A program made the translations under genes and the position numbers. Below the pieces are notes generated by a model that was given only the letters and a program-made list of their open reading frames with translations, did not search any database and was not told where the DNA came from. From positions 18,321 through 82,320 of the forward strand of contig CAZQVF010000002.1 of NCBI GenBank assembly GCA_964596735.1: a stretch of DNA of 64,000 nucleotides. Reading direction: 5' to 3'. Shown piece after piece: positions 1-64,000 of the stretch. Numbering within the stretch: the stretch's first letter is position 1; every line of letters begins with the position of its first letter. The stretch is from an uncultured Gammaproteobacteria bacterium. GTDB lineage: Bacteria > Patescibacteriota > Patescibacteriia > UBA2591 > UBA6264.

Positions 1-35
1 CATGTACCTCCTGCATGGATGGACCTGGTGAGAAT

Positions 36-85
36 CCTGTAGGTACCGCTGGCGCCGGTTTCCGGCGGTACCTACTACTCTTTTT
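36..85 (+). terminator. GC-rich extended stem-loop (GTAGGTACCGC..CGCCGG TTT CCGGCG GTACCTAC) followed by a T-run. Probably an intrinsic terminator or the 3' end of a structured RNA cut by the window edge
   Basis: Palindromic GC-rich hairpin read directly; the first 35 nt are also GC-rich, unlike the surrounding AT-rich DNA. Confidence 0.35.
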
Positions 86-162
86 AAATGGGCAATCTGC
101 CCATTTTTTTCTTTACTCTTAACCTTAATTCTGCTAAAATACTATATAATTAATACTCTTAT

Positions 163-1416
163 ATGATTGACCTTCCTCAAAATACTCCTTTAGCTGATAG
201 AATGAGGCCCTTGTCTTTAAAGGGTTTTTTGGGTCAAGAAGAAATTATTGGGGAAAATACTCTTTTAAAACAGGCAATTGAGTCTGATCAAGTGCCTTCA
301 ATGATTTTTTGGGGACCGCCAGGCAGTGGAAAAACCACCCTGGCTTTTATTTTAGCTAAAAAAACCAAGTCAGATTTTTATCAAATTAGTGCGGTTAATA
401 CCGGGTTAAAAGATTTAAGAGAAATTATTAAAAAAGCAAAAGAGAATAAGGAAAAGAATAAGAAGACAATTCTTTTTATTGATGAAATTCATCGCTGGAA
501 TAAAAAACAACAAGATGCTCTTTTGCCTTCTGTGGAAAAAGGGGAGATTATTTTAATCGGAGCAACAACTGAAAATCCTAGTTTTGAAGTGGTTAGTGCT
601 TTGCTTTCTCGTTGTCGGGTTTTTGTTTTAAAATCATTAGACAAAGATCAATTAATTAAAATTATTAAAAGTGCTTTAAGGGATAAGAAAAAAGGATTAG
701 GTCAATTAAAAATTAAAGTTAATAACAAGGTCATAGAGATGATTGCCCAGATGAGCAATGGTGATGCCCGAACCTCATTAAATACTTTAGAATATGCTGT
801 TTTTTCCAGTCCAGATAAAGGAATAAAAACTAAGAATAAAAAAGATAAAGGGGTTTTAGAAATTACCTCTGATATGATTAAACAGGCTTTTCAAAAATCT
901 CATCTTTTTTATGATAAAGATGGTGAAGAACATTACAATATTATTTCTGCTTTACATAAATCAATGCGCGGTTCTAATGCCAATGCCGCTCTTTATTGGT
1001 TAGCCAGAATGCTTGAGGCAGGAGAAGACCCCTTATATGTGGCCAGAAGACTGGTTCGTTTTGCTTCTGAAGACATTGGTTTGGCTAACTCAAGGGCCTT
1101 GGAACAGGCAGTGTCGGCTTATCAGGCTTGTCATTTTATTGGTATGCCGGAATGTAATGTTATTCTGGCTCAAACAGTGGTTTATATGGCTAAGTGTAAA
1201 AAATCCAATGCCTTGTATGTGGCTTATGAGCAAGCTAAACAAGACGTAGAAAATCATGGGAATTTACCCGTGCCTTTACATATTCGCAATGCCCCGACCC
1301 AGTTAATGAAAGACCTAGGTTATGCCAAGGGATATAAATATAGTCCTGATCATGATTATAAAGAAAAACAAGAATACTTACCTGATAAATTAAAAAATAG
1401 AAAGTATTTGAAATAA
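163..1416 (+). CDS. rarA: Replication-associated recombination protein A (AAA+ ATPase, MgsA/RarA family)
   Basis: Walker [10 protein letters not shown], Walker B FIDEIHR, C-terminal MgsA helical domain motifs ([29 protein letters not shown]). Confidence 0.9.
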
Positions 1417-1431
1417 TAAACGTTTCTTAGT

Positions 1432-1971
1432 ATGGCTAAAGAATTTGAAACAAAAGTTTTAGACATTGATGTCTCAGAGATTGAAAAAAAACTTCTTGAT
1501 TTAGGGGCAAAAAAACAACCCCAAGTTTTAATGAAAAGATGGGTTTTTGTTTTTGATTCCTTGGGCAACGAGTATATCCGGGTACGTGATGAAGGAGATA
1601 AAATAACCTTGACCTATAAGAAGAAAACGGGTAGGGGCATTGGTCAAACTGAAGAAATAGAAGTTGAGGTTAATGATTTTGAGAAAACTGCTGAAATTCT
1701 TTTTAAAATACCCTGGCAAGCAAAATATTATCACGAAAGTAAAAGAACACTTTTTCTTTTAAAAGATATTGAGTTTACTATTGATCTACGGCCAAAAATT
1801 CCTGCTTATTTGGAGATTGAATCTTTTAGAAAAGAAAAGGTAAAACAGGGTTTATCATTATTGAAATTAGAGGGCAAGGACATGGGCGATTTGCACATTA
1901 AAGATGTATACTTAAAATATGGCATAGACTTATTTTCTTTTCCAGAATTAAAATTTAAAGAAAACAAATAA
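1432..1971 (+). CDS. CYTH-domain protein (class IV adenylyl cyclase / triphosphatase-like)
   Basis: About 180 aa with an acidic EIEVE pattern and a CYTH-like beta-strand arrangement. Assigned by family resemblance only. Confidence 0.6.
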   Translation: MAKEFETKVLDIDVSEIEKKLLDLGAKKQPQVLMKRWVFVFDSLGNEYIRVRDEGDKITLTYKKKTGRGIGQTEEIEVEVNDFEKTAEILFKIPWQAKYYHESKRTLFLLKDIEFTIDLRPKIPAYLEIESFRKEKVKQGLSLLKLEGKDMGDLHIKDVYLKYGIDLFSFPELKFKENK

Positions 1972-1977
1972 AATACT

Positions 1978-2832
1978 ATGGCAACAAAGACAAAAAAATC
2001 TAGGTGGGATACGCAAAAGCTTTCAGGTTCTCGTTCTAAAAGAGAAGCAGCTTCGGCTCCACGTCAGAATGATTTAAAAATTTATGAGAAGTTTTTAAAA
2101 CAAGCAATTAAAAACAAGAAAAATCCCAAAGCCCTTATTTTAGGAGCCACTCCAGAATTAAGAGACTTGTGTTTAAAACATAAATGCGAAACAGTAGCGG
2201 TTGATGTCAGTTGGAATGTCTTGGTTGCTATGCATAAACAAATGAAATACAAAAACAACCCTAAAAACAAAGTTGCTTTATATGATTGGTTACAAATAGA
2301 TAAGCTCTTTAAAAACAATTATTTTGATGTTGCCTTGGCTGATGCTTCTTTAAACAATCTTAAAACAAAATATCATCTTCCCATGTTTAAGGTTTTAAAC
2401 AGGGTATTAAAACCCAGGGCTGGGTTTATTACTCGTAATGCTGTACTTCAAAAGGAATTAGTAGATAAGCCCATATCCTTTTTTCAAAAAGCTTATAACC
2501 AGGGTGATTTAGATTGGTTAGAGTATTATTGGGTTTTCTTAGTTATCTGGCATAAACAAATTGAAATTGCTCCCTATGAACATAGCGTTGCCAAACTGAA
2601 CCATAAATTTAAAGTTCTTTTAAATAAAAAATTAGTTAAGATACGCCCGGCTGATAAATGGAAAATAGATAATGTTATATTTCATGCCGCTAAAGTTGTT
2701 CACACTGAATTTCCTAAAAACAAGTTTGAACAAATGGCAAAGAAGTATTTTAAGGTTGTTGATGTTGATTATAAAAGCAAAAACAAGGAAATTCGTTATA
2801 TTCCCATTTATTATTTTAAAAATAAAAAGTAA
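1978..2832 (+). CDS. Hypothetical protein (possibly a methyltransferase-like fold, weak)
   Basis: Long ORF with good coding compactness; no firm motif. Confidence 0.45.
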   Translation: MATKTKKSRWDTQKLSGSRSKREAASAPRQNDLKIYEKFLKQAIKNKKNPKALILGATPELRDLCLKHKCETVAVDVSWNVLVAMHKQMKYKNNPKNKVALYDWLQIDKLFKNNYFDVALADASLNNLKTKYHLPMFKVLNRVLKPRAGFITRNAVLQKELVDKPISFFQKAYNQGDLDWLEYYWVFLVIWHKQIEIAPYEHSVAKLNHKFKVLLNKKLVKIRPADKWKIDNVIFHAAKVVHTEFPKNKFEQMAKKYFKVVDVDYKSKNKEIRYIPIYYFKNKK

Positions 2833-2842
2833 TTGATCAGAT

Positions 2843-3608
2843 ATGGTTCTTACAGATATTGCTATTATATTTACTCTTGGTTCTTTAGCTGGTTGGTTAA
2901 TTGAGCTGATTTTTGTTGGTTTGATTAAGGAGAAAAAACTAGTTAATCCTGGATTTTTAAACGGCCCTTATTTACCAATTTATGGCACTGGGGCTATTTT
3001 ATTATATTTTGTTTCTGGGCTTAATATAGATTTTGTTTTTAAATTGATCTTGTTTATCATTTCCAACTACATTATTAGAGCTAATTGTTGGGTTTTTCTT
3101 TTTTTACTATTACAACCTTAGATTATGGGATTATTCTGATGAAATTCTTAACCACAAAGGGCATATTTGCCTGATTTATTCATTTTATTGGGTAATTCTG
3201 TCTATTTTGTTTTATTTCTTTATTTACCCTGTTTTAGGCAATATTTTGCTCTTTTTTAACACTTATACAGGCTTATTATTCGTTTTAGGCCTGTTTTACG
3301 GGGTTTTCTTGGTTGATTTGATAAATTCCTTTAGTTTAGCCTATAAAATGCGGGTGTTTTTGATTAAATTTAATAAAAATAGGCTGGTTAAATTAAGGGT
3401 TAATTATGTTGTTTTTAAGCAAAAAATTACCTTTGTTTTAAAGCAAAAGCATTTGGCCAACTTTTTTAAAAGGTTTTTCTTTTCTTTTAATAATTTAAAT
3501 CAAAATGACTTGTCAAAACAATTAGATAAATTTTTAGAAATTAGAAAAGAAAGATTTAAAAATGGTTTGGAAAAAATCAAAGAAATTATTAAAAGAGTAG
3601 ATGACTAA
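2843..3608 (+). pseudogene. DUF1113-like (putative ABC-transporter type IV, PF06541-like) polytopic membrane protein. It is split into two ORFs by a frameshift in the T-run at about 3093-3105
   Basis: ORF 2843-3121 (GWLIE motif) ends at TAG. The frame of the downstream ORF is open upstream and reads FFFFYYYNLRLWDYSDEILNHKGHICLIYSFYW, the conserved middle of the same family. The join falls inside a homopolymeric T tract. Confidence 0.5.
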
Positions 3609-4308
3609 ATTAACACTATCGCAATTAAAAAAAGAATTAAAAAATTTAGCTAACCCTAAACAAGCTAAGATTTTACAAAGGTTTTTTAAAACCGGGCCAG
3701 ATGAATATGGAGCCGGTGATATTTTCTTAGGCATTAAAGTTCCTGTTCAAAGAGGAGTGGCTAAGAAATATACTCATCTTGGTTTTGACAATATTAAGAA
3801 TTTATTAAAAAGCAAGATTCATGAACATCGTTTGGTCGGTATTCTTATACTAGTTAGCAAATACAAAGAAGTAGGGGAGCAAGAGAAAAAAAAGATTTTT
3901 AGTTTTTATTTAAAAAACCATCAAGGAATAAATAATTGGGACCTGGTTGATCTTTCCGCATCTAATATTGTTGGTGATTATTTATTAAACAAGAACAAAG
4001 ACGTTTTGTATAAATTAGCCAAGTCAAAAAATCTTTGGCAAAAAAGAATTGCTATCATCTCCACTTTTACTTTTATTAAAAACGACAAGTTTAATGATAC
4101 TTTAAAAATTTCTAAGATCTTATTAAATGATGATCATGATTTGATTCATAAGGCCGTTGGCTGGATGTTAAGGGAATTAGGAAAGAGAGACCAGAAAATT
4201 GAAGAAGAATTTTTAAAAAAACATATTAAGAAAATGCCTCGGACAATGTTAAGGTATGCTATTGAAAGATTTGAAGAAAAAAAGAGAAAGTCTTATTTGG
4301 CAAAATAG
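3601..4308 (+). CDS. DNA alkylation repair enzyme (AlkD/AlkC-like HEAT-repeat glycosylase family)
   Basis: Family hallmark segments NNWDLVD and HKAVGWMLRE; about 235 aa, helical repeat composition. Confidence 0.7.
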   Translation: MTKLTLSQLKKELKNLANPKQAKILQRFFKTGPDEYGAGDIFLGIKVPVQRGVAKKYTHLGFDNIKNLLKSKIHEHRLVGILILVSKYKEVGEQEKKKIFSFYLKNHQGINNWDLVDLSASNIVGDYLLNKNKDVLYKLAKSKNLWQKRIAIISTFTFIKNDKFNDTLKISKILLNDDHDLIHKAVGWMLRELGKRDQKIEEEFLKKHIKKMPRTMLRYAIERFEEKKRKSYLAK

Positions 4309-4331
4309 TCGTTTTTTTAGGCTATTTTCCC

Positions 4332-4793
4332 TTGTCTAAAATTAATAATTTTGTTAAAATCTTATTAATGTTTAAGAAAAAGAAAAAAGAAATTGTTGTT
4401 GCTGCTTCTGGATATTTTAATCCTTTGCATATTGGTCATCTTCGTTGTTTACAAGCGGCTAAGAAATTAGGGACAAAATTAGTCGTTATTCTTAATAGTG
4501 ATGATCAAGTAAAAGTAAAAGGTAGTGTTGCTTTTATGCCTGAAAAAGAAAGAATAGAAATTGTTAAAGCTTTAAGGTCAGTTGATGAAGTTGTTTTGTC
4601 GATTGATAAAGATGAAACAGTTTGTAAAAGCTTAAAATTGGTTAGGCCTGATATCTTTGCCAAAGGAGGAGACCGGACATTGGATAATATTCCTGAAGTA
4701 CCAGTTTGTGAGAAATTGGGGATTAAAATGGTTTTTGATGTTGGCGGAGGAAAAGTTCAGTCATCTTCTTGGTTGATTAAAAAAAATAATTAA
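4332..4793 (+). CDS. Cytidylyltransferase-like nucleotidyltransferase (HldE domain II / RfaE-like adenylyltransferase fold). The true start is probably the internal Met at MFKKKKKE
   Basis: Nucleotidyltransferase signature GYFNPLHIGH (HxGH) in a small ~140-aa protein. Confidence 0.6.
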   Translation: MSKINNFVKILLMFKKKKKEIVVAASGYFNPLHIGHLRCLQAAKKLGTKLVVILNSDDQVKVKGSVAFMPEKERIEIVKALRSVDEVVLSIDKDETVCKSLKLVRPDIFAKGGDRTLDNIPEVPVCEKLGIKMVFDVGGGKVQSSSWLIKKNN

Positions 4794-4814
4794 ATAGTTT
4801 AATAAAAAATAAAA

Positions 4815-5501
4815 ATGAAAAAGACAACACTTATTATTGCGCTTTTACTTATTCCTTTATTTTTAATAGGATGTGGTAAAACAACAGAAGAACCTGTTGG
4901 AGAGGGGTCTACGCAAGAACCTGTTGTAGAAAACATCTGCCATCAAATGACTGTTAAAGAAGCAATGGAAGTTGCTTTAAATAGTGATTGTGTGACTGAA
5001 GGTTCTTTATTAGAAGATACGGCTGTTTGTAATGAAAGTACAGGAACCTGGTGGATTGATTTAGACGTTGATAAACCAGGATGTAAGCCTGCTTGTGTCG
5101 TCGATATTAAAACAGCAGGAGAAGCAAGTATTAATTGGCGTTGTACAGGATTAATTATGGAAGATCAAGTAACAGAATTAAAAATAGAAACCTTGGTAGA
5201 AGGAACAGGAGATAGAGAAGTAAAATCAGGAGATGAAATTAATGTTCATTATACTGGAACCTTAACTAATGGTATTAAATTTGACTCTAGTCTTGACCGG
5301 GGCGAGCCATTTACTTTTACTATTGGAGTTAAACAAGTTATTCAGGGCTGGGAACAAGGACTTTTAGGAATGAAAGTTGGTGAAAAAAGAAAATTAACTA
5401 TTCCTTCAGATTTAGCTTATGGAGAAAGAGGAGCTGGCGCATCAATTCCTCCAAATGCAACTTTGATTTTTGAAGTTGAATTAGTTTCTTTTGCTGAGTA
5501 A
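4815..5501 (+). CDS. FKBP-type peptidyl-prolyl cis-trans isomerase, lipoprotein
   Basis: Signal peptide with lipobox LIGC. C-terminal FKBP domain ([49 protein letters not shown]). Confidence 0.8.
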
Positions 5502-5507
5502 TTTAAC

Positions 5508-6494
5508 ATGAACAGGGTATATCTTTTAAAAGGCTTTAAAGGCTTAGAGATTAGAGTTAAAAATATTTTAACTGATTTTTATTCAATTAAAGATAAAGTT
5601 CTTATTAAAATTCATTTTGGTGAACCAGGCAATAAACTTGCTTTTATGCCTAAGGATATTAAGCCGGTGATCATGGCTATGAATTCTTTGGGTTTAAAGT
5701 CTGTTTTTATTGACACAACTGTTGCTTATAATTCACCAAGAAATTCTATTAAGGGATATGAGAAAGTTGTCAGAAAAAGAGGCTATGACCAACTAGCCCC
5801 TTTTCTTATCTCTAAAAAGAGCCAGAAGATTAAGACAAAAGATTTTGTAGCTGGGGTTTGCCAAGAATTAATTAATGCAAAAAATGTTTTAGTTCTTTCT
5901 CATGTTAAAGGACATTCCTGTGCTGGTTTTGGTGGAGCAATAAAAAATTTGGGCATGGGCGGCGTAGACAAAGAAACTAAGGGAATCGAGCATGGTTTAA
6001 GTCGTCCTCGTTTTGTGGCTGAATGTCAAGGCTGTGGTATTTGTGCTGAATTTTGTCCAGCCAAGGCAATAAAAATGGTTGACAATAAAGCTAAAATTGA
6101 TTTAGATTCTTGTTGGGGTTGTTCAATTTGTCAATTACAATGTTCTTATAAATGTTTAGAACCAGAAAAAGCCTTGTTTGATGACCTATTAGCCCAAGGA
6201 GCCGCGGCGGTAATTAATAATTTACCCAAGAAAACTTTTTACATTAATTTTATTAAAAACATTACTAAACATTGTGATTGTGAGCCAAATCCGGGAGGGA
6301 TTATTGGGAAAGACATTGGCGTGCTTTTCTCAGATAATCCCGTTGCCATTGATAAGGCCAGTGTTGATTTGATTAATGAGTTGAATAAAAAAGACCTGTT
6401 TCAAGAAATAAATCACAAAGATCCACTTTTACATGTTAATTTTGCTGAAAAGTATACTAATAAAAAGTCAGATTATGAATTAATAACCATTTAA
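5508..6494 (+). CDS. DUF362-domain protein with an inserted 4Fe-4S ferredoxin-type dicluster domain
   Basis: Two CxxCxxC-type clusters (CQGCGICAEFCP, CWGCSICQLQC) embedded in DUF362-like flanks (VLIKIHFGE, HVKGHSCAGFGGAIKNLG). Confidence 0.65.
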   Translation: MNRVYLLKGFKGLEIRVKNILTDFYSIKDKVLIKIHFGEPGNKLAFMPKDIKPVIMAMNSLGLKSVFIDTTVAYNSPRNSIKGYEKVVRKRGYDQLAPFLISKKSQKIKTKDFVAGVCQELINAKNVLVLSHVKGHSCAGFGGAIKNLGMGGVDKETKGIEHGLSRPRFVAECQGCGICAEFCPAKAIKMVDNKAKIDLDSCWGCSICQLQCSYKCLEPEKALFDDLLAQGAAAVINNLPKKTFYINFIKNITKHCDCEPNPGGIIGKDIGVLFSDNPVAIDKASVDLINELNKKDLFQEINHKDPLLHVNFAEKYTNKKSDYELITI

Positions 6495-6615
6495 ATAAAA
6501 TATTATGCATAGAAAAAAAGCAAGAAAGATAGCTAAGGTTATGAAAGAAAAAGGGGTAAAAAAGCTGTCAAAAAATCAAAAAAGAAAACTAAAAAACCAA
6601 TTTAAATAAAAAACA

Positions 6616-9231
6616 ATGAAAACAGTTTATTACTTTGGCGGCAAAAAGGCAGATGGCCGAGCCGAAATGAAAGACCTTTTAGGGGGAAAAGGCGCTAATT
6701 TAGCAGAAATGGTTAATTTGGGTTTACCCGTACCACCTGGATTTACTATTACCACTAAAGTTTGTCAATATTTTTTACAACATCATGGCAAATTACCATT
6801 GAATCTTGATTCAGAAATTAAAAAATCTATTCAAAAAATAGAGAAAAGTGTTGGTAAAAAATTTGGTGATGTTAATAATCCTTTATTAGTTTCTGTGCGC
6901 AGTGGATCAAAATTTTCCATGCCTGGAATGATGGATACGGTTTTAAATTTAGGATTAAATGACAAAACCGTGCTAGGTTTAGCCAAGCAATCAAATAATT
7001 ATCGTTCTGCCTTTGATGCTTATCGTCGTTTACTTCATATGTTTGGCGACGTTGTTCTTGGGGTAGATAAAAAATTATTTGAGCAGATTTTGACTCAGAC
7101 TAAAAAAAGATTAAAAATTGAGTTTGACACTGAATTGACAGGACAAGATTTAAAAAATCTTGTTACTAAATACAAAAAATTAATTAAACAAAAAACAAAA
7201 AAAGCTTTTCCTCAGGATCCTTGGCAACAATTAACCATGGCTAGGGATGCTGTTTTTAAAAGCTGGAATGTTCCTCGGGCCAAAACTTACAGAAGGTTAA
7301 ATAAAATTTCTGAAGACTTAGGCACAGCCGTGAATGTTCAGGCCATGGTTTTTGGTAACCTAGGTGACCATAGTGCCACTGGGGTTGGATTTACTCGTGA
7401 TCCAGCTACTGGCAAAGATAGGTTTTATGGGGAATATTTAATTAACGCCCAAGGAGAAGATGTGGTTGCTGGAATCAGAACTCCCAAACAAATTCAAGAA
7501 TTAAAAAAAGAAATGCCTTTGATTTATAAAAGGCTTTATACTTTGACAAAAAAATTAGAAAGACACTATAAAGATATTCAAGATTTTGAGTTCACAGTTG
7601 AAAGAAATAAATTATATATTCTTCAAACCAGAAATGGCAAGAGAACGGCTCAAGCGGCAATTAAAATTTCCGTGGACATGGTTAAACAAGGGTTAATTAC
7701 TAAAAAACAAGCTGTTTTAAGATTTGAACCAGCTCAAATAGACCAATTATTACACCCCATTATTAGTCCCCAGGCTAAGGTCAAAGTTGTCGCTAAAGGC
7801 CTGCCTGCTTCACCAGGGGCCGGGGTGGGTAAGGTTGTTTTTAGTGCCGATGAAGCCGTTAAACAAAGTAAAAAGGGTCCGGTAATTTTAGTTAGAACAG
7901 AAACTTGTCCTGATGACATTCATGGCATGGACGTAGCTCAAGGTGTTTTAACCGCCAGAGGCGGGATGACTAGTCATGCCGCTGTTGTGGCTAGGGGGAT
8001 GGGTAAATGTTGTGTGGCTGGTTGTGAATCAATTAAAGTAGATGAGAAAAAGAAAAAGATTTTTATTGACAAACTTGTTGTTAAAACAGGGGATTGGTTG
8101 ACTTTAAATGGAACAAAAGGCCAGGTAATCTTAGGTAAAGTAAAGACAATTGAACCTAAATTAAGTGGTGATTTTGGCTATTTTATGAAATGGGTTGACC
8201 AAATTCGTAAAATTAAAGTGCGAACAAATGCTGATAATCCCAAAGACGCAAAAGTAGCTAGAGAATTTGGGGCTCAAGGCATTGGCCTGTGTCGAACCGA
8301 ACATATGTTTTTCGCCCAAGAACGTTTACCTTTTATGCAGCAAATGATTTTAGCTGACAATGAAGAACAACGAAGAAAAGCTTTAAACAAACTTTTGCCT
8401 TTTCAAAAGAAAGACTTTAAAGGTTTGTTTAAAACAATGAAGGGCTTTCCTGTAACGATTAGAACATTAGATCCTCCTTTGCATGAGTTTTTACCAAAAA
8501 CTAAAAAAGAAGCTCAAATATTAAGTAAAAAGATTAAAGTCTCAGAAAAAAAGATTTGGGAAAAAGCTGAAGAATTGGCAGAAGTTAATCCCATGCTTGG
8601 TCATCGAGGTTGTCGTTTAGGTATTACTTATCCAGAAATTACCGAGATGCAAGTGAAGGCGATTATCTCAGCCGCTTGTGAATTGGCCAAACAAAAGATT
8701 AATGTTGTTCCGGAAATTATGATTCCTTTGGTTGGTCATTTAAATGAATTTGTTGACCAAGAAAAATTAGCTAGAAAAACAGCTGGACAGACCATGAAAA
8801 AGTATAAGGTTAGAGTGAAGTATACGGTGGGAACAATGATTGAGGTTCCTCGAGCTGCTTTAACCGCTGATCAGATTGCCAAACATGCTGAATTCTTTTC
8901 TTTTGGCACTAATGATTTAACGCAAATGGGTTTTGGTTTTTCCAGAGATGATGCTGGAAAGTTTATTAAAATCTATTTAGAAAAGGATATTTTTAAAAAT
9001 GATCCTTTTCAGGTGTTAGACCAACAAGGCATTGGCCAATTAGTAAAAACAGGCATTGCCAAGGGTAGAAAAACTAGAAAAGATTTAAAAGTGGGCATTT
9101 GCGGAGAACATGGCGGTGAACCAAATAGTGTTAAATTTTGCTGTAAAGTAGGTATGAATTATGTTAGCTGTTCTCCTTATCGAGTGCCTATTGCCAGATT
9201 AGCCGCGGCTCAAGCAGTGATTGAGAAATAA
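6616..9231 (+). CDS. ppdK: Pyruvate, phosphate dikinase
   Basis: 871 aa. N-terminal ATP-grasp region (GGKGANLAEM), central phospho-His mobile domain (GGMTSHAAVVARGMGKCCVAGC), C-terminal PEP-utilizing TIM barrel (GLCRTEHMF, NDLTQ). Confidence 0.93.
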   Translation: MKTVYYFGGKKADGRAEMKDLLGGKGANLAEMVNLGLPVPPGFTITTKVCQYFLQHHGKLPLNLDSEIKKSIQKIEKSVGKKFGDVNNPLLVSVRSGSKFSMPGMMDTVLNLGLNDKTVLGLAKQSNNYRSAFDAYRRLLHMFGDVVLGVDKKLFEQILTQTKKRLKIEFDTELTGQDLKNLVTKYKKLIKQKTKKAFPQDPWQQLTMARDAVFKSWNVPRAKTYRRLNKISEDLGTAVNVQAMVFGNLGDHSATGVGFTRDPATGKDRFYGEYLINAQGEDVVAGIRTPKQIQELKKEMPLIYKRLYTLTKKLERHYKDIQDFEFTVERNKLYILQTRNGKRTAQAAIKISVDMVKQGLITKKQAVLRFEPAQIDQLLHPIISPQAKVKVVAKGLPASPGAGVGKVVFSADEAVKQSKKGPVILVRTETCPDDIHGMDVAQGVLTARGGMTSHAAVVARGMGKCCVAGCESIKVDEKKKKIFIDKLVVKTGDWLTLNGTKGQVILGKVKTIEPKLSGDFGYFMKWVDQIRKIKVRTNADNPKDAKVAREFGAQGIGLCRTEHMFFAQERLPFMQQMILADNEEQRRKALNKLLPFQKKDFKGLFKTMKGFPVTIRTLDPPLHEFLPKTKKEAQILSKKIKVSEKKIWEKAEELAEVNPMLGHRGCRLGITYPEITEMQVKAIISAACELAKQKINVVPEIMIPLVGHLNEFVDQEKLARKTAGQTMKKYKVRVKYTVGTMIEVPRAALTADQIAKHAEFFSFGTNDLTQMGFGFSRDDAGKFIKIYLEKDIFKNDPFQVLDQQGIGQLVKTGIAKGRKTRKDLKVGICGEHGGEPNSVKFCCKVGMNYVSCSPYRVPIARLAAAQAVIEK

Positions 9232-9252
9232 ATATTATACTTTACTTTTAAA

Positions 9253-9290
9253 AAACAGGAATAAATGCTAATTATCCCTGTTTTTTATAT
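9253..9290 (+). terminator. Intrinsic terminator after ppdK (ACAGG..loop..CCTGT followed by a T-run)
   Basis: Hairpin plus TTTTTT read from the sequence. Confidence 0.45.
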
Positions 9291-9338
9291 TGCCTTATAT
9301 CACTGGTTTGATATAATATAGGCTGATATGATAATCTT

Positions 9339-9587
9339 ATGAAAAAGACTATTTATTTAGCTATGTTTGTTGTTTTGGGTGTTTTGATTGCTTTTTTGAT
9401 TTATGCGATGACCGAAGTCTGGTATATTGACTTATTAATCAAGGATTTTCAAAAATACAGCTTGGGCTTTTCTTGGGCTCACTGGTTTGTGATTAATCGT
9501 CTTTTGTCAGTTATTTTCTTTACTGGAGGAATTTTCGCCGGTTATTATCAAGGAGTATTTTGGTGGAAAAAGATATATGAGAAATAG
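9339..9587 (+). CDS. Small hypothetical membrane protein (2 TM)
   Basis: Two hydrophobic segments; placed upstream of the receiver/kinase cluster. Confidence 0.4.
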   Translation: MKKTIYLAMFVVLGVLIAFLIYAMTEVWYIDLLIKDFQKYSLGFSWAHWFVINRLLSVIFFTGGIFAGYYQGVFWWKKIYEK

Positions 9588-9639
9588 GCTTATTTATACT
9601 GTTATTTAGCCTGTTTTTTGCTATAATAACATAATAAAT

Positions 9640-10029
9640 ATGGAAAAAAAATCATTTAAAATTTTACTTATTGAAGATGACCAGTTTATTCGCCGTATTT
9701 GTAAAAACGGCCTAGAACGAAGTGGTTTTAATGTAATAACAGCTGCGGAGGGGAAAGAAGGGATGAAAAAAGCAAAAGAACAAAATCCAGATCTAATTCT
9801 CTCTGACTTAGTCATGCCCCATAGAAATGGTTTTGAAACAATGGAACAAATAAAAAAAGATAAACAATTAAAAGATATTCCAATAATTATTCTTTCTAAT
9901 TTGGGTCAAGAATCAGATATTCAAAAAATAAAAGAGTTGGGAGCCGTCGACTATTTAATTAAGTCTGATTTTAAAATAAAAGAAGTGGTAGAGAAAATAA
10001 AATCCCATTTGGCTAAATTAGAAAAATAA
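9640..10029 (+). CDS. Stand-alone response-regulator receiver domain protein (CheY-like), paralog of 12865-13245
   Basis: Receiver signature: acidic pair EDD, phospho-acceptor in LILSDLVMP, conserved T/S and K (IIILSNLG ... YLIKS); 129 aa, no output domain. Confidence 0.85.
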   Translation: MEKKSFKILLIEDDQFIRRICKNGLERSGFNVITAAEGKEGMKKAKEQNPDLILSDLVMPHRNGFETMEQIKKDKQLKDIPIIILSNLGQESDIQKIKELGAVDYLIKSDFKIKEVVEKIKSHLAKLEK

Positions 10030-10044
10030 AAGGAGGAATAAAAT

Positions 10045-12423
10045 ATGTTTTTAAAATATTTTAAAAAAATAAAACTTAACCTAACAACTAAATTTGTTGT
10101 TTTGTTCTTGGCTATTTCTCTGGTTCCCTTGATTATTGCTGTTTATATCAGTTATGACAGTTCGCGAAAAGTTTTAGAAGAAGAAGCCGCTTATCAGCTT
10201 TATCAAATTTCTGATAATAAAGTCAATCAAATTGATAAATATTTTTCAGAAGCAAAAAAAGATGTCACTGCTTTAGCGCGCATGCCTGGTGTTATCGGTT
10301 CTGTGGAAAAATTTAATCAGGCTTTTCAAGAACATCAAGTAAATTCTTTAGAATATCTTGCCATTGATAAAGAATTAAGACCTGCTTTATTATATTTTCA
10401 AGAGGCATCTAAGTATGATGATCTCTTTTTAATTTCCTCTGAAGGAAATTTAACTTTTTCTACTAGTCAAAAACATGCTTTAGGAACAAATTATCTTACT
10501 GATTTAAAGGCCAATTCTGATTTAACACCCATTCTTAAAAGTACCATTGCTTTATTAGAAACAAAAATATCAACCTTTAAGCTGATTAAGGGCGGTAAGA
10601 TTAGAGCTTATATCACATCTCCTGTGTCTAATGAAGGAAAATTTATTGGGGTGATCGGAGTTCAAGTTAATAATGAAGGAATCTATAATCTCACTGAAGA
10701 TTATGCTGGTTTAGGAAAAACAGGAGAAATTATTTTAGTCGCCAGATTAGAAGATCAAATAATTTTTATTGCTCCATCAAGATATGACCCAGAAGGAGCA
10801 TTTAAAACAAATGTTGAATTAGGGGCTCATCAAGGGATTGCCCTTCAAAAGGCAGTGCAAAGAGAAAAAAGTTGGGGAATAACCACTGATTACAAAGGAG
10901 AAAAGGTTTTAGCTACTTGGCGCTATCTACCTAATTATCAATGGGGCTTGGTAGTAAAAATGAATGCCGATGAAATATTAAAAACAGCTAATGAGCTAAA
11001 AGACCGGTTAGTCGTTATTGGGACAGTACTCTTAATAATGATTGTTTTGATTACGGTTGTGATGGCTCGTTCTGTTTCCGGGCCAATTAAAAAATTAACT
11101 AAAGTAGCAGCGACAATTTCTAAGGGTAATCTTTTGGCTCGGGCAAGAATAAACACAAAAGATGAAATTGAAGAATTGGCTAATTCTTTTAATCAAATGA
11201 CTGACAATCTTTTAAAAACCCAGAGTAGATTAGAAGACAAAAGTGAACAATTAGCTAGAAATCTTGGGCAGATAGAAAGACAAAACAAAGAGCTGGAAGA
11301 AGAAAAGAATAAGGTTGGTCAGGAAAAAGATAAATTAAATACTATTCTTTATGGGATTGGTGATGGTGTCTTTGTTGTTGATCCAGATTACAAGATTATG
11401 ATTTTTAATCAAGAAGCAGAAGTTATTTCTGGGGTTACATCTAAGGAGGCTGTTGGCAAGAGATATGATCAGATTCTTAATTTTATTTCTGAAAGAAACG
11501 GAAAATCAAATGGTAGATTTGTTCGAGAAGCAATAAGCAGTGGGGAGATTAAAGAAACCAGTTTTGATACTGTTTTGGTTAAAAAAGGCAAGAAAAATAT
11601 TCCGGTTTCCGGAAGTGCCGCTCCCTTAAAAGATTCTGATGGTAATGTAATAAGTTGTGTGGTTGTTTTTCGTGATGTGTCCAAAGAAAGGGAAATTGAT
11701 CGGGCCAAAACTGAATTTGTTTCCCTGGCTTCTCATCAATTAAGAACACCCCTTTCTACTGTCAGCTGGTATGCAGAAATGCTTTTAGATGAAGACGTGG
11801 GGAAAATCAACAAAGACCAAGAAAAATATTTACAAGCGCTTTATGATGCTAATCACCGCATGGTGGAATTAGTCAATGCTCTTTTAAATGTTTCTCGGAT
11901 TGAATTAGGAACTTTTGCTATTGACCCTGAGCCGATTAAATTTCTTGAAATTGCTGATAGTGTTATAAAAGAACAAACTCCACAAATTAAAGAAAAAGGA
12001 TTAAAAATTGAAAAAAAATATGCTGTTGATTTGCCCATTATTAATGCTGACCCTCGACTTTTAAGAATTATTTTACAAAATCTGATTTCCAATGCTGTTA
12101 AATATACTCCGGAAAAGGGAAGTATTGTTATTGAAATTAGTAAAAAGGATTTAGATATTTTAGTTAAAGTAAAGGATACTGGTTATGGTATTCCCAAGAC
12201 TCAACAATCAAAAATATTTAATAAGCTGTTCCGGGCTGATAATATTTTGGCTAAAGATTGTGATGGCACTGGTCTTGGCCTTTATATTGTCAAGGCTGTG
12301 GTTGAGCAGTCAGGCGGCAAAATCTGGTTTGAATCTGAAGAAAATAAAGGAACCACTTTCTTTACCACTATTCCTTTAATAGGAATGAAAAAGAAAAAAG
12401 GAGTCAAAGTTTTAGCTAGTTAA
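10045..12423 (+). CDS. Sensor histidine kinase with a large (~280 aa) extracytoplasmic sensor domain (Cache-like), HAMP, PAS, HisKA and HATPase_c
   Basis: TM1 about aa 14-36 and TM2 about aa 318-338. H-box FVSLASHQLRTPL, N-box ISNAVKYTP, G-boxes DTGYGIP and GTGLGLYIVK. Confidence 0.85.
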   Translation: MFLKYFKKIKLNLTTKFVVLFLAISLVPLIIAVYISYDSSRKVLEEEAAYQLYQISDNKVNQIDKYFSEAKKDVTALARMPGVIGSVEKFNQAFQEHQVNSLEYLAIDKELRPALLYFQEASKYDDLFLISSEGNLTFSTSQKHALGTNYLTDLKANSDLTPILKSTIALLETKISTFKLIKGGKIRAYITSPVSNEGKFIGVIGVQVNNEGIYNLTEDYAGLGKTGEIILVARLEDQIIFIAPSRYDPEGAFKTNVELGAHQGIALQKAVQREKSWGITTDYKGEKVLATWRYLPNYQWGLVVKMNADEILKTANELKDRLVVIGTVLLIMIVLITVVMARSVSGPIKKLTKVAATISKGNLLARARINTKDEIEELANSFNQMTDNLLKTQSRLEDKSEQLARNLGQIERQNKELEEEKNKVGQEKDKLNTILYGIGDGVFVVDPDYKIMIFNQEAEVISGVTSKEAVGKRYDQILNFISERNGKSNGRFVREAISSGEIKETSFDTVLVKKGKKNIPVSGSAAPLKDSDGNVISCVVVFRDVSKEREIDRAKTEFVSLASHQLRTPLSTVSWYAEMLLDEDVGKINKDQEKYLQALYDANHRMVELVNALLNVSRIELGTFAIDPEPIKFLEIADSVIKEQTPQIKEKGLKIEKKYAVDLPIINADPRLLRIILQNLISNAVKYTPEKGSIVIEISKKDLDILVKVKDTGYGIPKTQQSKIFNKLFRADNILAKDCDGTGLGLYIVKAVVEQSGGKIWFESEENKGTTFFTTIPLIGMKKKKGVKVLAS

Positions 12424-12460
12424 TTGTATAAATAATAATGTAATTTAATTATATAAACAT

Positions 12461-12850
12461 ATGTCAACACAAAACAAAAAAGTCCTTATTGTTGAGGACG
12501 AAAAAGCTATGCGACAAGTTATTTTTGACAAATTCGAACGTGAAGGTTTCCAAACCTTTCAAGGAAAAGACGGAGAAGAAGGCTTAAAGATTGCTTTAAA
12601 AGAGCATCCTGATATTATTCTTTTAGACATTATCATGCCTCGAGTTGATGGTTTAAGTATGCTTAAAAAATTAAGAAAAGATAAGTGGGGAAAAAATGCG
12701 CAGGTGCTTCTTCTTACTAATTTAAATGATGCTGAGTATGTGGCCACGGCTATGGAAAGTGGAGTTTTTGATTTTTTAGTTAAAAGTGATTGGAAGCTTG
12801 ATGATTTGGTTGTAAGGGTCAAAGAAAAACTAGGAATTGTTCAAAAATAA
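12461..12850 (+). CDS. Stand-alone response-regulator receiver domain protein
   Basis: VLIVEDE ... ILLDIIMP ... LLLTNL ... FLVKS receiver pattern; 129 aa. Confidence 0.85.
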   Translation: MSTQNKKVLIVEDEKAMRQVIFDKFEREGFQTFQGKDGEEGLKIALKEHPDIILLDIIMPRVDGLSMLKKLRKDKWGKNAQVLLLTNLNDAEYVATAMESGVFDFLVKSDWKLDDLVVRVKEKLGIVQK

Positions 12851-12864
12851 TATAATTATTAAAT

Positions 12865-13245
12865 ATGGCTGAAGAAAAAAAAGTTAAAATTGCTTTAGTT
12901 GAGGATGAAAGGTTTTTATTAGGGGCGATGAGGGATAAACTGCAAAGAGAGGGCTTTGATGTTTATACAGCGACTAATGGTGAAATTGGATTGGAGGTAA
13001 TTAAGAAAGAAAAACCGGCTTTGATTTTACTAGATTTAATTATGCCGATAAAAAGTGGTTTTGATGTTTTAGAAGAATTGCAAAAAGATAGTGAATTAAA
13101 AAATATTCCTGTCATTATTCTTACTAATTTGGGTCAAGAATCAGATATTCAAAAAGGTAAAGAATTGGGAGCAGCAGACTATTTAATCAAAGCTGATTTT
13201 AAAATGAAAGAGGTTATTGCCAAGGTAAGGGAACATCTTAAATAA
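12865..13245 (+). CDS. Stand-alone response-regulator receiver domain protein, paralog of 9640-10029
   Basis: Receiver pattern. The C-terminal ~35 aa are nearly identical to the first receiver (NLGQESDIQK.KELGA.DYLIK.DFK.KEV), with ~85% identity over ~100 nt at the DNA level. Confidence 0.85.
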   Translation: MAEEKKVKIALVEDERFLLGAMRDKLQREGFDVYTATNGEIGLEVIKKEKPALILLDLIMPIKSGFDVLEELQKDSELKNIPVIILTNLGQESDIQKGKELGAADYLIKADFKMKEVIAKVREHLK

Positions 13246-13264
13246 CATTTTAAACTTATTAAGC

Positions 13265-14974
13265 ATGGAAATTCCTTTGGAAAAATTAAAAGAACTTTTG
13301 GTTTCACCAGGTCATATTCCTGAGAAGGAATTTAATGATTCTGTTAAAAAAGCTAAGGAAGAAAACACTTCTTTGCAAAATTTTTTAGTAGAAAAAGGTT
13401 TAATCTCAGATAAAAATTTAGGAAAGACTATTGCTGAACATTTTGATTATCACTTTGTTGATCTTAAAAAAGAAGAGATTTCTGAAGAAATTCTAAGAAT
13501 AGTTCCTGAATTAGTCGCTCGCATGCAAGAAGTGATTGCTTTTGATAGAGGCAAAGATGGTTTTAAAATAGCCATGGCCAATCCAAATAACTATGAGATG
13601 GTTAAATGGTTGGAAAAAAAGACCGGAGAGAAGGTCAGGGTATATTACGCTACTTCTTTTGGAATTCAAGATTCTTTAAAGTTTTATCGCAAAAAAATAA
13701 CAGAAGAATTTGATGATATTATTAAAACTCAGGTTAAAGAAGCAAAAAGATTAAATGTGAAAGCAGAAGACATTCCCATTATTAAAATTGTTGATACTTT
13801 AGTTGAATATGCTTATGAAAACGGGACCTCAGATATTCACATTGAACCATTAGATGAAAAAACTCAGGTTAGGTTTAGGATTGACGGAGTTTTACACAAT
13901 GTTGTCAGTTTACCAAGAGATATTCATGGTTTAGTTGTTACTCGCATTAAGGTTTTAAGTCGACTCCGCACAGATGAACATTTTGCCGCTCAAGATGGAA
14001 AATTTCAGGTTGAATTAGAAGCTTTAACTGGCTTTAGAAGAAAACAAGATAAATTTGATATCAGAGTTTCCATTGTCCCAGTCACTGATGGAGAAAAAAT
14101 AGTGATGCGACTTTTGTCAGAAAAAGCCCGTCGCTTTACCTTAAAAGGATTGGGTTTTCGTCCTCAAGATCATAAAAAAATTAAAAACACTATTAAAAAA
14201 CCTTATGGTATGGTTTTATCTACTGGACCAACCGGTTGTGGTAAAACCACTAGTCTTTATGCTATTTTAAAGATTTTAAATAAACCAAGTGTAAATATTA
14301 CTACAATTGAAGATCCTGTTGAATATGACGTTGAAGGAATTAGTCAGATTCAAGTTAACACTAAAACTGGTTTGACTTTTGCCAAGGGTTTACGTTCAAT
14401 TGTTAGACAAGATCCAGATATTATTATGGTTGGAGAAATTCGTGACGAAGAAACAGCTGATATTGCTATTAATTCAGCCATGACTGGTCACTTAGTTCTC
14501 TCTACAATGCATGCTAATACAGCGGCAACTAATTTAGTTCGTTTAATAGATATGGGCGTAGAACCGTTCTTGGTTGCTTCTTCAATTAATGTTGTTTTTG
14601 GCCAAAGGTTGGTAAGAAAAATCTGTGAAAAATGCCGATATAGCTATGAGGTTAATCGCCAAGAATTAAAAAAACTTAATCTTTCCTCAAAATTAATTGA
14701 TAAAATCCTTGGTAAAAAACAAAAAATCAGAGTTTATAAAGGTGAGGGTTGTCGAGCCTGTAATGAAAGCGGATATACTGGTCGAATCGGGATTTTTGAA
14801 ATTTTAGAAATTAGTGACACCCTTAAACAAATGATTATGCGTCGAGCCAATGCTGATGAACTTGAAGGTCAAGCCATTAAAGAAGGGATGCACTCAATGA
14901 TGGAAGATGGAATTGAAAAAGTACTTACGGGAATTACCACTATTGATGAGGTATTAAGGGTGACCAGAGAATAG
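13265..14974 (+). CDS. pilB: Type IV pilus assembly ATPase PilB (GspE family)
   Basis: N-terminal T2SS-E N domain, Walker A STGPTGCGKTT, Asp box, His box, tetracysteine zinc motif (CEKC ... CRAC). Confidence 0.9.
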   Translation: MEIPLEKLKELLVSPGHIPEKEFNDSVKKAKEENTSLQNFLVEKGLISDKNLGKTIAEHFDYHFVDLKKEEISEEILRIVPELVARMQEVIAFDRGKDGFKIAMANPNNYEMVKWLEKKTGEKVRVYYATSFGIQDSLKFYRKKITEEFDDIIKTQVKEAKRLNVKAEDIPIIKIVDTLVEYAYENGTSDIHIEPLDEKTQVRFRIDGVLHNVVSLPRDIHGLVVTRIKVLSRLRTDEHFAAQDGKFQVELEALTGFRRKQDKFDIRVSIVPVTDGEKIVMRLLSEKARRFTLKGLGFRPQDHKKIKNTIKKPYGMVLSTGPTGCGKTTSLYAILKILNKPSVNITTIEDPVEYDVEGISQIQVNTKTGLTFAKGLRSIVRQDPDIIMVGEIRDEETADIAINSAMTGHLVLSTMHANTAATNLVRLIDMGVEPFLVASSINVVFGQRLVRKICEKCRYSYEVNRQELKKLNLSSKLIDKILGKKQKIRVYKGEGCRACNESGYTGRIGIFEILEISDTLKQMIMRRANADELEGQAIKEGMHSMMEDGIEKVLTGITTIDEVLRVTRE

Positions 14975-14999
14975 ATATTTTTTAATTTAATATATCTTT

Positions 15000-16046
15000 A
15001 TGTTAAAAAAAATAAGTACTATTGATAAAGTTTTTCTTGCTAATAATATTTCTGTTATGATTAAGGCCGGCTTGCCTTTAAGAGAAGCGGTAGCTACATT
15101 GCAGGAACAAACTAAATCTAAAGTATTTAAAAAAATTCTTGAGGATATTATTAAACATCTTGATAATGGAGAATCTTTAGCAGATAGTTTAGCTAGACAT
15201 CCTCGAGATTTTAATCAGCTTTTTATTAATATTATTAGAGTAGGGGAAGCGAGTGGAACTTTAGAGGAAAACTTAAAATACCTGGCCATTCAATTAGAAA
15301 AAAGTTATGATCTTCATCGAAAAGTAAAAGGGGCGATGATTTATCCCTTACTTGTTTTGACTAGTACTTTTGTTTTAGGATCAGCTTTGGCTGTCTTTAT
15401 TTTGCCTAAACTTTTACCTCTTTTTAAAAGTTTTGATGTACAACTGCCCTTGCCTACAAAAGTCTTAATCTGGGTGACAGAGGCAATTCAAAATCATGGA
15501 CTGTTAATCTTTGGTGGTTTAATTGGTCTTATTATTTTATTTACCTTCCTTTCCCGTTTAAAACCAGTTAAAAAAATTAATCATAAAATCCTTTTAAGAA
15601 CCCCTTTATTTGGTCGAATCTCCCGCAGTAATAACCTAGCTCAATTCTGTCGTACCTTAGGGATCTTGTTAAAAAGTGGCATTCCTGTAGTACAAGGACT
15701 GGAAATTACTTCTCAAACCTTAAAAAACATGAGTTATAAAAAAGCTTTAGTTGAAACCTCTGATAAAGTACAAAGAGGAAAACCCATTAGTGATCATTTA
15801 AAAAATGAGGGCTTTCTTTTCCCAGTCACTGTCTCTAAGATGATTCAGGTAGGAGAAAAAACTGGCAGTTTAGAAGAAACCTTGCTTCATTTAGCAGGAT
15901 TTTATGAAAAAGAAATTGATAATGTGACTAAGAATCTTTCCAACATCTTAGAACCTATCTTATTAATCGTTATCGGTTTGGTGGTTGGTTTTATTGCCAT
16001 TGCTATTATTCTGCCGATTTACAAATTAACCGGCGGATTTAGATAA
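15000..16046 (+). CDS. pilC: Type IV pilus inner-membrane platform protein PilC (GspF family)
   Basis: Two GspF repeats, each with the conserved helical segment followed by TM helices. Confidence 0.85.
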   Translation: MLKKISTIDKVFLANNISVMIKAGLPLREAVATLQEQTKSKVFKKILEDIIKHLDNGESLADSLARHPRDFNQLFINIIRVGEASGTLEENLKYLAIQLEKSYDLHRKVKGAMIYPLLVLTSTFVLGSALAVFILPKLLPLFKSFDVQLPLPTKVLIWVTEAIQNHGLLIFGGLIGLIILFTFLSRLKPVKKINHKILLRTPLFGRISRSNNLAQFCRTLGILLKSGIPVVQGLEITSQTLKNMSYKKALVETSDKVQRGKPISDHLKNEGFLFPVTVSKMIQVGEKTGSLEETLLHLAGFYEKEIDNVTKNLSNILEPILLIVIGLVVGFIAIAIILPIYKLTGGFR

Positions 16047-16053
16047 AATAAGT

Positions 16054-16500
16054 ATGTTTAAAAAAGGCTTTACTCTTGTTGAGATAATACTAGCTATTAC
16101 TATTATTATTTTCCTTGCTGGCTTGGTTGTGCCCACGGGTATACGTTTTTATCAAACCCAACAATTAGACACAGCGACTGATGGAATTATTCAGGCTTTA
16201 AGAAGAGCCCAATTAAAAGCCATGTCTCAAGGAGATAATAATTTTGGTGTTTATGTTGGCTCTGGTCAAACCGGTCAATATTTTTTATTTACAGGTAATT
16301 CTTATGAAAATAGAACTGACGAAGAAATTTTCGGGGCTAGCAATAATATTTCGTTCAGTGGTGTTTCAGAAGTATTATTTTCTAAAACACAAGGTAAGCC
16401 AACTATTACTGGAACAGGTGACGATATTGTTTTAACCCAAGGTACAGAAACAAAAACAATTAACATTAATGAAGCGGGTAGAATTAATTTTGAATTATAA
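16054..16500 (+). CDS. Prepilin-like protein (type IV pilin / pseudopilin), class III signal peptide
   Basis: N-terminus MFKKGFTLVEIILAITIII. The G|FTLVE cleavage and N-methylation motif is followed by a hydrophobic helix. Confidence 0.7.
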   Translation: MFKKGFTLVEIILAITIIIFLAGLVVPTGIRFYQTQQLDTATDGIIQALRRAQLKAMSQGDNNFGVYVGSGQTGQYFLFTGNSYENRTDEEIFGASNNISFSGVSEVLFSKTQGKPTITGTGDDIVLTQGTETKTININEAGRINFEL

Positions 16501-16503
16501 GTT

Positions 16504-19326
16504 ATGAAACATCAAAAAGCTCAAAGCTTAATTGAATTATTAATCGCCCTTGGCGTTTTTGTTTTGGTTGTCAGTTCGATTAATTTTTTAAGTCTTGATA
16601 CATATATAGCTGATCGAGCTGGTGGAGAAAGAACCCAAGCCACTTTTTTGGCTAAAGAGGGGATTGAAGCAAGTAAATCTATTAGCAACAACAGCTGGGG
16701 TGATTTAATCTTGGGCAATCATGGAATTAGTATCTCTGATGAACATTGGGTTTTTCAAGGAACGGCCGATGATGTTAGCGATCAATTAACTCAAGGAGAG
16801 CGGGTTATTGTTGTTGAACAAGACGAAGCTTGTAATCTAAATTGTAAAAAAATTACCTCTCAGGTGACCTGGGATTTAACAGACACTCGTCCCCAAACCG
16901 TAACCTTGGTCACTTATTTAACTAATTTGTTTAGTCTCAATTGGACCCAGACGCTTTTAGCAGACTTTGATTTAGGAAAGAGAAACAGTGTTCAGACCAC
17001 TGAGGTGGGTGATGGGGAGATAAAGTTATCCTTGATCGGCGACTGGAACAATGCCTCTGTTGTTGCCGACTTTGATACAGATGCTAATGGTGATGTCCGG
17101 GATATTTTTATTAATAATAATATTGCCTATGTTATTACCATGAATAATGGTGGTGGCGGTGAAGAAGAATTTTTTGTTTTAGATATTTCTGATATTAGTA
17201 ATGGAAATATTAATTTGTTAGGATCAACTGATTTGGGAACAGAATTAGGTAATGATGCTCGTAGTTTTCATGTTTCTGAAGATTATGCCTATATTGCCAG
17301 TGATGATAATAATGCCGAATTAATGATTGTTCGTTTAAGTGATTATACTGTAACTAATCAGTACAATGTTCCAGACAATCTTAATGGCCTTGATGTTTTT
17401 GTTGTTGATGATATTGCTTATTTAGTGACTAATGTAAATAATTCTGAAGAATTCTATGTCTTGGATGTTTCTAATCCTGAAGAAGAGATTACTCTGTTAA
17501 ATTCATTAGAAGTTGACGCCACTGTTAATAAAATTGATGTTGTGGGTAATTATGCTTATTTAGCCACTGAAGGTAATAATAAAGAATTATCAGTTGTTCG
17601 TTTAACAGATAATACTGAAGTAAATACTTTTGATATTACTGGTAATGGTGATATGACTTCTGTTCAGGTTATTGGCGATATCGCTTATATGGGGAGGGAA
17701 AGCAGTGGTGACTCAGAGTTTTATGCCTTGGATGTTTCTAACCCAGAAGGAGTAATTACTGAACTTGATTCAATTGATTTAGAAGGCGATGATGTTGAAA
17801 CAATTTCTATTTATAATGATTTGGCTTATTTGGGGACTGATAATGCAGACAAAGAAGTGGTCGTCATTGATTTAAATACTTTTATAGAAACAGCTTCTGT
17901 TGATTTAATCGGCTCAAATTATGCTTATGCGATTTGGTTTCAAGGCGCTCATATTTATGCCGGAACAACAAATAATGATTATGAAGTTCAAGTGATTCAA
18001 AGTGGCCAAGGCGGTTGGGAAGTCCCAGAAATGATTGGTAGCATTGATCTTCCCGGGAACGAGGATGCTAAAGATGTTTTTGTTTTAGGTGATTATGCTT
18101 ACATCGGGACTAAACCAGCTAGACACGGTGACAATTTTTTCATCATTGACATTTCAGACCCGGAAAATCCTGATCCAAGAGGTTCTCTTGATATAGGAAA
18201 GGATATTCATGGTGTTTATATCTCTGGCAACTATGCTTATCTGTCCTTGCATGATGATGATGAAGGATTAAGAATTGTTGATATTACCAATAAGGACAAT
18301 CCTATTAAACTTGATTATTTTAATGCCCCAGGAGACAAGTGTTTTAAAGATGTTTCTGTTTTAGATGATTATGCCTATATCGTAGGAAAAGAGGCAAGAA
18401 ACGATCCAGAATTTTTCATCATTGATGTTGAAGAGCCGGACGATTTAGAAGACGAGGCTGAAGGAAGTTTAGAGCTGGACACTGAGGCTTATGCCATATA
18501 TGTCTCAGGAGATTATGCTTATTTAGCCACTAGTGATAATGATAAAGAATTAATGGTGGTTGATATTTCAGATGAGGAAGAACCAGAGATGGTTGGTTCA
18601 TACAATGCTGATAGCGATGCTAATGCGAGGGATATTTTTATTGAAAATGACACTGCTTATTTAGTGACTAAAGAAAACTCTTCTGCAGGGATAAATCCTG
18701 AATTCTATATTTTAGATATTAGCACACCAACGGTTCCTAGTTTAATAGGTTCTTTAGACATAGATGACAACGTTGATACTCTCACTGTTTCAGGAGATTA
18801 TGCTTATTTGGGAACAGATGAGAATGATGCTGGGCTTCAAATAATCGATATTAGTGATTTAGCCAATCCTTTGCTTTATAGTACTTTTGATGTTGGTGAT
18901 GATGTTAAGGGTATTGATTTTGATGAGGGTCATGTTTATTTGGCCACTAAAAATGGTGATTTAGAGGCGCCAATTATTGGTCCAGGCGGATTACCAACTG
19001 ATTATTCTCAATGGGGCATTTTCACTTCTTCTTCTTATGATTCTGGGGAAACAAATACTTCATGGAATAATATCTTATGGTCAGAAAGTGGGACCGGTAC
19101 TTTAAAATTCCAGGTGCGCACTGCCGATACTGAAGAAAATCTTTCTTCGGCTACCTGGGTTGGATCAGACGGGACTAATTCAACTTATTATACTTTTTCT
19201 GAACAAAACATTATTATTGATCCTGGAGCCAGTGGTAAACAATGGGCTGAATATCGAGTATTTTTTACTGGTGACAGTACAGACAGTCCTATCTTAGAAA
19301 GTATAACTATTATTTATAGCAACTAA
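16504..19326 (+). CDS. Giant (940 aa) pilin-like protein: prepilin-type N-terminus followed by about 14 LVIVD-type beta-propeller repeats and a C-terminal beta-sandwich-like domain
   Basis: N-terminus MKHQKAQSLIELLIALGVFVLVV. Repeated ~40-55 aa units of the form V.GDYAYLAT..ND.EL.VVDISDP..P. Very acidic (D/E-rich) composition. Confidence 0.75.
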   Translation: MKHQKAQSLIELLIALGVFVLVVSSINFLSLDTYIADRAGGERTQATFLAKEGIEASKSISNNSWGDLILGNHGISISDEHWVFQGTADDVSDQLTQGERVIVVEQDEACNLNCKKITSQVTWDLTDTRPQTVTLVTYLTNLFSLNWTQTLLADFDLGKRNSVQTTEVGDGEIKLSLIGDWNNASVVADFDTDANGDVRDIFINNNIAYVITMNNGGGGEEEFFVLDISDISNGNINLLGSTDLGTELGNDARSFHVSEDYAYIASDDNNAELMIVRLSDYTVTNQYNVPDNLNGLDVFVVDDIAYLVTNVNNSEEFYVLDVSNPEEEITLLNSLEVDATVNKIDVVGNYAYLATEGNNKELSVVRLTDNTEVNTFDITGNGDMTSVQVIGDIAYMGRESSGDSEFYALDVSNPEGVITELDSIDLEGDDVETISIYNDLAYLGTDNADKEVVVIDLNTFIETASVDLIGSNYAYAIWFQGAHIYAGTTNNDYEVQVIQSGQGGWEVPEMIGSIDLPGNEDAKDVFVLGDYAYIGTKPARHGDNFFIIDISDPENPDPRGSLDIGKDIHGVYISGNYAYLSLHDDDEGLRIVDITNKDNPIKLDYFNAPGDKCFKDVSVLDDYAYIVGKEARNDPEFFIIDVEEPDDLEDEAEGSLELDTEAYAIYVSGDYAYLATSDNDKELMVVDISDEEEPEMVGSYNADSDANARDIFIENDTAYLVTKENSSAGINPEFYILDISTPTVPSLIGSLDIDDNVDTLTVSGDYAYLGTDENDAGLQIIDISDLANPLLYSTFDVGDDVKGIDFDEGHVYLATKNGDLEAPIIGPGGLPTDYSQWGIFTSSSYDSGETNTSWNNILWSESGTGTLKFQVRTADTEENLSSATWVGSDGTNSTYYTFSEQNIIIDPGASGKQWAEYRVFFTGDSTDSPILESITIIYSN

Positions 19327-19838
19327 TGATTTACAAAAAGAAAAAAAGTTTTACGTTAATTGAACTGCTTATTTATCTTGGCATAGTGGCCGGGATTTTA
19401 GTTGTGGCTGGTGCTTTTACCTGGAGTATTATTAAAGGAAGCGCAAAAGGCGCTTGTGTTCGAGAGGTGCAACAAAATGGACGTTTGGCCATGGAAGTAA
19501 TTACTCGAGAGATAAAGGCCGCTTCTGGAATTAATAGTCCTTTAGCTGGAGAATCAGCCGAGACCTTGTCTTTGATTATGTCTGACAGTGGTTTAAATCC
19601 AACTATATTTGAATTATCAAATGATCAGATTCTTTTAAGTCAGGGGGTGGATGGACCCTATACTTTAACTACTGATCAGGTTTTGGTTTCTAATCTTGAT
19701 TTTACTAATCTTTCCTACGCAGATACATCTGGAACAGTCAGAATAGAAATGACCTTAGATTATAATAATCTTGGTTCTCAAACCGCTTATGAGGCTTCGA
19801 TTGATTTAAGTACCACGGTTTCTTTAACTGAGGAATAA
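19326..19838 (+). CDS. Prepilin-like minor pilin/pseudopilin
   Basis: N-terminus KSFTLIELLIYLGIVAGILVV (class III signal peptide). Confidence 0.65.
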   Translation: MIYKKKKSFTLIELLIYLGIVAGILVVAGAFTWSIIKGSAKGACVREVQQNGRLAMEVITREIKAASGINSPLAGESAETLSLIMSDSGLNPTIFELSNDQILLSQGVDGPYTLTTDQVLVSNLDFTNLSYADTSGTVRIEMTLDYNNLGSQTAYEASIDLSTTVSLTEE

Positions 19839-19841
19839 AAC

Positions 19842-20237
19842 ATGAAACATCAACAAGCATATATTGCCTTAATTACCATTTTAATCATCTCTGCCGTAAC
19901 CTTATTAATTGCGGCTAGTGCTGGTCTTTTTGGTATTTCTGAAACAGACATGGGTCTAATCGAAGATCAATCTACTCAGTCTTATTATTTGGCTAATGCC
20001 TGTGCTGAATATGCCTTGGAAAGGTTAAAGAATAATGTAAATTATGCTGGTGACGAAACCTTAGATATTGATGATGGCAGTTGCTATATTTATTTACCAG
20101 AAGGAAGTGGCAATGAGGATAGAATAATTAAAGCAACCGGCACTCTTGCTAATCAGACTAGAAAGGTTAAAATTATAATAGAAGAGATTAATCCTTTAAT
20201 GGTCATTAGCTCTTGGCAAGAGGTTTCTGAATTTTAG
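19842..20237 (+). CDS. Putative minor pilin (PilX-like) with atypical N-terminal hydrophobic helix
   Basis: MKHQQAYIALITILIISAVTLLIAAS lacks the canonical G-F-T-L-I-E but sits within the pilin gene run. Confidence 0.4.
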   Translation: MKHQQAYIALITILIISAVTLLIAASAGLFGISETDMGLIEDQSTQSYYLANACAEYALERLKNNVNYAGDETLDIDDGSCYIYLPEGSGNEDRIIKATGTLANQTRKVKIIIEEINPLMVISSWQEVSEF

Positions 20238-20254
20238 AATGTTTAATTTAAAAT

Positions 20255-22012
20255 ATGGGTAAATTTTCAAAAACAGGTTTTGGCTTAGATATCTCTGATT
20301 TTTCAATCGAGGTTCTTGAGCTTAGTTCAAAAGTAAAAGTAAAAACTTTTTCTAGAATAACCCTAGAGCCAGGCATAATTGAAAATGGTCTTATTCTTGA
20401 TAAGAAAAAATTAACTAAAAAACTCAAAGAACTTGTTGCTAAAACAAAAATAAAAACAAGTCAGGTTGTTTTATCTTTACCAGAATCAAAGGTTTTTATT
20501 CATGTTTTTAAGGTTCCTAAGGGATTAAAAAAGACTAATTTAAAAGATGCCATTGCCTTTGAGGCGCCTAAAGTCATTCCTTTAAACCAGGAAGAAATAT
20601 ATTGGGACTGTCAGACAATTTCCTCTCCAGCAAAATCAGCTCAACAATCTGTTTTATACATCGCTGTTTTTAAAAATATTATTGATACCTATATTGAAGT
20701 TTTAACCTTGGCTGAGTTAAAACCAGTTGTTTTTGAGATAGAATCATTGGCTTTGGCTCGGGCTTTATTGTTAGAATTAAAACCAGTTAACAGTTTGATG
20801 ATTGTTGATTTAGGGGCTCGAACAACTAATATTAGTATTTTTGGTAAAAACAAACAATTAAGATGGTCTTCAACAGTTTCTGTTGCTGGCAAGCATTTTA
20901 CTCAGGCAATTGAGGAAAAATTAAAAAAATCTACAGAACAGGCAGAAAAATTAAAAAGAGATAAGGGCTTGTCAGATAAAAGCATTGTTAAGCTTATTTT
21001 AGAGAAAGAACTTAAACCGATTATTGAGGAAATAAAAAATATTCTTGATTTTTATAATGAACCAGTAGACGAAATTATTTTAAGCGGGGGTTCAGCTCAA
21101 ATACCAGAAATTGTCTCTTATCTTTCTACTAAACTTGAGAAAAAGGTTAGTCTGGGCAAATCAGTAATTACCAAACAATTAAAAGGAACTTCTATTCTTT
21201 ATAACACGGTTATTGGCTTAGCCCTTAAGTCGCGTCAGGGGGCCAAAAAAGGAGAAATTAATTTATTACCTCAAAAAATTAAAACCAAAAAATCTTTTAT
21301 TAATAAAGAAACGCAGGAAAGCAGGCTTTTTCAAATATTTGGTTATGTTTTTCCCTTAGCCTCTATAGTCTTTCTTGGTTGGGTGATTATTAATTACACA
21401 CCCCAACAACCACGTTTCTCAAATATTGCCCAGAAAATTTTTATAAACGAAGAGGTTGTTCCTGAAGAAAAAGAATCAGAACCAGTTAAAGCGATTAAAG
21501 AAGAAACAATAAGTGAAGAAATGGTGGTTGAACAAGAACCAGTTTCTGAAGAAGTAGTAGAAGAAATGGTGGTTGAACAAAAAAAAACCACCCAGATTAT
21601 TATTAATCAAGGGATTAGCCGTTTAAATGTAAGAAAAGGTCCTGGATCTGAATATGATATTGTGACCAAGGTTTATCCTGGAGAGAGTTATCCACTATTG
21701 CAAGAACAAGGGGAATGGTATAAAATAAGGGTAGATGAGGATACAGAGGGATGGCTTTCTGCCACTTATACAACTTTACAAGAAAAGACCACTTTATTAG
21801 AAGAGAAAATTGGTCAAATTACTGTCAAAGAAAGTGTTTTAAATGGATTAAATCTTCGTGATGGTCCAGGAACAAATTATACTATTATTACCAAGGTTTA
21901 TCCTGGAACAAATTATCTACTATTGCAAGAACAAGGAGAATGGTATAAAATAAGGGTAGATGAGGATACAGAGGGATGGCTTTCTGCCACTTATGTTTTA
22001 AAATTAGAATAA
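20255..22012 (+). CDS. pilM: Fusion protein: PilM (actin-like pilus assembly ATPase fold), a PilN-like TM segment, an acidic linker and two tandem SH3b (bacterial SH3) domains
   Basis: N-terminal ~330 aa has the PilM/FtsA-like fold and its position in the locus. There is a TM helix at about aa 360-380. Two C-terminal ~60-aa repeats (RLNVRKGPGSEYDIVTKVYPGESYPLLQEQGEWYKIRVDEDTEGWLSATY) are typical of SH3_3. Confidence 0.7.
   Translation: MGKFSKTGFGLDISDFSIEVLELSSKVKVKTFSRITLEPGIIENGLILDKKKLTKKLKELVAKTKIKTSQVVLSLPESKVFIHVFKVPKGLKKTNLKDAIAFEAPKVIPLNQEEIYWDCQTISSPAKSAQQSVLYIAVFKNIIDTYIEVLTLAELKPVVFEIESLALARALLLELKPVNSLMIVDLGARTTNISIFGKNKQLRWSSTVSVAGKHFTQAIEEKLKKSTEQAEKLKRDKGLSDKSIVKLILEKELKPIIEEIKNILDFYNEPVDEIILSGGSAQIPEIVSYLSTKLEKKVSLGKSVITKQLKGTSILYNTVIGLALKSRQGAKKGEINLLPQKIKTKKSFINKETQESRLFQIFGYVFPLASIVFLGWVIINYTPQQPRFSNIAQKIFINEEVVPEEKESEPVKAIKEETISEEMVVEQEPVSEEVVEEMVVEQKKTTQIIINQGISRLNVRKGPGSEYDIVTKVYPGESYPLLQEQGEWYKIRVDEDTEGWLSATYTTLQEKTTLLEEKIGQITVKESVLNGLNLRDGPGTNYTIITKVYPGTNYLLLQEQGEWYKIRVDEDTEGWLSATYVLKLE
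21665..21994 (+). repeat. Intragenic direct repeat: about 105 nt at 21665-21769 repeated at 21890-21994. The core 78 nt is 76/78 identical and encodes the duplicated SH3b domain
   Basis: Read directly: ACCAAGGTTTATCCTGGA...CTATTGCAAGAACAAGG(G/A)GAATGGTATAAAATAAGGGTAGATGAGGATACAGAGGGATGGCTTTCTGCCACTTAT occurs twice. Confidence 0.85.
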
Positions 22013-22037
22013 TTAATAATAATTAAGTTAAAACTTT

Positions 22038-22499
22038 ATGATTAGATCACGTAAAGGTTTTACTCTCATTGAAATTCTCATTGCCGTCGGGATTATTGCA
22101 ATTTTAGCCGCTATCGTTATTATTGCTATTAACCCAGCTCGTCAGTTTCAAAGAGCGAGAGATTCTCAACGATGGAGTGATGTTAACGCTATTCTTAATG
22201 GTGTTCACCAAAGAATGGTTGACAACAAAGGAAGTTTTGCTGAAGGCACCACCTGTGATGCCCTGCCAGCTACGGTCATGTCTATTACTAGTACAGCTGG
22301 AGCAAACAATGTTGATCTCTGTGATTGTTTGGTAACAACTTATTTAGCCGCTCTTCCTTTTGACCCTTCAACTTCTGGAGCAGGTTTTACTGATTGCAAT
22401 GGCTATACAACTGGTTATACTATTATGCAGGCCGCCACGGGTAGAATTACCGTTGCCGCTCCTGGAGATGAGTTAGATACGATTACAGTAACCCGGTAA
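22038..22499 (+). CDS. pilA: Type IV major pilin (PilA-like), with Cys residues for a C-terminal disulfide
   Basis: N-terminus MIRSRKGFTLIEILIAVGIIAILAAI. About 150 aa. Cys-containing C-terminal region and a strong terminator immediately downstream. Confidence 0.75.
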   Translation: MIRSRKGFTLIEILIAVGIIAILAAIVIIAINPARQFQRARDSQRWSDVNAILNGVHQRMVDNKGSFAEGTTCDALPATVMSITSTAGANNVDLCDCLVTTYLAALPFDPSTSGAGFTDCNGYTTGYTIMQAATGRITVAAPGDELDTITVTR

Positions 22500-22522
22500 T
22501 TTAAAATCAGAATTTACAATAA

Positions 22523-22562
22523 GAGCCTCCACCATGCCAAAAGGTGGCTGGAGGTTTTTTTT
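22523..22562 (+). terminator. Intrinsic terminator after pilA (GCCTCCACC..GGTGGCTGGAGG followed by T8)
   Basis: GC-rich hairpin followed by TTTTTTTT. Confidence 0.7.
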
Positions 22563-22620
22563 ATAGAAAACAGGGTTTGCAAAGATTAAAATTGTTGTTA
22601 GACTTTAATATAACTCTTAT

Positions 22621-23262
22621 ATGAAAAAAATAGATTTGGGAATTATTGGGATAATTAAGCCAAAAGGTATTTCTTCCTTTGGTGTGGTTAGAAAATTACA
22701 ACAAATGAGTAATATTAAAAAGATTGGTCATGCTGGAACCCTAGACCCTTTAGCAACCGGTGTTTTAGTTATTGGTGTTGGCAAACAAGCTTGTCAAAAG
22801 TTAAACAGTATTGTTAAAAAAGAAAAGGAATATATTGCTAAAATTAAATTAGGAGTATATAGTACGACTGATGATGAGGAGGGGGATAAAAAAATAGTAA
22901 ATGTTGAGAATATCCCCTTGTTAAGCCAAATTAGAGAGATGCTGACTGAATTTCAAGGAAAAATCTATCAAGTTCCGCCTATTTTCAGTGCTATTAAAAT
23001 TCAAGGTCAGCCAGCCTATAAATTAGCTCGTCAAGGCAAAAAAGTGGTTTTGAAAAAGAGATTAGTGGAAATAAAGCAAATAAAAATCTTAAAATACAGA
23101 TGGCCGTATCTTGAATTAAAAGCTATTACTGGTCCAGGTGTTTATATCAGGTCTTTAGCTAGAGATATTGGTAAAAAATTAAAAACAGGCGGCTATTTAG
23201 CTGATTTAGAAAGAACAAGGGTGGGGGATTTTAAAAAAGAAAATTGTCTTTTAATTAATTAA
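22621..23262 (+). CDS. truB: tRNA pseudouridine(55) synthase
   Basis: Catalytic motif HAGTLDPLATGVL; size and TruB-like order of motifs. Confidence 0.85.
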   Translation: MKKIDLGIIGIIKPKGISSFGVVRKLQQMSNIKKIGHAGTLDPLATGVLVIGVGKQACQKLNSIVKKEKEYIAKIKLGVYSTTDDEEGDKKIVNVENIPLLSQIREMLTEFQGKIYQVPPIFSAIKIQGQPAYKLARQGKKVVLKKRLVEIKQIKILKYRWPYLELKAITGPGVYIRSLARDIGKKLKTGGYLADLERTRVGDFKKENCLLIN

Positions 23263-23295
23263 AAGTGAATTGTCAATTGTTACTTTTGTAAGCTA

Positions 23296-23324
23296 TTGAC
23301 TTTTTTTATTTTTTTATTAAAATA
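23296..23324 (+). promoter_or_regulatory. Sigma70-like promoter TTGACT-16-TAAAAT driving the plus-strand ncRNA candidate
   Basis: -35 box at 23296-23301 and -10 box at 23318-23323, which predicts a start site near 23330. Confidence 0.45.
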
Positions 23325-23330
23325 ATAATA

Positions 23331-23560
23331 ACCTGAATGTGGAAAATGTCGGTGCCAACACCTATTGATCTGATTATCGTGATGTCCGACAATGAGAGCA
23401 ACTTAACGGATCATAGGGTCGCCGAAAACATTTCCACTTCCTCTGGTTAAACATCATTAGTCGCGCCATAGGACTGGTTAAAGTGCAAAAAGGAGAACAG
23501 TTGCCCTCATTTGAGAAAGGGGGCCCGTCATCATGAGGGCCCCCTGTTTTTTATTAAGAA
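23331..23560 (+). ncRNA. Unidentified structured ncRNA candidate (~230 nt)
   Basis: Promoter upstream and terminator at the 3' end. GC is about 47% in an otherwise ~33% GC intergenic context. A long-range closing helix pairs GTGGAAAATGTCGG (23339-23352) with CCGAAAACATTTCCAC (23422-23437). Only a 37-codon ORF is present. Confidence 0.45.
23521..23560 (+). terminator. Intrinsic terminator (GGGGGCCC-GTCATCATGA-GGGCCCCC followed by T6)
   Basis: Perfect 8-bp GC stem plus U-tract. Confidence 0.75.
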
Positions 23561-23577
23561 AAATATAATCTTTGTAA

Positions 23578-23811
23578 AAAAAGAGAGGGCTGCAAAATGC
23601 AGCCCCTCAAGCGCGCAGAGAGAGGACTAAGGACTTTTTGGTTTGAATGGGGATCGATTTCCTTTTCATACAATGTTTCGGGGATAAAATTTGCATCCCA
23701 CACTCCTAGTAAGTCAAAGGAATATCTTCCCGATTTTTTTAATCCAATAATCTATTCCTTAATTTGTCCTTTTTTCCGCGCTAGCTATATTTTTAAATCT
23801 CCATAAAATAT
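23578..23811 (-). ncRNA. Second unidentified ncRNA candidate on the minus strand (~235 nt), convergent with the first
   Basis: On the minus strand there is a TTGACA-17-TATATT promoter at 23847-23819 and a terminator hairpin (GAGGGGCTGCA TTTT TGCAGCCCTC followed by T7) at 23612-23580. GC content is elevated. The only ORF track entry here (23597-23806 +) is on the opposite strand and has poor coding character. Confidence 0.4.
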
Positions 23812-23818
23812 TATTAAT

Positions 23819-23847
23819 AATATAGCATAAATTTAAGAAATTGTCAA
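23819..23847 (-). promoter_or_regulatory. Sigma70-like promoter (TTGACA-17-TATATT) on the minus strand
   Basis: Read on the reverse complement of 23819-23847. Confidence 0.45.
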
Positions 23848-23900
23848 GTTTGAACCTAAAATAGGTTTACAAAAACACTAATATTTGCTAAAATAAAGCT

Positions 23901-25196
23901 ATGAAAACAAGAATAGTTAATCTTAGGTCAGATCAGCAAAAAGGGTTGAAAGATGTTAATCCTCAGAAATTTCTGTCTGTTTTTGTTATCTCTGCTATAA
24001 GTATTTTTATTTTTATTCTTGTTAGCGGTTTAATTATTGGTCAAAAAAATCCAAATCAATTATTAGCCAGCTCAGCCATGGCTGATTTTATAAAAAAAGA
24101 CACTTCTCCTCAATTCACTATTAAGGAACATGTTATTGAATCAGGAGAAGTTTTTATTAAACTAAACACGGCCTTGGGATTAAGTGAAGAACAATTGCAA
24201 AAAATTCTTAATGCTTCAGAAAATACTTATAGTTTAGTAGAAATTAGAGCCGGAAACAAAATTCGCTCTTTCTTTAATATAACCACTAATGAATTTGAAA
24301 AATTAGAATATGAAATTAATCAAGATAATATCCTAATTGTAGAAAAATTAGAAACCGGGGAATTAAAAGCAGAAAAAAGAGTAGTTGTTTATGAAATTAA
24401 ATTAACCCAGGTTTCTGCCGAAGTTAAAGAAAGTCTTTATCAAACCGGACAAAGCATAGGATTAGCGGATAAAACTATTATGGAAATGGCTGATATTTTT
24501 GCCTGGGATATTGATTTTGGTTTTGATATAAGAGAGGGTGATGAATTTGAACTCTTATATGAAAAAAGGTATTTAGACGGCCAAGAAGTTAATCCGGGAA
24601 AAATCTTAATTGCTCGTTTTCAAAATCAAGAAGAAGATCATTGGGGTGTTTATTACAAAGACTTTGAAGACAGAGAAGACTATTATGATCTAGAGGGCAG
24701 TTGTTTAAGAAGACAGTTTTTAAAAGCTCCGATTAATTACCGCTATATTAGCTCTGGTTATAGCTTAAGCCGTTATCATCCTGTTTGGCATACATATACT
24801 ACTCATCGGGCCATTGATTACGCTGCTTCTTGTGGCACGCCTGTTTCTGCCTCAGGAGCCGGAACTGTTATTCTGGCTGGCTGGAAAAACAATGTTTATG
24901 GATATACAGTAGAAATTCGCCATAATGGTGTCTATACTACTCGTTATGGACATTTATCTGCTTTTGGCAAAGGAATTAGATATGGAGCCAAGGTAACTCA
25001 AGGTCAAATAATCGGTTTTGTGGGAACAACTGGCACATCAACAGGCTGTCATTTAGATTATTCCATGAAAAAATATGGCAGCTTTGTTAATCCTTTAACT
25101 CAGAATTTTGAACGTTCAGATCCAGTTAAAGAAACTTATAAAGAAGATTTTGAATTTAATAAGACCATATTGATTGATTTTCTGGCTGGGGATTAA
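23901..25196 (+). CDS. Membrane-anchored M23 family metallopeptidase (LytM-like)
   Basis: N-terminal TM helix. C-terminal M23 motifs HRAIDYAA ... GTVILAG ... GHLDYSM (HxxxD ... HxH). Confidence 0.8.
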   Translation: MKTRIVNLRSDQQKGLKDVNPQKFLSVFVISAISIFIFILVSGLIIGQKNPNQLLASSAMADFIKKDTSPQFTIKEHVIESGEVFIKLNTALGLSEEQLQKILNASENTYSLVEIRAGNKIRSFFNITTNEFEKLEYEINQDNILIVEKLETGELKAEKRVVVYEIKLTQVSAEVKESLYQTGQSIGLADKTIMEMADIFAWDIDFGFDIREGDEFELLYEKRYLDGQEVNPGKILIARFQNQEEDHWGVYYKDFEDREDYYDLEGSCLRRQFLKAPINYRYISSGYSLSRYHPVWHTYTTHRAIDYAASCGTPVSASGAGTVILAGWKNNVYGYTVEIRHNGVYTTRYGHLSAFGKGIRYGAKVTQGQIIGFVGTTGTSTGCHLDYSMKKYGSFVNPLTQNFERSDPVKETYKEDFEFNKTILIDFLAGD

Positions 25197-25211
25197 ATTT
25201 GCAAAATATCC

Positions 25212-25240
25212 TTGTCAAATAAGCCTATTTAGGTTAAAAT
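25212..25240 (+). promoter_or_regulatory. Sigma70-like promoter TTGTCA-17-TAAAAT
   Basis: Boxes at 25212-25217 and 25235-25240, upstream of the zinc-ribbon ORF. Confidence 0.35.
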
Positions 25241-25279
25241 GTGGGTATAAATATAAGATAAATAATTAGTTAATATTTA

Positions 25280-25465
25280 ATGACTATGAAGAAGAAAAAA
25301 ACTGATGTTACCGTAGGTTATTGTGTTAAATGCAGAGAAAAAAGAAAAATGGACAATCCTAAGGAAATTACCATGAAGGGTAAGGGTGGGACTAAACGTC
25401 GCGCCATGACTGGTATTTGTCCAAAATGCGGAACCAAGATGTTCCGAATCATGGGCAAAGCATAA
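25280..25465 (+). CDS. Small zinc-ribbon protein (two CxxC pairs: CVKC ... CPKC), lysine-rich
   Basis: 61 aa, with its own promoter-like element. Confidence 0.5.
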   Translation: MTMKKKKTDVTVGYCVKCREKRKMDNPKEITMKGKGGTKRRAMTGICPKCGTKMFRIMGKA

Positions 25466-25518
25466 TTGGATAGAAAATAATTAATTGCTTTCTTAGTTCC
25501 TTTTAAAGGAATAGTTTT

Positions 25519-26562
25519 TTGATATTTATGATGAATAAAATACACGATTTAGCTTCAAGGGTGACCAATGTGGTTGAGAAAAGGCAATGGCCCAAGGCTA
25601 GTGCTGGTCGAAAAATGATTTCTCAAATCCCTTTAATTATGTCTGAGCAGACAATAGGCGATGCTCAGGCTATTCTTTTTGAAAAACATGATCAAATTGA
25701 AACCATTAACTATTTCTATGTTATTGATGAAAACAAGAAATTTATTGGCGTTTTTTCAATTAAAGAGCTTTTCCGCCAAAATACTGAGAAAAAGGTTAAG
25801 GAATTCATGATTAAAACTGATTTAGTTAAGGTTGAACCTGAAACAGATCAAGAAAGAGTGGCTTATTTGGCTTTACACCGTAATTTAAAATCTATTCCTG
25901 TTGTTGATAAAGACAATACTTTACTTGGTATTGTTCCTAGTGATTATATTTTAAATATTTTAGAAAAAGAAATTAGTGAAGATTTACTCTATCTGGCTGG
26001 TGTTTATGAGCCAATTTCTCGTCTTGAATGGAAAGATCAGCTAACCTTTCCTTTTTTTATGGCCATTAAACATCGTTTGCCTTGGTTGTTAGTTGGTTTA
26101 ATTGGTGGTATATTAGTGGCTCGAATTATTGGTTTTTTTGAAGCTTCATTGCGACAGAACTTGGTCTTGGCCATGTTTATCCCCGTAATTGTTTATATGA
26201 GTAATGCCACTGGTAGTCAAACCCAGGCTATTTTTCTAAGGGATTTAGCCACCCATACAAAAATACCTTTTAGAAAATATTTTTTAAGGCAGTTATTAAC
26301 TTGTTTTTTCTTAGCCGTGTTTTGTAGTCTTTTACTTTTCTTAGTTATCGCTGTTGGTTGGACCACATTTTATTTAGCCTTTGTTTTGGGTTTCTCCATG
26401 TTAATGACTATTATTAGTGCTTCATTTTTTGCTTTGGCTATTCCTTATTTTTTAAACAAACTTAAATTAGATCCTGCCTTTGGTAGCGGTCCTTTTACAA
26501 CTATTATTCAAGATATTTTAAGTATTGTTATTTACTTTGGTATTGCTAATTGGCTATTATAA
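25519..26562 (+). CDS. mgtE: Magnesium transporter MgtE (CBS pair plus MgtE TM domain). The start is probably at MMNKIHD
   Basis: CBS-like region followed by 5 TM helices with an MgtE-like SNATGSQTQA segment. Confidence 0.75.
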   Translation: MIFMMNKIHDLASRVTNVVEKRQWPKASAGRKMISQIPLIMSEQTIGDAQAILFEKHDQIETINYFYVIDENKKFIGVFSIKELFRQNTEKKVKEFMIKTDLVKVEPETDQERVAYLALHRNLKSIPVVDKDNTLLGIVPSDYILNILEKEISEDLLYLAGVYEPISRLEWKDQLTFPFFMAIKHRLPWLLVGLIGGILVARIIGFFEASLRQNLVLAMFIPVIVYMSNATGSQTQAIFLRDLATHTKIPFRKYFLRQLLTCFFLAVFCSLLLFLVIAVGWTTFYLAFVLGFSMLMTIISASFFALAIPYFLNKLKLDPAFGSGPFTTIIQDILSIVIYFGIANWLL

Positions 26563-26609
26563 GAACCTTTCGCTATGCTCCAGAACCTTGAAATTAAATT
26601 TTAAAGAAT

Positions 26610-28334
26610 ATGGATAATAAAAAAGTATCTCAAATTCTTTATCAAACAGCTGATATTTTACAAATTAAAGACGCTAATCTTTTTCGCATTAATGCTTATC
26701 GTCGAGTCGGACAAACAGTTGAAAACTTGGCTGAAGACATTAATTTAATTGCTGAAAGAGGAGAGTTGGAAAAAATTCCCGGAATCGGAAAAGGAATTGC
26801 TCATTATATCCAAGATCTATTAGAAACAGGGACTTGTCATGGTTTTGAAGAATTAAAAAAACAAGTTCCTCTAACTGTTTTAGATTTATTAAATATTGAA
26901 GGCCTAGGGCCGAAAAAAGTTAAATTCCTTTTTCAAAAATTTGACATCAATTCTCTTTATAAATTACAAAGATTACTTAAATCACATAAACTCTTAGAAA
27001 TAGAAGGCTGGGGAGAAAAAACTGAAAAAAATCTTTTAAAATCAATTAATCTTTACAAACGTTATAAACAACGTTTTTTATTAGGTGAAATTTATCCTTT
27101 AGCCCAAGAAATCTTAGAAGAATTAAAACAGTCTGGACTAGTTAACCGAACTGAGGTTTGTGGTTCAATTCGGCGCTGGCGAGGAACAGTTGGTGATTTA
27201 GATATTTTAGCCACATCAAAAAAACCAGAAAAAGCCATTGAATTTTTCACCAAGCTTAAACATGTAAAAAGAATTTTGGCTAAAGGGTCAACCAAGGTTC
27301 AGGTGATTTTAGAGCAGGGGGTAGGGGCTGATTTGCGCGTGGTTGAGCCAAAAAGCTTTGGAGCCGCTGTTCATTATTTTACTGGCTCTAAGGCTCATAA
27401 TATTCGAGTGAGACGTTTAGGTATGCAAAAAAATCTCAGAATTAATGAATATGGGGTTTTTAAAAAATCAGGTAAGAAATTAATTAGAATTGGTGGAGCT
27501 TTTGAAAAAGATGTTTTTAAAGCAGTTAATTTGCCGTTGATTGCCCCTGAACTAAGAGAAGATCAAGGTGAGATAGAAGCAGGACAAAGTAAAAAACTAC
27601 CTCGTTTAATTTCCTTAAAAGATATTCGTGGTGATTGTCATCTACATAGTAATTGGTCTGACGGGTATAAAAGTATTTTAAAAATGGCTCAGGCCTCTAA
27701 AGAAATAGGATATGAATACATTGCCATTACTGATCATGCCACCCCCATGAGAGTGGCCAATGGGCTAAGAGCAAAAAGAATGCCTGGATATATTAAGGCA
27801 ATTAAAAATGCTGATAAAAAAATAAGGGGAATTAAAATTTTAGCCGGCATAGAAGTTGATATTAAAAAAGATGGAACCTTATTTTTATCAAATGAAATCT
27901 TAAAAAAACTAGATGTTGTTGTTGGGGCAACTCATAGTGCTCTGCGTATGCCCAAAAAAGAAATGACTCAAAGAATCATGAAAGCAATGGAAAATCCCTA
28001 TGTTCACATTATTGCTCATCCCTCTAATCGTTTAATTAATAAAAGAGAACCTTCACAAATAAATTTTAATCAGATTATAAAAAAGGCTAAGGAGACGAAA
28101 ACAGTTTTAGAAATAAATGCTTTTTACCGCCGGCTTGATCTTAACCCTAGTCAGGCTCGTTTGGCTAAACAAAATGGGGTAAAAATGATTATTTCAACAG
28201 ACGCTCATCATAATGATTATCTTGATGTTATGAAATTTGGCGTGGCTCAAGCTCGCAGAGGTTGGTTAGAAAAAAAAGATGTTGTTAACACCCTGCCTTT
28301 AAATGCGTTTTTAAAATCTTTGAAAAAGAAATAA
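26610..28334 (+). CDS. polX: DNA polymerase/3'-5' exonuclease PolX (Pol beta-like domain plus PHP domain)
   Basis: Pol X nucleotidyltransferase motif GSIRRWRGTVGDLDIL; C-terminal PHP motifs HLHSNWSDG, TDH, and His/Asp clusters. Confidence 0.85.
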   Translation: MDNKKVSQILYQTADILQIKDANLFRINAYRRVGQTVENLAEDINLIAERGELEKIPGIGKGIAHYIQDLLETGTCHGFEELKKQVPLTVLDLLNIEGLGPKKVKFLFQKFDINSLYKLQRLLKSHKLLEIEGWGEKTEKNLLKSINLYKRYKQRFLLGEIYPLAQEILEELKQSGLVNRTEVCGSIRRWRGTVGDLDILATSKKPEKAIEFFTKLKHVKRILAKGSTKVQVILEQGVGADLRVVEPKSFGAAVHYFTGSKAHNIRVRRLGMQKNLRINEYGVFKKSGKKLIRIGGAFEKDVFKAVNLPLIAPELREDQGEIEAGQSKKLPRLISLKDIRGDCHLHSNWSDGYKSILKMAQASKEIGYEYIAITDHATPMRVANGLRAKRMPGYIKAIKNADKKIRGIKILAGIEVDIKKDGTLFLSNEILKKLDVVVGATHSALRMPKKEMTQRIMKAMENPYVHIIAHPSNRLINKREPSQINFNQIIKKAKETKTVLEINAFYRRLDLNPSQARLAKQNGVKMIISTDAHHNDYLDVMKFGVAQARRGWLEKKDVVNTLPLNAFLKSLKKK

Positions 28335-29401
28335 TGAAATATAAAAAATTAACCCTGGGTATTGTTTTTGGCGGTCGTTCATTTGAACATGAAGTTTCTT
28401 TGGTTTCGGCCCGGTCAATTATTAATGCCTTGGATAAGAAAAAATACAAGACTGTCTTGGTTGGTTTAACCAAAGAGGGTCGTTGGTTAAAAGGAGAATC
28501 AGCCAGAAAACTTTTAGCCGGGAAAAAAGTAAGAGAAAAAGGTGAATTTGTTCCTACATTTTTAAAGCCAATTGATGTGTTTTTTCCTGTTTTACATGGA
28601 CCATTTGGAGAAGACGGTACTATTCAGGGCTTTTTTGAAACCTTGAAAAAACCTTATGTTGGAGCCAATGTTTTGGGCTCGGCTATTGGTATTGATAAGA
28701 TTATTCAAAAAATTATTTGGCAAAATTATCATTTACCCGTGGTTAAGTTTCAATGGTTTTTATACAAAGATTGGTTAAAAAACAAGAAAAAGTTGATTCA
28801 GCAGATAGAAAAAGAGATTAAATATCCTTGTTTTGTTAAACCCGTTAATGCTGGTTCTAGTGTTGGCATTTCCAAGCCTCACAATCGTCAAGAATTACTC
28901 AAAGCTGTTAATTTAGCGAGTAAGTATGATCATAAAATCTTAATTGAAAAAGCAGTTAAAAATGTTACTGAGGTTGAGGTTAGTGTCTTGGGGAATAACC
29001 AGGTCAAGTCTTCTTGTGTTGGGGAAATAATTCCTAGTAATGAATTTTATGATTATGAAGCAAAATATGTTGATGATAAATCATTAACCTTGATTCCGGC
29101 AAAAATCAGTAAAAAATTAAGTAAAGATATCCAAAAGTTAGCTATTCAAGCTTATAAATTAGTTGATTGTCAGGGTATGGCTCGAGTCGATTTTCTTTTA
29201 TCTGGTCAAAAAATATATTTAAATGAAATTAATACTATTCCTGGGTTTACCAGTATTAGCATGTATCCAAAGCTATGGCAAAAGTCAGGTCTCTCTTATG
29301 CAAGGCTTTTGGATAAATTAATTAACCTGGCCATTAAATGTTTTAAAGAAAAAGAAAAACTTAACTATTCTTACCAACCAAAAAAGCAGTGGTATGTCTA
29401 A
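28334..29401 (+). CDS. ddl: D-alanine--D-alanine ligase
   Basis: N-terminal GGRSFEHEVSLVSA and an ATP-grasp C-terminus (ARVDFLL, LNEINTIPGFT). Confidence 0.9.
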   Translation: MKYKKLTLGIVFGGRSFEHEVSLVSARSIINALDKKKYKTVLVGLTKEGRWLKGESARKLLAGKKVREKGEFVPTFLKPIDVFFPVLHGPFGEDGTIQGFFETLKKPYVGANVLGSAIGIDKIIQKIIWQNYHLPVVKFQWFLYKDWLKNKKKLIQQIEKEIKYPCFVKPVNAGSSVGISKPHNRQELLKAVNLASKYDHKILIEKAVKNVTEVEVSVLGNNQVKSSCVGEIIPSNEFYDYEAKYVDDKSLTLIPAKISKKLSKDIQKLAIQAYKLVDCQGMARVDFLLSGQKIYLNEINTIPGFTSISMYPKLWQKSGLSYARLLDKLINLAIKCFKEKEKLNYSYQPKKQWYV

Positions 29402-30284
29402 TAAATATCGAAAAACTTTTAAAAGTCCTAGTTTGAATCGTCGTGTTCGAGTAGCCCGGAATAAACAATCCAGAGCTTATTTTGCTAAAAAGCGAGTTCT
29501 TAGATTAAAAATTTATTTATCTATTATTTTGATTCTTATTCTTTCTGGCTTTGTTGTTTATTTTTTATTTTTCTCCAATTATTCTGAGATAAAAGATATA
29601 AGAATAAGTAAGATAACTGATTATCAATTAATTTCTGAACAAGAGTTGACTGAGATGATTGATCCATTAATAAAGAAAAGGGGGCTAATATTTTCTCAAA
29701 AACATATTCTTATTTTTAAAACAGATGATTTAAGAGAAATAATGACTAATGATTCAAGAATTAATGTTTTTGATATTGAAAAAGACTGGCCTAGCACATT
29801 AATTATTAAAATAGCTGAATCAAAGCCGGTGGCTTCCTTAATTAGCTTTGCTAATAATAAGAATTGTTATTTAAACTCAAAGGGGCAGGTGATTTATGCC
29901 TCTACAGATATTGATTTTACGACGCCTGATGAAGCTGAAAAGGAGATTTTGCCTGTTTTTTACGATAAAACAGAGGTTAATTTAACTGATTTGGCCTATG
30001 TAGAGCTGTTAAAGAGCGTTTTAGGGCTTATAAATTGCGATATTTTAAGCCAAAATAGGATTAAAGCTGATTTAGTTAATATATTGGAAAAAGGTGGTGT
30101 TTTTGAGGTAGAGATCATTACTCAAGAGAAATGGCGCATTTTAATCAATTCAGAGGCCGACTTTGATCAACAAATAAATAATTTAAACTTAATTCTTAAA
30201 CAAGAGATAGAAGATAGAAATGATCTTGAACATATTGATTTAAGGTTTGGAGAAAGAATATTTTACAAATTAAAAGAAAATTAG
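29394..30284 (+). CDS. ftsQ: Cell division protein FtsQ/DivIB-like (bitopic, POTRA-like)
   Basis: Basic N-terminus, a single TM helix, and position immediately after ddl. Confidence 0.55.
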   Translation: MSNKYRKTFKSPSLNRRVRVARNKQSRAYFAKKRVLRLKIYLSIILILILSGFVVYFLFFSNYSEIKDIRISKITDYQLISEQELTEMIDPLIKKRGLIFSQKHILIFKTDDLREIMTNDSRINVFDIEKDWPSTLIIKIAESKPVASLISFANNKNCYLNSKGQVIYASTDIDFTTPDEAEKEILPVFYDKTEVNLTDLAYVELLKSVLGLINCDILSQNRIKADLVNILEKGGVFEVEIITQEKWRILINSEADFDQQINNLNLILKQEIEDRNDLEHIDLRFGERIFYKLKEN

Positions 30285-30316
30285 ATAATATATAAGATTA
30301 GTTTAATTTAAGCAAA

Positions 30317-30392
30317 AAAGAGGCTTTAAAGGGCCTCTCTTGCTTTATACATACAAGCGACGTAAAAGGGATATTGTACGTCGCTTGTTATA
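30317..30392. terminator. Two consecutive hairpins between convergent genes: GAGGC-TTTAAAG-GGCCTCT, and an 11-bp perfect stem CAAGCGACGTA..TACGTCGCTTG
   Basis: Read directly; A-run before and T-run after the first hairpin. Confidence 0.5.
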
Positions 30393-30423
30393 TTTAAAAA
30401 TCTATCAATTTCTTTATCCCCTG

Positions 30424-30690
30424 TTAAGGAATAACAATGTCTTCGTATTGAACACCTTTATCAGGTTGGCCTGGGCTTTTTATCTGATCAATTGAATAAA
30501 CTTGTTTTTCTCTTTGGCTAATCTCTGTCCAAATACTAGTATATTCTCTCATAAATATAGCGCCCATACCAAAAACAGCTATCATTGCTCCAATTAAAAA
30601 TATAAAGGAAACGGTAGGATTAATGTCTTTTTCCCACCACTTTTCTGGTCTTTCAATACGATATTTACTAGAAGAAAATTCATCTGACAT
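30424..30690 (-). CDS. Hypothetical small membrane protein
   Basis: One TM helix and compact spacing. Confidence 0.4.
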   Translation of the reverse strand: MSDEFSSSKYRIERPEKWWEKDINPTVSFIFLIGAMIAVFGMGAIFMREYTSIWTEISQREKQVYSIDQIKSPGQPDKGVQYEDIVIP

Positions 30691-30780
30691 AGATAATCTT
30701 TATAATCAAATTACTTTAATACCTATATAACAATAATTTAGTTTCAAGTCCTGCTTATATATCAACTAATTTATATCTAA

Positions 30781-31053
30781 CTATTTTCCGTCTTTGCTTG
30801 TTTTTACAGCAAAAGCGCCAGCCAAAAGCAAGACAATACCAACTACGCCAATGCCGGCTGATAAATATAGCTCTTTCAAAATTAAAGCATGTGGTGAATA
30901 AACAAATTCTTCAAAGGGTTCTTGGGGAATAGTAAAATAGTTGAAAATTCCTAGACTGGCAATAACAAAGCCAATAATAATTAATAAAGCCCCGAGCCAA
31001 ATTAATTGAGTCTTTGTTCCCCCTTCTTTGATATAGAGTTTAAACGGTTTCAT
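30781..31053 (-). CDS. Hypothetical small membrane protein (2 TM)
   Basis: Two hydrophobic helices. Confidence 0.4.
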   Translation of the reverse strand: MKPFKLYIKEGGTKTQLIWLGALLIIIGFVIASLGIFNYFTIPQEPFEEFVYSPHALILKELYLSAGIGVVGIVLLLAGAFAVKTSKDGK

Positions 31054-31131
31054 GGTTTAAATGATTTATTCTATTTATTATATATTATATTACCTATATA
31101 TTATAAGCAAAGCTTGAAATTAATAAATTAA

Positions 31132-32370
31132 TTATAACAGATAATCCTTAGGATTAACAGGAATACCATCTAATCTTACCTCAAAATGTAAATGTGGTCC
31201 AGTGGAGAAACTACCCGCCCCTGTCGTTCCTGGTAATCCGCCGGTTCGGCCAATAATACTGCCTCTTTTAATATATTCGTCTTCTTCAACAAAGATTTCA
31301 CTAACATGTCCATAAACAGTGGAAAAAGATTCATTATGAATGATCATGATATAGCTATAACCTAGGCCACCATGCTTTGCCCTGGCCACATAGCCAGAAG
31401 CCGGCGCTCTTATAGCTGTTCCCTGGGGGGCTCTTAAATCAATACCTGAATGCTCACCAATCCAATGGCGATAAGGATAGTCTGGATCATGAAATTCAGA
31501 GGTAATTCCTTCTAACGGGACTGGCCAGGAAAAGATAATAATCCCCTCTTTTTCCATTAACTCTGCTTTTTGTTCTTTTTCTTGGGCTATTTTTCTTCTG
31601 ACATCGCTTTCCAACTGAACTATTTCATTTTCAACTTCTTGTTTTTCCTTAACCACTTCTGCTAAAAGAGCTTGAAATTTCCATTCTGCTCCTTGGGTTT
31701 CTTCTAAAATAGTTTTCTTGGCTTGTTGCTCTGAAGCTAATTTTGCTTTTTTGTCTTTAAGTTCTGATTCTAAATCAATTAATTGTTGGAGTTGTAAACG
31801 TAGATCTTTTTCTTGTATTTCCAAGCCTTCTTTGATTAAATCCATTCTTTGTAAAGAACGAGCTAATTCTGACTGAACAGTGTTTAAATAGCGTAAATGA
31901 CTTAAAATATCTGAAATAGAATCATTGAGAAGAATTATTTCTAAATGATTTTTATGATCGTATTGATTAATGGTTTGTAAAAATTCTTTTAAATCTTGTT
32001 TTAATACTTCGATTTCTTGTTTTTTTTCTAAAACTCTTAATTGAATGTTCTTAATTGAAAGATTAGTTTTGGCGATTTGTTTTTCTTTTTCTTGGATTTC
32101 TGCCTCTCTTTCTAAAACTTGATTACTTAAAAGGTATATTTGATTTTTCAAAGTAACGGCTTCTTCTCTTTTAATTTCTATTTTCTCTTGATATATTTGT
32201 TTTTGTCCTTCTAGGTCTTTTATCTCTTGTTGCTGGGCTTCAATCTGTTTTTGCATGTCTTCAATTTCTTTTGAATAATCAATCGTAAGGCTGAGACTGG
32301 GTTTGACAAATAAAAAAAATGCTAAGAAGCAGACAAATAGTAAACTAATTTTATTATAATTAAAATACAT
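31132..32370 (-). CDS. Coiled-coil M23 peptidase (EnvC-like murein hydrolase activator / LytM-domain protein)
   Basis: Signal/TM, then a long Q/E/K-rich coiled coil, then a C-terminal M23 domain (HSGIDLRAP ... GHVSEI ... GPHLHFEV). Confidence 0.8.
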   Translation of the reverse strand: MYFNYNKISLLFVCFLAFFLFVKPSLSLTIDYSKEIEDMQKQIEAQQQEIKDLEGQKQIYQEKIEIKREEAVTLKNQIYLLSNQVLEREAEIQEKEKQIAKTNLSIKNIQLRVLEKKQEIEVLKQDLKEFLQTINQYDHKNHLEIILLNDSISDILSHLRYLNTVQSELARSLQRMDLIKEGLEIQEKDLRLQLQQLIDLESELKDKKAKLASEQQAKKTILEETQGAEWKFQALLAEVVKEKQEVENEIVQLESDVRRKIAQEKEQKAELMEKEGIIIFSWPVPLEGITSEFHDPDYPYRHWIGEHSGIDLRAPQGTAIRAPASGYVARAKHGGLGYSYIMIIHNESFSTVYGHVSEIFVEEDEYIKRGSIIGRTGGLPGTTGAGSFSTGPHLHFEVRLDGIPVNPKDYLL

Positions 32371-32414
32371 TAATTTATATACAATAAATATTTAATTTCA
32401 AGCTTTGCTTATAT

Positions 32415-33860
32415 TTATTTATCATCTAATTTTCTAATGGCTTGATCAATTCTTTGCAAGGTTTCTTCTTTGCCTAAGATTTCTGCAATGTTCTCTGGTG
32501 GTGGAGAAGCTTTTTTCCCACTCAAGCAAGCCCGTAAAGGCCAAAATACTTGTCCAGTCCCCTTTTCTTTGGCTAAGGTGCTTAAGTTTTTAAGTATTTT
32601 TTTGCTTTTAAAGGATGAGGAGGGAATTTTGTTTAATAAATCTTTAACTTGTTTTAAAATTTCTTTAACTTCTAACAGAGTTGTTTTTTTCCACAATAAA
32701 AGTTCTGGATTATATTCTATTTTTTTAAAGAAAAAACTGGTTAACTCCCCTATTTGGTCTAGTCTTTTCAGTCTTTGTTGCTCTAAAAAGATGATTTTTT
32801 TAACCTTTTTTAGATTATAATCCCCTTTTTTAATCAATCCTGCCTGGATTAAATATGGCAAACAGAGCTTGGTTAAGCCTTTTAAGGAGGTTTGTCTAAT
32901 ATAGTGGCCGTTTAGCCAGTCTAATTTTTTTCTATTAAAAATAGCCCCTGATTTTTGAATTCTATTTATTGAAAATTCTTTGATTAATTGTTTTAATTTA
33001 AATATTTCTTGTTCTGTCCCTGGGTTCCAGCCTAAAAGAGCTAAAAAGTTAATCAAGGTTTGAGGTAAATAACCCTGGGCTAAATAATCTTCAACCGCAA
33101 CATCATTTTGACGTTTTGATAATTTAGAATGATCTGGATTAAGTAATAAGGGCACATGGGCGAATTCAGGGACGGGCCATTTAAAAGCTTGGTAAAGAAG
33201 GATGTGTTTGGGAATAGATGGTAGCCATTCCTCTCCTCTGATCACATGGGTGATATTCATAGCATGATCGTCAACGACATTGGCTAAATGATAAGTCGGC
33301 CATCTGTCTGATTTTAATAAAATTTGATCATCAATAGTTTTTAAGTCAAATTCCACTGAACCACGAATTAAGTCTTTAAATTTAATTGTCCCCTTCTCTG
33401 GAACTTTTAAACGAATAACATATGATTTGCTTGATTTTAGTTTTTCTTTTATTTGTTTCTCTGTTAAGTTTCGACAGTGACGATTATATTGCGGGGGCAT
33501 TTTTTTAGCAATTTGTTCTTGTCTGGTTTTTTCTAATTGTTCAGAAGTACAAAAACAATAATAGGCTTTGTCATGGTCAACTAATTTTTGAGCCAAGCTA
33601 CGGTAACTACCTATTTTATGTGATTGAAAAAACGGTCCTTCGTCCCAAGGTAAATTAACTTGTTTTAAAGTGTTAATTAAGTAATAATCTGATCCTTCTA
33701 TATAACGCTGCTGATCAGTGTCTTCAATTCTTAAAATTACTTTTCCTTTATTTTGTCTGGCAAAAAGCCAATTGTATAGATAAGTGCGCAGACCACCAAT
33801 GTGTAAAGAGCCTGTGGGACTTGGGGCAAAACGGACTCTGATTGTTTTTTTCTTAAACAT
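32415..33860 (-). CDS. gltX: Glutamate--tRNA ligase. The start is taken at the internal Met (MFKKKTIRVRF), which removes the overlap with the upstream gene
   Basis: HIGH motif PSPTGSLHIGG, KMSKS-like KLSKR, class I catalytic core. Confidence 0.9.
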   Translation of the reverse strand: MFKKKTIRVRFAPSPTGSLHIGGLRTYLYNWLFARQNKGKVILRIEDTDQQRYIEGSDYYLINTLKQVNLPWDEGPFFQSHKIGSYRSLAQKLVDHDKAYYCFCTSEQLEKTRQEQIAKKMPPQYNRHCRNLTEKQIKEKLKSSKSYVIRLKVPEKGTIKFKDLIRGSVEFDLKTIDDQILLKSDRWPTYHLANVVDDHAMNITHVIRGEEWLPSIPKHILLYQAFKWPVPEFAHVPLLLNPDHSKLSKRQNDVAVEDYLAQGYLPQTLINFLALLGWNPGTEQEIFKLKQLIKEFSINRIQKSGAIFNRKKLDWLNGHYIRQTSLKGLTKLCLPYLIQAGLIKKGDYNLKKVKKIIFLEQQRLKRLDQIGELTSFFFKKIEYNPELLLWKKTTLLEVKEILKQVKDLLNKIPSSSFKSKKILKNLSTLAKEKGTGQVFWPLRACLSGKKASPPPENIAEILGKEETLQRIDQAIRKLDDK

Positions 33861-33861
33861 A

Positions 33862-34716
33862 TTATTTAGTGCTTTCAACTCTTTGCCAAATACTGGCAAA
33901 GGATTTTTTTCTAATTTTAATTTTCCAAAAAATAATTAACCAGAGAAAGATACGAGATAGATAAAGTAAAACGGTGTAAAGAAATTCTTTAAAAGTTTTT
34001 GGATAGGTAAAGAATAATTTAACACCGCTAACAATTTCCTGTAAAACATTTCTCTCTCCCCTGCTCTGGTTTTGTGTATATCCACCAGTAGAACGAACTT
34101 TCTGTTTTAACCAATCTTTAAAATTATTCGGATACTTAACATAAACCTTTGCTTCTGGAGTATAAGCCACTTGATATTCTTTATCTCTAATCATTTGAGT
34201 AATAATTCCGTCTTCAGCTAAAACATTTTCTGGTATTTTCTTTATTATATCACGAAAAGCATATAAATATCCAGAGCATGGAAAGTCTTTTCCTTTTAAG
34301 CGCCATTGATGAGCCGCATTGGTTAAAAAATGAGACCAATAGCCAAGAATGTGGTCTTTTGGGTTTAAACTGACTGGATTTGCAGAAACTGCTCCAATTT
34401 TATCATTCTGAAATGGCTTTATTAAGAGATTTAATGCGTTTTTTCCTATAAATACATCTCCGTCTGTTAAAACAAGTATTTTTCCTTTAGCTTTTTTAAA
34501 AGCTAGATTAAGAGCAGCTGGTTTTCCAAGGCCCTTATCTTTTAAATACTTGATTTGAGGATATTTTGAAAATTCTTTAACAACTTCTTGTGTTTTCTTG
34601 TCTGGGCCAACAACCAAGAGTTCATGTTCTTGTTTAATATTTTGATTTAAAATTGCCCTAATCGCTCTTGGCAAGGTTTCTGATTCCTTATAAGTGGTAA
34701 TGATAATGGAAATCAT
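33862..34716 (-). CDS. Family 2 glycosyltransferase
   Basis: IIITTYKE ... DGD ... GT-A fold motifs. Confidence 0.75.
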   Translation of the reverse strand: MISIIITTYKESETLPRAIRAILNQNIKQEHELLVVGPDKKTQEVVKEFSKYPQIKYLKDKGLGKPAALNLAFKKAKGKILVLTDGDVFIGKNALNLLIKPFQNDKIGAVSANPVSLNPKDHILGYWSHFLTNAAHQWRLKGKDFPCSGYLYAFRDIIKKIPENVLAEDGIITQMIRDKEYQVAYTPEAKVYVKYPNNFKDWLKQKVRSTGGYTQNQSRGERNVLQEIVSGVKLFFTYPKTFKEFLYTVLLYLSRIFLWLIIFWKIKIRKKSFASIWQRVESTK

Positions 34717-35267
34717 ATAAGAGGATATTTATTTAAAACTGTATATTCTGCTCCTTGACGACTTAAAACACTTTTCATTAAATCAATGTACTCGACTTTA
34801 AATTCTAAATCTGGTACTTTTTTATTAAAAGAGGTTGGTAGATTATTAATCGGTGTTTTTATCCGGGCAAAGGTTAAGTGTATTTGCCAAGCCCGTTCAT
34901 CAATTTCTATTCCCATGTATCTTAAGGCCTGGCCAAGAATTTTTTGTAGACCAATTAGGTCATTGTCTTGTTTTTCTTCGCATTTAAAAAACAAAACTCT
35001 TGGTCTGTTTTGGTTTGGAAAACAATCCGCTCTTTTTATTTTTAAAACAATGTCTGTTTTAAAAACACTGCTCTGTAAAATACTTCTTACTTTATCTAGT
35101 TGTTTTTCTTCTAAATAACCTAAAAAGTGAAGGGTTAAGTGAAAATTCTCTGGATCAACCCATTTCATATCTGCTTTTAAATCTTTTTTGAGATTTTCTA
35201 TCCAATTACCTAAGACTTGTTTAACCTCTTTTGGTATATTAACAGCTATAAAAGTTCGTGTTTTCAT
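34713..35267 (-). CDS. thpR: RNA 2',3'-cyclic phosphodiesterase (2H phosphoesterase, LigT/ThpR)
   Basis: Two H-x-T-x motifs (HLTLHFLG and HLTFARIK) at the expected spacing. Confidence 0.75.
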   Translation of the reverse strand: MKTRTFIAVNIPKEVKQVLGNWIENLKKDLKADMKWVDPENFHLTLHFLGYLEEKQLDKVRSILQSSVFKTDIVLKIKRADCFPNQNRPRVLFFKCEEKQDNDLIGLQKILGQALRYMGIEIDERAWQIHLTFARIKTPINNLPTSFNKKVPDLEFKVEYIDLMKSVLSRQGAEYTVLNKYPLI

Positions 35268-35380
35268 AAGATTATTATAAGCAGAGCTTGAAATTAAATA
35301 ACAATTTAATTATAGCAGTTTTTGGTAAAAAAATAAGGCCCGGGTTATTACCGAGCCAAACTTTTAGCAAGAGAAATGTT

Positions 35381-35692
35381 TTATTCCAGAATTGTTCTTT
35401 TTTCAAGAACCATCACTTCTTTAGAAGAAAGCACCGCTCTATCTACGATATAGCATTTTTCAACAACCAACTTTGTCTTCTCTGGAGACTTTTTGAGTTT
35501 TGCCAAAACCTGGGCCAAGGCTGAATTGAGAAAATACATTGTCTCAATCTCGCATACGGGACAGGAAAAATGAAGACCATTTTGATCGTCTCCTAAGGCT
35601 GGGACTTGGGTGGCTTCAGAGCCACATTTGCTGTGAATAATCGTTATCCTGTCTTCTGTGAAATCTACAAAAAAAACATTGTCGGATTTCAT
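35381..35692 (-). CDS. Hypothetical small protein with 4 Cys (including CPVC)
   Basis: ORF immediately downstream of the AT-rich orphan gene; no family recognised. Confidence 0.4.
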   Translation of the reverse strand: MKSDNVFFVDFTEDRITIIHSKCGSEATQVPALGDDQNGLHFSCPVCEIETMYFLNSALAQVLAKLKKSPEKTKLVVEKCYIVDRAVLSSKEVMVLEKRTILE

Positions 35693-35746
35693 TTCTCACC
35701 TCCTTTTCTATAGATTAGGTCTATTTTAGCAGTTTTGGGGGGTTTG

Positions 35747-36424
35747 TCAAGGTGGGGAGGATTCTTTGTTGATTTTATTAATTAATTTTTCTATCATCTT
35801 ATCTCTTTTCTCTTGCTCTATTCTCTCTAAGAACAATGGATGATTGCGGGCACACTCGTCATGTATAATCTTTATCAAATCACGATATATGTCTTTTATA
35901 TCTTCCAGGCTTTCTCTGCTACAAGGAAATTCTTTATTATTGAATGAAAAACTATCTTCTGTGAAATTTCCGAAATCATAGATATTGGTTTGTATCTTTT
36001 TCCTTTTACTCAAATATCCCATACACCTATTTTCGATATGTTCTAAATGGCCTCTCACCAGTTGGATATCAAAAATTTTATTTATTCTCGTCTTCAATAT
36101 CTTAATATTTATATTATCTAATTCTTTACCGAATTTACCAATTAGTTTATAAATTTTATCTATACAAATAAAATAGAAATGTGTATCACAAGCTAAATAA
36201 TTTATCCGAAAATCTCTCTTTCGTATATATTTATTATAATTTTCCCGATCTGTCAGTTTATTAAATTCTTTATAAATCCTTTTTCTCATTCTTTCTATTC
36301 TGTTCATTTCAATAATCGCTCCGTTGACATACCTTTCTAGGGTCAAAAGTAAAAAACAAAATTTTAAATTTTTGTCTTTATCTTTATCAAGATAAAGAAT
36401 ATATTTTGACGCCAGATCAAACAT
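35747..36424 (-). CDS. Hypothetical protein, strongly AT-rich (I/K/N/Y-rich), with an Rx4H motif (RGHLEH) suggestive of a HEPN-like fold
   Basis: 225 aa. Codon composition is noticeably more AT-rich than its neighbours. No housekeeping homology recognised. Confidence 0.45.
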   Translation of the reverse strand: MFDLASKYILYLDKDKDKNLKFCFLLLTLERYVNGAIIEMNRIERMRKRIYKEFNKLTDRENYNKYIRKRDFRINYLACDTHFYFICIDKIYKLIGKFGKELDNINIKILKTRINKIFDIQLVRGHLEHIENRCMGYLSKRKKIQTNIYDFGNFTEDSFSFNNKEFPCSRESLEDIKDIYRDLIKIIHDECARNHPLFLERIEQEKRDKMIEKLINKINKESSPP

Positions 36425-36497
36425 TAAGGTCAGTTAGTAAATTATGTGTATATTATAGGTTTACATATCTCTGTTGGCAAGTGTGGGTTTATATATT

Positions 36498-36526
36498 ATT
36501 GACCTTGGGGACAAAAAATGCTAATA
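36498..36526 (+). promoter_or_regulatory. Sigma70-like promoter TTGACC-17-TAATAT upstream of clpB
   Basis: Boxes at 36498-36503 and 36521-36526. No CIRCE (HrcA) element seen. Confidence 0.45.
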
Positions 36527-36527
36527 T

Positions 36528-39143
36528 GTGGACATGAATAATTTTACTATTAAAGCTCAGGAAGCTTTGCAAAATGCTCACAACCTGGCCATGGAAAATG
36601 ACCAACAACAAGTTGACACCCCTCATTTGATGTTATCTTTGATTAATCAAGAAGAAGGGGTTGTTTTAGCTTTATTAAAGAAATTAGAAGTTGATGTTGA
36701 TAAATTAAGAGATTCGTTAATTAAGTTAATTAAAAAATTACCTCAGGTAAAAATAGGGCCAGGCGGAAGCTTGGCTGAAGTCTATATTACTCCTTTGCTT
36801 CAAAAAACTATTCTTCATGCTACTAAAGAAGCCAAAAAACTAAAAGATGAATATGTGAGTACTGAACATTTGTTCTTATCCTTATTAATTATCCCTTCTT
36901 TGGTTAAAGAAGTCTTAAAGAAGTTTAATCTTGAACAAGAAAGAGTGCTTAAGGTTTTGGCTGATGTTCGAGGAAGTGAAAGAATTACTGGGCCAGAACC
37001 AGAAAGTAAATATCAGGTTTTGGAAAAATATACAATTAATTTAACTCAGATGGCTCGACAAGAAGAAATAGATCCTATTATTGGTCGTGATGATGAGATT
37101 AGACGGGTTATTCAGGTTTTATCTCGTAGAACCAAGAATAATCCAGTTTTGATTGGTGAAGCCGGGGTGGGAAAAACAGCCATTGTTGAAGGATTGGCTC
37201 AAAGAATTGTTGATAATGATGTCCCTGAATCATTAAAAGCCAAGGAGTTAATCTCTCTTGATTTAGGAGGCTTAATTGCCGGAACCAAGTTTAGGGGAGA
37301 ATTTGAAAACAGGTTAAAAGCAGTTCTAAGAGAAATAAAAAGAGCTGGTAATTATGTTCTCTTTATTGATGAATTACACACTTTGGTTGGGGCTGGTGGA
37401 GCCGAAGGAGCTATTGATGCCTCAAACATGCTTAAACCAGCCTTAGCTCGAGGAGAATTACATTGTGTTGGGGCAACTACTTTAAAAGAATATCAAAAAT
37501 ATATTGAAAAAGACGCTGCTTTAGAACGCCGTTTTCAGCCTGTTTATGCAGCTGAACCTTCAATTGAAGACACTATTGCTATATTAAGAGGTATTAAGGA
37601 AAAATATGAAGTTCATCATGGAGTTAGAATTACTGATGATGCTATAGTTACGGCGGCTAAACTTTCTCATAGATATATTAGTGATCGATTTTTACCTGAC
37701 AAAGCAATTGATTTAATGGATGAAGCGGCTTCTGCTTTGCGCATGGAAATTGAAAGCCAGCCTGAAGAATTAGATAAGTTAAAAAGAAAATTTAGAAAAT
37801 TAGAAATTGAAAGCGCGGTTTTAAAAAAGGAGAAAAACAAAAAACAATTGCCCAAAATTAGAAAAGAAATGGCTGACTTGAAAGAAAAGATTAAAGACTT
37901 TACTCTGCGCTGGAAAAGAGAAAAAGATATTATTACCGAGATCCACAAAATGAAAGAAGAAATAGATAAATTAAAACAACAATCTGAGATTGCTGAAAGG
38001 GAATCTAATTTAGAAAAAGTAGCTAAGATAAAGCATGGTCAGATCCCTGTTTTAGAAAAAAAGATTATTACTGATCAAAAAAAATTAGCTAAAATTCAAA
38101 AAGATTATCGTATTTTAAAAGAAGAAATTGGAGCTGAAGAAATTGCTCGGGTTGTTTCTGTTTGGACTGGTATTCCGGTAACTAAGATGTTAGAAGAGGA
38201 AACAAAAAAATTAGCCCGCATGGAAGACGAAATCCATAAAAGATTAGTTAATCAAGAGAAGGCAGTTAAGGCTGTATCTAATGCGATTAGACGCTCTAGA
38301 GCTGGGATTGCTGAAGAAAACAAACCCATTGGTTCGTTCATCTTTCTTGGCCCAAGTGGGGTGGGAAAAACAGAATTAGCCAAGAGTTTGGCTGAGTTTC
38401 TCTTTAATACAGAATCGGCCTTGGTTCAGTTAGACATGTCTGAATACATGGAAAGACATACGGTTTCTAAGATGATTGGCTCTCCTCCGGGTTATGTTGG
38501 TCATGAAGAAGGAGGACAATTAACTGAAATTGTTAGGCGCCGGCCATATAGTGTTATTTTATTTGATGAAATTGAAAAAGCTCATCCAGAAGTCTTTAAT
38601 ATTCTTTTACAAATCTTAGATGAAGGTCGTTTAACCGATGCTAAGGGAAGAATAGTTAATTTTAAAAATGTGGTCATTATTATGACTTCTAATTTAGGAA
38701 GTGATTTACTTAAAGATCAGGCTAAAAGAGCTCATTTTGGTTTTGATTCATCTAAAGAGAGAGCTAGTGCTCAGGAATTAATTGAAGAAAAAATCAATCA
38801 GACTTTAAAGGAAAAATTTAAACCAGAGTTTTTAAATCGCGTTGAGGAAATTATTATTTTCCAATCTTTGAGTAAAGATAATGTTAAACAAATTGTTGAA
38901 CTTCAACTAAAACAGGTGGTTAAACGATTATTTGACAAAAAAATTAAATTAAAAGTTAATAAACAGGCAAAGAATTTAATTGCAGAAATGGGTTTTGATC
39001 CCTTTTATGGGGCTCGACCATTAAAAAGAGTTATTCAAAAATATATTTTAGACCCTTTGTCTTTAAAAATTATTAGTGGACAAGTTAAACCGAATAGTAC
39101 TTTTAAAGTAGAAGTGAAAAATAAGAAGATAATTATTAATTAA
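36528..39143 (+). CDS. clpB: ATP-dependent chaperone ClpB. An alternative ATG lies 6 nt downstream (MNNFTIK)
   Basis: Clp N domain and two AAA+ modules (GEAGVGKTA; GPSGVGKTE). A long middle coiled-coil domain is inserted in NBD1 and distinguishes ClpB from ClpA/C. A C-terminal D2-small domain is present. Confidence 0.93.
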
Positions 39144-39145
39144 TA

Positions 39146-40540
39146 ATGTATAGACTGCTTAAAACAGCCATTTTTTTATTACCCATAGCCCTAATCATTG
39201 TTTGGCCATTAAATGTTCATGCTCAGGAGCCTGTTTTTGATCCTGAGTATGTTATTTCTGATTATGAGTTGACCAACCATCAAACCATGACCATGAATGA
39301 AATTCAAAGATTTTTAGAAGAAAAAGAAGGGGCTTTGGCTAATTATTCAGCAGTTGACATAGACGGTAAAATGAAAACTGCGGCTGAGATAATTTATCGG
39401 GCTAGTCAAGAGTATGAGATTAATCCTCAACATTTAATTACCCTGTTACAAAGAGAAAAAAGCCTGATTACAAAAAAATCACCCTCTAATGATGATTATA
39501 ATTGGGCGACTGGATTTAGTTGTTATGACTATCGCAGTCCAGTTTCAAGATTTCGTGGTTTTTCACTCCAAGTAGATCGAGCTGCTTGGCGTTTTCGTTA
39601 TTATCTAGAACATCCTTGGCAATTCCAATTTAAAGTAGGAAGTAAAGGAAAAACTCTGGTTGACTGGAATGACAAATGGTTGGTTAATATTCATGGCCGC
39701 TATATTACGGCAAAAAATGCGGCCACCGCCGGCCTTTATAATTATGCTCCTCATGTTTATGATAATTGGCTTTTTTGGACAATTTGGCAAAACTGGTTTG
39801 GTAATGGAGATCAAAAATTTGCTGAGGGCACATTAATAAGAATTGGAGATGAACAAGGGGTCTGGTTAATCCAAAATAGTCAGCGTCGACCTTTTTATTC
39901 AGAAAACGTCTTTTTATTAAGCTATAGATTTAAAAACGTTAAAATAGTTGAAAAAATTGATTTAATAGATTATCCAATTGGGCCAGTCATGACCTTCCCA
40001 AATTACTCTTTGGTTCAATCATCTTTAGGGGAAATGTTTATGTTGGTTAATAACAAGAAAAGGTCTATTTCTGAAAAAATCTTTAAAAACATTGGTTTTC
40101 ACCCAGACGAAATTATTGAGGTCAATGAAAATGATTTAAATACCTATGAAATAGGAGCTCCTATTCTCTCTCCTTATCCTAATGGAGCTCTTTTGCAAGA
40201 CAATGAAACAAAGGCTGTTTATTATGTTAAAGAAAACATTAAATATCCAATTATTGATATAAGCATTTTAAATGCTAATTTTCCTTACAGTCATATTTCC
40301 AAGGTTGATCCTCAAGAGTTAGCTGAATTTGCCATGGGTGATCAAGTTAAATTTAGGGATGGTACTTTAATTAAGACGTTTGACTCCCCGGCTGTTTATG
40401 TTATTAGTCAACAAAAGCGCTTGCCTATTCCTTCAGCTGAAGTTTTTGAAACAATTGGTTATCAATGGAACAGTGTTGTTGAAGTTGACAAATCCTTTTT
40501 AAACATGCATGATTTAGGGGAAGTTTTAAAAATTGATTAA
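39146..40540 (+). CDS. Secreted hypothetical protein. It has a signal peptide and an N-terminal module resembling cell-wall hydrolase or binding N-domains (EYEINPQHLITLLQREKSL). Three C-terminal ~60-aa repeats follow
   Basis: Signal peptide with AQE cleavage region; repeated pattern G.L......VY.I.....R.I.S..VF...GY....V..V. Confidence 0.55.
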   Translation: MYRLLKTAIFLLPIALIIVWPLNVHAQEPVFDPEYVISDYELTNHQTMTMNEIQRFLEEKEGALANYSAVDIDGKMKTAAEIIYRASQEYEINPQHLITLLQREKSLITKKSPSNDDYNWATGFSCYDYRSPVSRFRGFSLQVDRAAWRFRYYLEHPWQFQFKVGSKGKTLVDWNDKWLVNIHGRYITAKNAATAGLYNYAPHVYDNWLFWTIWQNWFGNGDQKFAEGTLIRIGDEQGVWLIQNSQRRPFYSENVFLLSYRFKNVKIVEKIDLIDYPIGPVMTFPNYSLVQSSLGEMFMLVNNKKRSISEKIFKNIGFHPDEIIEVNENDLNTYEIGAPILSPYPNGALLQDNETKAVYYVKENIKYPIIDISILNANFPYSHISKVDPQELAEFAMGDQVKFRDGTLIKTFDSPAVYVISQQKRLPIPSAEVFETIGYQWNSVVEVDKSFLNMHDLGEVLKID

Positions 40541-40549
40541 TTAATAACC

Positions 40550-41344
40550 ATGATTTGTTTTTCTGCCATTGTCCCCCATTCTCCTAAAATCATTCCGACA
40601 ATTAATCAGGAGGACTTAGACAAGGCTCAGAAAACTATTGATGCTTTTAAAAAGCTGTCAAAACAACTTGCTGAAGCCAAACCAGAGAGTTTAGTTATTA
40701 TGTCTTCTCACGCCTCTATTTTAGATGAGGCTTTTTCTTTAAATCTAGCCCAAGAATATGAGGGTAATTTTAAAAGCTTTGGTGATTTAATGACAAAAAT
40801 ACAATTTAAAGGAGATTTGGAATTGAATTACAAGATTAAGGAGAGATTTGAAATAGATTTTCATGATATTCCTTTAACCATGATTACTGAACCAAATCTT
40901 GATTATGGCACTTTTATTCCTCTATATTATTTTTTTCAAGAATACAAAGATTTTTCCATCATCCCTGTCAGTCATTGTTCTTTAGATTATCAACAACATC
41001 TAGACTTTGGCCAAAAATTAAGAGAAGAGCTTACTTTGACTAATAAAAGAGTAGCTGTAATTGCCTCAGCTGGTTTATCAGGTTGTTCAGAAAAAGAAAA
41101 ACCAAAAGATACTTCTATTGGCCAACAATTTGATAAAGAAGTAATTAAATTAATCAAGAATAAAAAAACTGATCAACTCTTAAGAGTTGATCAGGAATTG
41201 ATTGAAAAATCAGGCCAATGCGGTCTCCGTCCCATTCTTATTCTTTTAGGTATTTTAAATAAACAAAATTATCAACCCGAAATCTTGTCGTATGAAACTC
41301 CTTTTAAAGCTGGTTTTTTAGTGGCTAATTTACCTCTTAAATAA
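40550..41344 (+). CDS. Class III extradiol dioxygenase-like protein (LigB/DODA family fold)
   Basis: N-terminal VPHSP and VIMSSHAS segments resemble LigB-family metal-binding strands; low confidence. Confidence 0.45.
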   Translation: MICFSAIVPHSPKIIPTINQEDLDKAQKTIDAFKKLSKQLAEAKPESLVIMSSHASILDEAFSLNLAQEYEGNFKSFGDLMTKIQFKGDLELNYKIKERFEIDFHDIPLTMITEPNLDYGTFIPLYYFFQEYKDFSIIPVSHCSLDYQQHLDFGQKLREELTLTNKRVAVIASAGLSGCSEKEKPKDTSIGQQFDKEVIKLIKNKKTDQLLRVDQELIEKSGQCGLRPILILLGILNKQNYQPEILSYETPFKAGFLVANLPLK

Positions 41345-41367
41345 TTTAATTGGAATAACTAAAACTT

Positions 41368-41919
41368 ATGCCTACATATTTATGGATCATTATTGTCGTC
41401 GTTGTCCTTGTTGGGCTCATTTCTATCTTTAATACTTTGATTCGCTGGCGCAATCGAGTTAAAGAATCTTGGTCAGACATTGATGTTCAATTAAAACGTC
41501 GATACAATTTAATTCCTAACTTAGTTAATACGGTTAAGGGTTATGCGGCTCATGAGAAGCAAGTCTTTATTAATGTCACTGAGGCTCGAACCAAAGCCAT
41601 GGGAGCGGGCACGCCTAATGCCAAGGCTGATGCAGAAAAAGGATTAGCCGGGGCTTTAAAAAGTCTATTTGCCGTGGCCGAAAACTATCCTCAATTACGC
41701 GCCTCAGAAAACTTTCAAAAATTACAAGATGAGCTAACAGATACAGAAAATAAGGTTCAGGCCGCCAGAAGGTTTTATAACGGTAATGTTAGAGATTACA
41801 ATACAAAGCAAGAGGTTTTTCCCACTAATCTGATTGCTAGTCCTCTTGGCTTTAAAAAGGCTGAATTCTTTGAACTAGAAGAAGAGGAAGCAAAAAAAAC
41901 ACCTGAAGTCAAATTTTAA
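41368..41919 (+). CDS. lemA: LemA family membrane protein
   Basis: N-terminal TM followed by the LemA consensus (IRWRNRVKESWSDIDVQLKRRYNLIPNLV ... ENYPQL ... RRFYNGNVRDYN). Confidence 0.85.
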   Translation: MPTYLWIIIVVVVLVGLISIFNTLIRWRNRVKESWSDIDVQLKRRYNLIPNLVNTVKGYAAHEKQVFINVTEARTKAMGAGTPNAKADAEKGLAGALKSLFAVAENYPQLRASENFQKLQDELTDTENKVQAARRFYNGNVRDYNTKQEVFPTNLIASPLGFKKAEFFELEEEEAKKTPEVKF

Positions 41920-41928
41920 GCTAAAATA

Positions 41929-41967
41929 AAAGAAGCTTTGATGTATAATCAGGGCTTCTTTTTTTAT
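41929..41967. terminator. Bidirectional terminator hairpin (AAGAAGC..GCTTCTT plus T7) between lemA and rbcL
   Basis: Hairpin and T-run read directly. Confidence 0.45.
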
Positions 41968-41976
41968 TAAGATGAT

Positions 41977-43245
41977 TTATTTTGTTTTCCAGTGGTCCAA
42001 GGCTTGTTTTAGTTCAATATGGTTATGAGAATAAAACTTTAAAGGAATTCCTTTGGTGGCCGCTTCTACGGCTTGAACAGCGGCTCTGGCTCCGGCCCCA
42101 CTTCCTTGAGGATGTCCGTGCAAACCACCGCCAAAATTAATAACTAGGTTTGTTCCTAAAATTTCAACTAATTTATAGGCTAAGCCGGGATGAAGTCCGC
42201 CTGAAGCAATGGGCAAAACAGGTTTAAGCTTGCCCCAGTTTTCTCTTAGTTTATTAAATCCTCGCCAGTCTTCTTTTAATAATTCATTTACTTGAACAAC
42301 TTCTTTTTCTTCTCCTTCCATTTTTCCCACCACTGTGCCTGTATGAAACTGATCAATACCAGCTAAGCGAGCTAAATTGGCTACGACTAAAAAGGAAATG
42401 CCATGTTTTTTATTTCTAGTAAAAGCAGAATGACCAGCTCTATGCCCGTGAATAATCAAGCCCAAGTCTTGGTTTCTCAAAGACTGGACTCCGGCCCAAC
42501 CAGTAGTAACAATATCAACCATAACACATCTGCCCCCTAATCTTTTAACTAATTTTGCTCTTTGCAGCATTAGCTCTGTTGGCGCGGTCACATTAAATAC
42601 ATAAATCTTTTTTTGTTTTGTTTCTTTTTCTACTTGTTTTTTAAGGGCTAAAACCTTTTTGACCCTGTCTTCAAATTTATTAAAACTCAGGTCGGTTAAA
42701 TTTTCATCATCTTTGATTAAATCAACTCCGTTTTTAAATATTTCTGCGGCTAATTTAGCGTTTTGAGTTGAAGTTAAGCCTATTTTGGGTTTTATAATAC
42801 AGCCAACCAAGGGCCTTCTTTTTATTCCGGTAATCCTTCTTATTCCATTAATCCCCCATTTTGGTCCTGGATATTGGTTAATATATTTTTCAGGAAATTC
42901 AATGTCTTGCAAACGTAAATTCTTAACTAATTTCATGCTAAAAATATTTCCCCCAATGCTAGAAAGAAGCTGAGGAATACTATTTGGTTCAAACAAGGCT
43001 AAGGGGTAAGCAATTTTAAAAATACCTGTTCTGGTGTTAACTGAAAAAACCTTTGCCGCTAATTTATTAAAGACTTTGTCTGATAAGGTTTTTACTTTTG
43101 TCCAGGTGCCAATTGAAGATTCTTCAGCTACTTTTTGGGCTAATTTATTTAAAGATAACTTAGATTCCCCATAATAAGTGACGATAATCTCTTCTTGGGG
43201 TTTTGGCTTATATTTTAGCCTTAAATAGGTTGATTTTTTTTTCAT
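41977..43245 (-). CDS. rbcL: Ribulose-1,5-bisphosphate carboxylase/oxygenase large subunit, form II/III-like (archaeal/CPR type)
   Basis: Carbamylated Lys region GVDLIKDDENL, GCIIKPKIGLT, IIHGHRAGHSAF, FGGGLHGHPQGSGAGARA. 422 aa. No small subunit gene adjacent. Confidence 0.9.
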   Translation of the reverse strand: MKKKSTYLRLKYKPKPQEEIIVTYYGESKLSLNKLAQKVAEESSIGTWTKVKTLSDKVFNKLAAKVFSVNTRTGIFKIAYPLALFEPNSIPQLLSSIGGNIFSMKLVKNLRLQDIEFPEKYINQYPGPKWGINGIRRITGIKRRPLVGCIIKPKIGLTSTQNAKLAAEIFKNGVDLIKDDENLTDLSFNKFEDRVKKVLALKKQVEKETKQKKIYVFNVTAPTELMLQRAKLVKRLGGRCVMVDIVTTGWAGVQSLRNQDLGLIIHGHRAGHSAFTRNKKHGISFLVVANLARLAGIDQFHTGTVVGKMEGEEKEVVQVNELLKEDWRGFNKLRENWGKLKPVLPIASGGLHPGLAYKLVEILGTNLVINFGGGLHGHPQGSGAGARAAVQAVEAATKGIPLKFYSHNHIELKQALDHWKTK

Positions 43246-43246
43246 A

Positions 43247-43717
43247 TTAACTTATTTTTTTAATTATTTTATCAATAATATTGCTAGTGGAAAATATTTT
43301 TTTATTTTTATCTGGAAACTCTTTTAATTCCCAATAGGGCCGATCATATTTTTTCGTCTTTCTTTTTTTAACAATAGCAATTATATCTGGCTTTAAATAC
43401 TCTAAAACAGACAAGGATTCTTCCATAGATCTGGATTTGTCTATGTAGACGTAATCTATATTTTTAATTCCATTAATCACTTCGGCTCTTTGCTTTGCAC
43501 TGTTAATTGGTTTTTTTTCACCTTTTTCTTGTTTCGTTAAAAAACTTGATTGAATAAAAATGATGACAATATCAGCAAATTTTTTAAATTGTCTGATTGA
43601 ATAAATGTGTCCGGGGTGAATAATGTCAAAAACTCCTTTTTTTATTAAAACTTTTTTATTTTGTTTTTGGGCCTGATCTATGATTTGTTTTAATTTCTTT
43701 TTTTTAGAAATAATCAT
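43247..43717 (-). CDS. Cytidylyltransferase-like nucleotidyltransferase (HxGH class) embedded between rbcL and the R15P isomerase
   Basis: GVFDIIHPGHIYSI motif; about 150 aa; second member of this fold in the window. Confidence 0.55.
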   Translation of the reverse strand: MIISKKKKLKQIIDQAQKQNKKVLIKKGVFDIIHPGHIYSIRQFKKFADIVIIFIQSSFLTKQEKGEKKPINSAKQRAEVINGIKNIDYVYIDKSRSMEESLSVLEYLKPDIIAIVKKRKTKKYDRPYWELKEFPDKNKKIFSTSNIIDKIIKKIS

Positions 43718-44673
43718 AAAAACGGATATATCTTTTTCAAATGAGTTTTAATTTGGCTTGGTTTAATAACCCCTGCTTCACAAATAATGCCAGTAATATA
43801 TTTCCTGGGAATACGATCAAAGGCAAAATTAATAATCTTAAGACCTTTAGGCGCATTTGGCCAAAGTTCTTTTGGCGAACGTCTTTCTATTTTAATCCAT
43901 GATTTAGCATAAAATTTTAAAAGCGTGGTCGCAATGTATAAAGGGACTTTTTCTCTATAAGCAATAGATCCAATGCCAAAGCTACCAATTTTATTAATTA
44001 CTGAGCCATCTGGCAAAAGAGCATCCGCTCCCAGAATAATCTTATCCATCATTAAATTTTTACCTGAATGATGGGAAATTAAAAAACCGGCTGAAGAGTC
44101 AGCGACCATGGTTGTTGGAATTTTTGCTTGAAGTAATTTTTTAGAAGTAATTCTGCCCTGGAAAAGAGGTCTTGTTTCTGTGTTATAAACCTTAAATTTC
44201 TTTTTATTCTTTTTTGCTTTAATTAAGATTTGTTCTACTAACCAAGAATGGCAATGAGTTAAAATGTCGTCATCTTTGGTTTTAATTATTTTTCGTCCAT
44301 TTTTAATAGTTAAATCAGCCGCTTTTTTCATCATTTTTAAAAAATCATCGGCTGCCTTTTTTGCTTCATTTTTTGCTTCCACCACGTTTTTCGGTTTGAC
44401 CTGGCTTAATTGGGAAAATATATATTTGACCCCATTTTGAGCCATGGGTTCTGTGGGTCGAGCTGAAAGCAAAAGATCAGCTGCTTTTTTAAAATCTCTT
44501 TTCCAATTACCTACATTTTTAGCTTTAATCCTTAAACTATAGGTTTTTAAGGCCTTGATTGTGGTTCTAGCCACCGCTGTTGCCCCTTGAACCTCTAGTG
44601 ATTTAATGTTTTTAAAGGTTTGCTTTATTGTTTTCATATAATTATATAATAAAGCTTCTCTTATTTTTGTCAA
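43714..44673 (-). CDS. Ribose-1,5-bisphosphate isomerase (eIF-2B alpha/beta/delta-like, e2b2 family)
   Basis: eIF-2B-like fold with LGADALLPDGSVINKIGSFGIGSIA segment; 4-bp overlap with the upstream gene. Confidence 0.75.
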   Translation of the reverse strand: MTKIREALLYNYMKTIKQTFKNIKSLEVQGATAVARTTIKALKTYSLRIKAKNVGNWKRDFKKAADLLLSARPTEPMAQNGVKYIFSQLSQVKPKNVVEAKNEAKKAADDFLKMMKKAADLTIKNGRKIIKTKDDDILTHCHSWLVEQILIKAKKNKKKFKVYNTETRPLFQGRITSKKLLQAKIPTTMVADSSAGFLISHHSGKNLMMDKIILGADALLPDGSVINKIGSFGIGSIAYREKVPLYIATTLLKFYAKSWIKIERRSPKELWPNAPKGLKIINFAFDRIPRKYITGIICEAGVIKPSQIKTHLKKIYPFL

Positions 44674-44719
44674 ATATGGTCAGCATTGCCTAATATGGAT
44701 AATTTGTTAAACTAATAAC

Positions 44720-45178
44720 ATGGTTAAAACAAAGGAAAAAGACAAAAAAAACAAGAAGAAAGAGCAAGAAACAGCAATTCAAACCATTGTTAATCATTAT
44801 TTTCATACCAAGGGTTTGTCTTTAAAAGAGATTAAAGAAAACGCCAAGAAAAGAAAAATAATTTATTCACGCTATACCAGGCCAGCCAAACAATTACTAG
44901 AATTAGCCGGCTCTGTTAAAAAAGCAAAATCAGCTATTAATAAAGTGGCTGACTGGGCTAAGTCAAGAAACCTAGACTATGCCATTGAAACTGTTTTTAA
45001 AAAATGGCTGGAACTGGACAGGTTAAAACCAAAAGAGATTGTTAAAAAGCCGTTTTTTCAAGGCAATCCCATGGTCTGGAGTCAGACAAAAAAGAAATGG
45101 TTTGTCATTGGTGAAGATAGTGAGTGGCGTGAATTTGTTGGTGAAGAATCTGAGATTAAGTGGAAAATTATTAAATAG
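44720..45178 (+). CDS. Hypothetical lysine-rich protein
   Basis: ORF with flanking terminator; no family recognised. Confidence 0.4.
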   Translation: MVKTKEKDKKNKKKEQETAIQTIVNHYFHTKGLSLKEIKENAKKRKIIYSRYTRPAKQLLELAGSVKKAKSAINKVADWAKSRNLDYAIETVFKKWLELDRLKPKEIVKKPFFQGNPMVWSQTKKKWFVIGEDSEWREFVGEESEIKWKIIK

Positions 45179-45195
45179 ATATTTTTTAAAATATA

Positions 45196-45227
45196 AAAGC
45201 CTTTGATTGGTTTCAAGGGCTTTTTTA
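45196..45227. terminator. Imperfect hairpin plus T-run between convergent genes
   Basis: AGCCTTTGA..TCAAGGGCT followed by TTTTTT. Confidence 0.35.
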
Positions 45228-45235
45228 ATACTTCT

Positions 45236-46000
45236 TTATTTTTTTACTTTTTCAAAGTAACGTAAACCATCACTATCTTTTCCGGCTTCAACAAAGTCAT
45301 CAAAAATCACCGGGACAATTGTTTGAGCTTTTTCCAGTAAATCACCAATTACTTTGCGGATTTCCCAATGAGCTGGTTTACCTGTTCTCATAGCAAAAAT
45401 ATGACGCCATTCTCTAAAATTAGCTGAAATTATTATTTGTGATTTAATGCCAATGGGAAGGGCTTGGCGGGCATCCTGAGGCAGCCAGCCAGCTTTTCTT
45501 AAGCCTCGATAAAATCTTTCATATTCAGTAAACATTTCTTTGATAGACATTTTTCTACCATCATCTAGTTCTACCTTTTTATTTTCATCTCGATGCGGAG
45601 GAACCACGCAATTAAGTTGAAATTTATCTAAATCAGGGCCTTGGCCTTTTTTAGCATAATCCACATAACGGGTTGATTCTTGAGAAACCCCGGTTAAACG
45701 GTGTCTTACTTGTTCATGAGTAAAGCCACGGGAAACATTGTTAAACTGAACAACCATGCTGCTGTGCTCCAGCACGCTTTCGTGTCCAAGTTTAATAATC
45801 ATTTTAGCAAATTTTTTAGCCGTCTCTAAAGTAACTTGTTCTTTTTCAGATTGATAACAAGTCCGTCCGGCTTTTTCAATTCTTAATAATTGATTATGTA
45901 ATTCTTTCTCTGGGGTTAAAATGATGAAACTTCCTGCGTCTTTAAGAGTTTTCATTTTATTTTCTTTATCCTTATTAAAATCTTGGCTTAACAATATCAA
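45236..46000 (-). CDS. thyX: FAD-dependent thymidylate synthase ThyX (possible internal start MKTLKDAG)
   Basis: ThyX motif RHRLTGVSQES (RHRx7S) plus the conserved His and Glu region. Confidence 0.85.
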   Translation of the reverse strand: MILLSQDFNKDKENKMKTLKDAGSFIILTPEKELHNQLLRIEKAGRTCYQSEKEQVTLETAKKFAKMIIKLGHESVLEHSSMVVQFNNVSRGFTHEQVRHRLTGVSQESTRYVDYAKKGQGPDLDKFQLNCVVPPHRDENKKVELDDGRKMSIKEMFTEYERFYRGLRKAGWLPQDARQALPIGIKSQIIISANFREWRHIFAMRTGKPAHWEIRKVIGDLLEKAQTIVPVIFDDFVEAGKDSDGLRYFEKVKK

Positions 46001-46023
46001 ATGTCTTAAGTTTTGTCAATAAA

Positions 46024-46055
46024 ACAAAAAAAGGCGAGATTTCTCTCGCCTTTTT
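46024..46055. terminator. Bidirectional terminator (A8 GGCGAGA TTTC TCTCGCC T5)
   Basis: Perfect 7-bp GC-rich stem flanked by A-run and T-run; terminates the minus gene 46059-46556. Confidence 0.6.
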
Positions 46056-46058
46056 GTT

Positions 46059-46556
46059 CTACCCGCCATTCAAGAGCTCACCTACTCTTTCCCCTAGGAA
46101 TCCTCGTCCACTACATTCACAACGGATCAAAGGAATGTTTACTTTAGCAACCATTCGTTCTTTTTCTGGCCATTCACAGGAACAGGCAACAATAGTCACT
46201 AAGGCATTACTTTCTTGTTTTAACATTCTCGCCATATCAATAGCTGAACGAAAAGCATATAAACCAGAGTAGACAATGTATTCTTTAACATCTTTGACAG
46301 GAACCTTACCATTGTAGTAGTCATGGCCTAGGTCGTGCATTACTGATCCGGCTCGCTCATAATCAGTATCTCCTTTTCCTGTATCACAACCTCTGCCATT
46401 ATCATTAGCGCAGACAAAGACTCTCGCTTTAGCAGATTCATGCCAGCCACTGTTATAACCCCTTACTGGGTTATAACTAATGATGACGAAAATCGGCCTT
46501 TTCTTTTTCATGATTACCTCCTTTTCTCTTTTTTGAAACCCTGTTTTAGAATTCAC
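46059..46556 (-). CDS. Hypothetical Cys-rich protein (8 Cys: CANDNGRGC, ACSCEW, RCECSG). The start is probably at MKKKRPIFVI
   Basis: Strong SD (GGAGGTAATC) before the ATG. GC content is visibly higher than the window average. No family recognised. Confidence 0.5.
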   Translation of the reverse strand: MNSKTGFQKREKEVIMKKKRPIFVIISYNPVRGYNSGWHESAKARVFVCANDNGRGCDTGKGDTDYERAGSVMHDLGHDYYNGKVPVKDVKEYIVYSGLYAFRSAIDMARMLKQESNALVTIVACSCEWPEKERMVAKVNIPLIRCECSGRGFLGERVGELLNGG

Positions 46557-46620
46557 AAAACATTTATGAACTCTAGGACAGGGGCAAGCAGAGGAAAGTC
46601 CTTTGCTTGCCTCTTCCTCC

Positions 46621-47742
46621 TTATTTCCCGCACCTCCTTCCTAAGAAACCTATTCCAGCAATGATAATGCAGGATTTTTCCAAGCCAAGCTCAATAATCT
46701 GTTTTATTAGAAAATCATATTCTTGCTTGTTTTTTTCCTGCTTAGAATGTTTTACTGGAATATTCTCTTTTCCTTTGTAGTCCTCAGTCGTTGCCAAGAT
46801 AAGGGCTTGTTGTCTTAATGCCTGAACAAAGGCTGGCAAATCTACTTTTAACTTGTGTTTCCCTAAGATCAAGTTAAAATTTATCTCGCCTGAGTCTTGA
46901 CCCAGAAGAACTTGGTAAAGTTCTTGCAAAACAGGATCATCATCCTTAATGGGCTCAAGCATTTTGAACAACCGCTGTTCATACATTTCCCTTTCTTCAT
47001 CTAAGTCAATTTGCAACAAAGGGGTTGCTTGTTCTGGGGAAAGAATGTCAATTAAAGGAGCGTAAAAGTCATAAGTTGCTTCTTTAACCAGTAAAAAAGC
47101 ATTTGTGCTGGGGAGGGGTAAGACAAACTCGCTATCAATGAGATCACTCACATCTACTAAGTCGTCTCTTTTAACGTCTTGGGCCCTTGTCATCTTAAAC
47201 TGTTTTAGACTTTGCTTATTAGTGCCAAATCTAACAATTTCAATGGCTTCAGCTTCGGATTCTCCTTGTTCTTCATCTTTTTCACTAATTCCCCAAAAGG
47301 CTTGCAGAGAAAGGTGTAAGGGGCTCAAGATCATTATTATCTCTCCAAAGACCCTTGTTTTACCAATCTCTTTATGCTCTTTAATGCATTGGCATTCTCC
47401 TCTTAAACACCGCGAAACATTTGCCGTTCTTTTGCCCGCCATATGAACCACTAAATCATTGTAAACATTTCTCAGTGTCTCTTTTCCAGCATCAGAAATG
47501 GAAATAATTTCCATTGTCGCCTGGTTTTTTCTAACAAAAGCGGCGATATCTTTTCCTTCTTTACCTTTTGAACTAAGCATCAGGTCTAAAAGAAGAACTT
47601 CTGGCTTTATCTGTTTAATTAAAGATAAAGCCTGTTTTACGCTTGTAACTGTCTTTGGTTGAACAGCTTCAAACCCTTGCTTGGCCAGATCTTTAACCAT
47701 CCAGTCCAAGTTTCTGTCGTCAATGATCAATATCTTCATCAT
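46621..47742 (-). CDS. Receiver-domain protein: an N-terminal CheY-like REC domain fused to an uncharacterised ~260-aa Cys-containing domain
   Basis: N-terminus MMKILIIDDRNLD ... EVLLLDLML ... has the REC pattern. The remainder (CLRGECQC ... SCIIIAGIGFLGRRCGK) is unrecognised. SD AGGAGGCAATG. Confidence 0.55.
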   Translation of the reverse strand: MMKILIIDDRNLDWMVKDLAKQGFEAVQPKTVTSVKQALSLIKQIKPEVLLLDLMLSSKGKEGKDIAAFVRKNQATMEIISISDAGKETLRNVYNDLVVHMAGKRTANVSRCLRGECQCIKEHKEIGKTRVFGEIIMILSPLHLSLQAFWGISEKDEEQGESEAEAIEIVRFGTNKQSLKQFKMTRAQDVKRDDLVDVSDLIDSEFVLPLPSTNAFLLVKEATYDFYAPLIDILSPEQATPLLQIDLDEEREMYEQRLFKMLEPIKDDDPVLQELYQVLLGQDSGEINFNLILGKHKLKVDLPAFVQALRQQALILATTEDYKGKENIPVKHSKQEKNKQEYDFLIKQIIELGLEKSCIIIAGIGFLGRRCGK

Positions 47743-48029
47743 TGCCTCCTTTTCTTTTTTTTATGAACAAATAAAAAAACTGATCTCTTGTAATAGAGAG
47801 ACCAGCTTATTTTAGGGTTTGTGCAGATTTATGGCTTAAAAAAGCCAAAAGCAAAACAAAATCAGTCTCTCTATCAGAGAATCAGATTTGTAATCTTGAT
47901 GAGTTTTTCGAAACGCTTGACCAATCATTGTTTTGCAAATTAAAATGTCTATCTGTTAATATAGACGAATCAAATACAAAACTGTCACACTGCTTGGATA
48001 TTTTATTAAAATATGGTAAGATAGTTTAT

Positions 48030-48971
48030 ATGGCTAAAAAACAAAAGAAAATCGTTTTTTTTGGCACGCCTGAGTTTGCTAAAACTATATTAGAAGAATT
48101 AATAAAAACAGAATTTAAGCCTGTTATGGTGATTACTGCCCCTGATAAGCCTGTGGGAAGAAAACAGATTCTCTCCCCTTCTTTGGTTAAAAAATTGGCT
48201 CAAAAACATCAGATCCCTTTGTTTCAGCCAAAAACCTTAAAAGATTCTGATATAGAAGAAAAACTATTGGCTTTAGGATCTGACTTATTTATTATTGCTG
48301 CCTATGGCCTGATTTTACCGCAAAATATTTTAAACATTCCTAAATTTGGCTCTATTAATATTCATCCTTCTCTTTTACCTAAATATCGGGGGGCCTCCCC
48401 TATTCAGGCAACTATTTTAGCTAATGATCAAGAATCAGGAACAACTATTATGTTAATGGATGAAAAAATAGATCATGGACCAATTATTGCTTTGAAAAAA
48501 ATCAAAATTGAAAATGAAAACAGTGTTGATTTGTCTAAAAAATTAGCTGAATTAGGAGCTGATATGTTAATCACAATTTTACCTAAATGGTTTGGAAAAG
48601 AAATCAAGCCAATCCCTCAAGATCATCAAAAAGCTACTTTTACCCGTCTGATTAAAAAATTGCATGGAAAAATTATTTGGGGAAAATCAGCTCAACAAAT
48701 AGAACAAATGTTTAGAGCTTATCAACCCTGGCCAGGTATTTATACCATCTTTGATAATTTAACTTTAAAAATTTTGGAGATTGAAGTTTTAAAAATTAAT
48801 CATCAACCTACTCCAGGAAAAGTATTTGTCACCAAGGATAAGGAATTAGCCGTTGCTTGTGAAAAAAATGCTTTAATTTTAAAACAAGTTCAGTTACAAG
48901 GGAAAAAACCAACTTTTGGAAAATCATTTTTAAATGGACATCAACAAATAATTAATACTGTTTTGTCTTAA
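48030..48971 (+). CDS. fmt: Methionyl-tRNA formyltransferase (start taken at MAKKQKK)
   Basis: N-terminal formyltransferase motifs (IVFFGTPEFA, NIHPSLLPKYRGASPIQ) plus a C-terminal Fmt domain. Confidence 0.85.
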   Translation: MAKKQKKIVFFGTPEFAKTILEELIKTEFKPVMVITAPDKPVGRKQILSPSLVKKLAQKHQIPLFQPKTLKDSDIEEKLLALGSDLFIIAAYGLILPQNILNIPKFGSINIHPSLLPKYRGASPIQATILANDQESGTTIMLMDEKIDHGPIIALKKIKIENENSVDLSKKLAELGADMLITILPKWFGKEIKPIPQDHQKATFTRLIKKLHGKIIWGKSAQQIEQMFRAYQPWPGIYTIFDNLTLKILEIEVLKINHQPTPGKVFVTKDKELAVACEKNALILKQVQLQGKKPTFGKSFLNGHQQIINTVLS

Positions 48972-48990
48972 AGCTTACGTTTAATAATTA

Positions 48991-49022
48991 GAATAAGCCC
49001 CGAAAGGGGCTTATTCTTCTAT
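48991..49022. terminator. Bidirectional terminator: 11-bp perfect stem GAATAAGCCCC-GAAA-GGGGCTTATTC
   Basis: Read directly; GAAA tetraloop. Confidence 0.6.
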
Positions 49023-49064
49023 TTCAAAATCTTTACTAAAATCGCGTTCTTTTGTCTTTTTATT

Positions 49065-49331
49065 TTATGCTGCTGGAGGAGTTCCCTCTGTGTCTTTACC
49101 AACTTCAACTGGTTCTGATGATGGCGCCTCAGGGGCTGGAGCACTTGCTTGAGCTGGGGCCTGAGTTACGGCTGGTAAATTCTTTTTCTTGCAACAAAAA
49201 GACAGAATAAGAAGGATTAAACCAATAACAGCAATTACTAAGCAAAACCAAGGATTAAGGGTTTTAAGTAAATACAAAACAATACCAACAATCAATAAAA
49301 TAATGCCGATAACTAGTTTAGCTGTTTTCAT
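49065..49331 (-). CDS. Hypothetical membrane protein with a Pro/Ala-rich C-terminal tail
   Basis: Two TM helices followed by a PAVTQAPAQASAPAPEAP low-complexity tail. Confidence 0.4.
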   Translation of the reverse strand: MKTAKLVIGIILLIVGIVLYLLKTLNPWFCLVIAVIGLILLILSFCCKKKNLPAVTQAPAQASAPAPEAPSSEPVEVGKDTEGTPPAA

Positions 49332-49433
49332 ATTTTTGATGATTAATATTGATTAATTATCTATATTATTGACCTGTAAATATTATACTACTTAAGAGCT
49401 AAAAGACAAGCAAGAATGTGAATAAATTTTTAC

Positions 49434-50201
49434 TTATTGACCATGGAAAATTATCTTCTTTTGATGGCAGTCTGGAAATCTGGTTTCAATTTTTTCTAAA
49501 ATAGACCTGCCTAAGATGGATAGATCCCTGGTCCATTTTATATAACCAGGGCAATTTTGGGAAAGCTCCTCTAAAGAGACTTGGCAAGCCTGTAGAGCAT
49601 GGAGACATAAGTTGGCTGAGACATTCATTTCCTGTTTTTGAATCTGTTTAAAGGTCTTGTTTTTTTCTTTTTTTAAAGCTTTTTGAATAGCTAAGGCTTG
49701 ATAAAGTTTGTTTTCAAAAAAAGTATGATACCAGTTTAATTCTTCAATCCTTTTTTTATATTTAGCAAAAATCTCTTTTAATTCTTCGTCTTCTTCAGAA
49801 AAAATGTTTTGCAAAAGATCTCTATTTTGAAGCATAAAATTATGACTTAAGCGCCAAAGATCAAAACTTTCTGGGCTTGGACCCTGGCCTAACCCGGCTT
49901 TAACTAATCTTATTTTAACCCTTCGGGAGTCTAATCCTTGCTTTTCAATATCTTTTTTAATTGTCCCTACTAAATAATGAAATGTTTTTTTCATGTCTGC
50001 TAAAATAATTGCTGGATCATTAGGATTTTCTCCACGGACCATATGTTCTAAATGATGAGAAAAAGCATGTTGAAAAACCTGGCACTGATCAACCAAATTA
50101 CAGCGTTCACACCAGCGATCACAAAAATTAAAAGGGGTTTGGGAATAAAAATTATTCGGGAGTTGATCCTGTCTTTTTTGTTTTTTGCTTGTTTTAGCCA
50201 T
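49434..50201 (-). CDS. Hypothetical protein with an N-terminal Cys cluster CDRWCERC-x5-C (CxxxCxxC spacing)
   Basis: 255 aa. The Cys cluster lies at residues 27-40 and the remainder is helical K/E/Q-rich. Confidence 0.45.
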   Translation of the reverse strand: MAKTSKKQKRQDQLPNNFYSQTPFNFCDRWCERCNLVDQCQVFQHAFSHHLEHMVRGENPNDPAIILADMKKTFHYLVGTIKKDIEKQGLDSRRVKIRLVKAGLGQGPSPESFDLWRLSHNFMLQNRDLLQNIFSEEDEELKEIFAKYKKRIEELNWYHTFFENKLYQALAIQKALKKEKNKTFKQIQKQEMNVSANLCLHALQACQVSLEELSQNCPGYIKWTRDLSILGRSILEKIETRFPDCHQKKIIFHGQ

Positions 50202-50238
50202 GTCTATATTTTACCTTAAATCTTTAAACTAAACAAGT

Positions 50239-50565
50239 CTATTCTAATTCTTCTAACTCTTTGATGATTTCCTGGGGAATCGGGATTTTTTGTTTAGGAC
50301 TAATCCCTGGATAACGCCAAGCAGTGATAATTCTCTTTTTTTTATCAATTGGCTGATACATTAACCAGATCTCTGTCGGTCTTTTTTTTGTCCCCACTGT
50401 CTGCATTAAAGCAATTGTCCCCTCAGCAATCCCCTGCTGTTGTCTTTCTGGATTATTTAATAAACGCTTTAACCGGGCCTGAGAAAGTCCATATTGTCTC
50501 ATTTTAGAGACAACGTGCCGCGTCCAAGTGAGCTGCTCATCATCCTGGGGAACCTTAAAATACAT
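50239..50565 (-). CDS. Hypothetical 108-aa protein (distant resemblance to small toxin-like DUF4258/BrnT-type folds, very tentative)
   Basis: ORF abutting RNase J. The segment KKRIITAWR resembles the C-terminal strand of those families. Confidence 0.35.
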   Translation of the reverse strand: MYFKVPQDDEQLTWTRHVVSKMRQYGLSQARLKRLLNNPERQQQGIAEGTIALMQTVGTKKRPTEIWLMYQPIDKKKRIITAWRYPGISPKQKIPIPQEIIKELEELE

Positions 50566-52182
50566 TTAATTAATAATTAAAACGACTAATGGTTTCTTAC
50601 CTGTTCTATTTAAGATAAAATCACTTAAACTAGTTTGAATCTTGATTCTAGCATTCTTTTTTTTGCCATATCTTTCAACTAGTTTTCTGGCTTTCTTTTT
50701 GGTCTCTTCCATAACATGATTATCTACGGTTAATCCTTGAAAGACAAGTTGAACTCTTTTTTGAACTACAGAGACAAAACAAACGCCTGACTCAGCAATT
50801 TTATTCCTTGACCTTACCGCATCTTTATCCAGAACCTTGACCTGATTACCTTCAACAGCAATAAAAAGGCTGGGGAGTTTTTTCTTTAAAACTTTGGCTT
50901 GATATTGGTCTAATTCTAGGGTCTGGCCGTTATAGAGCATAAAACAGTTTTCTTCTTTGATCCCCAAGCTTTTTGCTAACTCAATATGAGACGCATGCAT
51001 ATAGTGTTGACCTTCTGTGGGGATAAAAAACTTTGGCCGGACCAATCTAATCATTTCTTTTAATTCATCTTGAAAAGCATGGCCAGAACTATGAACGCCT
51101 GAACCAAGCACTGATCTATAAATTATTTTAGCTCCTTGATTAACCAAGCCGTCCATCATTCTGGTAATGGCTAATTCATTACCAGGAACAGCTGAAGAAG
51201 AAAAAACAACTGTATCTCCCTTTTTAATTTTAATTGACCAATGTTTATTCTCGGATATTCTGGCCATTGATGAGCCCTCTACTCCTTGAGCTCCGGCTGA
51301 CAAGATAAGGATTTTTTTGTCTGGATATTTATTAACCTCCCTATGGTCAACAAACATTCCAGGAGAAACATTTAAATAACCTAAGTTTTGAGCAATCCTA
51401 ACTGTCTTTTGCATAGACATGCCTACCAAGGCAATCTTTTTTCCCTGTTTTTGACAGGCTCGAACAATTTGTTGAACTCGGCTGATTAAAGAAGAAAAGG
51501 TGGTGAAAATGATTCTCCCAGGAGCGTCTTTAATAATTTGTTCAATAATCTTGCCAACCTGTTTTTCTGGCACAGAATGACCAGGTAGAGTAGCATTGGT
51601 ACTGTCTGATAAAAGGGCTAAGATTCCCTTTTTTGACCATTCTCTTAATTTTTCCTTTTCCAAAGGTTTTTGATCATCTGGATTATCATCAATTTTAAAA
51701 TCACCTGTGTGGACAACTATACCGACTGGGGTCTCAATAATTAGACCCATACTGTCAGGAATATTATGAACAACCCGAAAAGGAGTAATTTTAAAAACAC
51801 CTAATGAAAAACCTTGATTTGGTTTCATTAAATTTGGTTTTATTCCACGACCTAAACCTACTTCTGCTAAGCGATCTTTAATCAAACCCCAGGTTAAAGG
51901 AGTAGTAAATATAGGTGGATTGTTTATCTTGTGCAAATAATAGGAAATGGCACCAATGTGGTCTAAATGGCCGTGAGTAATGACTAATCCTTTAATTCTT
52001 TCTTTGTTTTCTTCTAAATAAGTAATATCAGGGAGAATATAGTCTATGCCTGGCAAATCAGGGCCGGGAAAGTCTATGCCTAGGTCAATGACGACAATAT
52101 CGTCGCCATATTCTAAAACAGTGCAATTTTTACCAACCTCTTCAATTCCCCCCAAAGGGATAATACGTAATTTTTTTATCAT
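50566..52182 (-). CDS. rnj: Ribonuclease J (metallo-beta-lactamase / beta-CASP RNase)
   Basis: HxHxDH motif ITHGHLDHIGAI. beta-CASP motifs, C-terminal domain and ~540 aa are all typical of RNase J. Confidence 0.9.
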   Translation of the reverse strand: MIKKLRIIPLGGIEEVGKNCTVLEYGDDIVVIDLGIDFPGPDLPGIDYILPDITYLEENKERIKGLVITHGHLDHIGAISYYLHKINNPPIFTTPLTWGLIKDRLAEVGLGRGIKPNLMKPNQGFSLGVFKITPFRVVHNIPDSMGLIIETPVGIVVHTGDFKIDDNPDDQKPLEKEKLREWSKKGILALLSDSTNATLPGHSVPEKQVGKIIEQIIKDAPGRIIFTTFSSLISRVQQIVRACQKQGKKIALVGMSMQKTVRIAQNLGYLNVSPGMFVDHREVNKYPDKKILILSAGAQGVEGSSMARISENKHWSIKIKKGDTVVFSSSAVPGNELAITRMMDGLVNQGAKIIYRSVLGSGVHSSGHAFQDELKEMIRLVRPKFFIPTEGQHYMHASHIELAKSLGIKEENCFMLYNGQTLELDQYQAKVLKKKLPSLFIAVEGNQVKVLDKDAVRSRNKIAESGVCFVSVVQKRVQLVFQGLTVDNHVMEETKKKARKLVERYGKKKNARIKIQTSLSDFILNRTGKKPLVVLIIN

Positions 52183-52196
52183 ATGTTATTTTATTA

Positions 52197-52472
52197 TTAT
52201 TTTGTTGGATATAGTGATGATTTTCTTTTAATGGTTTTATAGAGATTCTCAATAAAATCTCCACCAGCATATCCAACCACTAAAGAAAAAAGGGCATTTT
52301 GATTAAAAACAAATGCCGCGACCACACCTACTATTCCTGACAAAAACATCATCACAAAGAAATATGGGAGTTTAAAACCGACGTCTTTGTAAGAAAACTG
52401 GTGTTTGATAAAGCCGACTAAACCCCTTATTACTCCACCACAAAATCCAGCAATTAAAATTGTCCAATTCAT
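52197..52472 (-). CDS. Hypothetical small membrane protein
   Basis: Three hydrophobic segments. Confidence 0.4.
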   Translation of the reverse strand: MNWTILIAGFCGGVIRGLVGFIKHQFSYKDVGFKLPYFFVMMFLSGIVGVVAAFVFNQNALFSLVVGYAGGDFIENLYKTIKRKSSLYPTK

Positions 52473-52484
52473 GATTATAATATT

Positions 52485-53252
52485 TTATCTTATTTCGTAG
52501 CTTAAATTAGCAGTCATGGAGATTTTTGTTTCTCCGGCTTCAATTTCTGTTGATTCCATATCTATTGACTGTTCCATCATTCCTCCCATACCATAAGCCC
52601 GGGGAGAAGGATAATATCCTCCTGAACTAGAAACAGAAACATTAATTAATTTTCCCAAACTTAAACCAGAGACCTTGGCAATGGCCTTGGCTTTTTCTTT
52701 AGCCTTGGCAATGGCTTTGTCTCTTGCTTCTGCTTCAGCCGCCTCTTCATCTTCTAAAACAAAGCTGAGGCTGTTGATTTGATTTGCTCCGCTAGCTGTG
52801 GCTTGATCAATAATTTCGTTTAATTTGTCAAAGTCCTTTGTCTTAATTGAGATGCTGACACTGGCTTGATAGCCAACCAAGTTTCGTTTCCCACTCTTTC
52901 TTTCCCACTCATAGCGCGGGGTAATACTATAACGAGTAGTTTTAATCTTTTCTTCTTTTACCCCTAGTTCTTTTAAGTTTTTAATGATTTCACTATTAAC
53001 CTCATTGACTTCTTTTTGAGCCTGACTAACTGTTTTGGCTTCTTTTTCCACACCCAAACTAATCTGAGCCGTGTCTGGTTTAACATATACCTCTGCTTGA
53101 GCACTCACCTGAAAAGGAGCGTCTTTAGGAATAGTGACTGAGTGGGTAGACCAGGTTAAGGTGCTGGTAAACTTAGCCGCAATAATCACTCCTAAACAAA
53201 TAATAGCGACGACGATAGTGATTTTAGTGATGAATTCTTTTAATTCTTTCAT
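52485..53252 (-). CDS. SIMPL-domain protein (DUF541, periplasmic/secreted oxidative-stress-associated family)
   Basis: N-terminal TM anchor followed by the SIMPL pattern (VSAQAEVYVKPDTAQISLGV ... RYEWE ... GYQASVSISI). Confidence 0.7.
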   Translation of the reverse strand: MKELKEFITKITIVVAIICLGVIIAAKFTSTLTWSTHSVTIPKDAPFQVSAQAEVYVKPDTAQISLGVEKEAKTVSQAQKEVNEVNSEIIKNLKELGVKEEKIKTTRYSITPRYEWERKSGKRNLVGYQASVSISIKTKDFDKLNEIIDQATASGANQINSLSFVLEDEEAAEAEARDKAIAKAKEKAKAIAKVSGLSLGKLINVSVSSSGGYYPSPRAYGMGGMMEQSIDMESTEIEAGETKISMTANLSYEIR

Positions 53253-53319
53253 GATTTGAAATTTAATAAATTAATTCTTAATTAAATACATATTAATTTT
53301 AACATAATTTGAGATTTTA

Positions 53320-53736
53320 TCAATAATCTTGTTTTGCTTTGGTGATGTTTGGTTCTTTGCCGTAAAAAGGCATTACTGATTTTTGATTTTTTATTTTTAA
53401 TAGTTTTCTTATCCCTGTTTTTACTAATTCTTGGCTGTCTTTTTCTTGAGATAAATTAACCCCAATGGCTGGAATATTTAAAACCCAGGCCAAGGTATTG
53501 GCGACTGAAAGACCAACCCTGATTCCAGCAAAAGAGCCTGGCCCATTAACAACTATAATCCCTTTTAATGAATTAAGGTTTTTCTTGTTTTTCTTTAAAA
53601 GCCTGTCTATGCCTGATAAAATTCTATCGTTTTTATTCTGAAAATTGGGTAAATTCAGAAAATCAAAAGGCTTTTTAGTCTGACCCAGGCCTAAAACAAC
53701 CTTATTTAAGTCGATATTATTAATAAATAAATACAT
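53320..53736 (-). CDS. tsaB: tRNA threonylcarbamoyladenosine biosynthesis protein TsaB (inactive Kae1/YeaZ homolog), short form
   Basis: GIIVVNGPGSFAGIRVGLSVANTLAW motif. Confidence 0.6.
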   Translation of the reverse strand: MYLFINNIDLNKVVLGLGQTKKPFDFLNLPNFQNKNDRILSGIDRLLKKNKKNLNSLKGIIVVNGPGSFAGIRVGLSVANTLAWVLNIPAIGVNLSQEKDSQELVKTGIRKLLKIKNQKSVMPFYGKEPNITKAKQDY

Positions 53737-53791
53737 ATTGTCATTTATTTCATTTATATTATAATATAAATGAGTAATTTATCAATCAATT

Positions 53792-55843
53792 ATGCCTGAA
53801 CAAACAAAAATCAAACATTTTTGCCTTTCAAATCCTAAAGAGTCAAATGCTTATTCTCAGGCCTATGTTGCGGAACCAGAAAAAAAATTCTTAGAAAAAT
53901 TTGGTCGTTTAAGTATTTTGATTAATCTAAATTTTAAGGATAAACCTGATAAGCAAACACTTAACTGGGCTAAAACTTGGAGTCAGGAATTAATTGATTT
54001 AATTAAGAATGATTTTTATAACCCACTTCGACCAGTAACAGATATTGAAAAAGACTTTGAAGATTCTTTACAGCGAATCAATTCTTGGTTACAGCAAGAA
54101 AAATCTCAACACTCAGAAATATTTGAAGAATCTTTATCTGATTTTGATGTTGATATTATTCTTCTTAAAGATAATGATATTTATTTTAGTCAGACCGGAG
54201 AAATAAATACTTATTTTCTAAAAGATGATCAATTAATTGATTTAGTAGAAGAAAAAAATAAATCAACAAGATTTTTAAATATCATTAGTGGAAAATTAGA
54301 GAATAATTCTCTTTTATTTTTTACCACAAAAAATCTTTTTGATTATTTTTCCTCAGGCAAAGTCTTTCAAATTTTAGATCAGACCCCGACAGAAAAAATT
54401 GAGAATGAGATAAAAAAAGGGCTCTCTGATAAAGTTAATCGAGTTAATCTGTTGGGATTGATTATTTCTAATAAAGACGAATTTGTTGCTCCTATTAAAG
54501 GAAAAACCAAACCGTCAGTTAAAGAAAAAAAGCAAGAAGCTAGAGTTGAGCCGTCTAAACCAGTTAAACAAGAACCTGTTAAAGAAAAGCTCAAGCCTGT
54601 ACGACCAATTACTCCTCGGCCTAAAAAAGAAAGAATCCCTAAAAAATTAAGAAAAATTAAACCAACCCTTCCTAATGTGCCTATTATTAAAACCAGTCGT
54701 TTAACATATTTTAGAAAATCATTAGTTATTATTTTAATTATCCTTGGCTTGCTTTTCATTCAAAGCATTGTTATTCTTGGTCGTCAGCAGATTAAAGCTA
54801 GTCAGAACAGAAAATATGCCCAGACAATAGAAGAGTTAAAGGTAAAACAAGAAGAATTATCAGCCGCCCTTATTTACCAAGATCCTTTAAAGATTAAAGC
54901 TCTTTCAAATGATTTTAATGCTCTTTTAAATCAATTGCTTCAGAAAACTGAAGAACAAAAACAAACTTTTGCCTTTTTCAAAGATAATCACACCAAACAA
55001 ATGAATAACTTCTATCATTTAATTGTTTTGGAAAAAGCAGAGCCTTTGGTTGATTTAATGACAATTGATAAAGATATTAAAGCGGCTGGATTAACTAATA
55101 TTTACAATGATTTTTATATCTTTGATTCAAGCAATAATCATATCTATCTTTTTAATATTGAAACAAAAGAAACCGAATTGGTTAATCAAACTTCAACTAA
55201 TGTTGGTCGGTTGCAGAAACTTATTCCTTTAGATAATGATAGTTTAATCGGTTTTGATCAAAATCAAGGTATTGCCAGTTTTAATACTATTGATAAAAAG
55301 CTTGCTCCGTTAAAGCTGAATCGAGAGAATCCACCTCAGCAGATTCAAGATATTAATATTTATGGCAACCGTCTTTATACTCTTGAACCAAATGCTAATC
55401 AGGTTTATAAACAGGCAAAAACTCTTGATGGCTTTGGTAAAGAAGAGGCCTGGATTAAAGACGAAACCAATATTAGTGATGCGCTTAGTTTTACCATTGA
55501 TGGTTCAGTTTATGTGATGAAAAAAACTGCCCAAATATTTAAGTTTTATCAAGGCAAAACAGAAGAATTTACTTTAGATGAAATCCAGCCTGTTCTTTCA
55601 ATTAAGGATCCTAATATCTTAGAACCCCAGGGGAACATAAAAATATTTACCAATGATGAATTAAAATATCTTTATTTATTAGATGGGCCAAGCAAGAGGC
55701 TAATTATTCTTAGCAAACAAGGAAAATTAATAAAGCAATTTACTAGTGAAGAATTTACAGATTTAAAAGATTTCATTATTAGTCGAAAAGAAAATAAGGT
55801 TTGGCTGTTAGCGGGGACAAAAATATTTGAGATTGAAATATAA
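53792..55843 (+). CDS. Large hypothetical membrane protein. It comprises an N-terminal cytoplasmic domain and a K/P-rich linker, then one TM helix and a C-terminal extracytoplasmic domain
   Basis: 683 aa. The TM helix is near aa 305-330 and the PKKERIPKKLRKIKP basic linker precedes it. Confidence 0.5.
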   Translation: MPEQTKIKHFCLSNPKESNAYSQAYVAEPEKKFLEKFGRLSILINLNFKDKPDKQTLNWAKTWSQELIDLIKNDFYNPLRPVTDIEKDFEDSLQRINSWLQQEKSQHSEIFEESLSDFDVDIILLKDNDIYFSQTGEINTYFLKDDQLIDLVEEKNKSTRFLNIISGKLENNSLLFFTTKNLFDYFSSGKVFQILDQTPTEKIENEIKKGLSDKVNRVNLLGLIISNKDEFVAPIKGKTKPSVKEKKQEARVEPSKPVKQEPVKEKLKPVRPITPRPKKERIPKKLRKIKPTLPNVPIIKTSRLTYFRKSLVIILIILGLLFIQSIVILGRQQIKASQNRKYAQTIEELKVKQEELSAALIYQDPLKIKALSNDFNALLNQLLQKTEEQKQTFAFFKDNHTKQMNNFYHLIVLEKAEPLVDLMTIDKDIKAAGLTNIYNDFYIFDSSNNHIYLFNIETKETELVNQTSTNVGRLQKLIPLDNDSLIGFDQNQGIASFNTIDKKLAPLKLNRENPPQQIQDINIYGNRLYTLEPNANQVYKQAKTLDGFGKEEAWIKDETNISDALSFTIDGSVYVMKKTAQIFKFYQGKTEEFTLDEIQPVLSIKDPNILEPQGNIKIFTNDELKYLYLLDGPSKRLIILSKQGKLIKQFTSEEFTDLKDFIISRKENKVWLLAGTKIFEIEI

Positions 55844-55860
55844 TAAATAGTTTTGTAATA

Positions 55861-55893
55861 AAAAATCCAGCCCATATAAGGTTGGATTTTTTA
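55861..55893. terminator. Bidirectional terminator (AATCCAGCC..GGTTGGATT followed by T6)
   Basis: Hairpin with one G-U pair and a T-run, between convergent genes. Confidence 0.5.
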
Positions 55894-55907
55894 TTATTTT
55901 GTTTTTT

Positions 55908-56342
55908 CTATTTCAAGATTACTTTCGCTCCTGCTTCTTCTAATCTCTTTTTCATTTTTTCTGCTTCTTCTTTATCAACACCTTCTTTAACAACCTTAGG
56001 AGCAGTGTCAACCAAGTCTTTGGTTTCTTTTAGGCCGAGTTGAATAAATTCTCTTAATGCCTTGATTACCCCAATCTTGTTGTCCCCTGAGGCAGCTAAT
56101 TCAACATTAAAAACACTTTTCTCTTCCTCCGCCTCTGCTCCTGTCTCTGCACCTGCGCTAGGAGCGGCGGCTACTGCTACTGGAGCCTGGGCTGAAACAT
56201 CAAACTTTTCTTCTAATATTTTGACTAATTCAGACAAATCAAGCACGCTCATTTTTTCAATTTCTTCTACTAAGCTTTTAAATTTTTTAGGAACCTCGAC
56301 TTTTTTTTCTTTTTGTTTTTTTGTATCTTTTTCTTCTACCAT
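55908..56342 (-). CDS. rplL: 50S ribosomal protein L7/L12 with a K/E-rich N-terminal extension
   Basis: Ala-rich hinge ([18 protein letters not shown]) and a C-terminal domain ([24 protein letters not shown] ... [18 protein letters not shown]). Confidence 0.85.
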
Positions 56343-56372
56343 AATAGTTAAAAATTAAATCTATTTATTTTT

Positions 56373-56888
56373 TTATTTTTTAATACTTGATAAAATGTAA
56401 ACAAAATTCTTTAAGTTGCCCTTTAAGGCATAAACAAGGTTATTAACCGGCCCCTTGATTGTGCCGACGAATTGGGCGAGTAGTTCTGCCTTACTTGGTA
56501 ATTTTGACAATCTTTTCACCATTTCCATATTAACAAATTCTTTTTCAAAAATACCGCCCTGGATCTTCAACTCCCCATGTTCTTTGGCAAAATTAGCCAC
56601 TAATTTAGCCGGGGCTACTTCTGATTCAAAGCCAAAAATTAGACCAACTCCCCCTTGAATTTCATCTATGTTAATATTATCCAAGCCCATTTCTTTTAAG
56701 CTTAACTTTAAAAGGGTTTTTTTAGTAACCAAATATTGGCACTCTTTTTTTTCTAACAGCCTTCTTAGTTGATTAATTTCATTAGCCTTAAGTCCGTAAT
56801 AATCAATAAAGACTAAGCTCTTCATTTTACTTAATTGATCTTTAAGGTCTTTAATAGTTTGTTGTTTTTGTTCTTTTGTCTTTGCCAT
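56373..56888 (-). CDS. rplJ: 50S ribosomal protein L10
   Basis: N-terminus MAKTKEQKQQTIKDLKDQL and the gene order rplJ-rplL. Confidence 0.85.
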   Translation of the reverse strand: MAKTKEQKQQTIKDLKDQLSKMKSLVFIDYYGLKANEINQLRRLLEKKECQYLVTKKTLLKLSLKEMGLDNINIDEIQGGVGLIFGFESEVAPAKLVANFAKEHGELKIQGGIFEKEFVNMEMVKRLSKLPSKAELLAQFVGTIKGPVNNLVYALKGNLKNFVYILSSIKK

Positions 56889-56889
56889 A

Positions 56890-57057
56890 AATTTTAATTA
56901 AAAATAGTCTGTGGCCACAGACTAAAAAATACTAAATAAACACTGATGTCTGGGCAGGAAATTAAGTGTTTTTAAACACACCCGCTGTCTGTGACACTTA
57001 TAATTTAGTATATATTAATATACTTTATTCGTCAATTTATTTTATCCACAGATTTGC
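56890..57057 (-). promoter_or_regulatory. Structured 5' leader of the rplJ-rplL operon (candidate L10 autoregulatory leader) with a perfect 9-bp palindrome AGTCTGTGG/CCACAGACT
   Basis: 168-nt untranslated region with several hairpins immediately upstream of rplJ. Confidence 0.35.
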
Positions 57058-57468
57058 TTAGGCCTTAGTTTCTCTTTTAATCACGCTCCAGTGATAAAAA
57101 TACAAGGGCAAGCCAACCAAAATCATGGCTAAGCTAGAAGAAGCATCCCTGTGTCTATTAGAGGTGACTGGATCAACCTCTTTGCTTGTTTCTTGCCAAT
57201 TTTCATACTCTTGTATGATTTGCCTAATTTGAGCTGTTTCTTCATTGGTCAAGCTCACTTCTCCGGCCTCTAATCCCTTTATTCTTTCATAAGAATAAGG
57301 CATGATTGGTCGGGCGTATTCCATTTTCATTTGCTCGTCTGCTTGAGTAAAAACAAATGCTTTTAAGCCCATGTCTAAAAACCGAATTCCGCTAATACAT
57401 AAAAATATTAGACCAAGCAGGGCAAAAGCATAAAGATAAATTGTTCTGATTAATGAATCTTTTTTCAT
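57058..57468 (-). CDS. Hypothetical membrane protein
   Basis: TM helices at the N- and C-termini. Confidence 0.4.
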   Translation of the reverse strand: MKKDSLIRTIYLYAFALLGLIFLCISGIRFLDMGLKAFVFTQADEQMKMEYARPIMPYSYERIKGLEAGEVSLTNEETAQIRQIIQEYENWQETSKEVDPVTSNRHRDASSSLAMILVGLPLYFYHWSVIKRETKA

Positions 57469-57491
57469 AAATTTTTATAATTTATAAATTA

Positions 57492-58184
57492 TTATTTAAT
57501 AGTTGTTCCTTGAAAATTTTTTCCTTTTAAACAGTTTTCCAAGTTTTTTAATTTTTTGCCGTTTAAAACAACCACTTTTAATTTAAGTTTATAGGCTAAC
57601 TTGCTAGCCGGCGGACCAAAAGGGGCTGAGGTTCTCGGTGACCACTTTGTGCCTACGATTTTTAAAAAGTCTTTCCAACTAACCTGTTTTAATGGTTTGG
57701 CATCAGCGTATTTGTCCGGGTCTTTGTCATAAACATTGTTAATATCGCTCATATTAATAATGGTTCCAGCTTTTAAATTTTTAGCCCATAAAACTGCGTC
57801 TTTATCAGAAGAACAACCTGGTTTCCAGCCAGAGGCAATAATTAATTTTTTGTTTGTTTTAATTTTTATATTTGGGTCAGCAATAACCTGATGATAAGCG
57901 TATTGAGAAAAAATCACTCTTATTAATTCTGCATTTACTTTGGTAACTGAAATGCCCAGCCAATCTAAATCTAAATCTTTTATCCGGGCTATTTTTTGTG
58001 CTCCCTTATTATATTGGCGGTTGACTCCTCCCCCGCCGGTGATGATAACAATCTTATAACCCTGTTTTAATAATTTAACAACTAATTTTTTAAAATTTTT
58101 AAGAAAATTAACGGCAATTCTTCCTTGAGGGACAATCAATGAACCCCCTAAAGAAAGGATGATTGTTTTTTGTTTTTTGCCCAT
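57492..58184 (-). CDS. pyrH: Amino-acid-kinase family protein, most like archaeal-type UMP kinase
   Basis: N-terminus IILSLGGSLI ... KIVIITGGGGVNRQY glycine-rich nucleotide-binding segments; 230 aa. Confidence 0.5.
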   Translation of the reverse strand: MGKKQKTIILSLGGSLIVPQGRIAVNFLKNFKKLVVKLLKQGYKIVIITGGGGVNRQYNKGAQKIARIKDLDLDWLGISVTKVNAELIRVIFSQYAYHQVIADPNIKIKTNKKLIIASGWKPGCSSDKDAVLWAKNLKAGTIINMSDINNVYDKDPDKYADAKPLKQVSWKDFLKIVGTKWSPRTSAPFGPPASKLAYKLKLKVVVLNGKKLKNLENCLKGKNFQGTTIK

Positions 58185-58194
58185 GCTATGTTAA

Positions 58195-59931
58195 TTACAT
58201 TTCATCTAAGACATCAATGCCTAATAAATGAAGACTGTTTTTAATTACCTCGGCTACGGCTTGAATTAGCTTTAAACGGCCATTTCTTAATTTGGGCTCG
58301 GCTTTTAAAACTCGGTGTTGGTGATAAAATTCATTAAATCTTTGACTCAATCTTAAAATATGATGAGCTAAATAAGAAGGATTATAATTATCAACTGATT
58401 TCTCAAGTATTTGAGGGAAAACAAATAATAGTTTAAATAATTCTGTTTCTTCTTTATTGCCTAAAACTGAATAATCAATTTTACTTGTTTTTTCCTTCTG
58501 ATCAAGTTTTCTTAAAATACTTTGGATTCTGGCATAAGTATATTGAATATATGGACCACTGTCTCCCTCAAAAGAAATTGAAGCCTGGGGATCAAAATTA
58601 ACCTGTTGGCTTGGAGTAAACTTAAGTAAATAAAATTTTAAAGCAGCTAAAGAAATTATTTCTGCTCTTTTGGAAACTTCAGTTGGACTAAGGCTGGGGT
58701 TGCGGTTTAAAGTCTCTGATTTGGCTAATTGTTCCATTTGATTAATTAAATCATCTGCATCAACTATCTCCCCTTCTCTAGATTTCATTTTTCCCTTGGG
58801 AAGAAAAACCAAACCATAAGAAAGATGATAAGAGTTTTTAACCCAATCAAAACCAAAAATCTCTAAAACCTTAAATAAGACTCTAAAATTATAATCTTGT
58901 TCTGAGCCAACCACATAAATATCTTTATTTGGCTCAAATTGATCATGTCTTAATTTGGCTAAACCAATATCCTGGGTAATATAGACACTGGTGCCGTTAG
59001 ATCTAAGTAAAACTTTTTTGTCTAAACCATATTCAGTTAAATCAATTTCAACAGCTTTGTCTTCTCTTTGATAACACAATTTCTTTTTTAAGGCTTTTTG
59101 AACTATTTTCTTTCCTGAATCATAAACATCGCTTTCAAAATACCAATGATCAAAATCAACATCAATTTTCTCATAAGTCTGTTTTAAACCTTCAAGAGCC
59201 CATTTGTTCATTTGTTGCCAAAGAGCCACAACTGTTGCATTCCCCTCTTCCCACTGCTTTAACATTTCTTGAGCTTCATTTAATAGTTCCGGATTTTCTT
59301 TGGCATTTTCTTCAAATAATACATAGTATTGGCCGACAAAATGATCCCCTTTTATTTTCTCTGATTCTGGTGTTTTTCCCTGTCCCCATTTTTGATAAGC
59401 CAACATTGATTTGCAAATATGAATCCCCCTATCATTAACTAAGTTAGCCTTGATTACTTTGGCTCCAGTAGTGGAAAATAGATTGGCCATGGCCCAACCT
59501 AGAAAACTATTTCTTAAATGACCTAAGTGTTGAGGTTTATTTGTGTTGGGAGAAGAATATTCAATTAAAATCTTTTTGCCTTTACCCGCTTTTGTCTGGC
59601 CAAACTTGTCTTTTTGTTTTAAAATCTGCTGACAGACTGTTTCAAACCAAATACTTTTTTCTAAAAAAATATTAAGATAAGGGCCTTTCGCTTCTATTTT
59701 ATCTACCAAATCAATTAAAGGAATTCTAGTGCCAAAGAGCCTAGCCAAATCACCAGCTGTTTGATCTGGTGATTGGTTTAAATGTTTGGCAATTTTAAAA
59801 CAAGAAAAACACAAATCCCCCATCTCAGGTTGAGGCGGGGGCTCAAATCTAAAAATAAAATCTTTGGGAAGGTCTGGCAAAGCCTTTTTTAATAAATCAA
59901 CAAGATTTTCTTTAATCTGATCAATGGTCAT
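58195..59931 (-). CDS. argS: Arginine--tRNA ligase
   Basis: Class I HIGH region SSPNTNKPQHLGHLRN, anticodon-binding DALR-type C-terminus, 578 aa. Confidence 0.88.
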   Translation of the reverse strand: MTIDQIKENLVDLLKKALPDLPKDFIFRFEPPPQPEMGDLCFSCFKIAKHLNQSPDQTAGDLARLFGTRIPLIDLVDKIEAKGPYLNIFLEKSIWFETVCQQILKQKDKFGQTKAGKGKKILIEYSSPNTNKPQHLGHLRNSFLGWAMANLFSTTGAKVIKANLVNDRGIHICKSMLAYQKWGQGKTPESEKIKGDHFVGQYYVLFEENAKENPELLNEAQEMLKQWEEGNATVVALWQQMNKWALEGLKQTYEKIDVDFDHWYFESDVYDSGKKIVQKALKKKLCYQREDKAVEIDLTEYGLDKKVLLRSNGTSVYITQDIGLAKLRHDQFEPNKDIYVVGSEQDYNFRVLFKVLEIFGFDWVKNSYHLSYGLVFLPKGKMKSREGEIVDADDLINQMEQLAKSETLNRNPSLSPTEVSKRAEIISLAALKFYLLKFTPSQQVNFDPQASISFEGDSGPYIQYTYARIQSILRKLDQKEKTSKIDYSVLGNKEETELFKLLFVFPQILEKSVDNYNPSYLAHHILRLSQRFNEFYHQHRVLKAEPKLRNGRLKLIQAVAEVIKNSLHLLGIDVLDEM

Positions 59932-59933
59932 TG

Positions 59934-60938
59934 TTAAATATTTTTACCAATGTATTCAGCCATGGCAATATATCGGCAGGCATAACCATACTCATTGTCA
60001 TACCAAGCGACTATTTTAATCAAGTCATCAGTAACTTGAGTTAATGATAAATCAACAACACCGGCATGAGGATTACCAATAAAGTCTGAAGAAACCAAAG
60101 GTTCCTCAGTAAAATCTAAAACATCTTTTAAATCTCCTTTGGCTAGTTCTTTAAACGTGTTATTAACTGTTTTAATCGTCGCTGGCTTTTCTTTTAAACA
60201 AACCAGGTCAATTAAAGATCCTACGGAGACAGGAACTCGAACAGCCATTCCCTCAAACTTTCCTTTTAATTCAGGAATTATGGTAGTGACTGATTTTATT
60301 GCTCCGGTGGTCGTTGGAATTATATTTCGCATTACTCCTCTGGCTCGGCGTAAATCTTTATGGGGTAAGTCAAGTAATTTCTGATCATTGGTAAAGGCGT
60401 GAACCGTAGTCATAAATCCCTGTTTGACCACATAAAAATCATGCAAGGTCTTGATTAATGGTAATAAACAATTAGTCGTGCAAGAGCCATTGGAAACAAT
60501 TAGATCTTTTTGAGGATTGAATTCTCCTTGATTAACTCCACCTATTAATGTTGGAATATTATCATCTTTAGGATTGGCAGAAAGCAAGACTCTTTTGGCT
60601 CCAGCTTTTAAATGTTTTTCAGCTAATTCCTTGGTAGTAAAATGACCGGTGCATTCTAAGACTAGATCTACATTTAATTTTTTCCAAGGTAAATTTGTCG
60701 GGTCTTTTTCTGCAAAAACAGGGACCTCCCTATTATTAACTACTAGATTATTTCCATTGCTACTGACTGAATATTTAAAGCTCCCATAAATCGAATCATG
60801 TTTTAAAAGATGAGCTAAGGCTTTAACTTCATTTAAATCATTAATTGCCACCACTTCTAATCCTGGAGAATCAAAAGCAAGGCGGAAACTTGGTCGACCA
60901 ATACGACCAAAGCCGTTAATGGCTATTTTAATAGACAT
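59934..60938 (-). CDS. gap: Glyceraldehyde-3-phosphate dehydrogenase
   Basis: NGFGRIGR Rossmann motif and the catalytic SNGSCTTNCL segment. Confidence 0.92.
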   Translation of the reverse strand: MSIKIAINGFGRIGRPSFRLAFDSPGLEVVAINDLNEVKALAHLLKHDSIYGSFKYSVSSNGNNLVVNNREVPVFAEKDPTNLPWKKLNVDLVLECTGHFTTKELAEKHLKAGAKRVLLSANPKDDNIPTLIGGVNQGEFNPQKDLIVSNGSCTTNCLLPLIKTLHDFYVVKQGFMTTVHAFTNDQKLLDLPHKDLRRARGVMRNIIPTTTGAIKSVTTIIPELKGKFEGMAVRVPVSVGSLIDLVCLKEKPATIKTVNNTFKELAKGDLKDVLDFTEEPLVSSDFIGNPHAGVVDLSLTQVTDDLIKIVAWYDNEYGYACRYIAMAEYIGKNI

Positions 60939-60962
60939 ATTTTCAAAAATTAAACAGCTTAA

Positions 60963-61598
60963 TTATTGTCTTAAAACTTCAACAATTTTTTGTCCAAACT
61001 CAGTCGCCGCTTCTGGACCATTGCCCGTAATTATTTTTCCATCAACAACAACTGGTTCTTCAACATGTTCTGCTCCTTCATTCTCTAAAAATTCAACAGG
61101 ACCTTGATCAATCGAACTTGACCATACCGTAGCTTTCTTTTCTTTTAAAACACCAGCTTTGGCTAAAATCTCTGGGGCAATACAAATAGCGGCCAAAACT
61201 TTATCTTTGTTAACTGCTTGTTGAACTAATTGATGAACTGATAAATTATCCACATATTCTAAAGCTCCTGGTCCGCCAATAAAAACCAAGGCGTCAAATT
61301 CTTCAAGAACAACCTCATCAACAATCATGTCAACTGTCACTTTTTGTCCTAGCTTACCCTGAGCCTCTCCTTTTAATGAGCTGGCAATAATAGTTTTAAT
61401 ACCAGCATCTTCTAAAACCTGTCTGGTCTCAGAATATTCAAAATCTTGAAATCCTTGAAAAGCAATAACCATAATTGCTTTTTTTTGTGTTGAAACTTCT
61501 AAAGACATTACTTCCTCTTGTTCTTTGCTGTTTTGACAACCAAGTAAAGTGATTGTCATTAAAGCCAGAATTAACAAACTAATGACTTTAAACTTCAT
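60963..61598 (-). CDS. DJ-1/PfpI family protein, lipoprotein
   Basis: Lipobox LLGC and the nucleophile-elbow Cys in AAICIAP. Confidence 0.8.
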   Translation of the reverse strand: MKFKVISLLILALMTITLLGCQNSKEQEEVMSLEVSTQKKAIMVIAFQGFQDFEYSETRQVLEDAGIKTIIASSLKGEAQGKLGQKVTVDMIVDEVVLEEFDALVFIGGPGALEYVDNLSVHQLVQQAVNKDKVLAAICIAPEILAKAGVLKEKKATVWSSSIDQGPVEFLENEGAEHVEEPVVVDGKIITGNGPEAATEFGQKIVEVLRQ

Positions 61599-61673
61599 AT
61601 GATTAACTATAATTAAAATACCTTAATTTCTATAGAATAAATATTTAATTTCAAGGTTCTACAAAGCAGGTTC

Positions 61674-62498
61674 TTATTTAATTTCGTCAATCGGAACCTC
61701 AATAATCATTTTTTGTTTTTCTTTTTCCTCCATTATTTCAACCAGCACTGTTTGTTTTAAAATGCGCCAATCAACTACTTTACCCTTTCCTTTTTTAGTC
61801 TTAACCTTTTCACCTAAGGCAGGTAGCTTTTCTTTTAAATCTTTATACATTTCATTTTCAAAAGCTAAACAACATTTAAGTCTTCCACAAATTCCAGATA
61901 AACGTTCTGGGCCGCGTTGAGAAAGCTGCTGATCAAACATCATTTCAGTGGTCACATGACCTAATTTTTTTAAAAAAGCTTGGCAACAAAGTGAGCGACC
62001 GCAGGGGCCAGCGTCTCCGGCTAAACCAGTTTCTTGACGAGCTCCTACTTGGTGCATCCTGATTGACTTATGGAACTCCTGAACTAGGTCTTTAACCAAA
62101 AGGCGAAAATCTATCCTGCTAGGAGCGGTAAAGGCAAAAATGATTTTACTTCCATCAAAACTAAAATGAGCATCGATAATTTTCATGGACAGCTTTCTTT
62201 TTTTGACTAACTGCTCACATTTTTTAAGAATTTCTTTTTTATGCTTATTTCTTTCCTTTAATTTTTCAAGATCATGAGTATTAGCTTTTCTAAGGATAAA
62301 ATTTTTCCGTTGTTGATCGTCTTCTTCTGATTTTTCTTCAATTTTAATAACCTTCCCTAAATCTGTCCCTAAGTCTGTTTTAATGATTAAATGATCATTA
62401 ACTTTAAATTGATTTTTTTCAACCAATTCTCCCCCTCGTACCTGCATTATAGAATAAGGGGCGTCCCAAAGAGCTAATTGAACAAAAACTATAACCAT
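61674..62498 (-). CDS. PSP1 C-terminal domain protein (RicT/YaaT-like)
   Basis: Cys motif GPCGRSLCC ... CGRLKCC. Confidence 0.75.
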   Translation of the reverse strand: MVIVFVQLALWDAPYSIMQVRGGELVEKNQFKVNDHLIIKTDLGTDLGKVIKIEEKSEEDDQQRKNFILRKANTHDLEKLKERNKHKKEILKKCEQLVKKRKLSMKIIDAHFSFDGSKIIFAFTAPSRIDFRLLVKDLVQEFHKSIRMHQVGARQETGLAGDAGPCGRSLCCQAFLKKLGHVTTEMMFDQQLSQRGPERLSGICGRLKCCLAFENEMYKDLKEKLPALGEKVKTKKGKGKVVDWRILKQTVLVEIMEEKEKQKMIIEVPIDEIK

Positions 62499-62501
62499 AA
62501 A

Positions 62502-63329
62502 TTAGATTGAGAAACGAATAAAACCTTTTACTTGAATGTTTTTACCAATCTTATCAATTTTTTGTTGGAGCAAATCTTGAATGGTCAATGAATCATCTTT
62601 AATAAAAGCTTGCAATAAAAGACAATTTTCTTTATAGAATTTTTGTATTTGTCCCTGTAATATTTTTTCCACAATCTGAGCTGGTTTGTTTTTATCAATA
62701 TTAGCTTGATAAATTTGTTTTTCCTTTTCAATCACTTCTTGAGGGACTTCTTTTTCAGAGATCCATCCAGGATTAAGGGCTGTAATTTGTAGGGCAATTT
62801 CATGAGCTAATTCATTTAATTCGTCTTTATGGGCCTTAATATCACCTTTAAAATCAAGTGAAACTAATACGCCAATTTTTCCCTCCATGTGCGAATAACC
62901 AGTAATAAGGTCTCCTTTTAAAACCTCGTAGTTACCTATTTCTATTCTTTCTCCAATAACTCCTCCCACATTATCTATCTCGTCTTTGAATTTTTTATTT
63001 AATTCTTCTAAATTTTGTGGTTTTTCTTTTTTAATAAGGTCTAGGGTGTCTTTAGAAAATTTTTGAAAGGGCTCGCTTCGAGCGGCAAAATCAGTTTCTG
63101 AATTAACGCTTACCATATATCCCTCTTGATTATCTTGAGTGATAAAGAATTTAATAATGCCCGCACTGGTTCTTCGACCATCTCTTTTGGCCGCTTTAGC
63201 AATGCCTTTTTTTCTTAATATCTCAACTGCTTTTTCTAAATCACCTTTAGATTCTTTAAGGGCTTTTTGACAATCAAGGATTCCGACCCCAGTTTTTTCA
63301 CGTAACTCTTTAACAATCTTGAACTCCAT
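62502..63329 (-). CDS. tsf: Elongation factor Ts
   Basis: N-terminal UBA-like motif LREKTGVGILDCQKAL and gene order rpsB-tsf. Confidence 0.9.
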   Translation of the reverse strand: MEFKIVKELREKTGVGILDCQKALKESKGDLEKAVEILRKKGIAKAAKRDGRRTSAGIIKFFITQDNQEGYMVSVNSETDFAARSEPFQKFSKDTLDLIKKEKPQNLEELNKKFKDEIDNVGGVIGERIEIGNYEVLKGDLITGYSHMEGKIGVLVSLDFKGDIKAHKDELNELAHEIALQITALNPGWISEKEVPQEVIEKEKQIYQANIDKNKPAQIVEKILQGQIQKFYKENCLLLQAFIKDDSLTIQDLLQQKIDKIGKNIQVKGFIRFSI

Positions 63330-63338
63330 ATTCGTCTA

Positions 63339-64000
63339 TTATTTCTTGCTCTTTTTTAATGCTTTCTTTGGCCCCTCTTTAGCCGGTTGTTTTTTACCTG
63401 CTTTAATAGCCTCAACTACCAACCCAGTAACTAATTCAATTGATTTAATTGCATCATCATTGCCAGGAATTGGCCAATCAACTAATTCAGGATTGGAATT
63501 TGTATCAACCAAAGCGATTACTGGTATTTTTGACCGCCTGGCTTCCCGAATAGCTGTTTTTTCTTTTTGTAAATCAATTACATAAATGGCGTCTGGCTTC
63601 TTATTCATCTCTCTCATTCCTCCTACCATTTTTTCTAAACGGGTTAATTTTTTCTCTTGTTCTAGTTGTTCTTTTTTAGAATATTTTTTCCATTCTCCCT
63701 GCTTTTTCTCTTCTGTCATTTTATTTAATTTTTTCATTAATTCAGAAATAGTAGAAAAATTGGTTAAGGTTCCACCTAACCAATGTTCAATAACAAACGG
63801 CCCTCCTATTTCTTGAGCTGATTTTTGAATTATATCTTTGGCGGCTGGTTTAGTTCCTACGAATAAAACAACTCCTCCCTGACTAGCCAGCTCTGTAAGA
63901 AAATTAAGGGCTGGTTGAAGTTTTTCTACTGTTTTGTCTAAATCAATGATATTAATATTATTTTTCACCCCATAAATATATGGTTCCATTTTAGGTGAAC
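63339..64000 (-). CDS. rpsB: 30S ribosomal protein S2, 5'-partial. The N-terminus lies beyond the window end and the Met in the ORF track is internal
   Basis: S2 core segments (INIIDLDKT, FVGTKPAA, WLGGTLTNF) and a C-terminal lysine-rich tail. Confidence 0.85.
   Translation of the reverse strand, partial: SPKMEPYIYGVKNNINIIDLDKTVEKLQPALNFLTELASQGGVVLFVGTKPAAKDIIQKSAQEIGGPFVIEHWLGGTLTNFSTISELMKKLNKMTEEKKQGEWKKYSKKEQLEQEKKLTRLEKMVGGMREMNKKPDAIYVIDLQKEKTAIREARRSKIPVIALVDTNSNPELVDWPIPGNDDAIKSIELVTGLVVEAIKAGKKQPAKEGPKKALKKSKK

Follow-up and report, generated by a model that had tools for sequence, protein, structure and literature searches.

The window, that is, the whole 64-kb stretch of DNA that was analysed, carries a tightly packed tricistronic operon on its minus strand in which a 156-aa nucleotidyltransferase (NT) gene stands between e2b2 and rbcL. 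This is probably a known e2b2/Form III-c RuBisCO salvage operon into which the NT gene was inserted once and from which it was lost at least twice, as a passenger or facultative accessory, and NT is probably not a new step of the pathway. The e2b2-rbcL salvage module of CPR bacteria, very small organisms of groundwater, is already published biology, of which the core finding is a further example that changes little.

Organization of the operon

The operon reads promoter, e2b2, NT, rbcL and terminator, with promoter and terminator assigned by pattern matching. The features referred to are the following.

44646-44673, minus strand: sigma-70-like promoter (TTGACA, 16 nt, TATTAT), directly upstream of e2b2; pattern match only
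43714-44637, minus strand: e2b2, first gene of the operon; 307 aa, eIF-2B-related, putative ribose-1,5-bisphosphate (R15P) isomerase
43247-43717, minus strand: NT, middle gene; 156 aa, HxGH nucleotidyltransferase of cytidylyltransferase-like fold
41977-43245, minus strand: rbcL, last gene of the operon; predicted 422-aa Form III (III-c) RuBisCO large subunit
41928-41962, no strand: hairpin with a 15-bp stem and T/A runs on either side, between lemA and rbcL; pattern match
41368-41919, plus strand: lemA, convergent with rbcL
4332-4793, plus strand: distant paralogue of NT; 153 aa, PF01467, RfaE-domain-II-like, outside the operon

The first-pass annotation had placed e2b2 downstream of rbcL on the same strand. 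The strand is correct, but all three genes lie on the minus strand, so that e2b2 opens the operon and precedes rbcL. The start of e2b2 had been set at TTG 44673, which is where automatic ORF calling begins the gene and which falls in the TTGACA -35 box; the real start is ATG 44637, and the exact 307-aa product is the gene model in public collections. The promoter candidate displays 11/12 matches to the sigma-70 pattern and is the top-scoring site of the region, while a promoter-like site just 5' of NT (43713-43740) does not rise above the shuffle expectation for AT-rich DNA here. NT and e2b2 share 4 bp, the ATGA that holds both the NT start codon and the e2b2 stop, and the NT stop lies 1 nt before the rbcL ATG. 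Coordinates, the ATGA junction and the PF01467 match all agree with the earlier description of a 156-aa HxGH nucleotidyltransferase gene lying between the two others and overlapping e2b2. The hairpin is likely to act as a bidirectional intrinsic terminator closing the operon. A scan of the operon and its surroundings for riboswitches and other known RNAs gave nothing close to any gathering cut-off. Genes for GAPDH and pyruvate phosphate dikinase are also located inside the window.

RuBisCO and E2b2

RbcL matches the domains PF00016 and PF02788 and passes the cut-off of TIGR03326, the NCBIfam type III equivalog (515.6 bits, cut-off 497.45). Its motifs comprise KPK (152-154), IKDDEN with the carbamylated Lys (177-182) and HGHRAGH (266-272), followed by FHTGT/VGKMEG (300-311), SGGLHPG (348-354) and GGGLHGHP (372-379). 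In alignment with the solved III-b enzymes 2cwx, 6hun, 8dht and 1geh all carboxylase residues are present, the set checked being the two Lys of KPK, KDDE, HxHR, the His and Lys of HTG..GK, and the SGG and GGG phosphate-binding loops; the claim that rbcL retains every catalytic motif, carbamylated Lys included, thus holds. The gene also lacks a small-subunit partner, as had been noted, its flanks being NT and the convergent lemA, and RuBisCO_small had no match among the scanned ORFs of the window. The Form II/III label given earlier, in contrast, is contradicted by NCBIfam cut-offs, by scores with PDB structures and by the closest relatives that carry a name. With the Form II model NF010002 the protein reaches 255 bits (cut-off 489), and the Form II/III enzyme of M. 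burtonii (5mac) gives 234.6 bits over residues 4-320 only, against 380.7 bits for the P. horikoshii III-b enzyme 2cwx. The nearest named relatives were deposited as 'RuBisCO long chain, Form III-c' (75%, 65% and 64% identity), and the protein is 45% identical to the III-b enzyme of P. horikoshii. The RuBisCO is a predicted catalytically complete Form III enzyme of the CPR-specific sub-form III-c, the latter assignment being one of nearest-neighbour evidence and not of reference phylogeny. Form III-c is a CPR-only clade about 50% similar to III-b (Jaffe et al. 2019, PMC6389311).

E2b2 belongs to the IF-2B family (PF01008, 205 bits). It scores above the cut-off of TIGR00524, the broad MtnA-named subfamily (195.2 bits, cut-off 185.85), and below that of the ribulose_e2b2 equivalog TIGR00511 (189.4 bits, cut-off 314.1). 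Its best solved relatives are the R15P isomerases 5yfj and 3a11, with 137 bits each, against 94 bits for MtnA 1t9k and at most 64 bits for eIF2B. The motifs THCHS (127-131) and LGAD (202-205) are conserved and align with those of the solved R15P isomerases; the Cys of THCHS and the Asp of GAD are presumably the catalytic residues of R15P isomerase. With scores favouring R15P isomerases over MtnA and both motifs kept, the initial typing of the eIF-2B-like protein is supported and its gene is best read as encoding a putative ribose-1,5-bisphosphate isomerase. At the window locus and at all related loci e2b2 adjoins rbcL, with NT between them where present.

The RuBisCO does not group with the form IV RuBisCO-like proteins, an outcome that had been named as telling against the first-pass reading: the carboxylase residues are intact, and the MtnW and OiaX models yield 182-238 bits where 409-700 would be required. 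A methionine-salvage module, in which E2b2 would be MtnA and 'RbcL' the RuBisCO-like enolase MtnW, is scarcely credible. NCBI gives the name 2,3-diketo-5-methylthiopentyl-1-phosphate enolase to a 59-aa truncated member of the same protein cluster, and the MtnA-named TIGR00524 is the best NCBIfam match of E2b2 that clears its cut-off. However, KPK, KDDE, HxHR, HTG..GK, SGG and GGG are all present in RbcL, which passes the type III cut-off while the MtnW models reach 182-235 bits against cut-offs of 409-514, and E2b2 scores higher with R15P isomerases (137 bits) than with MtnA (94 bits). The methionine-salvage reading appears effectively refuted at the sequence level.

By homology and conserved residues, rbcL and e2b2 represent the last two steps of the AMP salvage pathway, in line with the original proposal. 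E2b2 would isomerise ribose-1,5-bisphosphate to ribulose-1,5-bisphosphate, from which the Form III-c RuBisCO would produce two molecules of 3-phosphoglycerate for lower glycolysis; the module would in this way route nucleotide ribose into glycolytic carbon. The reported lack of an AMP phosphorylase also stands: deoA (PF02885, PF00591 and PF07831), or any other thymidine/AMP-phosphorylase family protein, was not found among the scanned ORFs of at least 274 aa in the 64-kb window. In CPR genomes III-c rbcL is found beside or fused with e2b2 and deoA (PMC6389311). The nearest outgroup locus, L179, displays this canonical e2b2-rbcL-deoA order and carries no NT, and deoA adjoins rbcL in no member of the NT-bearing clade. 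R15P supply is a point of interest in this clade, where e2b2 and rbcL persist with no AMP phosphorylase gene beside them.

The nucleotidyltransferase and its family

NT matches PF01467 with 48.3 bits (gathering cut-off 21). The GVFDIIHPGH motif (28-37) and an STT-type motif, which is STS in the window protein, are conserved across 26 family members, with H34-P-G-H37 and S143 invariant in the 26 sequences. Structure prediction, proposed earlier as a check, gave a confident AF2 model (pLDDT 90) whose best fold matches are HldC 5xf2, CCT, TagD and 3glv. The dN/dS of NT is 0.06-0.14, and values of about 0.1 span 25-30% protein divergence; together with the translational-coupling-type junctions, this shows that NT is useful where it is kept. 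Judged by its sequence, NT is an intact, active-looking enzyme under purifying selection.

Every NCBIfam equivalog remains below cut-off with NT, as observed for RfaE domain II/HldC (TIGR02199, 72 bits, cut-off 181.5), TagD (TIGR01518, 28.7 bits, cut-off 165.4), PPAT (16-22 bits, cut-offs 103-104) and RibF-type FAD synthetase (19 bits, cut-off 241). Identity to any solved member of the fold is 20-25%. The NT family is tight, with at least 48% internal identity and then a gap down to 38%, and its members come only from CPR bacteria and DPANN archaea, code-25 lineages among them. In 185,579 species genomes only about 12 loci reach 50% identity, and in 1.84 billion representatives only 9 clusters reach E≤1e-30; the enzyme family is well delimited and very rare. 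Next in similarity come ECT-like cytidylyltransferases in tandem, one of them fused to a CDP-alcohol phosphatidyltransferase, and the closest proteins outside the family include one in which CDP-OH_P_transf, two CT domains and GT2 are joined. The paralogous fold reported at 4332-4793 was recovered as a PF01467 protein (61.8 bits) that is 27% identical to NT over 115 aa and scores 89.2 bits with TIGR02199, below the cut-off of 181.5.

NT would be a small-molecule nucleotidyltransferase of the GCT/ECT/HldC/RibL clade, converting NTP and a phospho-acceptor into NDP-acceptor and PPi. The acceptor is most likely unrelated or loosely related to the pathway; by analogy with the nearest relatives, an alcohol-phosphate or sugar-phosphate would be the best guess. 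A more specific form of the passenger reading, which we consider unlikely, would have NT parked in the operon as a housekeeping enzyme for a cofactor or the envelope, either a RibL-type FAD synthetase or a CDP-alcohol/ADP-sugar synthase for lipid or cell-surface decoration. Weak but significant matches to archaeal 'FAD synthase' proteins (P0081-P0091), PF06574 and 3glv point in this direction, as do the top PDB profile match, which is an ethanolamine-phosphate cytidylyltransferase (ECT 3elb), the CDP-OH_P_transf fusion described above and the FAD-dependent ThyX gene two genes away. However, a core cofactor function would call for a far commoner family, and the RfaE-II, TagD, PPAT and RibF cut-offs are missed by wide margins.

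Linkage, loss and history of the NT gene

Loci whose NT is at least 64% identical have a common synteny composed of ThyX, hyp152, e2b2, NT, rbcL, LemA, LigB and ClpB. At about 20 further loci, from Dojkabacteria, DPANN archaea and UGA-recoded lineages, NT is 50-62% identical and neither rbcL nor e2b2 lies within 4-10 kb where the flank reaches. The linkage of NT to e2b2 and rbcL is limited to one syntenic clade only. All-against-all clustering of flanking ORFs from 21 loci revealed no neighbour family recurring across NT lineages. NT has a NUDIX gene as its neighbour in Dojkabacteria L081, where the two overlap by 8 bp, and in one DPANN lineage (L090 and L082), but these NUDIX genes differ in subtype (YfcD/IDI-like and RppH-like); the adjacency hints at an NDP-X metabolite for NT.

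Within the clade NT is repeatedly missing or dead. In L174 and L175 e2b2 and rbcL are 14 bp apart without NT, and in L173 the 123-bp spacer between them bears no NT similarity. L172, L012 and L108 have a common NT pseudogene, marked by TAA at Q56, TAG at Q76, a 13-codon deletion and frameshifts; all three retain an intact rbcL, and L172 and L108 an intact e2b2, the L012 locus beginning inside that gene. In a neighbour-joining tree of E2b2 and RbcL, two proteins known for lateral transfer, NT-positive L004 groups with the NT-less L174/L175 (98% bootstrap), and the other NT-positive, pseudogene and NT-less loci group together (84%). This pattern is best explained by a single insertion and two or more later losses, which in turn would make NT a dispensable passenger or a facultative accessory and not an obligatory step. 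The suggestion that NT is a new accessory step is not sustained, since the linkage occurs in one clade, where the gene has been deleted or pseudogenised beside intact e2b2 and rbcL; linkage is not conserved across lineages, the very observation that the first-pass annotation had said would count against it. According to the proposed history, NT entered the short e2b2-rbcL spacer once, in the ancestor of one clade that no longer has deoA beside rbcL; several descendants would keep it under purifying selection, and at least two others would have deleted or pseudogenised it while retaining e2b2 and rbcL. NT would be co-expressed with the e2b2-rbcL module and not obligatory to it. The operon context speaks against a passenger, since a gene co-transcribed with two genes of nucleotide salvage is often functionally linked to them.

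The clade that gained NT is the clade without deoA in the cluster, and compensation is therefore possible. NT could be a true accessory of the pentose-bisphosphate module that makes or pyrophosphorolyses an NDP-pentose-type compound, feeding or buffering R15P after deoA loss; by analogy with heptose-1-phosphate adenylyltransferase, candidate compounds may be ADP-ribose-like or an adduct of R15P or ribose-1-phosphate. This reading, which we judge quite unlikely, is favoured by the overlapping gene junctions within the operon, by purifying selection on NT, by the presence of the sugar-1-phosphate adenylyltransferases HldC and RfaE domain II among its closest fold and sequence relatives, by deoA lying beside rbcL in the outgroup but in no NT-bearing clade member, and by NUDIX genes, which hydrolyse NDP-X compounds, adjoining NT in two unrelated lineages. 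However, L174/L175 retain e2b2-rbcL but have no NT and no deoA beside it, L172 and L108 hold both genes, and L012 rbcL, intact beside a dead NT, and outside the clade no family member is near rbcL or e2b2. Similarly, the NUDIX neighbours come from different subfamilies, the ECT-like next-nearest relatives and their CDP-alcohol phosphatidyltransferase fusion point to alcohol-phosphate acceptors, and no such reaction was found in the literature searched. That NT opens a new route into or out of the R15P pool, for example by forming or pyrophosphorolysing an NDP-pentose(-phosphate), is improbable; if true, it would make NT the fourth, facultative enzyme of the bacterial pentose-bisphosphate pathway and give a function to a CPR/DPANN-specific enzyme family. 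As a probable passenger or facultative accessory, NT offers a counter-example to guilt by association: sister genomes have deleted or pseudogenised the inserted gene, and an obligatory role in the pathway thus does not follow here from overlapping, co-transcribed genes.

Comparison with known systems

CPR RuBisCO/e2b2/deoA gene clusters were reportedly treated in earlier work by Wrighton et al. 2016, and the AMP/pentose-bisphosphate pathway of Thermococcus kodakarensis is said to have been described by Sato et al. 2007 and Aono et al. 2015. The latter pathway, summarised in PMC6389311, similarly proceeds from R15P isomerase to Form III RuBisCO and 3-PGA. Over its full length E2b2 can be aligned with the solved R15P isomerases of Tk and Ph, as can RbcL with the Form III-b enzymes of Tk, Ph, Af and Hb. 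In contrast, the host here is bacterial, the RuBisCO is assigned to III-c and not III-b, E2b2 falls below the TIGR00511 cut-off (189 vs 314 bits), AMP phosphorylase was not found in the window and the operon has an extra gene.

The CPR III-c/e2b2/deoA clusters (Jaffe et al. 2019, Mol Biol Evol 36:435, PMC6389311) resemble the window operon in the III-c type, in e2b2 lying beside rbcL, in the Patescibacteria host and in the inferred role in nucleotide-ribose salvage, and the 45-50% or so identity of the RuBisCO to III-b agrees with that report. They differ in that deoA is here neither adjacent nor found in the scanned ORFs of the window, and in the 156-aa nucleotidyltransferase gene between e2b2 and rbcL. 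The report describes consecutive or fused genes, and the word 'transferase' occurs zero times in its text; a cytidylyl- or nucleotidyltransferase tied to RuBisCO or a pentose-bisphosphate module was not found in the literature searched.

NT has in common with HldC/RfaE-II, GCT/CCT/ECT and archaeal RibL the Rossmann-like HxGH fold and the motifs GxFDxxHxGH, KG..RP.N..QR, VD and STT..I. The best structural match of the predicted model is B. pseudomallei HldC 5xf2 (TM ~0.7), and the best profile matches are ECT 3elb, HldC 5x9q and 3glv, whereas NT is only 20-25% identical to any solved member and forms its own CPR/DPANN-restricted family. NadM-Nudix is a nucleotidyltransferase paired with a NUDIX hydrolase. 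The window NT has no NUDIX neighbour, the NUDIX genes of its relatives are of differing subtypes, and its motif is of the cytidylyltransferase (FD) type and not of the NMNAT type; the likeness to NadM-Nudix lies in the NUDIX gene adjoining NT in L081 (Dojkabacteria) and in L090 and L082 (DPANN).

Organization of the predicted e2b2-NT-rbcL operon

The RuBisCO large subunit gene of the window is the last of three genes on the minus strand, separated from a putative ribose-1,5-bisphosphate (R15P) isomerase gene by an HxGH nucleotidyltransferase gene (NT).

43714–44673, minus strand: IF-2B family protein (e2b2), mechanical ORF, head to tail with NT and rbcL
43247–43717, minus strand: PF01467 protein (NT), 156 aa, middle ORF of the three
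41977–43245, minus strand: RuBisCO large subunit (rbcL), 422 aa, third ORF
41928–41962: hairpin pattern with a 15-bp stem and T/A runs on both flanks, between rbcL and the convergent lemA

The e2b2 stop and the NT start are joined in ATGA, which confirms the 4-bp overlap described in the first-pass annotation, and a single base separates the NT stop TAA from the rbcL ATG. The top site of the promoter scan (44673–44646; TTGACA, 16 nt, TATTAT; 11 of 12 matches) falls where e2b2 had been taken to start, and the TTG at 44673 is therefore predicted to be the −35 hexamer. The true e2b2 start is assigned to the ATG at 44637, giving a 307-aa product that is also, identically, the gene model in NCBI, JGI, ENA and Logan (288,535-bp contig). 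The three genes read as a single predicted operon, in and around which a search for known RNA families found none. Genes lie on the plus strand with positive GC skew to ~30 kb and on the minus strand with negative skew from ~42–49 kb on. Cumulative GC skew has its maximum near 40–42 kb of the window; a replication terminus would lie near the operon if the replichores converge there. A type IV pilus-like cluster (13265–22012, plus strand) encodes a T2SSE ATPase, a T2SSF platform protein, a 940-aa LVIVD-repeat protein and a PilM-SH3 fusion; such clusters are typical of CPR episymbionts.

RuBisCO and putative R15P isomerase

RbcL contains both Pfam RuBisCO domains and is assigned by its sequence to Form III-c, defined by Jaffe et al. 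2019 as a CPR-only clade ~50% similar to III-b (PMC6389311). The earlier 'Form II/III' label is wrong, because RbcL passes the cut-off of the NCBIfam type III equivalog (515.6 against 497.45), its match to the M. burtonii II/III enzyme 5mac reaches 235 bits over part of the protein only as compared with 381 bits for P. horikoshii 2cwx, and its named neighbours are III-c enzymes. The best solved relatives are all archaeal Form III-b (2cwx, H. butylicus 6hun, A. fulgidus 8dht and T. kodakarensis 1geh), the P. horikoshii enzyme being 45% identical. A search of 5.8 billion proteins puts closest, among named sequences, 'RuBisCO long chain, Form III-c [uncultured bacterium]' (75%, 65% and 64% identity); further named relatives are Patescibacteria enzymes called 'type III', for example from Komeilibacteria, Kuenenbacteria and Falkowbacteria. 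End-to-end alignments with the III-b enzymes show that KPK, KDDE, HGHRA-H, HTG..GK, SGGLHPG and GGG..GHP are kept, so the catalytic motifs are present as first described. A RuBisCO-like protein (RLP) identity was considered and rejected, given the retained motifs and scores far under both the NCBIfam Form II and RLP models. The 90% cluster of RbcL (P0482, MBU4369924.1) includes a 59-aa fragment that NCBI annotates as '2,3-diketo-5-methylthiopentyl-1-phosphate enolase' and that looks like a misannotated truncated RuBisCO.

The PF01008 match spans the full length of E2b2, which lies above the cut-off for the eIF-2B-related subfamily TIGR00524 and, at 189 bits, under the cut-off of 314 for curated membership of the R15P-isomerase equivalog TIGR00511. 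Against solved structures, E2b2 scores 137 bits with the R15P isomerases of P. horikoshii and T. kodakarensis, 94 with MtnA and at most 64 with eIF2B subunits, and it retains the Cys (THCHS) and Asp (GAD) motifs of the solved R15P isomerases. Because of these scores and motifs and its invariable place beside a Form III RuBisCO, the first proposal that E2b2 is an R15P isomerase is a well-supported reading.

The nucleotidyltransferase family

NT belongs to PF01467 and misses every function-specific NCBIfam model by a wide margin (RfaE domain II, 72 with cut-off 181.5; TagD, 29 with cut-off 165; PPAT and RibF lower still). The family is sharply bounded: a database search gives ~70 clusters at ≥48% identity, the next lying at 38% and 80 bits, and when 1.84 billion cluster representatives were searched exhaustively with a profile, only 9 clusters reached E≤1e-30. 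Its carriers comprise about 12 GTDB species as well as bins from metagenomes. GVFDIIH-GH, K65-G66, P70, N72, R77, D88, W129 and S143 of the STT motif are invariant in an alignment of 26 sequences, GVFDIIH-GH and STT being the two nucleotide-binding signatures of the superfamily. The AlphaFold model is confident (pLDDT 90), its best structural matches being B. pseudomallei HldC, P. falciparum and mammalian CCT, TagD and the RibL-like 3glv; among PDB sequences searched by profile, ECT, HldC and 3glv are the top hits, each at ≤49 bits. The nearest relatives outside the family are ECT-like tandem-domain proteins; fusion partners are a CDP-alcohol phosphatidyltransferase plus a GT2 domain in one of them and a HIT domain in another. 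NT is real, intact and under selection, and since its dN/dS where intact is 0.06–0.14, like that of E2b2 and RbcL, it is very probably an active small-molecule nucleotidyltransferase.

Family genes at six loci (L008:3918–4391, L009:10001–10474, L098:6708–7181, L100:424–897, L101:910–1383 and L102:5032–5505) carry in-frame TGA where Gly is otherwise invariant (G20, G28, G36, G66, G143), the true stop being TAA or TAG. Such a pattern marks genetic code 25 (UGA = Gly; Gracilibacteria/Absconditabacteria) and places the family in recoded CPR lineages too. Identity of ≥48% between CPR bacteria and DPANN archaea suggests inter-domain transfer.

Linkage of NT to e2b2 and rbcL

DNA flanking NT family members was collected from species-representative genomes, metagenomes and by exact look-up, and all loci were searched with the window proteins. 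Loci with NT at ≥64% identity (L001–L004, L092–L097, L012 and L108) have e2b2-NT-rbcL wherever the contig is long enough, together with ThyX, a divergent 152-aa neighbour, LemA, LigB, a 464-aa protein and ClpB; as these are close relatives, the shared order is inherited synteny. At ~20 loci with NT at 50–62% identity (Dojkabacteria, a Saccharibacteria-labelled contig, 'Nanobdellati' and other DPANN archaea, UGA-recoded lineages), neither rbcL nor e2b2 was found within 4–10 kb where the flank is that long. The linkage that the first-pass annotation put up for testing is, among these loci, confined to one syntenic clade. At L176:2–1518, on a contig that carries FtsZ as well, the closest NT outside the clade (P0019, 62%) starts before an archaeal-type FEN1/XPG gene has ended. 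When flanking ORFs were clustered, no neighbour proved common to several lineages.

A NUDIX hydrolase gene adjoins NT in Dojkabacteria (L081:6001–6973; 8-bp overlap, YfcD/IDI-like) and in one DPANN lineage (L090:5531–6480, L082:4807–6504; RppH-like). The two are different NUDIX subtypes, and their position could point to an NDP-X metabolite or be chance. Three loci, L002, L003 and L004 (CAZCKV01, CAZAGY01, CAZDOL01), come from MAG records titled 'uncultured Gammaproteobacteria bacterium'; they are syntenic with Patescibacteria loci at 67–85% protein identity (ClpB, LemA, LigB, III-c RuBisCO), and their labels look wrong.

Probable gain and loss of NT within the clade

Clade members, syntenic with or without NT, were examined through RuBisCOs 72–77% identical to that of the window. 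The Fmt, ThyX/hyp153, e2b2, rbcL and ClpB synteny recurs in L174 and L175, where NT is absent and the e2b2-rbcL gap is 14 bp, and the 123-bp spacer of L173 shows no NT similarity. An NT pseudogene occupies the same place in three independent assemblies, L172 (4530–5000), L012 (150–640) and L108 (1990–2460), with a 13-codon (39-nt) N-terminal deletion, TAA at Q56, TAG at Q76 and frameshifts in common. The inactivation is recent, since GVFDIIHPGH is still readable. Beside the pseudogene rbcL is uninterrupted in all three, as is e2b2 in L172 and L108, L012 beginning within e2b2. The outgroup L179, a metagenome contig with RbcL 65% identical, has canonical consecutive e2b2-rbcL-deoA (5009–8805) and no NT. 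In a neighbour-joining tree of concatenated E2b2 and RbcL, two genes only and both known for lateral transfer, NT-positive L004 groups with NT-less L174/L175 (98% bootstrap) and the remaining NT-positive, pseudogene and NT-less loci group together (84%). The simplest history on this two-gene tree would be that NT entered the e2b2-rbcL spacer once, in the ancestor of the clade, and was then independently lost or inactivated at least twice.

NT is accordingly placed, from locus comparison, as a clade-specific insert that sister genomes dropped with the module undisturbed. Because those genomes discarded it by deletion or pseudogenisation and kept e2b2-rbcL, a new accessory step of AMP salvage, as first proposed, is improbable; a co-expressed passenger or facultative accessory is the likely best explanation.

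The 152-aa neighbour is lysine-rich, is transcribed away from e2b2 (44720–45178, plus strand; spacer 82 bp) and has no Pfam or NCBIfam matches. It keeps its place in every clade locus, with NT or not, and is absent in L179. Its longer L172 gene model matches helix-hairpin-helix HHH_8, so a role in DNA binding or regulation is possible.

AMP phosphorylase and possible carbon route

No thymidine/AMP-phosphorylase family member occurs among the scanned window ORFs of ≥274 aa, in agreement with the first-pass annotation. The AMP phosphorylase gene deoA adjoins rbcL in no clade locus, unlike in L179, and the whole clade, the window included, has lost it from that position. Two lower-glycolysis enzymes could carry RuBisCO-made 3-PGA onward:

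6616–9231, plus strand: pyruvate phosphate dikinase (PPDK)
59934–60938, minus strand: GAPDH

PPDK also consumes AMP and PPi.

Comparison with known salvage modules

The remaining interest lies in the missing R15P source and in a very rare NT family common to CPR and DPANN. The e2b2 gene and the Form III-c rbcL, as predicted here, are another case of the nucleotide-ribose salvage module known from CPR: the same linkage has already been published for CPR clusters, where e2b2 and deoA are close neighbours of the Form III-c gene and in some cases fused to it (Jaffe et al. 2019, PMC6389311).

Follow-up and report, generated by a model that had tools for sequence, protein, structure and literature searches.

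According to our analysis, two minus-strand genes in the 64,000-nt stretch of DNA studied here (the window) form a self-contained operon that has a leader and an intergenic spacer, both structured, and a terminator of its own. Its neighbors are the housekeeping genes fmt and thyX. The first gene (gene A; 46621-47742, 373 aa) appears to combine a divergent receiver domain with an acidic C-terminal domain, referred to below as the X domain, and the second (gene B) encodes a small Cys-rich protein. Response regulators are well understood as switches, and for many lineage-specific outputs the switched target is unclear. Gene A is best read as an orphan, non-DNA-binding response regulator that would be co-expressed with gene B. 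For the explanation as a whole, an orphan response regulator (receiver plus X domain) accompanied by gene B in a self-contained operon, we estimate a probability of roughly 0.45. The features of the operon are listed in Table 1.

Table 1. Features of the two-gene operon, in window positions.
Feature	Position	Strand	Remark
Operon 5' leader with promoter region, ~290 nt, conserved	47743..48029	-	gene A to divergent fmt
Leader hairpin resembling a terminator, with a U-run behind it	47777..47808	-	terminator scan
Gene A residues 1-105, putative divergent receiver (REC) domain	47428..47742	-	
Gene A residues 106-134, linker with CLRGECQC (C112, C117, C119)	47341..47427	-	
Gene A residues 135-373 and stop codon, acidic ~240-aa X domain	46621..47340	-	
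Structured spacer, gene A to gene B	46512..46620	-	
Gene B, most likely 150 aa, Cys-rich predicted alpha/beta protein, second unnamed family	46059..46511	-	
Intrinsic terminator closing the operon	46028..46055	-	

An earlier note on this DNA had described two minus-strand open reading frames with strong ribosome-binding sites, and both were found where it had placed them, preceded by AAAGGAGGCAATGATG (gene A) and AAGGAGGTAATCATG (gene B). The bidirectional terminator that it saw as one boundary of the pair was also recovered as a GC-rich hairpin of 12 pairs (-23.2 kcal/mol, z = -6.5) that runs into the U-tract TTGTTTTATT; the element is symmetric, its hairpin being flanked by an A-run and a T-run on opposite sides, and is kept in L019 and L022. 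Beyond the terminator, a good promoter-like site for thyX is present at 46019-45991. The spacer between the two genes is structured as well: two hairpins (about 46583-46611 and 46540-46582; -39.5 kcal/mol, z = -4.9) precede the ribosome-binding site of gene B. Sequence identity between the spacer and its counterparts in the sister genomes is 86-93%, and one of its pairs shows a compensatory change from C-G to U-A in the relatives. The idea of the spacer hairpin being a repeated element was rejected, as it occurs in a single copy in the window.

The leader aligns over its full length with those of L019, L020, L022, and L023 (mean column identity 89%), and its proximal 185 nt are 77-82% identical, with a synonymous divergence of 0.27-0.48 in the genes. 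A 148-nt leader fold has z = -2.9, and a consensus fold built from three sequences has two positions at which both partners differ and still pair. The terminator-like hairpin inside the leader can also pair with the upstream segment ATAGAGAGAC. A 30-codon ORF (47835-47927) is open in three genomes, but the amino acids of its N-terminal half vary freely; judged by eye, this candidate leader peptide was dropped as probably non-coding. Searches of the leader and spacer against Rfam returned nothing meaningful, and the region upstream of gene B in the more distant relative L006 has no homology to the window.

Across three related genomes the operon is kept together as one unit. The co-occurrence of the pair elsewhere, raised in the earlier note, is seen in L019/L020 and L022/L023, where gene A adjoins gene B and is accompanied by the same leader, spacer, and terminator. 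The unit is unbroken even in L019, in which it and fmt have changed order. There the fmt block and the block with the cassette have traded places, and 65 nt are duplicated at the junction; mobility of the cassette was rejected as an explanation of its position in favor of a local swap of two adjacent blocks.

Past about residue 105 of gene A, no family was recognized in Pfam or NCBIfam, in agreement with the unrecognized output domain that had been noticed behind the receiver. The matches in these two libraries end at ~residue 92, and none of the DNA-binding outputs of the OmpR, NarL, NtrC, or LytTR classes was found. The CLRGECQC cluster and the C-terminal SCIIIAGIGFLGRRCGK reported earlier are both present in gene A. 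The cluster is conserved in the two close orthologues only and is missing from every distant homologue; the linker that carries it has a dN/dS of 0.22-0.39, above both flanking domains, and an AlphaFold2 (AF2) pLDDT below 50. The X domain itself has a dN/dS of 0.16-0.20 and 42 invariant columns in an alignment of 8-10 sequences. Its motifs (PLHLSLQAFWG, FLLVxEAxxDFYAPL, LRExxxILA(N/T)T, YKGK, HxK, and IEKxxxxIxG) are all present in gene A, and the orthologues of the window protein match the X-domain profile at E = 1e-78 to 1e-81. The family, defined here as P0003-P0025, is extremely small: the profile search retrieved just 19 proteins, corresponding to about 20 clusters among 5.8 billion, and the domain is present in only one of 185,579 GTDB species genomes. 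It had no matches in Pfam or among PDB sequences, and its AF2 model is unreliable, with pLDDT below 50 across much of the domain.

In distant genomes, a different N-terminal alpha/beta region precedes the X domain. Both a gene B-like nature (hhalign probability 0.4%) and a receiver nature (hhalign 0.2-3.8%, Pfam negative) were rejected for this region. In all five distinct cluster types retrieved, the X-domain gene directly follows that of an unannotated protein of 453-1422 aa (context scored in L001-L004, L013, L015, and L017). The surrounding genes encode an amino-acid transporter and an amino-acid-catabolic enzyme, joined in three of the five types by the matching aminoacyl-tRNA synthetase (LysRS with Lys/Arg decarboxylase, SerRS with serine ammonia-lyase, TyrRS with tyrosine decarboxylase); receiver proteins and radical SAM enzymes are also encoded in these clusters, one of which belongs to a WOR-3 MAG. 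L001, L004, and L013 have large upstream proteins that are mutual homologues. That of L015 has a weak GHKL match (HATPase_c_5, E = 1e-3; 19.4 bits, under the cut-off of 22), and H-box-like (DSFAHNIAAH) and N-box-like (ENxxRNIKW) motifs were noticed by eye in the large proteins of three other clusters; Pfam and PDB profile searches with these proteins were otherwise blank. One sub-threshold match and motifs read by eye suggest that the large proteins are possibly kinase-like. Neither the amino-acid genes in the window, where the neighbors are fmt and thyX, nor a gene B homologue in the distant X-domain clusters was found, and our literature search yielded no description of such clusters.

The possibly kinase-like upstream proteins, together with the amino-acid clusters, are the reason why the X domain is best read as a signaling transducer or output module; a role as DNA binder is not favored because of its pI of 4.8 and the lack of any match to a DNA-binding family. 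In the lineage of the window, it is best read as having been rewired onto a canonical receiver.

Concerning gene B, the description of a Cys-rich 165-aa partner from an unrecognized family holds for the richness in Cys and for the unnamed family, but not for the length, which is most likely 150 aa. The gene starts with the ATG at 46511, with AAGGAGG 7 nt upstream, and the orthologues begin at the same position; the 165-aa form corresponds to an upstream GTG start. Six Cys were counted (C34, C42, C110, C112, C131, and C133), instead of the eight reported. An exhaustive search with a profile founded on the window protein gave 180 representatives at E <= 1e-3, and in 37 sequences of this family Y13, Y81, G83, C110, C112, C133, and G135 are invariant and K117 is nearly so; a fourth Cys is common beside the three invariant ones. 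Gene B carries the complete family signature (Y13, Y81-x-G83, C110-x-C112, K117, C133-G-G135), and its CxC...C-G-G part matched no library family or known Cys motif. No close homologue of gene B was found in the 185,579 GTDB species genomes. Neither gene A nor gene B had a match above the curated cut-offs of Pfam, NCBIfam, PHROGs, and PADLOC, or any match among PDB sequences, which supports the view that neither protein is a housekeeping one.

The AF2 model of gene B is of the alpha/beta type (pLDDT 77, pTM 0.74), and the protein, which is under purifying selection (dN/dS 0.26-0.31), is predicted to be small and flavodoxin-like. The model places the residues conserved in the family (CxC, C-G-G, two Tyr, and one Lys) where the predicted parallel strands have their C-terminal ends, which is the usual site of a metal, Fe-S cluster, or cofactor in folds of this kind; the Cys would be clustered there. 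Gene B is probably a metal- or cofactor-binding partner, and with three invariant Cys a metal or Fe-S site would be plausible. Two other assignments were rejected: hhalign comparison with receivers was negative, and a cobalamin-binding-like nature, suggested by sub-threshold HpnJ matches in 3 of 60 members, was not recovered when eight members, long fusions included, were rescanned. A weak link to receivers comes from a few members of the family with a receiver-like N-terminal domain; P0059 and P0089 are two such fusions (E = 5e-4 and 5e-3 in Pfam, under the cut-off).

The earlier note had combined these properties into a horizontally acquired, redox- or metal-responsive island, in which the Cys clusters sense and the receiver relays. 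We consider this unlikely, despite several observations that speak for it. The GC content of gene A (38.1%) and gene B (41.5%) is above that of 60 window ORFs (33.9 +/- 3.3%; z = +1.3 and +2.3), as is their GC3 (0.364 and 0.338 vs 0.259 +/- 0.048; z = +2.2 and +1.6), and the GC of the pair exceeds that of its flanks in all three genomes, the two sister genomes included. A GC-richer island is visible relative to the window mean, but the difference is modest (1.3-2.3 sigma in GC), and other, native-looking window genes equal or exceed the pair in GC or GC3 (22038-22499, 50239-50565, 52485-53252, and others). Contigs with a GC content of 42-50% encode gene B homologues that are 51-53% identical, which would be compatible with transfer, and the patchy spread of both families among the GTDB genomes points the same way. 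However, horizontal acquisition would draw on a GC excess on the order of 1-2 sigma that is shared by two sisters, and the borders have no adjoining integrase or transposase ORF and no direct repeats; no tRNA was found in the window, and the block swap in L019 is no evidence for mobility of the pair itself. Regarding redox or metal sensing, the three invariant Cys and the common fourth one in gene B are in its favor, but the argument drawn from the Cys of gene A (C112/117/119, C358, C371) is not supported, since these are lineage-specific and are not conserved in the X-domain family. In addition, a receiver accepts phosphoryl groups, which would place gene A downstream of a sensor rather than make it the sensor.

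Another possibility is that the two genes are merely co-transcribed, gene B functioning with thyX or fmt, for instance as a small redox or cofactor carrier, and gene A being an unrelated upstream insertion. The order of the genes gives some weight to this scenario: the window, L022, and L006 all have thyX behind gene B, and in L006 a TPR protein takes the place of gene A; fmt is the other neighbor, and wider relatives of gene B in higher-GC genomes have no receiver or X domain within 10 kb. We nevertheless find it improbable, as a strong terminator stands between gene B and thyX, which also has its own promoter-like site, fmt and a gene for a 213-aa protein intervene between them in L019, and distant homologues of gene B do not adjoin thyX. 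Selection for co-expression is further indicated by the spacer that lies between the two genes, which is better conserved than synonymous sites and has a compensatory change. The partnership of the two genes is lineage-specific, since the distant X-domain clusters have no gene B and gene B is found without gene A; it could consist of co-expression only.

The receiver of gene A calls for a similar weighing, because its N-terminal domain might be a pseudo-receiver that is no longer phosphorylated, with gene A as a phosphorylation-independent scaffold or enzyme. The receiver was described as "clear", and this needs qualification: the five catalytic residues are intact, but the PF00072 score of 26.0 bits (E = 1.1e-5) is under the gathering score of 30.2. 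The match covers positions 1-84 of 111, about three quarters of the profile, and the unmatched last quarter comprises alpha4-beta5-alpha5; the response-regulator models of NCBIfam match residues 1-92 only. The loop after D53 is shortened and without the usual Pro in the hhalign alignment, and the N-terminal regions of the other X-domain proteins are not detectably receivers. Nor was a kinase found adjoining the pair. The only candidate in the window, and the nearest kinase to the pair, is a dCache-HAMP-PAS kinase at 10045-12423, 34 kb away; it already has three single-domain receivers alongside, and its pairing with gene A would be a guess.

Against this, the IIDD and LLLDLML motifs noticed earlier are both present, and D8, D9, D53, S83 (D+30), and K104 (D+51) can be read from the sequence at canonical spacing and are all kept in the two orthologues, P0001 and P0002. 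With a dN/dS of 0.15-0.22, the receiver is no less constrained by purifying selection than the X domain. The hhalign comparison with the three receiver proteins of the window itself gave a probability of 91.6% (E = 8e-7), with D8-D9 and D53 aligned to their equivalents in these bona fide receivers. As to the fold as such, residues 1-90 of the AF2 model form alternating strands and helices at pLDDT of about 67-72, and Foldseek matches in the PDB are almost all receiver-domain proteins, but weak (best E = 0.027). In our opinion, given the conserved residues and the purifying selection, a domain that has lost phosphorylation is not probable; with D8/D9, D53, S83, and K104 in place, the receiver should still accept phosphorylation.

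That the pair is the cargo of a phage or of an anti-phage defense system, as its small, self-contained format with two rare proteins and the position of the gene B fusion P0059 near an integrase and a MazE-like gene might suggest, is very improbable, given that PADLOC was blank except for the receiver part (E = 2e-4), that PHROGs matched gene B not at all and its family in 2 of 60 members (to different families, E about 5e-4), that neither family occurs in 2.9 million viral contigs, and that the neighbors are housekeeping genes.

For the orphan response regulator that we prefer, the following mechanism can be proposed. A non-adjacent kinase would phosphorylate D53 of gene A, and phosphorylation would switch the X domain, which would then act through protein contacts or an enzymatic activity. 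Gene B would be the co-expressed partner or the target, and the leader hairpin may add transcriptional attenuation. Unclassified output domains of response regulators are not rare, and our claim is therefore a modest one. Its interest lies in a receiver joined to a domain that is seen in only about twenty sequence clusters, and in a second unnamed family (~180 clusters) with a conserved three-cysteine site that is brought up along with it. In a very small genome of the CPR type with few regulators, a conserved and separately regulated pair likely controls something important, and the two-gene format offers a tractable biochemical entry to both families.

A bolder reading, which we put forward tentatively and hold to be rather doubtful, is that the X domain and the large proteins preceding it constitute an undescribed pathway governing modules of transporter, tRNA synthetase, and catabolic enzyme. 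A canonical receiver would then have taken over the X domain in the CPR lineage, and the domain would have become coupled to gene B, a new Cys3 cofactor- or metal-binding class that would itself come recurrently under receiver control. If this is true, two new signaling-domain families are present in the window in their simplest form, as just two genes.

Among known systems, PorX (REC-PglZ) and RssB (REC with a PP2C-like adaptor) are response regulators with non-DNA-binding outputs. Gene A resembles them in its N-terminal receiver with an acidic pocket, a phospho-acceptor Asp, and a Ser/Thr plus Lys switch, as well as in its apparently non-DNA-binding output, and chains of PorX and RssB are among its Foldseek matches. 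It differs from both in that its output matches no named family, its receiver is sub-threshold, and no cognate kinase is adjacent. Lineage-specific output domains of response regulators have been catalogued in censuses of two-component systems, e.g. in archaea (PMC5847659). Like these, gene A has a receiver fused to a domain of narrow lineage whose function is unassigned, whereas the X domain is far rarer, with about 20 clusters in 5.8 billion; outside this lineage, it has no detectable fusion to a receiver and follows a large, possibly kinase-like protein.

The distant X-domain clusters recall the tyramine cluster of enterococci, tyrS-tdcA-tyrP-nhaC2 (PMC3315439, PMC4932888), in the combination of an aminoacyl-tRNA synthetase with a decarboxylase or deaminase of the same amino acid and a transporter. 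Unlike the tyramine cluster, they additionally contain the large protein, the X-domain protein, receivers, and radical SAM enzymes, and the operon in the window has none of the metabolic genes. The best PDB folds for gene B are generic (Rab GTPases, CheY), and it differs from them in having TM scores of <= 0.48, no P-loop, and no acidic pocket of receivers. Its closest likeness is to small flavodoxin-like or Rossmann-like proteins, with which it shares a predicted three-layer alpha/beta fold and conserved residues at the strand ends.

The two minus-strand ORFs described in the earlier note were recovered from the same place. Gene A, a 373-aa protein, is preceded by AAAGGAGG; its adjoining partner, gene B, starts with the ATG at 46511, and AAGGAGG lies 7 nt in front of this codon. 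The 165-aa form of gene B proposed initially, which began at an upstream GTG, is too long, because the orthologues are 150 aa and start at this ATG; six cysteines were counted in gene B, not eight, and five in gene A. The hairpin taken as a terminator is convincing (z = -6.5), and the A-B spacer is structured, with two hairpins (z = -4.9). The description of the pair as GC-richer held in direction, but the rise is only modest: 38.1% for gene A and 41.5% for gene B vs 33.9 +/- 3.3% for 60 window ORFs, with GC3 z-scores of +2.2 and +1.6, respectively. Horizontal transfer of the pair is possible but unproven. The window, at 33% GC, has the look of a small genome of the CPR type; no tRNA or tmRNA genes were found in the entire 64 kb by ARAGORN. 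JGI metagenome contigs as long as 266-289 kb carry the same locus. An AT-rich intergenic motif (TTTAATTTCAAGGTTCT…AGGTTCTTAT), repeated in the window and in sister contig L022 (440-567 and 4863-4950), could be a lineage-specific promoter or REP-like element.

Features of the window, by position
Feature	Position	Strand	Remarks
Two-component cluster	9640-13245	plus	single-domain receiver, histidine kinase (10045-12423), two single-domain receivers
AT-rich motif	26548-26620, 32354-32405, 61608-61679		
Form III-like RuBisCO	41977-43245		surroundings of A-B pair
IF-2B-family protein			surroundings of A-B pair
thyX	45236-46000		surroundings of A-B pair
Terminator hairpin	46028-46055		
Gene B	46059-46511	minus	
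Gene A	46621-47742	minus	
Leader of gene A	47743-48029	minus	~290 nt
Leader hairpin with U-run	47808-47777	minus	
ORF in leader	47927-47835	minus	30 codons
fmt	near 48030 (true start)		surroundings of A-B pair
RNase J			surroundings of A-B pair
108-aa ORF	50239-50565	minus	highest GC3 in window (0.404, above A-B pair); weak match to DUF4258 (toxin-like)
Ribosomal protein L10 leader	56890-57012	minus	upstream of L10/L12 genes; Rfam RF00557, 48.3 bits, above gathering score

The pair is also carried by two sister genomes, with protein identities of 90 and 82% (gene A) or 85 and 79% (gene B) and with dN/dS values of 0.18-0.19 and 0.26-0.31, respectively; both genes are real and form one unit. Compared with a synonymous divergence of 0.27-0.48, the identity of the A-B spacer (86-93%) and of the proximal 185 nt of the gene A leader (77-82%) indicates that both non-coding parts are constrained, and the spacer contains one compensatory pair. 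The leader can be aligned along its full length in all relatives and ends with a terminator-like hairpin and a U-run. This hairpin has an alternative pairing, local or with a complementary segment upstream, and two of its pairs are altered on both sides with the pairing kept. A small ORF in the leader remains open, with poor amino-acid conservation. The leader, which had no match in Rfam, might act as an attenuator or give rise to a small RNA. At the sister locus L019, a dot-plot-type comparison placed the operon block on the opposite side of fmt, two adjacent blocks being swapped with duplication of a 65-nt junction (L019 401-465 and 3467-3531 vs window 47995-48059); an extra 213-aa repeat-rich protein is inserted before thyX. 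The operon block came through this swap intact; mobility of the block does not follow from this.

The N-terminus of gene A reads as a divergent receiver, probably still functional. The Pfam receiver model matched residues 4-90 (E = 1.1e-5) at 26.0 bits, below the curated cut-off of 30.2, and NCBIfam response-regulator models matched this part only. Comparison with the three single-domain receivers of the window by hhalign gave a probability of 91.6%, and Foldseek matches to a low-confidence gene A model were almost all receiver-domain proteins. Residues D8/D9, D53, S83, and K104 have canonical spacing and are conserved in orthologues.

The C-terminus of gene A (X domain) had no matches in Pfam, NCBIfam, PADLOC, or PDB sequences. 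Among 5.8 billion clusters, nine proteins were found in the first search and nineteen with a profile built on the ~240 residues in common; the domain occurs in one of 185,579 GTDB species genomes, a WOR-3 MAG, and in no viral contigs. Its 42 invariant columns, among which polar residues (H, S, Q, E, D, Y, R, T, K) are frequent, suggest a defined active or binding site, and its acidity (pI 4.8) argues against DNA binding. The AF2 model, built on ten sequences, is unreliable in this part.

Gene B had five relatives in a word-indexed search and 180 representatives at E <= 1e-3 in an exhaustive profile search; none of them matched a Pfam, NCBIfam, or PHROG family meaningfully or had a relative in the PDB. 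In 37 sequences Y13, Y81, G83, C110, C112, C133, and G135 are invariant, K117 is nearly so, and C131 is common. In a reasonable alpha/beta AF2 model (pLDDT 77), the conserved residues all lie at the C-terminal ends of strands, so that they probably mark one site along a single edge of the sheet. Foldseek gave only generic matches, to Rab GTPases and CheY (TM <= 0.48). In four members of the family, ~125 aa are added at the N-terminus; this extension is receiver-like, below threshold, in two.

Contigs of 42-50% GC hold gene B homologues with 51-53% identity, and neither a receiver nor an X domain was found within 10 kb of them. In the more distant relative L006, a 66%-identical homologue is flanked by a TPR protein and thyX, and gene A does not adjoin it. 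At L005 (710-2483) and L025 (about 7000-10000), both of 42-46% GC, homologues are located beside long stretches free of code-11 ORFs and many small zinc-ribbon-like proteins; an Rfam scan of L005 gave no match. At L024 (10568-11668), from a genome of 49% GC, the gene after a 53%-identical homologue encodes a 366-aa protein that has a radical-SAM motif (CxxxCxxC) and is rich in Cys at its C-terminus, which hints that some relatives accompany radical SAM enzymes.

Gene B may be a metal-, Fe-S cluster-, or cofactor-binding protein, and the redox- or metal-responsive module envisaged in the earlier note fits this protein only loosely. It does not fit gene A, whose cysteines highlighted there (CLRGECQC and two at the C-terminus) are limited to three close orthologues. 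No partner kinase adjoins the pair; the one histidine kinase in the window (792 aa, dCache-HAMP-PAS-HisKA-HATPase) is 34 kb away. Speculatively, this kinase would feed gene A, which would act on or with gene B.

Overall, our analysis gives good support to reading gene A as an orphan response regulator whose output domain is very rare and of a non-DNA-binding kind, and to its co-expression, from a structured transcription unit of its own, with a small three-cysteine alpha/beta protein that belongs to a second unnamed family. The response regulator is of a familiar type, its output domain is novel, and the partner is uncharacterised.

Five distinct cluster types were retrieved for distant X-domain homologues. 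In all five, a homologue of ~420 aa lies directly downstream of an unannotated protein of 453-1422 aa; three of these large proteins are mutually homologous. The 453-aa protein had a weak GHKL match (E = 1e-3, below cut-off), and H-box-like (DSFAHNIAAH) and N-box-like (ENxxRNIKW) motifs were read by eye in the large proteins. Since Pfam and PDB profile searches otherwise gave no matches, we only infer that they are kinase-like. The receiver fusion in gene A and this fixed place behind a large, possibly kinase-like protein point to the X domain as a signalling module. No receiver was detectable in the N-terminal parts of the distant homologues, nor are these parts gene B-like; the clusters of the distant homologues contain no gene B relative.

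The clusters also contain an amino-acid transporter and receiver proteins, together with matched pairs of LysRS and a Lys/Arg-type decarboxylase, SerRS and serine ammonia-lyase, or TyrRS and tyrosine decarboxylase; two others have a tyrosine-decarboxylase-like or asparaginase-like enzyme without an adjacent synthetase. These loci (L001, 12080-16304; L004, 11544-15797; L015, 9666-13413; L013; L017), which belong to other bacteria (one to a WOR-3 MAG), also hold radical SAM enzymes alongside the large unannotated protein (930-1420 aa), and their catabolic enzymes have N-terminal extensions of 200-400 aa. The finding would gain in significance should the X domain turn out to form, with the large upstream proteins, a new amino-acid-linked signalling pathway. 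The clusters resemble the enterococcal tyrS-tdcA-tyrP cluster, in comparison to which the signalling layer is an addition (PMC3315439, PMC4932888).
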